64,000 nucleotides of DNA from Takakia lepidozioides (taxonomy: Eukaryota > Plantae > Bryophyta), in contig CM060731.1 in the NCBI GenBank assembly GCA_030704615.1, positions 21,204,001 to 21,268,000 of the forward strand, in the 5' to 3' direction. The number at the start of each line of letters is the position of its first letter. Positions within the stretch are counted from its first letter, which is position 1. The position numbers and the translations under genes were made by a program. The notes beneath the pieces are model-generated. The model saw only the letters and a list, made by a program, of their open reading frames with translations. It had not been told where the DNA came from and did not search any database. Positions 1-64,000 of this stretch are shown piece by piece.

Positions 1-2213
1 TGGTGACCCAAATGTATAAACAGGTAACAATGCGGTGGAAGGTACAACGTCCCGATGTCGAAGCATGAGGGGGAGAAGAGTAGCTAGACTGCCTCCTAGT
101 GAATGGCCAGTGAAGCGGAACCGTGCTTTCTCCCCAAATGCCTCAATGTGCTCAAGAACCAATGGTATTAGCTGCTCATAGAGCCCCTTTGCAGCCTCGT
201 AAATTCCACGGTGGACTCTGACGCCCAACTCTGGACCCTGCAAAAAAAAATCATTTGTAAACCTTGATAGCATCCTGGCTGCAATTTTGACAACACGGCA
301 AGACTAAAGGGCCCAAAATTTCCACTACAGATATCTACAGCCAAACCACGTTCCTTCTGTACCTTAATGGCACAAACAAAGTTATTAAGAGCCTCAAAAG
401 AGATGAGAGTGCTCACCTCAAATTGGGTTGGTTCAAATAGCAGATTAGCCTGCCAAGAAGCAAGAGAATCTGTGCCCTGAATGACAAAATGCCTGGTTTG
501 GATGCCTGGATCATCACAAACAAACCACTCACATGGGCAACTATACTGTGACTGCAACTTGTTTGCCACAGCCTGCTTGGACTCTTCTTCAGCAACAACA
601 GGGGCAAGAGTTGCTGCCGCACTGGAGGAGGTTACAGCAGAAGATAACCCGGACTCTGCATCTTTTGAGTCAGCAGCAGCATCTAATGACCTGTCGTCAC
701 CTTCATTCGCCAAGATAGCCTCCAATTTCTTCGAATTATCATTATCTTTGGGAACTCTTTCTAGTATATTCCTGCTCACAAAGTCACCAAAGCCCCCTCT
801 ATAATCACCAACCGCAATACCATCCTTGAAATGTAAGATAGCTTTTGTGTATGACTGGAGATAAGAGGCCGCTGAGGCAGCCAATGCATAAGTGGCGGCT
901 GCAGCGCCTGAAGAGGATTCTTGTTTGTTGATATCTTGAATATTGCTGCTATCATGTCCACCTTCTGTTTCAGCACTGCTGCTATCAAGTGCACCATTGG
1001 CTTGGACATTGCTGCTATTAAATTCACCCTCTGCAACAACACCTGAGGGGGTAGTGGTTGCAACCCCTTCCTTGTTGGGGAGTGGAGTCAGGTTCTCTTT
1101 GGCTGCAGCTTTTCGCTCCAGTGATGAAGTAACATATATCAGATTATGAGGAGTGAGGAGCTCGGCTGGCTGCATACACATCATTTCCTTGTAAGATCAA
1201 GGAGAACCTTGCTGTGCCATGCAAAAAATGTAGGGGAATGCAATCACAACCACAATCAAAGGACCTTCAACACACTAACAAAGCCGCAACTGAAGTGACA
1301 CAATCTCGTGTAAATTATATCCTCCTCATCCCAGTAAAACAGAAACGAGAGGGCAGAAAAGAAAGGGATGGACCTCAATCTCTGGAATGAAATAGGCCTG
1401 ATTGCTCAGAAAGGCCAACTGCGTAATTAATTTCAACTCAGACAATGGAACTTGATGAAGGTAGTCTGCAAACGAATCCTTCTCGAGCAGGATACTTATC
1501 CGTGTCGATTCCTCCATAATTGGTTGACTAATTCCCTGCCGTGCCTGCATGCTATCAGCTTCACAGCCTGGGCAACCACATACCATAGTTGGAGACGCTA
1601 CAGCTCTCTCATCACCACTATTCTGCCTCCAAAAAAACTTCAGATGCCCTAGATTTGGCACCCAACTCCTTGAGGCACCATTAGCGGACATAGAAGAATC
1701 TTCTCCCACCGAACCTGTCTCTGTCCCTGATGTGCTGGTAGTTATGATTTGAACTGGTTCTACATATTGAGTACCCTCAAACTCCTCTGCTCTAGATGCA
1801 AGCCCATCAATACTTACTGAATTTTTGGCTCCATTGTCTAAAGTGGTACTATCTACATCTTCATCACGTAAACTAATGCCATGTACACGCTCTTCCATTG
1901 GAAAAGAGGCATTCTTCCCGGGATCATCAGTGTTGGTCGCTTTATCGTCTTTATCTTTCGTAAACCAAAGAAATCGGAGAGGCCCGGGAAGAACAGTTCG
2001 CGAGGTCAAAGGCAGGGGAACAATCGAAGAGCTTTGTGCATTTCTGGGAGCCTCAGCTGTGGACGATTGTGACAAAACAGGTGCGCCGGCCGATACCTCT
2101 GGCGCAAATGACTTGGGCTCAGAGGGAGAGCCCAGACTTCTGACGGGTATATGTTGTGGGCCAGCTCGTGCACATGGTAAAGCTATTGCTGCCCTGCACA
2201 CTACTGTCTCCAT
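1..2213 (-). CDS. PLIP: PLIP-type phospholipase A1 / class-3 lipase, 3'-partial (runs off window start); exons ~2213-1374, 1169-417, 237-<1
   Basis: GT-AG junctions join the ORFs in frame. Motifs: [63 protein letters not shown], nucleophile motif [11 protein letters not shown] and VYTFGSP. The N-terminus is transit-peptide-like. Confidence 0.88.
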
Positions 2214-3551
2214 CGCTTCGTGCTCCTTTCTATTCCCCGATCTTCAGCTCCTTTGGAGCCCCTATTAAATCTAAAACAGCGCAACGACTGTGCAGCAAAC
2301 TCAGATCACTAATAAAGAACCTCTTCCATCAACGCATGAGAGCATGTCTGCTGACAACAAATATCCGAGAGCGGGAATTCTATAACTCGATCGCAAACAA
2401 AATTCAGTACAGAATTGCTACATTTCACGGAAGCGGGATCTACTGACATGCTACTAAGCATGACATAACGGAAACCGATGAGCGTCTCCGATCACCGACA
2501 GAGTATTGAGCGCCAACCACTCCCAATTGGAAGCTCAATTGCCCGAGACGCAAATTCCATCCATCTGTACGCATGACCGTGAGGGCACGTAAGGAGCCAG
2601 GACCACTACCGTCATCAGGTGCCTTGCATTGCGTGCAACTGTGGAGGACCCACCGTCAGCGTGCCACCCGTGAACCCACGCGACGTTCCCAACTCGGCCA
2701 CGCTATGTTCTCGCTTCGCTTTTCTTCTGCGGATGCCACGAGCTGCCTCACCGCTCATCACCTGGGCCACTCCCTCTGCACCATTGATCCACTACCTTCC
2801 AAAAACCATTGACTGTTCGACTGTTTCCCCACCGCCCCCTTCAACCCGCACAGATGGAGGGGAGGAACTCCCGCCGCCCTGCGTACTTTGTAACAGCCAC
2901 ACATGCACTTTTTCCGGAATCCCTCAACACCCAATTCTCTCAACACACTCTGCAACCCGCCAATCCACTCTTGCACATGCAAAACCCACCACCAAAACAC
3001 AATCGGAGTGAGAGAGACAGGGAGTGTGTGTGTGTGTTTGATCATCGACATATCTTATATCTTCCTCCATTGCATCTTTGCATTGCTCTTGAAGATGACA
3101 TGCAACAGGGATATCATTTAAATGCGATAACTCATCCCAGTTCGTGAGAGAGATGCTCGTTGCTTGGCCTCCTGCCACAGACAAAGGTATGCTTACGGTC
3201 TTCTTCAAAATAGATCTCAGATCCCTCAAAACGCTGGAAATTCAACAGAGGGATCTTTTTGAGCCCCCGAGTCAAGGCCTGAAATTCTTACCCTGGATTC
3301 TGGTGCAATTGACCTGCTGTCAAACGCAGCAATGAAGGCTCACCGACACCTGCCCAGGGCTGAAAGTTCGTGAGGATAGTCCCTGCCCGCTGCCCGAATC
3401 TTGGGCAGCGAGGGGCAGCCCTGAGAAGCAAAGGGTTGGAAGGTATGGTTTGCAACCGTTATGGTCAGGAGGTTGTTTTTCTGCCATTTTTGCCCCTCCG
3501 TTAAATGGCAGAATACTCGAGTAGGTAGCAGAATGCCCCAGCAGGTCACAG

Positions 3552-3696
3552 AATTCTGTAGCTGACCATAACACGATGGAACGGTCAGGGCCGGGCCATT
3601 CTGCCCCCTTCGCTGCCCGTCCTGAAATTTTGTCCGGAAAGGGGCAGAATGGCCCGGCCCTGACCGTTCCATCGTGTTATGGTCAGCTACAGAATT
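3552..3696. repeat. Perfect 56-bp inverted repeat with 33-bp spacer (hairpin; MITE remnant or hairpin-RNA candidate)
   Basis: 3552-3607 is the exact reverse complement of 3641-3696. Confidence 0.9.
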
Positions 3697-5884
3697 TTCC
3701 ATTGTGTTTTACTGCGCACTACCACCAAGGCCCTCAAATAATCCCAAAGAAAGTCTATACTATGGCCTTTGTCCCTTTCCACTAAAATTTTAAAAAAGCC
3801 ATTCATTTGTTGGGTAGAGTGTGAGCAGGCTCATGCGCGAGGACAGAGGCATATTCTGCATATTCCCCAAGAATTTGGAGAAGATGCGTTAGCGAACCAA
3901 AACGTGCTCACGCGCAAAACAAAATACAAAACTAGCTGAAGACCGTGCTCATGCCACAAAACTTATGAAAGTAATCGTCCAAAGCTTAACTCACGTGAGC
4001 ACAAAGACCCACAAATATATCTGCTAGAACTCAAAGGTCATACATATCACCTCCATAACCGTGGATCCTGCTCATGCGGCTTTTTTTTCTGGTCACGTTA
4101 CCACACCGTTGTGCTCACGCCATACCAATCCCCATTTGGATTAGTTTATGTTTTTTTATTTAGGTGGAAAAGGTGGCAAGGAAGGAAAAAACTCTTAAGT
4201 CACAACTCTTTACAAGAGTTCTCCGAAACTACATAATATATATAATTCTTTCCTGAAACGTGAGAGGCGGCAAAGTACATGGAAGTTGTACTTGTGGATC
4301 ACCTCTAAGAGGGGGTTGGTAGCTGGTGAGCGGACCAAAATTTTGGTTAGCATAAAATCAAAATGAAATATTGCTTGCACAATATGTTGTAAGATTTTTA
4401 TATACATGTACAAGATTTTATTTTATTTTTTTAAAGGAAAGGGGACGGAGGCCCTTTAAATCTTGGAAAAAATAACCAAGACAGGAGGCCATGAGGCATG
4501 TACATTGCAAGAGATTGGGTAACACAGTGAGACCCGCCACCTAGGGCTAAGCTCTACATATGCTCACATGACTTTACGTATGTAGACATTTGTTTTTGTA
4601 TTTTATTTTTCCGTTGGAGTTTGGTTAACTAGTTAACTGGGTTTAGTATCATGTAGTTCTGTAGTGAACCACAGATTACTTGGTGTGTGTATGGTTTGCA
4701 GGCGAACCAAACCTGAGCCTATTTCCGAACCCGAACCCAGATCCAAAGCCACCTTATTGATGCTGAACCTACAAAATTTGTTAAACCTATAGGTTTGCTT
4801 ACATTCTCATGTCTGAAATTTTGGCCAACTCACCAAAGTTCATTCTCTGTTTGTGCCTCTGAATAATTTGTTATCAAGTGCGAAGTTGCTTGTCAGTTCA
4901 AGTTGTCACTCAGAGAGTTGCTCAAGCATCCTCGTGGTATGCACTAGACTGAAGTTAAAATCAAGGAGGTTGCCTACTTCTGAAGTATAAGCTACCAGCA
5001 AGGGTGAGACAATTCATTACCATCCTACAGGTCATGAGGGTGGTTCACAAACTCTGGTGCAGTTCACAGCCTGCCCTCGTCAGAAGTTCCTGTTCTTGCT
5101 GTGTTTGAGAGCTTTAAGATTGCACCATTCAAGATGACTCCTTGCATCAAATGGATGCTAATTACATTAGCGTTGGAAAATCTGTCAGAAGCTTGAAAGT
5201 GTACAATTGTTCCAGCAGTCTTAGAGTTCAGATAAAATTTCTTGCATGGTGGCTTTTTACAGAAAACAAGTCCATCCAAAAATACTGGACCTTCATGTCC
5301 AGCCAAATATCCCAATGGCTTGGTCTGAAAACTGCAGGGTCTGAAAGCCAATAGTCACAGCAGCAGATATGACTGAGGAACATGTTGGGGCCGACATGGT
5401 CGAGTCTTTGCCTTTAAGAGTCCAAGAGCTTTGAACTCACCATAGAAGCGAGGACTAAGGAAAGTGGAGCGGCACCGGAATGTTAGGAAGCATGGTTCTT
5501 ACAACGTGTCCCTATATATTCAGCTTGAAGATTTTGGGGAGCTCAACGTGACAGTGAGAGGGAGCAACTGGGAACTTTTGTCAGGGGAAGTAAGAGAGGT
5601 TATCTTGTATCTTACTTTGCCTTCACCTTATGTAGTAGTTGAGTGTTACGTAGGGTTGATACATGTACAGCAAGGGCTAAAGTCAGACAAATGGCATGTT
5701 TAAGTGCCCAATTGGGCAGTTCAATTCAGGCAGGCAAACAGCCTTAGGATTATGAATCTTACAAAAAGAAAAGGATACAAAGTTTCTTAATTCACTTTCA
5801 AAGTACAGGCACAAATGCACTGCTGCATACAGAGGAAAGGAACCCAAGGTGAGGGGAAGAAGATGCAGCCAAGCTCACGACAAG

Positions 5885-6490
5885 ACCACTGTTGACATCA
5901 GCACCACTATTGAGAAGCAGTGATACGCAATCATAGTGACCTTTTGAGGATGCTATAACCTGTTCCCCTCAGACCCACTGTCATGACCTGGAGCTTGATT
6001 TATCATGGAAATTGTCCACAAGATTAAAGTCTGCTCTCAAGGACATCCAGTGGCGCCTCTGAAAGTTCTTCAAGCGGCAAGAATATGATGAGCTTTAAAA
6101 ATGTTGGAACTAGAGTCTGCTTGCCACAGAGAGACACAGATTGTTTGAGAAAGAGGGACACAGGATGACTTCTCTACCTCAGTGCCCATCTAGCAGCATA
6201 AACTACGCAGATGGGCACCACTAGCAGTATCAGAACAGTGCCACAAACCTGCCAGAAGCTATCTGTTCCAATATAGTACTATTCCACCTCCTTACCAAGG
6301 GTGTCCGACCACTGTAATCTGCTTTGTTGGGGTCACGCCCACGACCCAATAATTGTTCCATGAGCTCACTATTCCATTTGGCAGCTACATAGCACAGGCT
6401 GAGACTCATTCCCACTCCACCTTCTGCCAGTAATGACTGTATCTCTGATGAGGGCTCAGTAAAGCAAGGGTCATCCGATTCCCTCAAATG
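5885..6490 (-). pseudogene. Orphan two-exon fragment of an AKT1-like Shaker K+ channel (start of the ankyrin region)
   Basis: QHLRESDDP...LSLCYVAAKWNSELMEQLLGRGRDPNKADYSGRTPL, then GT intron, then VIASSKGHYDCVSLLLNSGADVNS, matching the AKT1 ankyrin repeats. No transmembrane or cNMP-binding exons are visible nearby. Confidence 0.7.
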
Positions 6491-7635
6491 CTGCAGCACT
6501 CAAGCCAACAGATTCGGGTTAGTATTATAAACGGTAAACGAAAGTAGCCAGTGCGGTAAATGACACTAAGTTGAAATCTTCGGAGCTTTTGCCCACCAAA
6601 AGAATTATGAATTCAGCTTGCTACAATGGCAGCATACGGAAGTCAATAAGACAGCAGCCAAATCGGCATGAGGCCCTCTTTAGCCCTCAGAAAACCAAGT
6701 ATGGCTATGTGTACAAATTTTTGAAATTTCAAAAGGCAAACCTTTTTTCCTAGGCAATTGCACTGCTGTCCTCCACAGGTTAGTACCTTCCATTACTCTC
6801 ACACTGGGCTTCCAGAGCACAGCATCAACTTAGAGTACAAACATGGACATACCAAGTAGCATTTTGTGACGTACTCTGGTTAGGGATTCTGTATTCTGAC
6901 CAAAGCAGTTGAATCTTGTACCTAGAGCAGCCATGATAGCCATGATAGTTTGGGAGCTGATCATGGCCGCCACCAGAGCTTGAAACCTTTGCGTCTCCTT
7001 GTCTGCACTTTCCAATAACTGCAATACAGTCTTTCAGAGTTGTCCCTTGTCTGCAACCTGAGCAGCCCCTTTTCCATCCCTTGCTTCCATGTGACACATG
7101 CTATCTCTTCCTACAATGGGGGGTAGCTTTGAACACCGGCCAAGAAAGGAGGACTTACAAGAGCAGCATTGAAGGAGGCCAACTCTGATACCAGGGACCC
7201 TGCTGGCATCGCCTGTCCAGCTGACTGCATCATGCTCCCAACAGTCAGCGCCCAGGCTTCATTGGATCTATGCAGCTTCCCACCAACTAATAACCTTAAA
7301 CACCAACAAACACACCTGCTGTCTATGACCTCCGTAGAGCAAGAGATGGAGGGTCCGACCCGCCAGTGTATCCATCTCCCTCCCCAATTTCACGCACACA
7401 GTATTTTCAGGGCCGTTTCTATGTACAAACCAAATAGAAAACATACAAAGCACTCCTGGAAATAGTAAAAGGCAAGTGGATGGCTAGCAAAGAAGGTTCA
7501 AGTACCAGAATAACAAATGCAAGAGCGAGGCTTTTGATAGCAAGGAAGTGATACCAACAATAGTCGGGCTCATGGGTATTCGAGGCTTGGTCTCTCACAA
7601 GAACATAATTGGAGAGGTTTTGTCGCCTCCGCAAT

Positions 7636-8726
7636 ATGGAGGAGATTTGGAGCAGGCTCCCATTCGATTTAGTGATGGTAGTGTTGGCCTTTTTGCCATA
7701 CCGAAGTCTTGTCCGCTTTCAGTCCGTTTGCAAGTTGTGGAATTCTCTCCCATCGACTGCTAGTTTCCAACAACTCTGTCAGCACCTCCCTCTTCACGAA
7801 GACTCCTATCTCTTGTCTTTTGGCAGATGCCCACATGTTTGCATGGTGTACACCCCCACAACTCGACGGTGGCACAAAATCGGCCTCAAACTCCCCAAAG
7901 ATAATGTAGTATACAGTGTTGTTGCTGCAGACGGAGGCTTATTACTTTGCACAACGGACGAGCGCTTATCATGGATTGTGTTCAATCCTCTCTTGAACAG
8001 TTCCAGACAATTGCCTGCCCTGCCTTTCGCCAACTTTTTCTGGTATGCAGACACAGTGCGCATGATTGTGGAAAACGCAGCAAGACCTACAAGCTCATTG
8101 TGATATCACACGAGTCCACGGACGACACTAGGCCGAGAACACACATCTATGACTCAGTTTGCGAGTGTTGGACCGAGACTGGAAAGATGCCGGCATGTGA
8201 AAGGTGGTGGTGCTGTGCAGGAATTGTGATATGTGGCCCTACTCTCTTTGCTCTGTTTTATGGACCAAAGGTTGACGACTACACTGTGATGGCTTATGAC
8301 ATTGGTGCAGGTGTGTGGACTGTTGCTGCTGTACAAATTCCTGGTTGTTATGGAGTTGTTAAGCTTGTAGAGAGTGAGGGGCGCCTATTGCTAGTTTGGC
8401 GTCTTGGTCATCATGTAGATGATCGACTCTTATTAGCAATATGGGAGTTCAAAGTTTCTACAGAGACTGTAGTAGAGTGGCTGGAGACTCCAAGACTGGA
8501 GTTGAGAACAGGGTGGTACCATTTTCAAGTAGTGAGCTATGACAACCTCATAGTCCTTTGGACTGGCATACAGTATCCAAAAGTTTTGATGTATGACATG
8601 AAGCAACACACATGGACATCCCCTGGATTCTCTGAACCACTTGGTTTACAAACTAGGACCGAGGGATGCAAGATCACTTATGAAGTAGTTTTGGTTGGCG
8701 GTTTTAGCTTAGGTGCAAAAGTCTAG
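7636..8726 (+). pseudogene. Intronless F-box/kelch-like gene with a single frameshift at ~8072-8075
   Basis: F-box IWSRLPFDLVMVVLAFLPYRSLVRFQSVCKLWNSL, followed by VVAADGGLLLC and VFNPL. The second ORF continues YKLIV...THIYDSVCECW...LVESEGRLLLV. One extra A in GAAAAC would restore MIVEKRSKTYK. Confidence 0.8.
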
Positions 8727-9019
8727 ACAAGCTTGTCTTTTCTTTGAATTTGATCCAATCCCATGGGTTTCTTGTATGCTTCTTATTCCCCTCCCTTTGC
8801 ATCCTCTATGCTCAGGCATTTGGCATACATGTCCACGAGGGTAGTAGTCAGAACCATATTTGTTGGCTTTGTCCCTTAAGGAGAGAGACTTTGCATCATG
8901 TTGATGTCCATGGAGAAAATGTGGTCAATGGACCTTACACCGTGTCAAGAGTATGATTGGTCAGCTTGTCAAAATTGTTGCTTCAAAGGACAAGCCTCTC
9001 ACGGTTTGCGGCTTGTTAC

Positions 9020-9300
9020 ACTTCCAGCTTTCACAATGTGAGCGTGGACTCGTTTGCCCTTTTCATGTTGACATGGGTGATGTGTAGAAATATGTTTGGT
9101 TTGAATCCAATTTGGATAGTGTGGGAGTGCACCTACTTTCCAGCTGCCAGGCCTTTTGTCTTTATGCACTTCTTCATTCTTGCGACAGATGTAAGTTTGC
9201 GAATCTGCTGAAAAGCCTCCTTGATTCAAAATGTGCAATGCCTCTTTCAGTTGTCCTGCTTGACATATTGTCCTCACTAGCACACAACTGCCAGAAGAGA
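9020..9300 (-). pseudogene. Degenerate PLS-class PPR gene fragment
   Basis: VRTICQAGQLKEALHIL...ADSQTY; in a shifted frame GK*VHSHTIQIGFKPNIFL; then GKRVHAHIVKAG. Confidence 0.6.
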
Positions 9301-9784
9301 TCTTGTGGACTTCCTTTCCTCGTGCTCTTTTGAAATTGGCAGACATGGTCGAGGTGCCTGGTTTTATGAACTGTGCTTCTACTGCTTCCAGTTGAACATT
9401 TTGCCCGTGCAAGAAGCTTGTAGCTATTAATTCACAATGCCTAAGCCCTCACTAGCCTTCCTTTTGTTTTTGTGCAGGGCTTTCAGTTTGTTCAGGACTA
9501 ATGCAGAATGTTCATGTTGTGGGTCGGATAACCTTGATGCAAAGCATTCGATCCACCTCAGGAAAATGATCTATCCCAACTATCGGAAACTTCTTCCTCT
9601 CAACCATCCATAGAGAACGAGAGACAAAAAATTATTTGATGGAACCATGGAGATCATACCTCCACCCGGGCCATTTTGGAAAGGCTGGTGGGAAGAGGTG
9701 GTGGATAAAAAACGTCCGCTCGCATGTCCTGGCTCTCAATCAGCTACAAGTTGCCTTATTTGTAGGTACAAGTCTTAAATGCAT

Positions 9785-10215
9785 TGGCCCAAGTGTCGAG
9801 TGTCATTTAACCCAAGTGTAGATCTTCTATGTATCCGACTGTGTCTCCTATGTCGAGGCCCAAATGCCACCTCTAGGGTAGCCTGTGCCTTTGCCCCAAG
9901 TGTCCAGCGCATCTCTCTCCAAGTGCAATCCCCTATGTATCCAGAGACCCCCTTGTTGGCAGATCTAGGGTAGCCTCTACAGTGGCCCAAGTGTCCAGTG
10001 TCATCTAAGCCCAAGTGCAATCTCCTATGTATCCAAGTGCATCTCCTATGTCGAGGCCCAAGTGCGACCTCTAGGGTAGTCTGTGCCGTTGGCCCACGTG
10101 TGAAGAATTGAAGTGTGTCTCCTATGTCGAGGCCCATCTAAGCCCAAGTGCAATCTTCTATGTATCCAAGTGCATCTCCCGTGTAGAGGCCCAAGTCTCC
10201 ACTGTCATCTAAAGC
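9785..10215. repeat. Degenerate tandem/minisatellite-like repeat built from CCCAAGTG and CTATGTATCC / CTATGTCGAGGCCC modules
   Basis: Repeated ccaagtg(c/t) and tctcctatgtcgaggccca blocks at ~9846, 10024-10060 and 10118-10197. Confidence 0.7.
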
Positions 10216-11542
10216 ACCTGTACAATGCAAGTCATCTCTTAGTAGGCATTACACTGTTGTTTCTTCTGAAAGATTGGACTATGGTCATCTACCCTTGAAC
10301 TACCTACCTCTAGTGGCCCATATATAGGACCCATAGGAGAGTCCGAGAACTGGCATGGAACTCAGCCATGTGAAACTTGAGAAATAGAGCTATGAAGTTA
10401 CCAACATACAAAATATTTATAAAATTGGAATTTCAGCAATGATTGCAATTTGGGCCATTTGAAAAATCAGATAATGAAGCCTTCTATAATGTCGTCATGA
10501 GCAGGAAGCAGAAAAATTGACTACTTGATGTTGGGAGTCCACCACCACATAGGATATGTAGAGCTTTTTCTGTGCACGTGTCATGGCCACATAAAATAGC
10601 CCCCCTCTCTTCTTGCTCAACGTCACATCCCAGGGATGAATCGAGAGGTTTGTTGTGGTTTGTTTTGTTTTGTAGATTTGAGATGTCCCAAACTATGGGC
10701 CCCACCCTGCTTGGTACGGTTGGAAAGCCCTCATGAGGAGGGGTGCACCGACTTGGTCTCATGATTTTTGGACTTGCGGTGTGGATGTGGAATTTCAAAT
10801 ATTTTGGGTCGCTGGAAATTCGGGAAAATTTACATCTGCTGCTCCACCTACATTTACGAGGTGCGAAAAGGGCTGCGCAGCCACGAATTCAGTGCGCAGC
10901 CGTCTGTTCGCCTTAGATACAAGCTCGCCCATTTTCCTCCTTTGTGCTTTTCTCTTTACACCTCTTGCTTATGCTGCATTCAGCTAGTGCTAGGGTTCTA
11001 CATGCCAACTGATTAGATCCTACAACCATGCCGTCAGGGATGGTAATGCTTGGGTTTTGTGTTTCTTGATGTGGGCATCAGATTTTTTATTCTGTACATA
11101 GGCTTGTAGTGATTGGGGTGAGCTGTATGGGTGGTAGGAAATCAATGGCACCTAAGCGCAAGGCCCTTGCTGCACCTGAGCCACCACCTCCTCCACCCGA
11201 GCATGCAGCTGTAGCCTAGGTTATAAGAGAATAGGCGATGCAAGAACAACATTGCTCTGAGGAGCAGTGCAAGGTAATCTTGGGCTGCATTTCTCCTGAC
11301 TTCATGTTAAGCTTGCCTCCCCCGCCAGGTGCCAATCGCTAGCCTCGCCACCCTCGCCCTCACAACTTCCGTTTCATGTTTAGATGTCAAGTTGCTCTTG
11401 TTCTAAGTTGGAGAGAGAGAAGAGATGAGGGTGACAAGGACGGTTTTAGTGAGGCTGTGAATTCTGTGTTGAGAGAAGATGTTTGGCGCGATGCCAACAG
11501 TTAGTCGTCTGAAGGTTTTGGCTCGTGCAAAGAGGTCTCTTC

Positions 11543-12136
11543 TGTCACAGACATAGCCCAGAGGAACTTACCATGAGTAAATACCAGAAGTTATCAAGTT
11601 ACCATGTTACCAAAAATTACCGTGATCTACAATGATTTACCATGATTACCATAAATTACTATTAGTTACTAAGTTACCGGAAGTTTATCAAATTACCGAG
11701 AGTAACTTGGGAAACTGCTCAGGAAGCTTCCTTTGGAGGAAACTTCTCCATCAAAATACCTCCTTTGTTTAAGGAAACTTCTCCATCAAGAAACCTCTTT
11801 TGGGGAAGCCTCTTAGGGAACCTCCTAGTAGCCAGTATATATAGGAGGCGAGACTGGACACTCTTCAGTCTCGCCAACACCAGTTCAAGCTACTCTTGAT
11901 TCCAGTTTCCAATACTCCAGTCTAGTTCCCAGTATCTGGTACTTCAGTCCAGTTTCCAGCATTCCAGTATTCAAGTCGTGTTCCAATATCTTGTACCCTT
12001 GTTCATTGTTATAAAGATCGCCTTGATTCATATTTACTCGTTGTGCATACGGCCACGCCGGCCTTGACTTCTTGCCTAGTCTTGTACATCTAGTCTGATC
12101 TCTTGTTTGTGTTCAATCATGTTCTCGTCCTTGACA
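11543..12136 (+). repeat. 5' LTR (TGTCA...TGACA) with TATA box at ~11836
   Basis: TG...CA termini forming a short inverted repeat, TATATATA, and gag starting 39 bp downstream. Confidence 0.8.
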
Positions 12137-12174
12137 GTTTGGCGAGATTAAAGTTTGTTCCTTAGTTAGGTAAG

Positions 12175-14490
<2,316 letters not shown>

Positions 14491-14667
14491 GAAGCTTCCT
14501 GAGCAGTTTCCCAAGTTACTCTCGGTAATTTGATAAACTTCCAGTAATTTGGTAACTTATGGTAAATCATGGTAGATCACGATAATTTTTGATAACATGG
14601 TAACTTGGTAATTTGGTAACTTCTGGTATTTACTCCTGGTAAGTTCCTCTGGGCTATGTCCGTGACA
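14491..14667 (-). repeat. Inverted copy of the first ~188 bp of the LTR
   Basis: Reverse complement aligns to 11543-11730, with indels in the TTACC-rich tract. Confidence 0.9.
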
Positions 14668-14672
14668 TCTTC

Positions 14673-16471
14673 CTGCAAGTGTGACAGCACCTCCCAAGGG
14701 TGTCGTCAGGAAAAAAAACTAGTCATGGAGTGAATTCTGGGATTGGGGGAGAGGCTGGTGGTCTGACGGTGAATGTGGGATGTGTTGGCGGGTCTCTGAG
14801 TCCGGGGAGGATAGAGGCCGTGGGTCGGGTGGCTTTGGGGGAGTTGCATCCCAATAGTGGGGGTGCTGGAGGTACTGTGAATTTTGGGGACGGGTCTTCT
14901 AATGGGAGTTTTGGGCATGATGAGGCCTCGTCGGACATGGACGAGGATTTTGAGGGTGACGATGGCTACATGGGGGACTCTGCCGATGAATGCGACTGGG
15001 AGAATGATGGGGTTGACATAGAGTGCGATGAGGAGCCAACCGCCGATTTTATCAAGATGTTCAAGCCTGCGACTTGGGAGTCCAATGTTGGCTCTGAGTT
15101 TGCAACTGATAGAGGTGCTTTTACTGGCCCTGTACCTGGTCCCTGCCTGCCAGATATGAAGGGCTCACATCTTGTTTGGTTCTTTCGTTTGTTTTGGAGA
15201 CAACATGTGCTTGCACGGATATGTAGGGAGTCCAATCGTTATGCATGTGAGGCTTTGGGTGCGGGCACTCATGGAGGGCCTAAGTGGAAAGAGCTCACTG
15301 TTCGTGAGTTGAGGGCTTGGATTGGCATTTGTGTCTTCATGGGCATGAAGAAGTTGCCCCGAACTCGCTTGTACTGGCAACACTCGGAGCAATTTTTCTC
15401 TTGTCCTGTCATCCGCAAAGTGATGACGAGAGATGTAAAAGCCTCTGGAATCTGAACAAAATGGTAACCGTTGATGAGGTCATAATTCATTACAAGGGGA
15501 GGTACTGTCCAATTAGGATGTATATGCCTAAGAAACCATGCAAGTGGGGCATAAAGGTGTGGGCCAATGCTGACTCGGAGACTTCATATGTCTACAATTT
15601 CTGTTTTTACTCTGGTAAGAATGCAGGAAGGCCAGATGGCCAGAGGCAGAAAAGTGGGAAGGGAGAAAGGTACGATGTTGTTTGCCGGCTGACTGAAGGG
15701 CTGCATGGTTTGGGCCACGTCATTGTCACTGACAATTACTTTACCTCTGTCCAGCTTCTGTATGACTTGGCGAAGCTTAGCACTTGGGCCACTGGCACAG
15801 TCAGATTGAACCGAAAGGGTCTCCCTCCCTCTTTGCTGAAAATGAAGAAATCCAAGACTGTCAAGCAAGGGCAGTCATGGTACAGGATGCATGATTCAAG
15901 GGAGGTGGCTGCTGTGTTATGGTGGGACAAGAAGGGGGTCTTTTTACTGTCACCTGCAGCCAGGCCAGCATGCAGCTCGTCCTCTCCTGTGACTATATGT
16001 CGTTTTGTGGGAAACCAAAGAATTCATGTGTCATCCATGCTTGCTCATGTGCAATACCAAATATATATGCGAGGAGTAGATGTGCAGAACCAGCTGAGGG
16101 GTGCATATAGCTTGCAGCTGCGCACAAAGAAGTGGTGGCATCGTGGGTTTTCTTTTCTTCTGGATACCACAGTGGTGAATGCATATATATTGCATTCTGC
16201 AATGGAGAGAAGGATGGGGCGTCGGGTCATGACACATCTCACATTCAATATGGTTCTGGCATACGGATTGACAACGAGCTGTTGCACTGACATCATGGAC
16301 ACCACTAAGGATGTGGAATGCACGTTTGTGCATCAGTGCCTTCACACGACAAGGCGACGATTGTGTGTTGTGTGTCACGTTCGTACTCACTATTACTGCC
16401 CTGGTTGTGATGGCAGCCACTTGTGCCTTGGGCCGTGTTGGAATGAGGCACACCAACATGTCACGAGGTGA
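14673..16471 (+). pseudogene. piggyBac (PGBD/DDE_Tnp_1_7-type) transposase with an internal deletion/frameshift at ~15435
   Basis: WKELTVRELRAWIGICVFMG, VTVDEVIIHYKGR..YMPKKPCKWGIKVW, IVTDNYFTSVQL, MRGVDVQNQL, KKWWHRGFSFLLDTTVVNAYIL, and a C-terminal Cys-rich domain CVVC...CPGC...CLGPCWNEAH. Confidence 0.9.
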
Positions 16472-18429
16472 CTGCAGCTAGGCCTTTCAGTGGTTACTTC
16501 TTCCTTGTGTGTGTGCATTGGTTGTGTGGATGGGGGTTCACTGCTGTGTTGGATTGCATTGCAGGTATGCTGGCGTTGGTTGTAGATGGCGTGTGTGCGT
16601 GGGGCGTGGGGTGTGTTTCTCGCTGATCTGTGGTGGCTGTAGGGGTACTGGGGGTGTGTTGGTGTTGGTTGATGGGCAGTGGAGGCTTCTGGGGTCATGG
16701 GGATGTGCTGCTGTTGGTTGATGGGCAGTGTTGGTCATGTGGGGGGGTGTTGCTGATGGTTCACAGGCTGTGGGGGTTATGTTGATCTGCTACTGCTGGT
16801 TGAGGGGCTGTGGAGGTGATGGGGGTCTGGGTGTATTGGCGTAGGAGCATTGTGTTTGGGTGGTTTCATACTTTTGGGGAAGGGGGGGGGGGGGGCGTGG
16901 GCAGCAGTGTAGCAGTCATGGTAGTGGTTCTGTTTTTTGGGGTGATGCTTACTGCTTGGGGGGGGGGGGGGGGGACTGTCTGCACAATGGGCAAATCAGG
17001 GGGTTCAACTCCCCCCCCCCAGTTCTGGGATCATGATATTTCTAAGGAGCTTGTATTGCTGCATTGGGGATAAAGCAGGTGCTCGCGGGGACCTTGTATC
17101 GCTGCGGGGTAACGCAGGAGCTTGTATCGTTGCACTGGGGTAAAGTTGGTAGTTGGTAGTTAGTTTTCAGATGCTTGTCGGGTGAAACGCCGAAACAGAG
17201 GGCGTCCCCAGGCCCTTCTTAGGGTTTCGCATTTGGGGTCTCCCGACATTTTGTCGCAAATCGGCAAATTGGTGACGTAGCCCATTTTTTGTAGCTGGAA
17301 ATGTCTACCGGCTCAGGCAATATTTGGCCTGAGTTGGGATTGAAGTAGAAATTCATAGAAACAGAAATCAATGCTTCAATTTTTGCTGAAATTCTGAAAT
17401 TCTTTTTGGAGGTGGTACTTCATCATTAAAGGGAGACTTTCACCGCAACAATTGTGATTCCAAGGAAGTTTGGCCCCCCTCAGCCTGAATTACATGTCAT
17501 TTGAGCTTCATGGTGTGTTTTGACCCCCTGTTTTCCCTTATAAAGCAACCTTGTGAAAATTTGGGAATTCTGCTTTGGAATTTTGCCACAACATGCTTTA
17601 GGTGCCACATAATGGGAATCTGGATGGGGTCTTGTGACGAATTTTTTTTTTTGTCGATCTACTTTCCTGGTCAAACCATTTTTCCACTGCAAATTTGGAG
17701 TGTATCCCAAATTTAGGGCTTTCAAATTTCTTATAATCTTCCAAAATACACGGTGAAATGAGCTAAAATTTTCACAGAAGCTGGACGAAGTAGGTAGCCT
17801 CCAATTCATACGGTTCATCCCAGTGGATGTTAGTTTCGTGAGAGATATACCCTCATCCCTGAGTGTACCTCCTGTTTTGGAGGGGGGCCACCAAAAACTG
17901 CCTCGTCCATTAGGGGTTAAGGTGACAGTGCACACTTGGGCCAACGGCATATGCTACCCTAGTATAAGTTTAGTTGCTTCAGTTTGTCGGTTATCGAAGA
18001 GATAGCCATGAAAGCATTTGAAGACCTACTACGTCATCTGATGAAACGACCTACCTACCGCACATGCATCTGCGGCATTCGCATTGCACGGATGAATAGC
18101 GCAGCCAGTAATAAGAGCATATACAAGCCAGACTCGATAAAGCAAAACATATTGATTTGGTGAAGAATTGACTCAAGCCCTGACCTCTGCGGAGTACTTC
18201 CTCTTATAAACAATCATGTTTCTAGAGACAGAGGCATTATATCCAGAGCATGCTAAAACCGCCGAAGAGAAACGAGGACCTTGAGCAGCTGCTGTCTCTG
18301 CGAGCCTCCAGCAAGCGACGCTCTCAATTCAGCAAAGAAACGGCTCCACTCGCAAGCTCCAAAGTCACACACCACCACTTAGACTTCCCAAATTCTAGCC
18401 TTTCGAGAAAGCTCATCTCTCTCTCCCTT

Positions 18430-18860
18430 TTTTGTATTCTGTACATGTTCTCTGGAATATATGGAAAACTAGATGCTCTTTCATTTTTAATGACACCATT
18501 CCAATTGTTATCATGTACAAGGTTCATTCAGACTTGATGTCCAAGGCTCGGAAGGGTTGGCTTGTGTTGTGTGCAGTTGTTCTCCGATATGCAGAAGGAA
18601 GGATACAACAGTTCAATCTTTGCTGGGAAAAATGATGTCCTGTGCTGCAGAGTCTCTGAATCAATGGTTGTGTGGTACGACTCCCTCCCTAGGTGCTGGC
18701 AGTTCTCATAGTGCTAGAAATAGTGCCAGATATTCTCCTGCTGATCCATTCTCCTCTACTTTCCTTGGACCTTTTGTTACGGGGCGGTGTCCCCTTGTTG
18801 GTCTCTATGGCTCTCTCGTCAAGTCATTTTCTCCTCACTCTTCTTTTGTAATATATTTCA
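18430..18860 (+). mobile_element. 3' fragment of a LINE (L1/Tx1-like ORF2 tail)
   Basis: VLWNIWKTRCSFIFND matches the W-x-IW-x2-R(N/C) motif at the LINE ORF2 C-terminus. Confidence 0.5.
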
Positions 18861-20182
18861 GGCAGAGCTTCCATCCCCTTTTACTGGAAAAGAAAAATTA
18901 TATGCTCACATTACTCATAAGAGTAAACCTCAATATTCTGTTAGGGTTGGTGGCAGGTGCAGAATAATTTGTATTTCTTTCGGGTTGGAGTTTGGATTGG
19001 AATCAGGTTGGTGTAGCCTCAGTAATGAGACTAGAAGGGATGTGGCCCATGCACATTAGTATCACTATTAGATGATTCAAAACACAAATTTGGAGCAAGA
19101 TCCTTGCGTCTTTTAATTTGACCAAAAGGACCTCCCCCTTAATATAAAAGAGAAAAGGGATGGAAAAATAGATGCTGTAGTTATTTTTTTTTTCTCAAGG
19201 CTGAGGGTGTGTCCGGATTCGACTTATTTCCAGTAATACAATGAGCAATGCAGTGTGCCAGCTCCACTTCATTCTACTACCAACCACCTCGTTGCTTCAC
19301 CAACTTTGTGCACAACCACTCCTTCCACGCTTCACCAACACATAGGGTGGGTCCCCCCCCCATCCACCATACTAGAAGGCATCAGGAAGCCAAGGTTGGC
19401 AGAACATGTTGGTTGTGGCTTTTGCTAGGTGCTGTGAAGGCCCTTTAACTCATTTCATTGAGGATCCATATCACAGCACATGGATATACTTGCCAGATGA
19501 GCCCCACTCCTAGGAAATGTGATGGAGGCCTCCCATCACCACAAAGAAGCTAATCCAGTACAGTTTGGGGGCCCAGTACTGTTCAAACTAATAGACATTG
19601 TCTGCACGAAACGAGTCATGAAAGAATGAAGGTGGGTGCCCTCTCAGGTTATGAATGTCTCCAACATTACTGAAGGAAAGATCGTGTCAAAAAACACCCT
19701 TTGTTTGGGGGATGAATTGAGCATTTTTAATACAATCATCCGAGGCTTCCACTAAAAATCCACTCAAATTTCACCTCAAATTTGGAAGTCCAACTACACT
19801 GTTAATGTACAAAAGATGGGACAAGCACAGTTTCTCTGCATCGCAGCAGGTCCTGAAGACTGTCTCCTTGGCCAGCTGATTGAGGCACTCCAAAGTTAAT
19901 GTACAAACTACTATCAGTCTCATCTTCAAAACCCATTGAACAGCATCCTGTAGATATTTTCCTCCAGCACCTTTTAATGTCTCATGGGTTCATGCAGTAG
20001 AAATACGATACCCTTCAGTTGCGGCACTACTTTTCTTGAAATAGGGCTGTTGATGCAGTATCAGCTTCTATGAACATTCTGTATAACGGGTGGGCCCAGT
20101 TGCAATGAGATTACTCCACTTCCAGAGCAACCAAATGCCCATATGATAACGAAAGCAAACGCTCCCTTCCTTAGTTCAAGCA

Positions 20183-20948
20183 TCAATAGCTTCCAACAAG
20201 AGTGAGAAGGAAATGCTTGTAATTGCCTGACGTGTCGCCTGCAATCATACTCTCCAGTGTTTTCTTATACATGTTGGAAAACTCCATCTTGATGTATTGC
20301 ATGTCGATCTCCGCACGTGTGGTGATCACGCGGATTAGAGAGTCATCGTCCGTTCCCAACCCCTTCATTGATTTGTACAGTTCCTGACAAATTCAACAGA
20401 CTGGTGTGAAGAGGAAATTGTGACAAAACTTACTTCTTAGAAAACACAACTTTTGCCATTCAAGTAAGAAAAATAGAGAATGAAACTTCATACTGTCCAT
20501 GGGAAGCTCCAAATTGATGTTGGAAGTCAGTCTTACACAGCTTAATAAGCAAGAGAGCATATGGATCTCCTTACTCTCTCTCAGAAAACACCATAAGGAC
20601 AGTTTGATAATATGACTAATGGCATTTGAAGTTAGTATGTGCATTAGAACTACTCCGAAATGCTGGCAATTAACCCATGCTCCCCCACTTCATGACACAC
20701 TTTCTAAAGGTGAGAGGGGGATGAACTATGATAAACCCAGAAAAAGGGAACAAAGATGTTAGCCCACATCAAAAGTCGCAGGCTTTTCATGCAAAAAAAA
20801 ACGCCTTTGCTTCTTTGTTGCACACAACCCACACATCAGGTTAGACATTTCATTACGCTTTCCAGTTCCCATGATTGGCACCAGAAGGGTTAGGATGTAG
20901 CTGGGACAGGCAATATGAATGTCCTAGCAATGGTCACAGGGACAGCGA

Positions 20949-21004
<56 letters not shown>

Positions 21005-23678
21005 TAAAGACATACAGTGGCAAAGAACTTTGCTGGGTAAATAAGGCACTGCACTGTTGCCAGCAGCGCCTGTTCAAAGTGTCCTGAAGTCTCCCTCTTA
21101 ATAGCCTGCACACAGCCAGGCTTGTGTTAGCTCCTTAACAAACTACCCTCTACAGATGGAAACTGTATCTGCACCCCATTCTTCTCCCGGACAGTCCTTC
21201 CCAAATCTAAACCATGACACTCTACATACCTGAGTAACAGCTTATGATGTTCAAGGGAACAGAAATAGAAGGGGGGATACAGAGGAGTGAAGAAAGGGGA
21301 AAAGACGTAGGGTATATCGAAGGTGGTAGAGACAGAGAGTTAGTATGACCCTCAAACAACCTTCTCAAAGTCATGTCCATGAGTTTGGCGGTAGTAGTTG
21401 AAAGTGTTAGTCAACTGGGCACTGCTGCGGGTGGAGAGAATGCGGATGAACGTGTCCTCATTGGTACCCAATCGACCTTCCCCCGCCCTGTACAATTCAT
21501 GTGCTTCATTGAGTGCTAGCTGTAAATCTACACGTAGATTTTCAGGTCGGTTTCCCACCGCAAGGGCCAGCAGGAGCTGCAGAATGCACAGCTTTGAACA
21601 TGTTAGGCATTTGCATCAAATCTTAACTCAATATGAGAACCTGCATTTCCACCCACAATTGAGTAATTGAAGTGAATAACTAAACCTTCTTTGGTAGTAG
21701 CCGCAGAAAAGGTTCAACAACAACAAAAAAAAGTATCCAGTTGTTCACGGTTACTCTAATGATAGGAACAGAACACCTGTGTTAATCTGACAGGGATTGC
21801 AGTGTGTGAAAGGAAAGCAAAGAGCGCTAACAAAGCAAACCTCTGTGAACTGCTGTTAGGCTCAAAACTATGAGGAGGAAGACGGAAGCTAGAACTCTAA
21901 TGAAGTTTTGGGATGCCAATGATGCTCTCAAAGGACCTTTAACTCTCTTGCTCCGCATTGGCTGTAAGACTTCATCTTATGAGGTGATAGCATAGCAATG
22001 CCAAAGCTATGGTAGTGTCAAACTGCAACGCTTGCAACTTGGAATGGTTGCAGGATGTACGACGAACTGACTATGGCTTCTGCGCAGAGTACATCTATGC
22101 TTATTTCCATATCTACCCCCCTTGCCTTCCTCTCTCCCTCCAAGGAACCTGCACTGTAGCATCACCCACCTTTCGATAGTCGCCGCTCGTGTCTTCATGG
22201 ATATGATGCTCTAATGTTCGGTGGAACATGGCATGATAGGCTTGTTTTATAGTGTAGAGCTGTGAGGAAGTGCGAGAGCACATAATACCAATCAATGCAC
22301 GGTCTCTTGTGCCTGCCCCTTGCATGGACTCGTGCAAAAGCATGGCGTCACGCTCAGCTGGTGGCATCATCCACAGTAAGACTGCTTTCTGGTTCCCCCC
22401 ACAAAAACATATAGCCTGTCAGCTCCATATTATTTTGCTTGACTTACAGACTCATCCTGTGATGTGTAAAGAGAGAGAGTTCATAACATCCCCAAAAGAC
22501 GAGAAAGAAGACGTACTCAATACCATGCCTATTGCAGCCATTTCACCCAGTGCGCTGCCCCGTTTAGGTTTTGGAGCAAAAAGAGAAAGGAAAATATGAA
22601 ATGAAATGGTACTTTATAACGTCCGCCGGAAAGCTCATAGAGCTTATGGGACAAAATGGAAGAAAACATGAGAGAGGAAATCTAGAAGATCAAGTAACCA
22701 ATGGAGAGAAAGAAGGGCTCCTAACGAGGCTATCCATGACTACTTTCTCCTGTGCAAGCAGAGAGAAACTCCATCACATCAGAATTCCCAAATGAGTACT
22801 AGAACCTGCAGTAGCATCTCTACTCAACCGAGACATATTCCCGCCGGAGGGCTTTAAATTAACGAGTAATCACTCAACTCCCTGACAGAGGGAAAGCAGA
22901 AAGTTCTGAAATAAACAAACCTCAAAATTTCCGTGGAGTTCAGATTTGAGACGATTATGCAGGCTCTCCCCATACTGGGCGTGGTAAGCTTGGGCTACTG
23001 CGGTACGTTGCGCTTGGGTACGATGACCCAATATTTCGATGACCTTCCCTCCGTCACATCCTAGTCCTGCCAATGACCATCACAACTGAGAAATCACTAA
23101 GACTTCGCAGAACTCATCCACCCCTCTGGTGACCCCAATTCGCCTTCCAATTTGGCAGACAGCGCACTCCCGTGGTGCAGGTTCAGAAAAAGATGATTCT
23201 GAGTATATGGGCAGGTGAATGGAGAGTATAACCGCTTGGTCACTTTACTGTGTAAGTTTCGTACCGATACTCACCTTCACGACGACCGCACGAATATTTC
23301 AGCTGAGAGTAGGAACTGGTGGGTGGAATCCCGCGACAAGCCTCATCCGGGCACAATGTCTCTTAGTGTACTCATTTCCAACGTTGAAATATAACTGCCC
23401 TGGCCGTTAAATCTCTCTCTCTCTCTCTCTCTCGTTTAGGTCTCCCACAGTCAAATGGACAAGTGTAGTAGGGAAGTTCTGAAAATCTCAGAACAATTCT
23501 CACTTTTTTCTCGACTCCTTTCTAGGTTTGCAAAAAGGGAATCAAATTACAGAAAACTCTCAGCAGGAGTACAAAAAATAAATGAGAAGTTGCGTAGAGA
23601 GAAACCTCTGAAAGCACGGTGCAGCGCATTGCAATCCTCTTGCACGCTCAAATACGAGGGCACACTTATCGTTGTCAT
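20183..23678 (-). CDS. ANN: Annexin (ANN5/D5-like); exons 23678-23606, 23066-22921, 22388-22170, 21576-21361, 21105-21016, 20383-20183
   Basis: Spliced product [40 protein letters not shown]...[14 protein letters not shown]...[20 protein letters not shown]...[23 protein letters not shown]; all introns GT-AG and in frame. Confidence 0.95.
20951..21003. repeat. (CT)n(CA)n compound microsatellite in an annexin intron
   Basis: Direct inspection. Confidence 0.9.
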
Positions 23679-26419
23679 CTCTCTTCGGTCAGGTTATATG
23701 AATCCCGTTACAGGCTTCTCTCTCTCACACACACACACGCAAGAACAGGAGAGAATTCTCGCTTAATGTAAGGGGACAGATTCGAAGGCAGAAAGGGGAA
23801 AAAATCCAATTGAAGATCAAACAAGAGAATCCGAACTCAGAGTTGTGAATTCAAAGAAAGCAAAGTGCGAGCCGAGAATATGAAGAACCGATTTAGCGAA
23901 AGAGAAAGAGGGGTAAGCGAAGGATTTGAAAGCAAGCAAACAAACGGTAGAGTACAGCACACTGCTGTCACATCAACACCAGGTCAACAAGACGCGTGTT
24001 TGGATGAATATCATCCACATACTAGGATGTGGAAGGCGGTGATTGAAGAGCACGGATGAAAGTCGAGAGGGGAAGAGAGACGAGAGACTTTTTCTTCTAC
24101 TTCTCCAATCATGCGTGGTGATTTTCTGTTGGGCAAGTAATCGAAATTTTCATGCTCCAAATCTCTGAAGACAAAGCTGTTGTCAAGATGGTCGAATGGA
24201 GAGAGAGAGACAGAGAGAGCTGGGGAGAAGGGCGGCATCGCAGGACCCAGTTCAGTTTTAAGGTGAAAGGCATCAATTCTAGAAGAGGGAGGAAGCTAGG
24301 TAGGAAAGAGTTGGGGAACATTTACAGACGCCCAAGGTTTGAATCTTCTTAGACACTGTGACGGCATTGCTGCTGTCCTCCATGTGCATCCAACGGAAAC
24401 TTGGAGACACGTGTCTCTTGTTGCAAGCTCAAAAGGTAACACGAGGCGGCAGTGTGACACAGTCCAATTTGTATAGACTCGGAGAAACAAGGGGGATGAT
24501 GAACTTGATCACACTGGGCTCCACTTTTTATGATGATCATTGCTTAGAGTTGCCCCTTCCATCCGCTTGAAGATGCTAGTCCGAGGTCTGCATTGATGAC
24601 GTTGTCAGCGTGGACTAGTATCAATGGAATCTCTTTTAGGGTCTGGAAACTCCCGGGACATCGTCTGGGTATAAAGATTCCAAGTCGAGGGGTTTGAATT
24701 TAAAAACCTTCTACCGTCCGGGTATTGGGTACTGTTCATTTGTAAAGTATGGTTGCTTTGATACTCGCTTGAGTAAGACATTTGTCAGAATTTGATGGCA
24801 ACACTCCTTTACTCGGGGAGTGAGATGGGAGTCTCTCGGTGGGAGAGATGGCAGAACCTGAGAATAGAATGCGGCTCCAAAACCAACTAAGTGCAGGAAT
24901 TTCACTTCAATTTTGACTAGGAGTTGGGGATCGCCCACATTTTTTCGATTAGGAGGTGGGGATCGCTGGAGATAGCAGGGGAATATAAGTGAACAGTGGA
25001 GACAAATCAAAGAGCAAGTCGGGAAAGAGCAAATTATAGGAAGGAGGTGAAGAGATGGAGGAGTGAAGGGGGACGGGAAGAAGTTTATTCCTGGACACGG
25101 GGAAAAAGAGCACAGGACTGGATGCTGGACATAGCAGAGATGACCGACTGTGGTTCTACTGATGTTCGCCCAGCATTTGCATCTGCGGGTATTTAAGTCG
25201 GGTAAGGAAATCACACCTAGGATGCTAAAGAGAAGACTTAAAAGTGACGAACGAAGGGAGACAATCATGCCGGATGAGCAGGCGCTGTTCTCGTTCTTGG
25301 ATTTTGGAAAAGTCTGCTCCAATCCGGGCTTGAGGTCAGATCGCCGAACCCTTGGGGATGGTAACATTTGAGCCGAGTTCAACAATCAAACATATTTAAG
25401 CAGATCTCTCTCAGCCCACCGAAACGAAGAATTCCTATTAGTGGGTAACTCCGTGTACACCCCAATTGTCAACTAATTGATATGCATTGGATTCAGCTGC
25501 TGCCCACAACCATCATCCCAGTCTGAGCCTGGGTGTGAGTATATTATCTGGATCAGGGAGCACTCTGGTGTAAAGAAGACCCGGAAAGGGTTGTGATTGA
25601 GATAAGTTAGAATCGAAACTCCCCGTCTGTCTCCATGTGAGCTGGGCAATGAGAAAGACCAATACTTTCTGAACTTCTGTAGCTTGGCATAGCCTGGTGG
25701 CTAGCCTGGAGCAGAGATTTAGTTTGCATGCCACAGCATATCACTCTTTGTCTAGTGATTCTTTGTAAGGAGAGATTAAGGAGGATGTCCACAATTGGAC
25801 AATTACTGGTATTGTATGTAATGTCAACGTATGTTATGTGACTGCTGCAGAGAACATGGAGTCTGTACAGGCTCTAATGGGGGTTCAATCATTTGAGAAG
25901 AGTACCTACAGTCTGGGATACGAAAAATTGAGCAGAAGTTCAAACCTGATTTGAAGGGCCTCTTCAATAATGCGATCCTTAGATTCTCACCAGCCATTAC
26001 ATCGGGCTCAAATTATCTGAAAGCAAGGGCTTTCTTAAGAGCAGTTCACATTGTTATATCAAAAGCTGACGAATATGTTCAGCTAGATGGAATGATTACT
26101 GTTGTGTATGGGGTTCAAGACAACTCTATGTAGGCCACTCATTTGAAGAGAATAGAGAGAAAGGGGGGGACTTCATGGGGGCATCTGTCTCATGCTTGGA
26201 TGAGGCCACCCAGCACAGACGATTTACAAGAATCAGGTGTCGGAAAAGGGGTTTTCGAATCAAGCGAAGAGTTCAAGCTCTTTGGAAGTTTGTGCGCAAG
26301 TTTCGGCTGGGCAATGGACTGCAGATGATATGGCTGCAACGACCTGGTGCGTACTCTAGTGTTTTCTTGCTTCCCTCTCTTCTCTGCTGGCATGAACTGG
26401 GAACTGATAGTCTTAACAG

Positions 26420-28890
26420 ATGACAGGATGGCAATGGTGTACTGGAATATTTGCCAATACTGTTTGGTCATGTGCGGATGTAAGGTGGGATATTGGTCCA
26501 TATTATCAGTCGAATGTTGAATTTGACGCTTACAAGTCTGGACCACATATTTTGGGCTCTTGGAATGCTAACCTTGCAAGAGGACTGTCTAAGAATTGTG
26601 TGGCCCCATGTGTTCCTTTGGTCTTCCTTGGAAGCCTAGCAAACAGAGGACTGGTGGAGATTCCTATGCCATTGTTAGGACACCTGTGTTTCACTTGTCT
26701 CTTCAGCTTTGTAAGCTTGGGAGAAAATTACTGGGTTTCAAAAGCTCACATTTTTCATGGAATAGGGTCGTACTTTGCTGCAGCAACAAGACGCAAACAT
26801 TTAAAGCGAAGGCATCAGAGATTAGTCAACGCCCAAAATTGGGATTTCTCAGAGGGGGTATCCTCCATCTCTGAGATGCTCCAGCAAGATGATTGGAGTC
26901 TCATGCCTGGGCTACCTCCAGAACTAGCTATGAGGTGCTTGGCGATGGTTCCACGTGTCCACCATTGTCAAATGCGTTCCGTGTGCAAACTTTGGCGCCA
27001 TACAGTGGAGAGCCTGGAGTTTCTAGAGTTGAGAAAGCAGATGGGATTAACTGAGGATTGGCTTTATCTTCATGTGGGATCCTCTCCCCACTTGGATGAA
27101 ACGCAGGGAGGCTACAGATCTGGTCGATGGCAGCTTGTTGGGGGATTTAGTCTCTGGCATGCACTTGACCCCTTCAGGTATCTCATTGCACGACTTTAGG
27201 GTACAGTGTCTGTGGATGTACTACTTTTGTATATACCAGTATCTAATTGAACTTCTAAAGGAGATCCTGGTAGTTGGGATGTTGTTACACTGATGGTGAT
27301 CCTCATGCATTTATATCCACATGGCCTAGGCTGGAGGTTGCCCTTTGGAATCAACTCAGTTGCAAGGGTGGGGTACATCGGCTACCTACCAACTTGATTA
27401 GTGGATGGTACTATTTGAGTATGAGCAGACCTGCAGGATGAGATTTCTGCAGAGAACACATGAGCAACTGGGATCAGGACTACTTAGTAGAGTTTCAGTC
27501 ACATCCCCCGTAACACATGAACTCAACCCACTTAAAATAGGGCTACAGGAGCAGCTCTGGAAGCAGTACCTTCAGTATGATGTCCATGCCAGATGAGCTT
27601 ATACCTTGACTGGTTCAAATGCCACTACCAGTTCCAGGTTGGAACAATGCCCTCAAAACTTGTCATTGCCAACGGTTACCAGAACAGCAAATATATACAG
27701 TTTTCTCTTTGTGCTCTGTCCATAGTCCATATTAGGTCTAGGGTCACATGGCTTCGGGAACCGAACTACAACCCTCTCTTTCTTTCCCTGTCTCTCTGTC
27801 AATTTAGTCATAGCCTGTCCCCATTGCCTACCCAGGTACAGGTGGCATGCACTTCCTCCCATCCCGTATGACAGAAGTGTAACTGGAGGTCACGTAGTGC
27901 TGGGGGCAGCATCGGTGGTCCTCAATGGGGATCTTTACGTTCTTGGTGGGGCTCCATTTGGAATGCCAGCTCTCAGGTAAATAGGTCTTCCAGCCATCCT
28001 GCTCAGGTCCCTGTCTCTCTTTTGGCTTTTGAGTTTTTCTCCTTCCCCTCTTGTACACGGATGATAGAGTTGTGTGTACAAGCCCTGTAGGTCTTCTTGA
28101 AAAGACTATTTTTCTCTTGAGATGCTCATAAATGGTTTCCGACAAGTTCTAAGGTTGGACTCATGCTGGTGTTCTGTTCAGAGATATCTGGATTTATGTC
28201 CCCCGGCAAAATAAATGGAGGAGGGGAAAGCCAATGCTGATGCCAAGGTTTGGCTGCCTAGTGGGTGTGATTGAGAACAAGCTCTATGTTGTAGGTGGCT
28301 CAGGCATCTGCCATCTTACTGGTTACTCCTTTCCCTGTCTAGAAGTCTATGACCCAATAACTGACAGCTGGCAGTATGCTGCAAGTGCAAGGGGGAGGAT
28401 CACTGCCCACCCATGCAGCCCCTTGAAACATATAGCAGTGCTGGAGAACAGGCTGTGCGTCACTGGACCTCAGACCTTAACCCGTAGAGCAAATTCAGGG
28501 ATGTATGATCCGGAGTTGGATTCCTGGATGGAAATCAAGCCTGGGCTACAAAGTGGATGGGGTAGGCCAAGCGCGATGTTGGATGGAAAGCTCTACACTG
28601 TTGGATTTGGATGCTACCAGCAGTATTGGCCAGAGAAGGATATGTGGCAGCCAGTGAGCCAGAGTGCAACCCCTTTGGAATGGGACACTCGCATAGTGTC
28701 AGCAATGACTGCCAGCAATGGAAAAATCTATATGGTAGGCACAATGGGGCCAGCGTTGATTGTCATAATAGCACCTGTCGAAGATGGCCACGTGAGCCAA
28801 AGTGTGTGGTGGCATACCATGAAGCTGCCAAATGGGATTGATTTTCTTGGAGACCTGAATTGCTGCTCTTGCCAGATCATCAGCATCTGA
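26420..28890 (+). CDS. F-box/kelch-repeat protein; exons (start uncertain, 26420 or 26876)-27177, 27836-27976, 28182-28890
   Basis: F-box LMPGLPPELAMRCLAMVPR...SVCKLWR; kelch motifs LYVLGG, MLMPRFGC..LYVVGG..EVYDPITDSW; in-frame GT-AG junctions. Confidence 0.85.
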
Positions 28891-31491
28891 ATTTAACCAC
28901 TATCAAGTTTGAGAAATATATCCAGGTTTGTACGCACGCCCTCTTTCTTCCCTGTTAGCTTCTCCACCTCTCTCTGGGCTTGTTTAGACTAGAGACTGTT
29001 TACCCTTTTCACACTACATTGTGACCAACAGTGCATGTACTGCCAGATAGCGTCCCATCTGTGGAAGGTAGGCAGCTAGGATAGCAGTGTTGGAGTTAAT
29101 CTTTGTAATGTCAATGTGAGTCCTTCAATGCACAATTCGATTTCTGGAGCTGCATTGTTGTTGGCTGTCAGCAAGTTTTGGATGAGTTTCCATAGCCTAA
29201 TGGATGGAAACTCCATGATTGAACCTAGAAGGTTGGTATCATGTTGGCTAGCTTGTCCTCTAGGGAAAGTGGTCAATGAGAATCTCTCTCTCTTCATCCC
29301 AGTAGCTGTTTATAAAAAAAATCTTTCTTTTGGTTTTGTTTCAGCAGTTTTTTGTGTTGGTTTTTGTTTTCTGTCCGTGGGCCCTTTGGGCATTCCGCAG
29401 ACACAATGAACTCTTTCCTTCCATCACCAACAAACTTGGAGTTTGGCATGTGATAGGAGGCTGAGTACAGTTGTGGCTCTCACACGGACTATTTCACTGC
29501 CTCGTTGTGGTTGTTGGCAGGTTGCTCACAGTCGGCTATGACTGCATCTCCATCAGACAATTTGCACAGCAGAATATCAAGTGATGAGGCAATTAGCTTG
29601 AGACCGCGTAGGAAACACAAGAATCTGTCATCTAGTGCTGTTAGCTTATTTGTGGCTCACATGAAGTATCAACTTGCTCTACAGCTCCAGCGGTATTCCT
29701 TGGTTAGAGTTTTAAAGTTTTGCACCTTCAGCTGTCATAGAAGCTTACAACTTTGAAACCTTGGCTCTAATCTTTCATACCATGCATGGTCATCAGGAAT
29801 TCTTTTATTCATAGGGTGGTTTGTACATCCGCAGTGAGGTTTCAAGCGCACAGTTCCCTTCTTCCAGGATGCTGTTATGACTTTCACCGATGGCAGGTCT
29901 CTCTCACACCACAGTTGCTAGGCAGTACAAATTATGCAGCTGCCACTCTTATCAAGTAGCAGGGTCTATGGTCTTTCTGTATTTGCCTTGAAAGATGGAA
30001 TGGATCGATTAGTTTATGTTCAACTATTTGGTAGGCTGAAATTACCTGTTATGAAGGTATCCAAGCATCCATGGGGGTCGATTTAGGGGTTGTGCACCTC
30101 TACATGATTTTCGGCTGCAAAGATTATGCTAAGCAGTACAGATGTTGCACTTGCATACCAAGGAGTTAGCAACTTGGCAGAGACTCTCTAAGAATTTTTA
30201 ACTCCCTACAATTCCAGAAGGTGAGATAAGGCCCTTGATGCTTTGTAAGAAATTTTTAGTGCCAAACAGGCACTCTCTTGGGTTGCCACTCAATAATTTG
30301 CAGGGATGTGGAAAATGTACTGCCCATCCTGACATCCTTCTCTCTTTTGCCTGATGGCAGACACACATTAGCTTGATGTCTTACAATGTTAGGGAAAATA
30401 ATCAAGAGCCCAAAAGTGTTGCCCTGAGTTGTTGCAGTGACAGCAATTGAATGACATTCTGTCAATCACAATTCTTCAAGGAATCTAAAATCTGAAGACA
30501 CTTTTTGACAGACTAAATGTTTTTCACAGGTTGTTCTGGATCCAACATAAGCATATACACAAAAGAGGAGAAAGCTATAGACCGCATCTTGCAATTTGAT
30601 GTGTGGAACCACCAGACATCCCACAAGACTAATTGCCTTGACATCTCTCATCAGGAATCTTACCCATGCTGATACCCACTGCTGCCACACCACATGTATG
30701 CCAGAACTGCATTAGACTGCTATATGGAACGGGGTGACATCACCGGATTGACATAGCAGAATCGAAACCCTGTATCTTGTGGCTACCATCACCATCACCT
30801 TATCAGCGGACTACCCGTCAATACACAGCAACCATCAGCAATTTAAAATCTCTGTTAGTGAGTCCAGGGTGCGAGGGGGTTGGAGGAATAACGCATTGCA
30901 CTCAAACTTGGAAAACGGCTCTACCCAGAATCTGCAGATGGCTTCAATTGCCATGGCACAGTAAACTTGCACCTTGCCTTGCACAACGGTGTGATTGCAA
31001 CCTGACTTGCACAACAGTGTCCGTGCAACGAACAAGTCTGCCGAAATAGTCAACGTCTTGGTCGCCAATGGGAGCAAACCAAAGTTCATGATGAGGGTTT
31101 GAAAATTGTTCGCAGGCAAGCTCACAGAACACCAAACCTCTCAAAATGGAAGGTGCCTGATGGAGAACCACAGAGAGAAGGTATGAATGACCACATGCAT
31201 GAGAATAGAATTTCCCAAGAACGCCAAAATCAATTCTGCTTCAATCTAACAAGATGAAAAAGCAGTTCTCTTGCACACAAACCAGAAAAATACCACCAAT
31301 ATGGAAGAATGTTTCACACAATATTACAATTTTTTTCTATCCCACTTCAAATCCTTAGCTGTTGTTGGAAGGATCCAAGCCGAGCACCATAACTATGCTT
31401 ACATCTCACCTGAACTTGCAGATCTTCTGTGGGTGCGTGGGGGTGAAAGAGACATTGGTGAGGGAAGGATCGTATAATGGAGGCAAGCAGA

Positions 31492-32751
31492 CTACGCACA
31501 AGCAGTCAAGCTGGGCTGGAAACAATATCCAGCATGTACTCCAGGATACTCCCCCTCATTCACAGTCAAGGGACAATTCTCCACCCATTGCCAAGAGCTT
31601 TGAAGGGTATTGAACACCAACACTCGCACTCCTGTGGAGCATGTGACAAAGACATTGCCATCCACTCCTACACAACTATATCCACACAGGCCACGTTCCC
31701 TCATAAATTCCTTGAACAATCTCTCGGGCAGTTTCGAGAGCTCTGTCCACGTTTTGGAGATGGGGTCCAACTTGAAAACATGAAGACTGGTGGTAGTAGA
31801 ATGGCCTCGAATGTCTGTGCACACATGTGCCACCATTGCGACGAATTCCCCACACTCCACTACATGCCCATTTACATAACCTGCAGGAAGCTTGTCTTCA
31901 ATTTCCAACCATCCGCCATTGCCTTCCACGTCATACGATACTAGACCAAACCTGTGAGGAGCCTGATCCTGCACAGCTACAATGTACAGTAATCCCTGAC
32001 AAACTGTCCTCCGGAACATTAGAACCTCGACATGTGAAGGGTACCCTGCCTTGATTTTCCATGATTCAGACACTGAATCGTAGACCTGGGTGTGTGGACT
32101 TCCTGCTGCAATTATCTTGTAACCTTCCTTGTGCACAATCATGGCGCTCGCTGTCTGAAATTCTTTGCCTGTATGAGCAAGCCGGGGTATCTCTCTCCAC
32201 CTACCTGTGAAGGGATTGCAGACATGGAAAACCCAGGTGCGGTTATCGAGTACAAGAAGAAGCCCTCCCGCACCCTGCCGAATCGTCTTTACGCGCGCTG
32301 GAAGAAAAGAGAGAGATGGCAAGCTCTGCCATTTCCCTGAACCAGGATAGTAGGCTGAGCACTCAAGGTTCTCTCGATAGGAAGGGAACATCAGAAAGAA
32401 AGATCCGTGCTGACCAAGACCTGCACGAGCTAATTCAGCCCTAAGCTCCAGAAAGTCTGGAGTGAAGACAAGAGAGTTCCACCTTTTGCACACAGCCCGA
32501 GATCTGAATAGGCTATGGACTGGGAGGCAGGCAAGGACCCTATCCAACAACTCCTCGGGAAGGGTACCCCACAGTCGGACATCCATATCTGATCCCCACT
32601 TTCGAGCGGCACGGAAGTTCCCCATCCGAGTGTGACTAGCCACCCTATCCTCGAGCAGATTCTTGGTCTCCAGACAATCCGTACTGTTCCTGGCCTCTGG
32701 ATCTTCAAGAGTGCATAGGCATTCTTTCAATTCGCCCACTGCGATTACCAT
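31492..32751 (-). CDS. Intronless F-box/kelch-like protein
   Basis: Intact ~420-aa ORF with LWGTLPEELLDRVLACLPVHSLFRSRAVCKRWNSL, GAGGLLL, VCNPFTGRWREIP and TQVYDSVSESW. Confidence 0.9.
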   Translation of the reverse strand: MVIAVGELKECLCTLEDPEARNSTDCLETKNLLEDRVASHTRMGNFRAARKWGSDMDVRLWGTLPEELLDRVLACLPVHSLFRSRAVCKRWNSLVFTPDFLELRAELARAGLGQHGSFFLMFPSYRENLECSAYYPGSGKWQSLPSLSFLPARVKTIRQGAGGLLLVLDNRTWVFHVCNPFTGRWREIPRLAHTGKEFQTASAMIVHKEGYKIIAAGSPHTQVYDSVSESWKIKAGYPSHVEVLMFRRTVCQGLLYIVAVQDQAPHRFGLVSYDVEGNGGWLEIEDKLPAGYVNGHVVECGEFVAMVAHVCTDIRGHSTTTSLHVFKLDPISKTWTELSKLPERLFKEFMRERGLCGYSCVGVDGNVFVTCSTGVRVLVFNTLQSSWQWVENCPLTVNEGEYPGVHAGYCFQPSLTACA

Positions 32752-34429
32752 TGCATTCACAGCAGAAGGTCAAGAACAGTGAAACAGTGTGTAATCTAAT
32801 CACAATTCACGCCGGACTAGAAGCCCAGTGTTGCGTCCAGCAAGAACATGTATGTCAAACAAGGACCCCGCACGAACAAATCTCATGTTTTGCCAGCATT
32901 CTGTCATGATAGTGTCCACAATTACTGGCACCACCATTCCTGGCAGCCATCAAACTCGACAGATCACCACCTGTTATGGGAGAATCTTGTTCACTACACA
33001 GTACATATCTCGAGCTAGTACTCCACCTCCTCAAATCGAACTCAGCAAGCAACATTTCGAAAGAAAGAATCGACAATAAGCTAATCCGAAACAAGGCCCA
33101 GAAACTGTCAGAAGCAGTACCCAATCAGCTGTAAACCGAAACCAAGACTGATCTGCACAGCACCTTACTTCAGCAGCAAAAACTTAAAAGAACCCACCAA
33201 GACCCACAGCTCTCATAACAAACCCATCTGTACAATTCGAGTCCTCGAGTCCTTGAAGACTTCCCTCAAGATTTCCGGAGCCACTCCTTCCCCAAGACAA
33301 GAGTCGAATCCACCACAAGTAGAGAGCTGTATGGCACTAACTTAGCTATGGCGGCAATTCATGTGGTTGGTTTGCTTGATTCTCACAGACCCAACACCCC
33401 TCCTTCCATAAAAGCCTGACGTCTAACCAACTGTGGACGTGCAATCTCTTCTGTTACACGTGTGTGGGCGGCGCTGCAGGCAGCTCGTCATCGCTGCTCG
33501 CTGGCCGTTACAAGTTCCAACTTTCGCTCTACTCTCTCTCTCTCCCTCCGAGGCTACCAAACAAGGGGTCTAAAATTGCCCTTCTTTGAGACCTACAGTA
33601 GGTTTTTTTTTGCAAAAAGGGCAAAGAGGAAAAAATAACCTCTCTTGACATGCCATGGGTAGTTTTAGGAATAAAACACATAACTTTCATCTTTCAGGGT
33701 AAGAGAATCATCCTTTGTTTGTGATGCCAAGTACTGGAGAAAGGAAAAGGTACAACAGTATCAAACTGATTTTGGCACTTGGAAGTTGGCTCTTTTTTTC
33801 TTTTCTTTTCTTTTCTTTTTGTTGCAGGAAAGGGAAAGGAAGCCCTTGATGATAGCAGAGACTTTGCATCATGTTGATGTGAATGGTCCCTTACACCCTC
33901 TCAAGATTCTTATTGGTCCCAAGGCATTGATGTTGTCGTGCTGAGATATGCGAATTAGGAATTTTTTTATTTTGTTTTAAAAACCACAATTTATACAGAA
34001 ATTTAATGAGGAATCTCTCAGGAAAAAGAAAACAGCAGAATAATTTCGCAGAGTTGCATAGGATGTGGTCCAATTTTTCAATATAATCGAAGTTGAACAA
34101 AAAACAGAATTTATATATATATATATATCTTGAAGTTGAACAACGGACCCAATGACTCCATGTAATATAATGACTCGGTGTAATATAAAGAAAGCAACTG
34201 ATAGTGCATTGAGTACCACCCATGTGATTATGGGTTCAAATCTTAGCTAGTATTGCGGTAGATATTTTGTTTGGCCCTCAATGCTTCGCAAGATATGATG
34301 TGATATTATACGACATGATAAGCAAGCCTAAGTAAGAGCATCTCCCCTTTTGGGCCTAGCTGTTCGAGGCTTGTTCTAAAGAAGACTATGCATTCAAGTT
34401 AGCGTCAAAAATTGCTAAGTATAGGGGAA

Positions 34430-36186
34430 TGTCATGCACCTCACTTCGGTAAGCTCCCCTTCAAGTTATAGTTACTCGCTTTGATGCGTGCGCCTAACTC
34501 CCAAACTGGCCGCCGGGCCAACTCGGAGCTTCGGCTGCTCACCGGGACATAACGGTTCTCCTTTACTCCTCCACTAGACCCTCGCTCAATTTGGGCCTAG
34601 TGGAAAATTCCCTTTGGTTGTTGGCAGTCCGGAACAGCTCCCCACACCTTGGTCGCTTTCCGGCTCGCACGCTTACTCATTAGTTTTTGGTCACCAACGG
34701 GCTTGCACCGTTCTCGGGGTTACTACGCCCTATATATTTTTCTGTGACTGTCCGCGGGGGTTTCACAAACAACCCAGTCATTTTATGGCGAACCACCACG
34801 AAAACCCTCGATTTCCGGTGATGAGTCGCGGTGAGTCTTGGCCCACCCACCACGGCCCCATTGGACCATGATGAGTCCCAAGACTCCCCACGACTCCTAC
34901 CACAAGGTCTCCGCCTGTCGCGCACCTCAGTTCGGTAAGCTCCCCTTCAAGTCATAGTTATTAGCTTTGATGCGCGCGCCTAACTCCCAAACTGGCCGCC
35001 GGGCCAACTCGGAGCTTCGGCTGATCACCGGGACATACTGGTCCCTCTTTGTTCCCCCACAAGACCCTCGCTCACTTTGGGCCTAGTGGAAATTCCCTTT
35101 GGTTGTTGGCAGTCCAGAACAGCTCCCCACACCTTGGTTGCTTTCCGGCTCGCACGCTTACTCACTAGTTTTTGGTCACCAACGGGCTTGCACCGTGCTC
35201 GGGGTTACTACTCCCTATATATACTTCTGTGACTATCCGCGGGGGTTTCACAAACAACACCATCCTTTTATGGCGAACCACCACGAAGACCCTCGATTCT
35301 CGGTGATGAGTCGCGGTGAGTCTTGACCCACCCACCATGGCCCAAATGGACCGTGATGAGTCCCAAGACTCCCCACGACTCCCACCACAAGGTCTCCGCC
35401 CTATGGTGAGTCTTATGTCACCCCCACTAAGACCCACTAAGCTACCACCACCCCTCGTGGAACCACCCCCACCGCAGCCCGGTGTGCGGGGCTCCACCTA
35501 GTGAGCGCCTTCACCTCTTTGAGTGCCCCCGTACCTATTGTTGCCACTGCCCCCACCACAGGGGCAGCCCCTCTTGTGTCCCGACCCCCCCGCCCTCAAG
35601 GCAAAGGGCCGCGACACACACCCCTACGAACAGGGAGTCGATGTCCTCATCGACTTGTCCATTTTGTAGAAACTAACATCCAAGTTGTGGCATCCCACAT
35701 CAAGGAGTTTGTTTCCGTACCATGGCGTCCCATGGTAAAGAACTAAACCCCCACTTGACTCTACTCTCCACTCTAAGGGTGGAGCCTCTTAAGCTCCACC
35801 CAGCGCACTCTTCTTGGCCCACTTCAAGGCCAAGGAACGATCATCCCCAAGGATCGAATCGTCTTACTGCAACAACATTGCTTGCGATCGCTCATGATGC
35901 CGCTTTTTGGCATCACCTTGAGCAAGGGTTCACCTTGAACCATTTTATCCTTAGGAATCCAATTCTTTATCAGTACAAGTTCTTCATGCATATGAGTGTA
36001 AACATTCACTTTCCATTCCTCGGATTAACGCGGAAGCTACGTGCTTCCGTTCACGTACTATAATCGTGTAACCTCGGGATGGAGTCGTAGTGCGGCTTCG
36101 GTGTGTTCCTGTACCTCAAGCCAGCATTCAAAGGCGGACCCAATTGTAGTGATTGGGGCGCGCGGTTGGTTCAAGGTTATCTTCCT
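34430..36186 (-). mobile_element. Two adjacent LTR remnants (34430-34915 and 34916-~35940, plus an inverted piece 36021-36186) of the chromovirus at 39780-43850
   Basis: Both begin TGTC..GCACCTCA(C/G)TTCGGTAAGCTCCCC and align with 39780 onward; 36021-36186 is the reverse complement of ~40873-41038. Confidence 0.85.
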
Positions 36187-37089
36187 CCCTTGGCTATACT
36201 AGAAGTCTCCGCTACCATATAACCATATGGTAAGCACGTCTGAAAAGTTGTTCTTGGTGTAAGTTTGACTGGATGATTTTTAGGCAGATATGCATTTCAA
36301 TGCATTTTAGGTTTATGCTCCTTTGATTTAAACCTATTGAATGCCCATTTTTCATCCTGGTCTGATATCATCCATACCGGATGGTGGATGAAATCGCGGG
36401 AGGTTTTCCTTAAGTGTCTCTCCGCCCTAGACACAGCACGATATCGTGCGTGTTTTTTTCTCTGGAAGAGGGTGATGGCGGACGAATGCTTGATGGCGGC
36501 TGAATGCTCGAGCAACAAGATCTGAGCGGGTGTGTTCTTGTTTTTGGAACGCGCGATGACGGCAGGCACTTTCATCTCCCGCGATGGCAAATAACATACT
36601 GTTGTGTTTGCCTACGTTTTTCCTCATTGATGAAGCAGCGGCGGTTATGGAGGTGGGGAAGCGGCCTGTATTATCAAGATACAACCTATCCTCAACTCTC
36701 CTCCCGTTGCATTCTGTTGTGTTGGTTCAAATTCAGATGATGAACACCGCAGCGTCCTACGCCACAAAAGATTGAGGTTCTTTGTGGTGTCACATCTATG
36801 CTTTCTTCTGCTGGTTCTGTGATCTCTGCATGCTTTATGGCTCATACCTGACATGGATAGCAACTGTGAAATCCTGTAATTCACCTCGCGCATCCTCATT
36901 AACGCACAAAACATTTTTTGTGTTTGTTTTTGGGACAGGCGCAGGTGAGGGATTTCACTTGGCATGAACTCTTTGGCTTGCAGATGATCTGGTTACTGCA
37001 GGAGGGATAAGATATGTTGCAAGCTGCCGTTGTTGCAATTTTCTGCTTCAAGGGGGATATGCCTTAAACCTTTACTTTGATTTCTGGTT

Positions 37090-38090
37090 CTTGGTAACCA
37101 AATCTGTTAAATCAGGGAAGTAAATGGGCTAGGCCTCCTAGAAATCAGACCTTATTGTGAAGGTTCGGGCTGGTTGTGATGACGAGGGTTTGGTGGTGCA
37201 AGTGTGATATTAGATGCATTTTTCCAGACTTGTTTTCTGGCCTTTTGGAGAGTCAGACAGTGTTGTTTATGCCTCACCAGTTTAGAATGTATTAAGTAAG
37301 GCATTGGGTAAGCCTTTTTAAGAACACATACATTCTTTCAGGCTCCCCCGTGGAGATTATAACCTGATTACAGACTGGTATTTTTGAGGATCTCTCTAAA
37401 ACTTGGCAATATTTTGGATAAGGCCCTGGGATACATACCCTAGCCCTGCATCTACTTATGGAAATACAATCAGTTCAGCTTGTGCTTTTAGGAACATACA
37501 AGTCCTTTAAAGCTGTAATAGGGAATTGTTTTCATCAAAGCTCTCACTCTTAGGCCTGCTGGAATGGTTTTCTCAAAGACCTGTTGAGCTTACAACATAC
37601 TTGTTTAAGCTATTTGAACCCTGGAATTACCAAGCCAGTATTTTTGAAGGGCTTTTTTTATTACAAACTGTATTCTTAAGCTCCTCCTAGAGATTGGGAA
37701 TGTGACATGGTAATGACTTACAGGTTTTTGTATGATCATCACAGCATTTGCCCTCTGTTTGGTTGTTGTAAGCCACTGGAACACTTACAGCTCTTATTTG
37801 AAACTCAGTATGTTTTAAATAAAGTGGTTCAGACTTTGATTGATTGACTGTATACAAACGTGCATATATTCTTCAGAACCCTACAGGCTCATGCTATGTG
37901 TTTGTTTTTTTAAAAGACCCCACCCTCCCACCCTATGATTTCAAGAACTTTGAAATCCAGTCTCTTTTATTTAAGATGAACTATTTATGGAGGGGAAGTG
38001 TTAACATGATGATATAAGGATACCTTGTAATTTAAGGATCTTTTTTCTAGGATTGTACATGTAAGGAGATGTTTGACAAAGCCTTGTAAT
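37090..38090 (+). mobile_element. Highly degenerate LINE ORF2 3' region (probable)
   Basis: Broken GLGL motif, CPLFGC..LEHL..LFE (zf-RVT-like) and YYLWRG; many stops. Confidence 0.35.
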
Positions 38091-38519
38091 GAGGCTGCTA
38101 TGTCATTTTTCTTGACAATGACTTTTACTAAGTCTTGTCTATATCTTGACATGACTTGAATATCTTCCCTCTCTTTTAAGCTCCCGACGAGATGAGTTTA
38201 AGGTCAGATGGTGGGGTCAGCTGCAGCATATGTCCAACACGAGATATCCTAAGTTAATCGACTTTATATCTTGGAAACAGGACCGCCCACTGAGGTTTGC
38301 TATTTCATGAGCATGAGCGGCATGAGCGGAGTAGTAAGACAATTGGTTTTCATGAGCATAAGTACAAATTTCGAAAATAAAAAACAATAAAAAAACAATA
38401 ATTTAATGCAATGTGTCAGGAAAAACAAATATATTATTCGGCCCCTTGAAGGGAAAATTGCAGTTTTGACAGTTGTGCTCATGATATTTCGTCTTCCGCT
38501 CATGCCAATTCCCAGCGAC

Positions 38520-38970
38520 ATGTGCAAATATGGCGCCGAATTTCACGGTAATAGGGTCCGTAACCTGAAAAAACGGCGACGTATTTCGCGGTAATAGGTC
38601 TCTTTGGCGAAAAATGGTGCCGAATTCCGCGGCTATAGGTCCCCTCATGACAGGTAATTCGGCGCCATTTTTCCAGTGCATGTTCGGACTTAGCCAGTTT
38701 TCGGCGCAAAATAGGGAAATTCGGCGCCATTTTTCCAGACACTGTACCAGTGCATGTTGGGACTTAGCCAGTTTTTGGCCCAAAAAAAAGAAATTCGGCG
38801 CCATTTTTCCAGACACGGTACCAGTGCATGTTGGGACTTAGCCAGTTTTCGGCCCAAAAAAGAGAAATTCGGCGCCATTTTCCCAGACACAGGTACCAGT
38901 GCATGTTGGGACTTAGCCAGTTTTCGGCCCCAAAAAGAGAAATTCGGAGCCATTTTTCCAGAAATGGCCC
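38520..38970. repeat. Subterminal tandem array, ~70-bp unit (AAATTCGGCGCCATTTTTCCAG...GGGACTTAGCCAG)
   Basis: About four near-identical units at 38657-38960 plus degenerate ones upstream. Confidence 0.9.
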
Positions 38971-39116
38971 CACAACTGCTTCTGTTGGATCTCAGTTTGA
39001 ATGGAATATTGCCTCATTCCAGGAGTTTTGGGGTGCATTTCATTACACTGCAAAAAAAAGTCTGATACAGCAAAATGCAATTGAAAATATCCATATGGAG
39101 GATTCTCTTTGCCCCA

Positions 39117-39620
39117 TCAATGATTTCTGGAATCCCTAAGGAGGAGTTTGTGCAGTTCGTTCACGCTCAACGCCGGTGCATGAATAAAGTCATCAATAGT
39201 CATGTTCATCCTCAACCTCTTCAGGTAAATGTAATACAGATGCTTGCACGGATAATACTTCGAACCCTTCTTTGCTTCCATCAACGAGAAGTCCGTACAA
39301 TTGCAAGTCGGCTCCACTCCAATTGTAATTGTGTATACATCATCGCGTACAGCCGAGCCGGCCGTTGCCATCCGATACACACGCCCAAGGCCGGGTGGGG
39401 GTACGTCCACGGAGCTCTGAACAGTGCAAGCCATCCCAAGAGCATTGGCAATCCGAGTCTCATTCAACTTGTTGGGAGGGTGTCGTCTCTTCACTCTTCC
39501 GAATCGCATTGTGGGATGTGCAGAATTGTCCAATCCGTCTCTACTGGACCGAGCAGTCTGCAATGGCTGGGTCTGAGGAACCGGAAATGCGTGGGCCGGG
39601 ATGTCTGTGCGTTGCACCAT
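39117..39620 (-). CDS. SWIM zinc-finger region, C-terminal part of a MULE transposase (fragment)
   Basis: YTITIGVEPTCNCTDF...YPCKHLYYIY fits CxC-xn-CxH. Confidence 0.75.
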   Translation of the reverse strand: MVQRTDIPAHAFPVPQTQPLQTARSSRDGLDNSAHPTMRFGRVKRRHPPNKLNETRIANALGMACTVQSSVDVPPPGLGRVYRMATAGSAVRDDVYTITIGVEPTCNCTDFSLMEAKKGSKYYPCKHLYYIYLKRLRMNMTIDDFIHAPALSVNELHKLLLRDSRNH

Positions 39621-39779
39621 TCAAAATCCTGCTGCAGATAGAGCATCCGCCTCATTCTGAGAGAGGCTGCAACCCGGTGCAACAGGCCAGACGCCCGGAG
39701 GCTCCGGCATTCCCTGAATCCCGTAGTTGTGGCGTGAGCAAATGTGGGAATCAAAAATTTGCCGCTGAAACAAGGTGCA

Positions 39780-42700
39780 TGTCGCGCACCTCACTTCGGT
39801 AAGCTCCCCCTCAAGTCATAGTTACTCGCTTTGATGCGCGCGCCTGACTCCCAACCTGGCCGCCGGGCCAACTTGGAGCTTCGGCTGCTCACCGGGGCAT
39901 AACGGTCCCCCTTTGTTCTCCCAAAGAACCCTCCACCGATTTGGAACCAGCGGGAATTCCCTTTGGTAGTGGCAGTCCGGAACAGCTCCCCACTCTTTGG
40001 TCGCTTTCCAGCTCGCTTGCTTACTCACTAGTTTTTGGTCACCAACGGGCTTGCACCGTTCTCGGGGTTACTACTCCCTATATATACTTCTGTAGCTGTC
40101 CGCGGGGGTTTCACAACCAGCCATGCCATTTTATGGCGAACCACCACGAAAACCCTCGACTCCCGGTGATGAGTCGCGGTGAGTCTTGGCCCACTCATCA
40201 CGGCCCTTATGGACCGTGATGAGTCCCAAGACTCCCCACGACTCCCACCACGAGGTCTCCACCCCCATGGTGAGTCCTATGCCACCCCCACTAAGTCCCG
40301 CTAAGCTACCACCACCCTTTGTGGAGCCACCCCCACTGCAACCCGGTGTGCGGGGCTCCAACTAGTGAGCGCCTCCGCCTCTTTGAGTGCCTTGGGCACT
40401 CAAGGGTGCTTCAGCCCCCCGTACCTATCGCTGCCACTGCCCCCACCACAGGGGCAGCCCCTCATGTGTCCCGACCCCCTGCCCTCAAGGCAAAGGGCCG
40501 CGACACACACCCCTACCAACAGGGAGTCAATGTCCTCATCGACTTGTCCATTTTGTAGAAACAAACATCCAAGTTGTGGCGTCCCACATCAAGGAGTTTG
40601 TTTCCGTACCATGGCGTCCCATGGCAAAGAACCAAACCCCACACTTGACTCTACTCTCCACTAGCTAGTTCGACCGACTTCCTCCAAGTCCCGCCCAAGG
40701 GTGGAGCCTCTCCAGCTCCTCCCAGTGCACTCTTCTTGGCCTACTTCAAGGCCAAGGAACGATCCTCCCCGAGGATCGAATCGCCTTACTGCAACAACAT
40801 TGCTTGCGATCGCTCATGATGCCGCTTTTGGCATCACCTTGAGCAAGGGTTCACCTGGAACCCTCTTTGACTAGGAAGATAACCTTGAACCAACCGTGCG
40901 CCCCAATCACTACAATTGGGTCCGCCTTGGAATGCTGGCCTGAGGTACGGGAACACGCCGAAGCCGCACTACGACTTCGTCCCGAGGCTACACGATTATA
41001 GTACGTGAACGGAAGCACGTAGCTTCCACGTTAGCCCGCACTACAAGGCAACCCCCTCGGTAGCGCAGTTATAGTACGCGCACGCGCCAGGTGCGCACTA
41101 GCACGTGAACTCCCAAAGAAGGCGCAAGTTTCCTTGCCCCTTGGATGGGGGTCACCCGATTTCGGCACTACGCAAACACACGATTAAGCCAATTTATCTC
41201 TCCCACTTTTATAAGCTAGCATGCATTCTACACACTAGCCAACCATACCATGCATCACCATTCCAAACAAAATAGGGCGCACAACATTTGGAAGCCATTT
41301 CATTTATAGCACGTTTTGTACAATACAAGTTTTTGCAATCGGATTCCTAAGCTAGCTAAGCCGGGCTAAGCATGCATTTCCTCCCCCACGCTCCAAGGTT
41401 GATGTCCCCATCAACGCTTCTTCCGCTTTTGAGGTCGCCCTTCGAAAGCTGCAACCGCCTCGGATGCGTTTCCCATTTCTGAGGCACGCACCCAAGATGC
41501 CTCCACATGATGATAGCCCTTCCATTTGACGAGATACTCCGTTTCTCGGTTCCTGAACCTCCTCGACTTAAGTATTGCCTCCACCTCGTACTCAGGTTCA
41601 TTTTCATGATCCAACAGCATAGGCGGCGGACGCAACACTTGATGCCGATTCGGACGCGCTTCATCTTTGAAGTAAGGCTTCAAAAGGGATACATGGAATA
41701 CTGGGTGCACCTTACTGTTTGCCGGCAGCTCCAATTCATACACATCATCATTCATAACCTTCTGAATGCGAAAGGGTCCTGCATACGGAGGTACGAACTT
41801 CGGACTCACTTCCGGAGGTAGTCGGAAATTCTTGATGTTCAACCAGACCTCTGTACCTGCCTCAAACTTCACTTCCCTCCGCTTTCGATTCGCCTGCCTT
41901 TCATACCGTTTCCTAGCTTTGGCAATGTTGTACTTTGCGAGCTTCAACAAACGCTCGCGTTCTTCCAGTACCGCCGCTACTGCCGGTTCCTCAACGTCCT
42001 GGGCGGCCCAACTTGTCGGCACCAGAGGTGCTTTTCCATAGACCAATACAAAAGGGGAAACTCCCGTTGCGGAGTGTTCTGTGTTATTATAACAGAACTC
42101 TGCCGCGTCTAAGTGTTCCACCCAGTCTGTTTGGTCTGCCGACACGTAATTCCGCAAGATCTGCTTCACTACGGAATTCACTCTTTCTGTTTGGCCGTCG
42201 GTCGTAGGTCGGAAGGCGGTGCTCATCTTCAGCCTCGTCCTCATCTTCTTCCAAAGTGCCCTCCAAAATTTACTCCTAAACTTTGGATCGCGGTCCGAGA
42301 CAATATCCTTCGGGACTCCATGATGCTTTAAGACATGGGCGAAGTAAAAGTCGCCCTGTCTCCTGCGCCGTTGCCGTCTCCTTGGTGGGGATGAAATGGC
42401 CCATTTTACTGAACCTATCCACCACCACCATGATTGCATCGAATCCTTTTGACAGCGGCATAGCAGTCATGAAATCCATCGAGACGCTTTCCCAAGTCCC
42501 CTCTGGAATCGGCAAGGGTTGTAACAGCCCCGCTTGCTTTTTGTACTCGCTCCGGTTTTGTTGGCATGTGGTGCATGTCTTGACATACTCCTCTACCTCC
42601 TCCCTCAGTTTGGGCCAGAAATACTCTTTCTTCAGGAGTGCCGCAGTGCGTTTGGCTCCGCCGTGGCCCGCAAGCGGGCTATCATGGCATTCTCTCAAGA

Positions 42701-43850
42701 GGCTATCTCTGATCCCTCCCTTTGGCACGTAGAGACGTTTTTGCTTATACCGGAGCAGTCCATTTTGCAAGTGGAACTGCGATTTAACTCCCATCCTCAA
42801 GTCCTGCATCACGGACTTTGCCAGCTCATCCTTCCGGCAAGCCTTCCGGATCTTCCTTTGGAGCGCTGTCTCGCCCCTATACACCAACAGGAGCTGCTGC
42901 TTTCTACTTAAAGCATCAGCCACCACATTGTCCCGTCCCGGTTTGTACTGGATATCCACGTCGAACACCGCCAAAGTATCTTGCCACCTAAGTTGTTTTG
43001 GGGACAACTTGGGCTGCGTGGCAAAATACTTCACTGTGACATTGTCCGTGAACACCTTCACTGGGTTGGAACCAACATAGTGGCGCCAAAGCTCAAGGCA
43101 ATGCACCACCGCCTTCATCTCTTTTTCGTGCGTCGGCCACCGTCGCTCCACTTCATTCAGTTTCTTACTTTCGTAAGCCATTGGACGTCCATCTTGCATA
43201 AGTACACCCCCAATCGCGAAGTCCGACGCATCTGTATGAATCTCAAATGGACGATCGAACTCCGGGATTTTCAAGACTGGAGCTTCCGCCATCCGCTGCT
43301 TCAATTCAGCAAAAGCTTGGCCACAAAATGTGTTCCATACCCAGACTTTGGATTTACACAGAAGGTCCGACAGCGGCCCCGCGATCTTGGCGAAATTTAT
43401 CACATACTTCCGGTAATAGGAGGCGAGTCCTAGGAAGGATCGCACTCCCGGGACCAAAGTCGGAGGCTCCCAGTCCAAGATCGCCCTCACCTTTCTGTCA
43501 TCCATTTTGATCCCATCCTGTGTAATCACATGCCCCAGGAACTCCACTTTTGTGACCCCGAATTCGCACTTTGAAGCTTTGGCATACAGCTTCCCTTCTC
43601 GCAATTTTTGGAACACCCTTTTTAGGTGCTCCAGGTGTTCTTCCTTTGTTTTCGAGTACACCAAGATGTCGTCGACGTACACGATCACAAAGTCATCCAA
43701 CCACTCCTGGAAAAGGCTGTTCATCAGCTTGCTAAATGTCGCTGGTGCATTGGTGAGCCCAAAAGGCATCAGCAAGAACTCATATGAACCATACCTTGTC
43801 CTGCACGCGGTCTTCTCCTCATCTCCTTCTGATAAGTTGTAAGTAATTTT
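39780..43850 (-). mobile_element. 5'-truncated Galadriel-like chromovirus (RT-RNaseH-integrase-chromodomain plus 3' LTR ending at 39780)
   Basis: pol motifs (next feature), purine-rich PPT candidate at 41377-41390 on the minus strand, CA terminus at 39780. Confidence 0.9.
41411..43850 (-). pseudogene. pol: RT (YVDD), RNase H, integrase and chromodomain; frameshift at ~42345
   Basis: [86 protein letters not shown], and EYEVEAIL..EYLVKWKGY..ASW. Confidence 0.95.
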
Positions 43851-43879
43851 ATCAAGGTCCTCCAATGACGTGAGTTCAT

Positions 43880-44290
43880 GAAAGCCAATGTACCGCATCC
43901 ATTCTCAACATATCCAGCTATCAGTGTATTCCATGAGATCCCAACTCGTTTAAGCATTTCATCAAACACATGGCGTGCACCATTCAAGCTCCCGCATTTG
44001 GCATACATGGCAGAAAAGGCAGTCTTCAGATTGACATCTTGCATAATGCTAGCTTTGATGATAACAACATGAAACTCTTTGCCTGATACCTCAGAGAACA
44101 TGTAAATGCCTGGCAGCCTATTTACAAGTTTGAGGCTGGAGACAGGAACATCTGAAACATTGAAACTGTTCATCCAACCACCTGTACTCCAATTCAGCTG
44201 GGTATTGTTCAGAACGGCATTTGGTACATTTCCAGCTTTGATAATGTCGCCATGGACCAGAGCTGCCATATTGCTTGCTTGATCATAGGA
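43880..44290 (-). pseudogene. PLS-class PPR gene fragment abutting the truncated RT
   Basis: GKEFHVVIIKA...[32 protein letters not shown]. Confidence 0.75.
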
Positions 44291-45285
44291 CTCCACGACA
44301 TTTGTAAAAATTCCAGCTTGGACATGGCCAGTCAATTTGGGATTTTGGCCTGTCGAGCGGCTTTTACTCACCCATCCCTTCGCTATCCGTGGTGGAAACT
44401 CCAAGATAGAAGAGTTGGATATCTCTAAGCACTCAGCCCGCTCAGAACAATCAGTCATGACCTACAGCTAGTGAATCATGGTTGCGCTTCCTATTTGTAT
44501 TCCCTCTTGCCTTCATGTTATCAATTTACCTTACTGTGTATACTGAAGCATCAGATTGCTTCAGTATCTATCAAGTTCCAGTCAATCATTCATTCATTCC
44601 ACAGCTTTTTCATGTCTCTCTACACAACATGATTGTATTGATTAAGTATCAGATTAAGATTAATCAGGTATCAGGCCAATGCCATGACGTTCCTAATCTA
44701 CCTTACTGTATGATTCTACAACTTGCATGAATTAAGCCTCAATCAAGTCATCATCTCCTCTTCACTGTTCCGCTCTCCGTTTTGTCTCCTCTTCCCCTGA
44801 CCAAGTCGCGCTCCTCAAGAAGTGATCCCCTTCCTGTTGCCGCCCTGCTTAATCTACCCGCAAGTTGTTCTAACCACCTATTTAACTAACTGTCACCCCT
44901 GAAGTAACACGTTCCCTCTGCAGATGTCGTTCCCACATAGACGTTCCCTGTCAATGATAACCGTCCCCTATGTACGCTGTGACAGGTTGTGCCAAGCTGT
45001 GTCGAGCTGTGTCTGTGCCGAGCTGTGACTGGCTATGTAAAGCTGTGTCAGGCTGTGACTGGCTTGTGCGAAGCTGTGACTGGCTGTGATTGGCTGTGTC
45101 GGGTTGTTTAACCCCCCCCCTAAAGCCTGCGTCTGTCACCCCTAAGGCTTCTGTTGGTCTCAGTCCACCATCCGTAAGTCTGCACAAAAATTAAGGGTAC
45201 CCCACAAAACCCGTAAAAGCGTCTAAGTCTCAAACAGCCCTCTAACATTACCCCTCCCTCTCTCAAAAAGCCGTGTCCTCACGGT

Positions 45286-48200
45286 TTACTGTTTAGGATC
45301 AGCAAACCTTTGTGAGCGAGCACCCTTCTGACGGTGAGAGTCTCGTGAAGGACTCCGTGTGCGAGCTCGAGCCCTGTCACTGGCTGATGGAGGCGATTGA
45401 GCACTACCTGGAAATGTCGGACCCTCCTTTGGTTGATAACGAGGTAACCTCTCACGCATAGGAGATCCCCGTCGTTTCTTCTCTGCCATCTGGAGTGCAT
45501 AATCCTCTGCCGTGTCAAAAGAGTCCTCGGAAGAAGCAGTAGTATCAGAATCATCGTCCCCCCTTAGGTGTTTTAACGGCTGGATTTTAAGTGGCTTCTC
45601 CGGAATCCTGCGTGGCATACAATGTTGGCCCACCATGTTTGGAAGCATAAACTGTACGACTTGCTGTAAGCATGTGCAAGCAAAATGAGTGAACACCCTG
45701 AACTTCTTAGCCGTATATGTGAGAGGTGTGCCAATGACTTTGGAACAATGTAAGTATTTCCAGGCTTCATGTCCCTTATAGAAAACATCATCAGGGCCAA
45801 ATTTCTCTATTGCCAAGTTGTTCCAAGCCAAATTAAACCATGAACGAAGTTGGGAATCCTTCTGCATCATAACTTTTGCATCATACATGTATATATGAGG
45901 TGGCACTAAAGGTAAGACCCAATGATCCCCACTAGAATAACTCAGAAATCGTGATTGCATCTTCTGCTGCTCAACGTGATAACGTGCCATGAAACAAGCA
46001 GCATAGTATACTCCACAGCCCATGACAATACTAGATACCTCCTTGGTCTTAGTATAGATGTGCCCATGTACAACTTGGAAGGCAATTAATTCCTTCAGCA
46101 TGGTGCCTGCCTCAGACCAGTACCTTGCAAAGTGATGATCCTCAATGGGTCGATTAACCTTGGTCCGAGTTGCCACTGGCAACCAAATACGCATGATCTG
46201 GTAGTAATGTGCCAACGACTGCAGAGGACTAAATTCCTTCCAAGCCAAATCCAGCACAATGAGAATTTGGTTGAAGGGCATAATCATAGCCCGACTATAC
46301 TCCCGTGCAGCAGGAGTCCTAGGTGGGTTAAAAGCAGCATCCCCACAAACTTCAGGCTGTGGCTTTGCTATAGTAGCAACAGTGTCAACCACCGGCACAG
46401 CCACCTGCTGTGGAGGCTGTGATATTGCCACCACTGGCCCTTCTACCACTGGCAACTCCTGCACCTCCTGCGAAGAAGACTGAAAAATCAGAGTTCTGGC
46501 TTACAAATAAGTAGCCACCAGCTGCTCCTCAGGAACAAGGACTCTTTTGTCAATGTTCGAGCTCAAGTCATTCACTTGAGTCTACAGCCCTTCTACATCA
46601 TCCTGCAACTCAGCTATTCTACTATAGACATTGTCTATAGTAGTTGTGGCAATGTTCTGGACCTGCAGCCTTCATCTCTCCTTGGGTGAGCTTCCTTGGG
46701 GCTTTGCCTTTTACCGGCCCCTGTGCCAACCATACTTGCATAAGGTGATTATCCACCAAGTCCTGTGTGACACCCCTGAGAGTCTGCTCCTCCTTGAGTC
46801 CGTACAGATCTATCTGCTGCTGTAAAGCCTGCATGCGCTTTGCATAAGGTTCAACCAGGGCCGCATAGGCAGCAGCCAAATTATTGGTTTCCTTCCAAGC
46901 CTTGTTAGCCACAGAGAGTTCATTCTTATGGACCATGAGTGTTTGCTGCATCTCCAGGATGTACCTCTCTTTCTCAACCTCAACCTGACTGTACTGTAGG
47001 AAAGTATTCTCATTGCGACGTATTGTAGCCTTCAAATCAACAATGAGTTTCCCTTGCTCTATTATCTCAGCTTCTACCATCATACATCTCTCTCCTTGTC
47101 TGTTAACTTCCAATGCAGTTTGCTCTAGAGCAGTTGTTAGTGTGGCACATTATATGGTCATTCTCTGATGAACTGCCTCCAACTCTGTATGTAGCACGTT
47201 CACTTCCTGCAACTTGTCCTCATGCTTCACGTGCAATTGGTATAACTGTTGCTTATGTGCTTCATGCAACTTGTCCTGCTTGAGACCTGCTTCAATCAAA
47301 TTTGCCTTAGCCAACTGCAAGGCAGCCTTTGTGTCCTCCAATTCTTTTTGCAACTTGAGGTTGGCCTCTTCATCTACCTTGTTTGCACACTCGGTGGCAA
47401 TTCTAGCCTCAAAAAGCTCCTTCTTGAGTTCCTCCCTCAAAGCTGCCAATTGTGTAGATGGAACATGGGATTTCACATAAGTGCCCAACAAATTGAGTGT
47501 CATGCTTATGGAACTCATAAGCATGGCCTGCTGTGGGTCGTTATGGTGAACTTGTTGCTGTTCTCCCTGATCCTCCATAGTGTGATGATTCACCAACCAT
47601 TCAGGCCATGTTCCCACCAGATCCTCTTCCTAAATGACCTCTTCCTCCACAGGTGCTGCAGTGCTCCTACACTCCACTCCTGGAACCTCCGCCACAGGTT
47701 TGGGTATTACATGTTCAGCAAGGATTTCCCTGGACAGACTCTGCACCTCTAGTACCACTGATCCCCTGACCAAACCAGAGTTTTCATAGAGAAGGTCACC
47801 CTTCTCAATTTCTGCCACGACCTGCTCTGTAGTGGGAATGTCCAACCCTTCTCCTTCCAGAGCAATAGGCTCTGGTACATCAGCATGTTCTAACTGAGGA
47901 ACCTCCAAGTCAATTGGCTGTGATGGCTGTGGTACCGAAGTGACTTCTTCTTCCCTCTCCAAAGGTCGTGCTTCCAGTAATAACAGCCCTCTGTGCTGCT
48001 GTGCCCCATCCTGCACAAAAACTATGGAAACATCATCTTGCGGTTTTCTTGAAGCCAGTGGATCCGCCACTGCAATCATATCCCGCTTTTGTCTCTTAAA
48101 CTGGTGTTGCCTCGCCATTCCACCTTCACTATGTGAAGAGCCATGCTCTTCAATTGCAGTGGTTGCTGCCTCAAACACTCCCATCTCCTTACGTTCTCGC

Positions 48201-48820
48201 GCATCAAGTATGCAAGAGTCAAGAATAATTTGGGCAATGACTGGGCCAGACACAATGATCGGAGACTTAGCAGCAGTGCCCTGCAACCTCTTCATCTCTT
48301 CCACCAGACCATTGTACATTAACTCTACCCAAACTACATCCTCTCCCCTCAAAGCTCTTAATATCTCCTCTGTGAATGATCTGCTCAAATATTGTTGGTT
48401 CTGTTTCATGGCAAACAGAACGTTCAATATTTGGCCAACTTCCTTGAGCCCTGGGTACTCGGCTTTGGTGCAAGCGTAACCTTGAGTCTTAAGGAAACTC
48501 CCTTCTTGGAACAAATTCCCTATCTGCAATCTTGCCCTGTGCTCATCCACATCCACATGACCCGATGGCAAATCGAACAATTGCTGCAAGTACTAGGGAG
48601 TAATTTCTATATCTAGTCCCCTCACCTGGGTAACTCCTGTCTGAGGCTCAAAGTTCTGAATCATATACTGCCGATGATGCAAGGACCAGCCCTTGCGTAG
48701 CAGCCCCTCCAATCGCAACTCCCTCAGCAGCTGCATTGCCTGTGGTGTAGCAATTGTTTGCTTCTACAAAATCGTGGCGCTCTTCACCCTGATATCCCCC
48801 ATTCCCCTCACTCTCTTCAT
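45286..48820 (-). pseudogene. Extra ORF (~1100 aa before disruption) of unknown function, with a central coiled coil, between integrase and 3' LTR
   Basis: Consecutive same-strand ORFs 48589-47630, 47617-47150, 47113-46622 and 46464-45286, separated by stops or frameshifts. Confidence 0.65.
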
Positions 48821-49604
48821 TCTAGACAAACAAAAAGGCCTTGTTTGAAACAGCTGTAGGAAAGCTTGCAGGGCACATAGCATAAAGGTATGGTTGGCAC
48901 AGAATGGAACGGGTAAGTGCGTGTAAGCCCATGGGGCTTGCAAATATCGAGTGAGAGAGAATGTACTCTCAACCTGTCCATCCTTGCGCCACTGCGTGAG
49001 AAGTAAAGCTAATGTGTAATCCGTAATTTCCACCATAGCTACAAAGCTATAGCTTTGATTGCCCCTCCTGTCGAGACGCTGGTTATTCAGAGCCACCCCG
49101 ACTCCTGCGCTCATAACCCTGCTAATTTCTTGTTCTTGTTTCTTGGAGGAAACCACCTGTATGTAATTCCCGCTCGTGATTGGCTGTTGCCTCCTTGGGT
49201 AACTTCCTAATTTAACTCCCCTCAGTGGCCTTTCCCCCCTGGAACGTCCACTAGGACACACGTGTGGCAAAAGTCCCCCTTTTCTGTACTCGTAAAGGGT
49301 TCCGTTACCCTTGCCCTGAATGCATTAATGGGCCCACAAATAGTTTGGGTTGATGTACCGGGTAGGTACTTTGACGGCCCAATTTGTCTTCTTGCATGAT
49401 GACACCCGCTTTTGCAATATATGCACTGCGGTGTGCTTCGCCCTGGCAACCACGTGTTTGTTTCTAGACCTGCCCCCGTCTTCCCCTATCCGTGTGGCAC
49501 ACTCTCCGAGTTTGACTTCCAAGCTGTCTTTTCACCCACCGGCCACTTTTCGGACGTTAACCCACGTCCACCTGTCACTGACCCTATGGACTGTGTAACC
49601 CGCG

Positions 49605-49810
49605 TGGGTTGTGTTGGGCTGTGACAGGCTGTGTCAAACTGTGACGAGCTGTGATAGGCTGTGTGACACTGTGGGTGGCTGCGATCGACTGCGTGGCACT
49701 GTGGTGGGCTGTGATAGGCTGTGTGATGTTGTAATGGGCTGTGATAAGCTGTGTGATGCTGTGATGGGTTGTGATAAGCTGTGTGATGTTGTGGTGGGTT
49801 GTGATAACTG
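49605..49810. repeat. ~30-bp tandem repeat (GCTGTGATAGGCTGTGTGATGTTGT..), related to 44976-45100
   Basis: About seven units by inspection. Confidence 0.85.
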
Positions 49811-50099
49811 TGCGGACACCCATGTTCTTCGCTCAGGCCATACACATTCGGTTTTACGACAAGTGCTTCATGCTCCGTTGGTATTACCGGTGCAGCCCGT
49901 GACTGTTTCTGTGTTTCAACATGCAAATCATGCTGCAATGGTTTGTCATGGATACCACTATATCCCTTCAACTTATTGGCATTGACTCTTCCCAGCATCT
50001 CTTTGTTAATGGTTTGTAACATGGCGGTGTTGTTATCATACATCTTTTGTATGACATAAGGTCATTTCCATGGAGATTTAAGCTTAGAAGCTTTGAGTT

Positions 50100-52800
50100 G
50101 CACCCAAGCCAGTTCTAAGGGAACAATGGTGGCCGGGGGCGAGGTGGAGCAGCCCAGAGAGGACGAGGTGGCCAGGCACGAGGTGCAGGCCAAGGGCAAG
50201 CTCAACATGGCCAAGGACACGGAGGTCAAGGTGGTGACCAAGGCATGGCCAACCGGCTTCAGCAGCTAGAGCAGAGGCTCACTGCCATGACCACAGCTCA
50301 GGTGGTACTGGCTCCAAGGCCGGATGGTCCACCTCCTGCTCCTGAGAGAGGAGACATGGGAGGCATGTGATTCATGTGCGGGGCAGGACTACCACTAGTG
50401 AGGGGAGCCACTACCACTACCACTGTGGGTGGGGCACCACTACCACTATGTGCTGGGCAGCACTACCACTACCACTATGTGCGGGGCAGGACTACCACTA
50501 GTGCAAGTGGAGTCAGCTGCGGTAGTGACTCGAGGAGCAGCACGAGTTCTTGAGCCACGGGGTGCGGAGGTGGAGTTGGATCCACAACGTGGGGAGGCAA
50601 GCCGTCAGGCCAGGCTTCCTCAGTCATTCACATTGGCGGAGACAGTGTCGACGCCATCCATGGCACCTAGTTCTCGCCCGACAGTTACCGAGGCGGAGGT
50701 TACTATGCCATTGGGGAGAGCTCCACGGGCAGCATCACTACCTAGTGTTGCCAAAGCTACGGCAGCTAGTGTGCTGCTGGGGGCGGCCACAGCTCTGTGC
50801 CAGGCTCCGTTGTTCTCGGCTACCATGATTGCGACGCCGGGGGTAAGACCAACTGAGGTGTTCACGCTGGTAGCTACACTCTGTGAGAGTGGGGAGGTTA
50901 TTTCATCTTCTGCGGTGATAGTGGGAACCTGGAGGTGTAGTGCCGGAGGGATCCTCGGTGTGAGGGTCAAGACTGCCATGGCGGCGTCATGGCAAGCTGC
51001 AGCTGCCAGGTTGATGGAGCTGTCAGTTAGGCCAGCCATTGAGCGCGCCATGGTGACTTCTGAAGTTGTCATGTTAGACAACTAGGATGGCATTTTCTCT
51101 TTGAGTGGACCGGCAGACAAGAGGTACCGGCCACTACAGGTCTTGATGGACTTGGGAGCTCAGCCATTGATGCTGGGTAGAGTTGCTATTGCAGGCTTGG
51201 GCCTCAAGGAGGCGGACATGGAGCCATGCCTTTTCCAGATACAGACATCTCTGGGACGATTAGAGCAGGCTTGGGGCATGACACGGCGTGAGTTGGCTAT
51301 CCGACTATAGCCGGATCATCCTACAGATGGCTCAGTGATGAGAGCCAAGGCCATTGTGACAGACGCGGTCGCGTACGATGTCCTTGTTGGTGGGGCAGTG
51401 TTGTATCCCATGGGCTTCACCCTGGATTTTTGGGAGGAGTCAGCTTCCTATAGGCCTGGATGGCAGTCAAGGGAGGGCCGGCGTGTGCAGCTCCCTGTGA
51501 CGTTCATAGGAGGAGTTGCGATTGCCCAGCGAGGCAAAATGCCAACACTGGCAGCATTCACAGCTGCAGTGATTTGGCTTGGAGAATTGTTGGATGGCAA
51601 CACTCATTTAGAGGATGTGTCACCTCCGGGAGAGCAAGATGACATGTATGGTATGGCGGAGTTGCCTGCCATAGTTGCTCAGACTCCATTGTGGGGCTCG
51701 AGCAAGGATTTGCAGCGGATTACTGATTATCGTGTGCAACAAGCCTGGGTAGAGGCTTTTGTACCATCAAGAGAGGAGGACAGAGCGGGGATTGCACCAG
51801 GACCACCTCAGTTGTCTCCATTGGACACCACACTGATCGTGTGGTAGTGTCCGAATGAAGGCATTTGCCTTCTGGACTTGTTTGGCGGGATCAGCACCGG
51901 GTTGGCTGCTGTTCTACAAGCAGGTGTACGAGTACGATATTACTTGTATGTGGAGAGGGATGAGACCGCACGACGCGTCTCACTTCATCATGTTGCTCAG
52001 TTGGTGCAGCAGTACCCTGAGTTGTCGTCGGTGTCTGCGGTGCGTGGATATCAGCAGGCCTTGCCAGCAGACATTTCTTTGCTGGGGGCGCAAGATTTGG
52101 AACGGGTTGGCTCCATTGATTTAGTAGTGGCAGGTTGGCCCTGCCAAGGGCATTCATCAGCCGGGCATGACAATGGGTTGCGAGACTCGAGGTCGGGTCT
52201 GTTTTGGGAGCTGGTGCGGGTTTTGCGCCACTTACAGCTTCATCAAGCTGTATCTCCAGCATACATCTTGGAGAATGTGCCACTGATGGGCAATTCTCGG
52301 GCCAGGGTGATGGCCAGTGTGCACCAAGTCCGGTCGTGGCTTGGATCAGTAGTGTTGTTGGATGCAGCTGCAGTGGGGTCACGGGCTCATCGTCCACGGT
52401 TATGGTGGACTAACTTGATGCCACCCGCACTGCTTAAGCGTGCCTTTGATGGGTGCAGCGGCCAGTACACCTCACAGTGGATAGCATTTTGGACACAGAG
52501 AGGCAGTCTCAGCATGTGAGACACGATGACCGTTCGCCTTTGGCAGTGGTCAACAAGGTGGGTCAACCACGAGCAGCACTACCTACACTACTCAGCTTCC
52601 CAGGATCGCATGCTTTCCAGGATAGCGGACCTGGCCTCCTGTGGGATGCTCAGTTGCAACAGTTAGTGGAGCCTAATGCCGACGAGCGAGAGCGGGCTAT
52701 GGGTTTTTCCACTGGGACCACGGCGATGCCTTCCCTTCTGAGGCATCACGTCGTCAGGTGTTGGGGCAAGCAATGGATCTAAATTGCTTGACCTGGATGG
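50100..52800 (+). mobile_element. Retrotransposon polyprotein remnant: gag tail, aspartic protease, C5 DNA methyltransferase; cut off by the MULE insertion
   Basis: RGG-rich gag-like tail, AAVVTRG linker, protease VLMD(L)GAQ...YDVLVGG, then the DNMT in the same frame apart from TAG stops. Confidence 0.7.
51848..52800 (+). pseudogene. C5 cytosine DNA methyltransferase domain embedded in a retrotransposon ORF
   Basis: Motif I LLDLFGGI, II YVERD, IV DLVVAGWPCQ, RSGLFWE, VI YILENV, VIII AHRPRLWWTN, ERERAMGF, X LGQAMD; frameshifts at ~52450 and ~52735. Confidence 0.9.
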
Positions 52801-52988
52801 GGGCTGCTATTTCATGAGCGGCATGAGCATGAGCGGAAAAAAAAAAAAGCATGAGCGGGCCGAATTGTGTCCACGGAAATAGGGTCATGAGGACTCGTCA
52901 TAGCAATGAAATGCAATATTTTATTGCAAATTTGGTGGCAAGCCACGTCTATACAAGTGTGTCCTTACTGTCATAGCAGGAATAGGAA

Positions 52989-55900
52989 CTACTCTCCTAC
53001 ACCTTCCGAGGAACTTGGCCCTCCTTCTTCCTTATCCCCCTCATCCCCCCCATCCTCCGAGCTCTGTGATGCATCGGTTGCAGTATGCCTCTCAAAAATG
53101 TCGTCCTCTCCTTGGGGGACTATCCACCTCACCTCCTGGGAATCTTCTGCCTCTTCTCCCCCACTTTCCTCAGCAAAATCCAAGACAAATCTACGAGCCC
53201 GATGGGCTCTAATAGCTGCTGCCTCCTCCCTCATCTTCATTTTCTTGAGGCTTGCCTCGTCTAAAATCTGCTGTACACGACTAGGTTTGGAACACCTCCT
53301 AATGGACACCAAAGCAAGTTGGGCAGCATAAGTAGGAAGGATGTAGTCCCTTTCTGGACTAGGCATGAAATCCCCCCTGGCAAAAAAAGGCACGTTCCTC
53401 CTGCCTATGAACTCCAGTGTAGACGTCCCTCCTGCCGTACTTGGCATCCTACAGTAAGAACAAATCCACTTCAAGAATGTCAATACCAGCAGAAGCAGAA
53501 AGGGTTTTCAATGAAATAAGAGGGCGAAGGGAGGTGCCTCACGAAATCTGGAGGCAACTTACAATGCGACCACTCACTCGTACACCGGGGGCTCCTCGGC
53601 CTCGATCCCAACTTGTTCCTCCCCCTGCTCCTTCTCGGATTTTTCCTCATCCTCCAAGGATGCCTCTTCCTCTTTCGGCAGACGTTCAACCGCTGCAAGT
53701 TCCGAGTTGTGGAGGGCAGTATCTGGCTCGAAGGCGAACACATACCGGTCGGACAACGTCCCTGCCCACATTGACGCACCTGAGGAACAAAGCGGGCGGT
53801 TAATAGCTTGCGGCATGCAATTGCAATCGGGCCAGGGGACAAACTGAGCACGTGAAGGCTTACCCGTGCCGCATGTGAGGTCCAGAATCCGCCCTTGGAC
53901 ATCCGAGCACGTCTCCTCATATTGTGGTGTATCTAAACAAGATCCCGGAGTTGATCCCTCTTTTGTTGGATGTGCAGACATTGGTGTTTGAGGCATATTG
54001 CTTTGTGAAGAGAGGGTCTACGTTCAAATTCCGCAACGACGGTCGTCTTGTTGATGCCGCTGTGGACCCTATTACCTACAATGTCCTCTACAACTATGTG
54101 CCCCACTCCAGTATGCCGAAGGACACAAAGACAGGCAAACCGTGGCGGTACAGCCGGACCCGGAGCCCTGCTTTCATCCAAACCCTCATGGCTGCCCACA
54201 ATAGATTGATAACTTACACTTTGGCCCTCTGTTTGCAACCCCTGTGTATTGATGCAGAACCATTTTCTGAGGAGGACCGGGGTGACATTTTTTGGTGTCC
54301 ACCTTGCCACCGCATTCTCTGTGGTCTTCCCTCTTGTGGCAAGGACAACCACACATCCACCGTCATCCAGAACATCCCCGCCAGCCCAAACCCGGCTTTC
54401 CAGTAGTCCTTAGTAAACCTGTTCCAGGTGGGCACACCATCCAGGCCCTCCAGCAGCTCCCCATCTAGAATGTCAAGGAGAATCATGTCGCAAGCTCTCT
54501 CCACCTCAACCCCCCCCCCCCGAGTGCTCTTGCAATCCGTGCTCACAGCCGTGAAGAATTCCATCATGGCTTCAAAACCAGGGGTGTCTTTAGGCTCTGT
54601 AGCCCTCTTCTTGGCATTCCCCTTCTGCTCCGCCAGAGACTTGCTGTGTGCCACCTTCTTCGCCCTGGCAGCCAGAGCGTCAAGGAAGCTCTCATTGACG
54701 CATTGGATGATGGTTGGAGGTTCTAGCTTTGGCCTGTGCGTAAATGTCACCTCCGAATACCGCCGTGTAGGCTCGCCCTCAAATGCCAACTTCTTGGCAG
54801 AGCCAGTCCCACTCCGAACTGACTTGGGAACCCGGACGACCGGTGACTGGGTAGAAGCAACAGCAGTCGCAGGACCTTGAACAAAGTCGCCGTCCGAGTC
54901 ACTCTCTTGGGTCCCCTCCTGCGCCTCCTCCGATGCCCCGATGGTTTTCTGTTTTTTGGGTGTTACTGCACTCACCTGTTTCCTTGTCCTTTTCCTTTGG
55001 CCTTTACTCTTCTCATTCAATTTCTCCTGAATTCCTGCCTGAGCAAGCTCTGCCGCTTTCCTGGAGTTCGCAAGCGCTTTTGCCTCTTTTGCACCCAGCG
55101 GAGGCAGTGGAGTCCGGTTTCGTCGGGCCTCAACATCCAGCTTCAATTGAAACTCGGATGGGTCGAGCGAGCCGGGCGGAAGGTCCACATACCAAGGGCA
55201 ATCACGCAAATGTTCCAGATGCCACTCCTTCACAATATCGTCAGTGTACATGGAGTCAGCCCCAGGGTTCCTCCATGCCAGGAAGAATGGTGGCTCGAAA
55301 GACAGATGACATTTCTCCAAAAGGGAGAACTTGCAGTACCTGCATTCATGAAAAACACAATGAGGTCCCTGAACTGCAAATTCGGCACCATTTTCCCAGG
55401 TTGGGGCGGATCTGAGTGGGCCTAGAAATGGAAAAATGGCGCCGAATTTCGGTTTTCGGTGACTGCCACCCTAGGGACTTAGCCATCTTGGGAGCCCTGA
55501 ACTGAAAATTCGGCGCCATTTTTCCCGGTTTGGCCCGAAGATGGCTAAGTCCCAGAACGGCAATAGGGCCCAGAACTGGAAAAAATGGCGCCGAATTTCC
55601 AGTTCAGGGCCAGCCACCCTAGGGACTTAGCCATTTTCGGAGCCCTGACTGGAAATTCGGCGCCATTTTCCCAGGTCCGGCCCGAAAATGGCTAAGTCCC
55701 ACAAGGGCAATAGGGCCCAGAACTGGAAAAATGGCGCCGAATTTCCAGTTCAGGGCCAGCCACCCTAGGGACTTATCCATTTTCAGAGCCCTGACTGGAA
55801 ATTCGGCGCCATTTTCCCAGGTCCGGCCCGAAAATGGCTAAGTCCCAGAACGGCAATAGGGCCCAGAACTGGAAAAATGGCGCCGAATTTCCAGTTCAGG

Positions 55901-58778
55901 ACCAGCCACCCTAGGGACTTAGCCATTTTCGGAGCCCTGACTGGAAATTCGACGCCATTTTCACAGGTCCGGCCCGAAAATGGCTAAGTCCCATATGGCC
56001 TTGACCTGGAAAAATGGCGCCGAATTTCCAGTTCAGGGCCAGCCACCCTAGGGACTTAGCCATTTTCGGAGCCCTGACTGGAAATTCGGCGCCATTTTCA
56101 CAGGTCCGGCCCGAAAATGGCTAAGTCCCATATGGCCTTGACCTGGAAAAATGGCGCCGAATTTCCAGTTCAGGGCCAGCCACCCTAGGGACTTAGCCAT
56201 TTTCGGAGCCCTGATCTGGAAATTCGGCGAAAAATGCAAGGACTGAAACGAAGGCATCGCGTATGTACCTGTACAGAAGGCGCATTGCTGCTTTGTCCGC
56301 GTTCGGCTGGTCGGTGAACTCGTGGCTCCGGCGGGCATGTGGTATCTCCCGAAAGAATAGGTCGGTTTTGTAGAGCAGAAAGTACCTCGTCACATAGTCA
56401 CGTAGGCTCTCTGCTGCAGGAGAAATCTCCATCTTGAACGGATGTGCTTGTGTGTCCAGCTGCTCTTGCGCATTCGTCGTCACCTGTGGAGATTCTCCAT
56501 CAGATCGCATTGCTGAAAAAATACAATGAATCCACCCCCTACAAGAGTAGAAGCGCCAAACGAATCGTGGGGAAGTACCTGAAACCACCATGTTATGCAG
56601 TTCATCCACATGTTGAATGTGGGGTCAGACAATTTGTCCGGTTTGGGGAAGCTCCACATGTCCCTTGTACTTTGGGAACCATTCCAGATTTGGAGCCACC
56701 GGGTCTGTCCAACCACCCAACATATTCGTAAGCGCCAAACACCACAAAAACGAGTTGTTGCCACCACAATTTGCACCAAGGGCGGGATCAGCTATGGCCA
56801 CGTACTTTACCATCTGCGACTTGTACTTTATGCGGGCCCTCACCTCCGCAGCTTTGAGATACGATTCAAGTATCGGGAGGGTTAGATTCTTCTCCTCTGA
56901 CTCCATGTAGAACCTCCGCGCATGTGCCAAATCCTGCTGAATTTTCGTCTGTCAAGAATGCGCACATAAGATTAGAGATCCTGCTCAACACTTTTTCTTC
57001 TATTGGGGGAGGAGAGACAGATTAGCTCAACAAAACAGTTAGGAGCTTTACTCGAAATATGTAGTCCACCATGGCGTCCATGCTCAGCCTATACCAGGTT
57101 CTGTCTGCCTTTGCCTCCGACTTGCGCAGGAGGTTGGCACTGAGCGAATTGGCAAACTCTTGCACCCCCTGCTTCCCGACATCCTTCACTTGGAAGAGCA
57201 TATGGGACAAGTTGGTGGCAATGAAGGCATTCTCAGTCACCCTGCAATGCCACATTTCCATCAAACAATTCTGAAATGGGAATTTACAACAAATATGAGG
57301 ATTCGCAATGAAATGACTTACAATCGGATGGGTCCAAAAGCAAGAGGCGTTGTAACTTACCAGTTGATGTCCGCCATTGCAGCTTTGAGAAGACTGCGAT
57401 CTTTGGGCCCCGCAACCTTCAGCACAACACACTCCACGACGAAATGCCAATCGAGGTCGTTGGGGTGGGCTTCGGCTATGTGCTCCATCCATGCCAGGAG
57501 GCGATGATTGCCGTCCCACACGTAAAACATCTTACCAGACAAATGCTGGAAAAGAGGATCAGTAGCAATCGTTCTCTCGAACTCCTCATTTTGCCTTTGC
57601 CAATGGGGACCCCATTTGTCCACCTCATCGGAAGTGTGGGCACGGGTCGCTCCGTGGTCGTTCTCAATGGAAACGTAAAACGCGGCAGACCCCATTCGAT
57701 ATCCATCCCGGAAAGAGAATTTCAGCTTGTCGATATCGCCTGGGAGGGCAGGTCTCACCACCTGCAATGACACCAAGCGGCAAAGGGGAATCCGAAGCTT
57801 GGCCGGGTACACCATGCCCCCCAGCACCCTGCCAATGTTGCTGTGGGTTGCCTCCAACATCTTGGCAGCGACCAACTTCATATCCGCCTCCGGCATGACG
57901 TCTGCTGCAGAGGGGTTCTCCGGCAGCCCACCAGGACCGCCAAATCCAGCCTGTATGCTGTGGGTTTGGAGCCTGGGGATGTTCGGGAGGATGTCATCCT
58001 GGTCAGAAAGCTCCCTGTCGTCCTCCTCAACATGGTCAGCCACTGGCGAAACCACCTCGAGCACTCTCCCCGTCTCTACTGCCCTCTCCCCGGCTTCACC
58101 TCGAACTTGCACAATCCGTGCTCTTTCTGGTGTTCTTTCCTCTCCTCCACTCTCCACCGTATGGGTAATTGCAGGGGCTGCTCTTGCCCGCGATGGTCTA
58201 ACCAGTGTGTTACTGCCTCTTTGTGGTGTCTTGGAGGGATCCACCGTCTCTGTGCGTCCCTTGCTTACATTGGCATCTATCATTTGGGCACCCCTAGCCT
58301 CTTCAGTGGCCTTTTCTCTTTCCTCCTGGCTAGCCTTCTGTCTCGCCTGTTCTTTTGCCCTCTCTTTTGCCCCCTCACGGGCTTTCTGTTTCTTATTAGG
58401 GCTAGCAGCAAGGGAGCCCGGATGGATGACCACCTTTGATTGAGGCGAACTGACACCCTCGTGCGCACTGCTCACTCCCCCCTCCGCAGCCCGTGACGGC
58501 TCTCTCGCCGGGGATTGCATGTGCTTAGCTTTCTTCTTCTTCTTTGCATGGGCGGGCCCTACTGCATGTGCATCAACAACCTCCATTGTTGGATCTGCTA
58601 TCCTCACGTCCTCACGCCCTTCACCTGCCATGCCGCCTGCACCAACCTCCCCAATGCCTATTCTGTCATACTCTCGCTGCAGGTCCTCCCGTCCACCAAC
58701 AAAAGGTTGAAGTTTGCCCTCTCGCCCCAAGTTGGGCGATTCAAACATGCAATGAGTTGGAGTGGTCGATGATACCAC
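52989..58778 (-). pseudogene. Multi-exon cargo gene: ParB/Srx-like N-terminal domain plus C-terminal beta-class N6A/N4C methyltransferase-like domain (disrupted; 5' exon may extend to ATG 59387)
   Basis: KLRIPLCRL..VVRP..DIDKL..FYVWDGNHRLLAW. GT-AG introns at 57360-57242, 57051-56949, 56268-55340 and 53864-~53781. MTase-like motifs DMILLDILDG, LDDGGCVVVL, KPWR..RSPAFIQTLM, GRILDLTCGTGASMWAGTLSDRYVFAFEPD. Confidence 0.7.
55375..56232. repeat. Intronic tandem array, six units of ~137-148 bp, each containing inverted pairs of GAAATTCGGCGCCATTTT and GGGACTTAGCCATTTT
   Basis: GCCACCCTAGGG recurs at ~55465, 55613, 55759, 55905, 56042 and 56179. Confidence 0.95.
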
Positions 58779-59689
58779 CAGCGTGCCGGGCTCGTCGTCA
58801 CTCTGTCATTCCCAAAATCGTCAGAACCAACATCGGTGCCAAAACCAGCATCGCAACGAGCAGCGCAACCACCATAGCAACAATCGTGGAACAACAATGA
58901 AAACAAAACAAGTTTAGGAAGTATGGAGTGCCATGGAACAACAATGAAAACAAATCCAACCAATGCCTAAGAATGACATGCACAAGCAGCCTTCTCCAGA
59001 GCTGCCGGCTTTGCACACGCATTGCAAACTATCTAAGGTTCACTCAACCGGTAATATGAAACACGATGAACAAATGATCAGGAATTCCATAAGACGGGAA
59101 AACAGGGTGAAATGTTTTGAAGGCACTTCATCTTCTCAGCTCAGCATGGATTTCCTTAATTTTTAACCACTCAGACCTTGATCATTCTTCGCAACATCTG
59201 CTGCTTTTGCGATGCAGCCATATGCTTCCAGCGATGCCAGGATGAAGATGCAAAAACAAAGCGAAACAACAAAGCGAAAGCGAACAAAGCGAAAGCAGAA
59301 GTGGCTTGCCTGAGAGTACTCGGCTTCAGTTGGCGCGGGTTGTGAGCAAGAGACTGGAATCTCCTGCTGGAGCTTGAGTTTGGCCATGCGAGATTGGCCG
59401 TCGTCCGTAGTACAAAGCTTTCAACTTCCGCCGCGGTCTGGATGTGAGGTCTCTCTCAGGAGAGCCATGCCCTTCAGGCGGCATAAGTCCCAGCCAAAAT
59501 GGAAAAAGATCTCAGTTTTTTGGGGTACATGCCTCGAATAGAAGTTAATCCAAGATTAGCATCATTTAGGGTACGTATCGAGGAAGCCATGTGTCGCCAG
59601 CCCGAATAAAAACGGACGGCGGTGGACATTTAATGCCCAACTACGCAATTAAATGTCGGATGAAGCCCTCCCTGTTGGATGAAATATGA

Positions 59690-60700
59690 CGCAACTCGGC
59701 CCGGAATTTCCAACGTAGAGGTAATTCAGAGCGCAGCAGAATAAAATTCCGGAGCCGGATTTCCATCCGCCAGGTACGGCGGCGCGCAAAAATTCCATCA
59801 TGCAGGTAAATCGGAGCGCAGCAGGATGGAAATTCAGCGCCGAATTTCCATCCTGCCAGGTAGGGCGGCGCGCGAAATTTCCGTCATGCAGGTAATTCGG
59901 AGCCGGATGGATGGAAATCCGGCGCCAGATTTCCATCCTGCCAGGTAGGGCGGCGCGCGAAATTTTCGTCACGCAGGTAATTCGGAACCGGATTTCCATC
60001 CTGCCAGGTAGGGCGGTGCGCGAAATTTCCGCCACGCAGGTAATTCAGAGCCAGATGGATGGAAATCCGGCGCCGGATTTCCATCCTGCCAGGTAGGGCG
60101 GCACGCGAAATTTCCGCCACGCAGGTAATTCGGAGACGGATGGATGGAAATCCGGCGCCGGATTTCCATCCGCCAGGTTGGTCGGAGAGCGGATGGATGG
60201 AAATTCAGTGCCGGATTTCCATCCTGCCAGGTAGGGCGGCGCGCGAATTTTCCGTCACGCAGCTAATTCGGAGCCGGATGGATGGAAATCCGACGCCGGA
60301 TTTCCATCCTGCCAGGTAGGGTGGCGCGCGAAATTTCCGCAAGGCAGGTAATTCGGAGACGGATGGATGGAAATCCGGCGCTGGATTTCCATCCGCCAGG
60401 TTGGTCGGAGAGCGGATGGATGGAAATTCGGCGCCAGATTTCCATCCTGCCAGGTAGGGCGGCGCACGAAATTTCCGCCACGCAGGTAATTCGGAGCGGA
60501 TGGATGGAAATCCGGCAGGTAGGGCGGCGCGCAAAATTTCCGTCATGCAGGTAATTTGGAGCGGATCAGGATGGAAATTCGGCGCCGAATTTCCATCCTG
60601 CAAGTAATTTGAAGCCCGGATGGATGGAAATTTGGCGCCGAATTTCCATTCGCCAGGTAAGTCGAAGCGCCGAATTACCTTCCTGCAGGTAATTCTGAGC
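59690..60700. repeat. Array of palindromes GGATGGAAAT(T/C)CGGCGCCG(A/G)ATTTCCATCC with CCAGGTAGGGCGGCGCGCGAAATTT spacers
   Basis: Perfect 34-bp palindrome at 60567-60600 and roughly a dozen variants. Confidence 0.95.
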
Positions 60701-60789
60701 GTGGCGCTTCGTTTTTCGGAGAAAAACAAACTAAACTGTTAGTTTTGTGGCTGAAGTCCACTTTTAGACACGTTTTTCATGGAATCCTT

Positions 60790-61900
60790 GACTGCTAGAG
60801 GGAAATTCGAACGGCCTCGGACGGAAAATCGGCGCCGTTTTTCCATCTTGGGAGGTTTTTATATCGTCCAGTTTTGGGCCTCACCACTCGACCGGACTTC
60901 CTTTGAGGGGGCCCGGATGGAAATTCGACGGCGAATTTCCATCCGGGGGATGGTCTCTGCCGAACAGGTGCCGGTCTCTCCGCCCGAGGCAACTTCGTCC
61001 GGGCGTCCTCTGTTGGATATTCGGTGCCGAATTTCCGTCCAGGGGTTGAAATGTGACAGCCAGGTGCCGGCCTCTCCCCCCTCCCCGACTGCATCCGAAC
61101 CGCCCCGCACGGAAATTCGGCGCCGTTATTCTATCCTGAGAGGTTTTTATATCGTCCAGTTTTGGGCCTCACCACCCGACCGGACTTCCTTTGAGGGTCC
61201 CAGATGGAAATTCGGCGCCGAATTTCCATCCGGGGGATGGTCTCTGTCGGACAGGTGCCGTCCTCTCCACCCGAGGCGACTTCGTCCGGGCGTCCCCTGT
61301 TGGATATTCGGTGCCGAATTTCCGTCCGGGGGTTGAAATGTGACGGCCTCTCCCCCCTCCCCGACTGCATCCGAACGGCCCCGGATGGACATTCGGCGCC
61401 GTTTTCCCATCTGGGGAGGTTTTTATGTCAGCCAGTTTTCGGCCTGCCCCCTCGACACGACTTCATTTGCGGGGGCCCGGATGGAAATTCGGCCCCGAAT
61501 CTCCATCCAAGGGATGCTCTCTGTGGAACACGCGTCGGCCTCTACGCCCGAGGCGACTTCATCCGGGCTTCCCCTGTTGGATATTCGGTGCCGAATTTCC
61601 GTCCGGGGTTGTAATGTGAGGGCCAGGTGGCGGCCTTTCCCCCGAGCCGACTACATCCGAACGGCCTCGGATGGAAATTCGGCGCTGTTTTTCCATCCGG
61701 GGAGGTTTTTATGTCGGCCAGTTTTCGGCCTGACCCCCCGACACGACTTCCTTTGGGGGGATCCGAATTGAAATTCGGCGCTGAATTTCCATCCGGGGGT
61801 TGTTCTCTGTCGGACAGGTTCCGGCCTCTCTGCCCGAGGCGACTTCATACGTGCGGCAACTGCTGGATATTCGGTGCCGAATTTTCATCCGGGGGTAGTA
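60790..61900. repeat. ~285-bp tandem units (about four), each with three copies of the ATTCGG(C/T)GCCG motif
   Basis: GAGGTTTTTAT recurs at ~60852, 61140, 61416 and 61702. Confidence 0.9.
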
Positions 61901-62192
61901 ATGTGACGGCACGGTGCCGGCTTCTCCCCTTCAGCCGACATCATCCGGACGGCCCCCCACTTTCTGATTGCATACCGTTGGCAGTTATTGCGCAAAGACC
62001 AGGGGCCGCATTCCTGAGACAAGGTTCATTAACACTTTGACTGTGGATTTTTGAGATAGTTGGCTCCCTGGATTTGGATCAGGCTTCGTCGCTCGGACAA
62101 ATCGGCACCGCATTCCTTCCCATCGCTGCATCCCCCTTCTACCAGGGAGCTTGCCCGCACGCCATCCTGGGAGTCTTTTGTGCACATCTCCC

Positions 62193-64000
62193 ATGGCGGA
62201 AAACCCGAGCGCTACAGTGTACTGCCCTCCTCATGAGCATAGAGCTTCATTTCCGTGCAGAGGGGACATATGCCGGGTGATGGAGAAATATCTGTGCGTT
62301 CGATACCACCTGAAACCGGGGTCGGTTTTTTTGGAGGAGGAAAGGAAGGACTCAAACGGCGTTGTTGTCGAGAGTATTGTTGTGTTCCACGATGATTTCG
62401 GCGATGGCAGCGAATGGCGAGTTCCACCATCGGACAGCGTCATATACAGGGCTGTTGGGGACTTCATTTGCCCGCCAAATGCACCTTCTATCCTGGCGCC
62501 TTCCACAAAACAATCCGCGAATCAGAGAGTGGCTACCTCAAAGAGAAAAGTCCGCAACGAAGTAAATCCAGATCCGAACCCATCCATGAAGACGAGGTCA
62601 CAGGAACGAGACCGATTGGACAGGCACAGCTCATCAACCATTTTGAGCTCAGGAGAAGGTTCCGAACTCCACATTTAAGTGTGCGCATTGCAAAGAACCA
62701 CCACACTGCATGTCTGTTTGTAATGCCAAGCAGTTCTATGTGTTGCACCGTTTCCCTGACCTCACCCGAGCTTGCATACACGTTGGTTCCCATTGTCATA
62801 AATTGGCGAGGGGGAACTCGCGGGAGGCTGCCCACGAGGCAGAGTAGTTCGTTCAGGAGGAGGTTAAGTTGAGACCGGGTGCCAAACCCAAACAGATACA
62901 GCTCCAAGCCGCCCATAAGATGGCATTGGTCAGAATTATGTCGGAAGACGGCTCCGATAGAGTTCCTCTCGATGAGAAGGAAATGGAGGCATTGCTGGAG
63001 TCGGTGTCCCACGTATGTTCACCGAATGTCCGAAACCACATTGTCTCATGCAAACAGAAAATAGGGCGTGGCTCGGATATGCACTCCATTCTGGAGGTGA
63101 AGCGACGATGTGGATATGACTACATTCATGGAAGTAGGTTTCCAGGACAAGAGACTGAGGCAGATCGTTGTTTCGTATTCAAAATGTCCACGTGTGGACC
63201 TGGCAGCGGCGTCGAACTGGTCGACAGGATGACGAGTGGGGACTTATCAAACAGTTGGGTCATGTTCGACCATATCAAGCGAATTACAAATCACCAGTGG
63301 GTGACAATGGGTGCACATGTCTACGACACCACTGCAGGATGCTAATGACAATTGCTATTTGTGAGATGAAAGGAGAGGACACACAATCGGAGATGCTTCT
63401 TTGGCAGGGAATAAACGAACAGATGGCCAAGGTGGGATTGCCCCCTCCCAATTTCCGTGGTTTCATGGCGGACAATGCACAAGCAAATTGGGCTGCCATC
63501 CAAAGGGTGTACGGGCAAGACCCCAATGTTCCCATGGAAGGCAAGGAGAGATCTTGTGGGTTCCATTTTCTGGAGAGCCTTTCGCAGTACACAACCAGGC
63601 TCGTGGCGCCAGATTTCAGAGAGGAGCACCGTTCCATGTGTCTTTCGTGGAAGCGCGCTCCCACCTTGGATGATGCAAAGACACAGTTTGTATGTATACG
63701 GGCTTGGTGGACATCGTCAGGTGCTGTAAGGAAATCAGACGAGGGAGCAATGGTCAGTTGGCTAGCATGGTGGCATTATCGTTTCCTCCAGTTCGGCGAC
63801 TATATGCGGGAGGTGAGTTGCACGAATTCGCGTCCCGTTGAATATTATTCTTGGCATTATTTGTAACTTGCTTGTAACCTCAACATGTGCTTGTGCAGGA
63901 AATGTGTCTCGACTCCGACACCGACATGCCCACGACAAATATGGCCGAATCAGTGCATTCTTCCTGGCGTGCCTCCTCTGCGGCGCATCTGGTAGACATC
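62193..64000 (+). pseudogene. MULE-type DDE transposase, frameshifted, 3'-partial; intron ~63813-63898
   Basis: VMFDHIKR (first D), FRGFMADNAQANWAAIQRVYG (second D), SCGFHF (CxxH), TTNMAESVH (E). Confidence 0.8.

Follow-up and report, generated by a model that had tools for sequence, protein, structure and literature searches.

Genomic setting of the fragment

The window (the whole 64,000-nucleotide stretch of DNA analysed here) contains host genes, several transposable elements and, at 50086–52799, a decayed Ty3/Gypsy fragment in which tblastn with relatives recovered a collinear Gag tail, spacer, protease and whole set of C5 cytosine methyltransferase (DNMT) motifs. The main features are:

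171–2243 (−), 7609–8723 (+) and 31495–32769 (−), three host genes, two of them F-box beta-propeller genes (profile matches for the F-box pair) and one lipase-like
26300–28928 (+), F-box/kelch gene
41414–43904 (−), chromovirus-type Gypsy pol with RT, RNaseH, integrase and chromodomain in long open frames
50086–50448 (+), Gag end: last zinc-knuckle residues, RG-rich tail and short coiled segment (tblastn with Marchantia ORF1 proteins, 42–45% identity, E 4e-12 to 1e-10)
50456–51085 (+), Gag–protease spacer (collinear with P0009, P0296 and P0303; TAG stop at 51083)
51086–51505 (+), retropepsin-like protease with a degenerate triad (relatives P0040–P0042 match Asp_protease_2; TAG stop at 51308)
51506–51847 (+), protease–DNMT linker (collinear with relatives; TAG stop at 51845)
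51848–52450 (+), DNMT3-type catalytic domain, motifs I–VIII (PF00145; best solved matches DNMT3A; PCQ at 52133–52147, ENV at 52265–52279)
52453–52737 (+), target-recognition region and motif IX-like stretch, past a frame change (55–74% identity to land-plant-type relatives)
52737–52799 (+), motif X, past the second DNMT frame change, and 3′ break (86–95% identity over 20–21 residues to land-plant-type relatives)
63159–63863, MULE-like ORF (Atlas 0.87, no Pfam match)

Three GT..AG introns of the F-box/kelch gene are spliced out in two RNA-type runs whose species label is that of the best-matching DNA run. The last exon of the gene shares 77% identity with Sphagnum proteins and 62% with a conifer protein, in a search whose length limit left out many full-length proteins. 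Judged from this one gene, the DNA of the window can be assigned firmly to a land plant and is likely to come from a moss. What we take to be a lipase-like gene has no Pfam match.

The chromovirus-type pol abuts a piece of PPR pseudogene at 43772–44461. RT matches at 42897–43886 and 13813–14483, with 27–48% identity, stem from other Gypsy elements, one of which bears a chromodomain; as the preliminary description of this DNA had noted, no RT of the DNMT family is visible in the window (tblastn with relatives). A piggyBac-like transposase (14685–16468, +; PF13843, E 4e-46) lies beside a Gypsy remnant between inverted repeats at 11543–11742 and 14479–14667. Directly upstream of the fragment, head-to-head with it, is a minus-strand ORF (49486–50061) without a Pfam match that we take, by eye, to resemble a Gypsy integrase C terminus; its minus-strand sequel comprises a 10-bp tandem array (49600–49819) and further ORFs (45286–48592).

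The preliminary description had the element cut short by an interrupting MULE, which the sequence supports in part. The 3′ break, at 52798/52799, is real, and the fragment is cut at its 5′ end too, where homology starts at 50086: 35 contigs of DNA run X1 abandon the window sequence at 52798 and 24 at 50094. The MULE-like ORF, however, lies 10 kb off and is a lead only; neither it nor the ORFs directly flanking the fragment gave a Pfam match. The sequence that starts behind the break recurs at 38293, and 52800–64000 and 38293–39620 share a repeat family; together they possibly represent a large family of Mutator-like elements in which long tandem arrays occur (55434–56292 and 59743–61954). The 38–39 kb region has a weak SWIM finger match. 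The repeat-rich stretch between the element and the MULE-like ORF also holds a 482-residue ORF (57357–58805, −) without a Pfam match, the first part of which carries a DGNHR motif that presumably recalls ParB/Srx-like domains.

Structure and decay of the window copy

The preliminary description had reported a complete DNMT motif set, and this is borne out by a Pfam DNA_methylase match (PF00145) at 51848–52516 (E 6.9e-14) and by motifs in canonical order from 51872 to 52784. The stretches that we take to be motifs I, II, III, IV (PCQ), VI (ENV), VIII, IX-like and X start at 51872, 51947, 52070, 52133, 52265, 52385, 52684 and 52761, respectively. The protease itself had no match in a Pfam search and was recognized through collinear alignment with relatives, three of which (P0040–P0042) reach the Asp_protease_2 cut-off or come near it; the Klebsormidium protein P0073 aligns to 51131–51505. 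The protease-like site at 51143–51163 reads DLG in the window, whereas 35 of the 38 fetched proteins that have the site read DSG or DTG.

The claim that all of this stood in one reading frame broken by TAG stops and two frameshifts holds in part. Spacer, protease and motifs I–VIII share a single frame (50456–52450) with the three TAG stops listed above, and two frame changes fall within the DNMT, near 52450 and 52737; the Gag tail, however, is read in another frame, which contains two further stops (50116 and 50368), and a third frame change falls near 50450, within a short repeat of the ACCACT type (D17, 50398–50500). With five stops, three frame changes and both ends cut, the window copy is a dead fragment, a fossil of its family.

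Relatives and abundance

A search with the DNMT among longer proteins gave 109 matches, the top ones 65–77% identical. Those that bear names comprise 19 from Marchantia polymorpha, 2 from Calypogeia fissa, 2 from Sphagnum, 1 from Klebsormidium nitens and, far down, 2 from Chloroflexota; cluster look-ups added S. jensenii, S. troendelagicum and five Marchantia models (1278–1281 aa; chromosomes 4, 5 and V). No vascular-plant protein is named among the 109 matches or among the best 120 of 235, and most of these matches are nameless, so that absence is not implied. Among representatives clustered at 50% identity, 543 proteins matched with E values of up to 1e-10. The family is thus present in liverworts and peat mosses besides the likely moss of the window. 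The Gypsy ORFs of Marchantia, C. fissa and Sphagnum (for example, Mp_4g09160 and Mp_Vg00370) are approximately 50% identical to the fragment over 670 residues and 69–73% over the DNMT, and carry automatic names only; the five Marchantia models look uninterrupted, whereas the window copy is broken. Our literature search found no paper on these ORFs.

In DNA run X1, 36,546 contigs map to window positions 49000–54000, and the summed contig depth of the element is 170,000 to 1.2 million, compared with 60 for the F-box/kelch gene. Summed contig depth is not a copy number, but it indicates that the DNMT element family is very abundant. No RNA run was listed as containing the stretch, and RNA run X12 contained only diverged pieces of the element; neither result has a bearing on expression.

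Whole-element features were taken from the best 80 of 494 confirmed related metagenome stretches. The stop, RT and repeats described below are thus known from fetched relatives; the window copy ends upstream of them, and the host's own family is not represented. Only 48 of the 80 fetched loci keep both PCQ and ENV, a retention expected because the copies have decayed. Five loci (L073, L074, L076, L077 and L080) form a divergent subfamily (approximately 41% identity) in which motif patterns matched no usual-form PCQ or ENV.

Element architecture and a conserved stop

Among loci with enough flank, a protease lies upstream of the DNMT in 52 of 59 and an RT no more than 1.5 kb downstream in 44 of 54; integrase and then a PHD finger follow in the longer fetched loci, giving the order Gag–protease–DNMT–stop–RT–RNaseH–integrase–PHD. 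The enzyme is therefore linked to RT in the relatives, and the case of an unlinked DNMT, which the preliminary description had named as a reason to abandon its reading, does not apply. In 21 loci, motif X and the RT motif share one frame, and in 19 of these a TAG or TAA followed by CAA-CCC stands 99 codons past motif X, the six bases behind the stop being invariant; of the remaining two, L004 has TAG-CAA-CCA at 113 and L070 stops at 136–137. The named ORF1 proteins of Marchantia and Calypogeia terminate 94–99 residues past motif X. Taken together, these two observations imply that the land-plant Gag–protease–DNMT ORF closes before RT. The position of the DNMT after the protease in a polyprotein, as first described, is thereby confirmed and refined: the land-plant enzyme forms the end of the Gag–protease ORF, with a conserved in-frame stop behind it, and lies outside the RT ORF.

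Two architectures exist in the family at large. The DNMT stands between protease and RT in Marchantia (P0012 and P0021), Klebsormidium (P0073) and an unnamed protein (P0143), and between RNaseH and integrase in the others. Quick trees separate the two, one of 57 DNMT rows with supports of 92 and 91 and another of 28 RT–RNaseH rows with a support of 100. The window DNMT falls inside an 18-row clade with liverwort and moss proteins (support 99). Both trees are without a reliable root, the RT outgroup being a long branch that lands inside one clade, and they contain bacterial-type matches in place of host DNMT3, DRM or named Dcm rows.

In one unnamed protein of 1,417 residues (P0076), a single chain combines a Dam adenine methyltransferase with a related C5 DNMT and a weak RT; the protein may represent a dual-methylase retroelement with a DNMT3-related domain.

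Terminal repeats

Self-comparison of the fetched loci revealed two repeat segments, A and B, arranged as A–coding–B–A–B in L039, L060, L074 and L076, the last two of which belong to the divergent subfamily. Seven loci have both ends, two of the form A–coding–B–A–B and five of the form A–coding–B, and all seven begin with TGTC and finish with CA. Four-base-pair target duplications flank five of the seven exactly and all seven with at most one mismatch, against 0 and 4 of 42 cross pairs, respectively. Most of the 22 loci listed carry a polypurine run ahead of the first B, and the first B is followed by A in 5 of 19 loci and by flank in 14. Two bases stand between the 3′ end and the 5′ end at the B|A joint; the sequence at the A2|B2 joint is that of the A terminus followed by the beginning of B. 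Read by eye, no primer-binding site was evident behind A1. These features would fit an LTR of the form B–A, with one- and two-LTR circles opened by a DDE integrase at the internal B|A site; the A–coding–B forms could also stem from assembly collapse or B–B recombination. A tyrosine-recombinase (DIRS) element was considered and rejected, as the relatives carry the H2C2 and rve domains of a DDE integrase and have 4-bp target duplications.

Enzyme type and selection

Among solved structures, the window DNMT is matched best by DNMT3A, DNMT3B and DNMT3C over residues 6–190 (38 bits for DNMT3A); the matches to DRM2 and M.HhaI are shorter and score lower. A plant DRM was rejected because the motifs are not circularly rearranged—they run from I to X, not with VI–X before I–V—and because the DRM2 match covers residues 4–129 only. 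The stop-free domain of L006, modelled on a 68-row alignment at a pLDDT of 95.9, superposes on DNMT3B and DNMT3A with Z scores of 29.4–29.6 and an rmsd of 2.5–2.6 over 273 residues (Z 24 for M.HhaI). The predicted fold is DNMT3A/B-like, and activity does not follow from a shared fold. Across the 68 sequences, the catalytic C, E and R hardly vary. The preliminary description of a retrotransposon-borne C5 methyltransferase in a land plant thus stands, with RT linked to it in relatives and the enzyme being of DNMT3 type, neither DRM nor bacterial. That the element is a bryophyte Ty3/Gypsy retrotransposon with a DNMT3-type enzyme we regard as almost certain.

Between subfamilies, the dN/dS ratio of the DNMT is approximately 0.2 (up to 0.22; dS 1.4; first 200 codons), and between the window and its nearest loci it is 0.04–0.11 with dS near saturation; comparison values are 0.27–0.29 for the protease and 0.04 for RT. 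These ratios show purifying selection on the DNMT between subfamilies. Sister copies give DNMT ratios of 0.7–1.4, near the value of 1 expected of copies once they have inserted. The CpG ratio is 0.51 for the element and 0.87 and 1.02 for two further Gypsy elements of the window, but in fetched loci it is 0.54–0.59 (0.27 in L004) against 0.34–0.50, so that the element is not singled out.

Comparison with known elements

The closest described system is KnitGypsy-Dnmt3 of Klebsormidium nitens (de Mendoza et al. 2018, PMC5890265), for which a bioRxiv manuscript (10.64898/2026.05.21.726589) uses the name streptophyte Gypsy-DNMT3. As far as the available text of these sources goes, the Klebsormidium element shares with the bryophyte family the Ty3/Gypsy domains, an intronless, non-rearranged DNMT3-type domain between protease and RT (as in P0073), DIRS-like split repeats (here in L039, L060, L074 and L076) and purifying selection on the DNMT. 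It differs in several respects. The bryophyte host is a land plant, and the thousands-fold read depth suggests far more copies; the DNMT of KnitGypsy-Dnmt3 and P0073 lies in the Pol ORF with RT, whereas that of the land-plant form lies in the Gag–protease ORF with a stop between (19 of 21 fetched loci); its RT–RNaseH is 46% identical to that of Marchantia; and a PHD finger stands behind the integrase in the fetched relatives. Polyproteins of Scenedesmus sp. PABB004 (P0131, named 'pol', and P0468) have the order RT–RNaseH–DNMT–integrase–PHD, with a DNMT approximately 40–47% identical that sits after RNaseH; these chlorophyte-type elements share the PHD finger behind the integrase and form a separate clade in both quick trees. 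SymbioDIRS-Dnmt3 and SymbioLINE-Dnmt (PMC5890265) and the Euglena EpiLTRs (10.64898/2026.05.21.726589) are likewise retrotransposons with C5 methyltransferases. According to the descriptions available to us, by which we set them apart, they belong to other element classes or DNMT clades and are independent captures.

In the literature that we searched, which covered few subscription papers and not Repbase, no land-plant report of the family was found. The words 'moss', 'fern' and 'embryophyte' do not occur in the available text of PMC5890265, and its three text supplements have no Marchantia or Sphagnum; the survey does include Physcomitrella. The lack of Marchantia and Sphagnum entries in this 2018 survey may explain why the family was missed. 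The available text of the bioRxiv manuscript names 'streptophytes (Gypsy-DNMT3)' and does not contain moss, Marchantia or bryophyte; that of PMC12344493 has 'previously reported in streptophytes', citing the 2018 paper; and the family is not described in the portions at hand of PMC12344493, PMC11982613, PMC6317226 and PMC9477723. Klebsormidium-type Gypsy-DNMT3 elements were thus known already; what appears to be new, on the sequences compared here, is the abundance in bryophytes and the placement of the enzyme on the Gag ORF.

Proposed mechanism and alternatives

We propose that the DNMT methylates the element's own new cDNA inside the particle, a reading to which we give a probability of roughly 0.6. 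The conserved stop would be leaky, with rare read-through yielding RT and integrase, so that the DNMT would be made at the level of Gag and many copies of it packaged in the particle. Freed by the protease, the enzyme would methylate the cDNA, probably at CG, and the methylated new copy would resemble host-silenced DNA or be shielded from host nucleases. The cDNA would then circularize and the DDE integrase open the circle at the internal B|A palindrome, a one-LTR circle giving A–coding–B and a two-LTR circle A–coding–B–A–B. Assays in yeast bear on the enzymatic step: two retrotransposon DNMT3s of Symbiodinium carried out de novo CG methylation, whereas the enzyme of Klebsormidium, the nearest assayed relative, gave no methylation, a result that the authors call inconclusive (PMC5890265, in the text available). 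The complete chain—a moss and liverwort Gypsy element that loads an active DNMT3 at capsid level through a leaky stop, methylates circular cDNA and integrates at a site inside a permuted LTR—we put forward tentatively, as possible rather than probable.

As to origin, horizontal transfer among bryophytes, in place of descent with their hosts from a streptophyte alga, is a possibility that we rate as distinctly the lesser. The Marchantia RT–RNaseH is 86% identical to that of locus L002, whose sister L006 groups with Sphagnum proteins, and the DNMT tree places liverwort and Sphagnum copies nearer to each other than either is to the moss copy of the window. Against this, the Klebsormidium element sits with the other DNMT-before-RT forms on one side of the main split (92 for DNMT, 100 for RT; unrooted quick trees), and the one metagenome set contains several deep sublineages side by side, a pattern consistent with paralogous lineages of old age.

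The DNMT might instead serve another job: it might act in trans, targeting the chromatin of the host or competing elements, or bind or methylate element RNA in the particle. RNA methylation and host benefit are options raised by PMC5890265 in its available text, which also reports the lack of DNA activity of the Klebsormidium enzyme in yeast; placement on the Gag ORF would suit a structural or RNA role, and the CpG content does not single the element out. We consider this rather unlikely, as both the fold and the best matches are those of DNMT3, not DNMT2, the catalytic residues are nearly invariant and selection on the DNMT is maintained in a mobile lineage.

It is less likely still that the stop is genuine and that RT and integrase come from a spliced or separately started transcript, an arrangement in which the DNMT would still be made at the level of Gag. 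One leaky stop signal has the consensus UAG-CAR-YYA, and the CAA-CCC context of the 19 loci resembles it but is one base off. Even so, the frame is preserved across the stop in 21 loci, the six following bases are invariant in 19, and P0073 and P0143 continue from DNMT into RT as one protein, all of which speaks for read-through.

Two further possibilities named in the preliminary description are highly improbable. A processed pseudogene of a host DNMT3 or DRM that landed among transposons would account for DNMT3A/B as best solved matches, but 2.7 kb of the window are collinear with the Gag tail, protease and DNMT of retrotransposon polyproteins, which refutes it, identity to the closest of these proteins is 65–77% against the 38 bits for DNMT3A, the motif order is not rearranged as in DRM and read depth is very high; as the domain is not stand-alone, a host DNMT3 gene or retrocopy was rejected likewise, the tree being one without host DNMT3 rows. 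Algal contamination or a chimeric join might be suspected, given that algal members exist (Klebsormidium and Scenedesmus) and that none of the contigs listed bridges both junctions, but the closest named relatives are liverwort and moss proteins, and the same DNA run contains the window's own spliced, single-copy F-box/kelch gene (depth 60; identity 77% with Sphagnum, 62% with a conifer) and the element (summed depth more than 170,000).

Implications

An opinion piece (PMC6338049) holds, in the text available, that land plants 'such as tracheophytes' lack transposon-borne DNA methylases, and builds on that loss in its argument; contrary to this stated absence, the family is abundant in bryophytes. 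Bryophyte annotations are affected in a practical way, since DNMT-bearing ORFs can inflate their DNMT gene counts. What use a retrotransposon makes of its own DNMT is posed as an open question in PMC5890265, as far as its text was available, and the role of the DNMT can be put to the test in Marchantia, a genetic model whose ORFs seem uninterrupted. If the proposed mechanism is true, the family would be a self-methylating, circle-integrating LTR retrotransposon of land plants that adds CG methylation without host enzymes.
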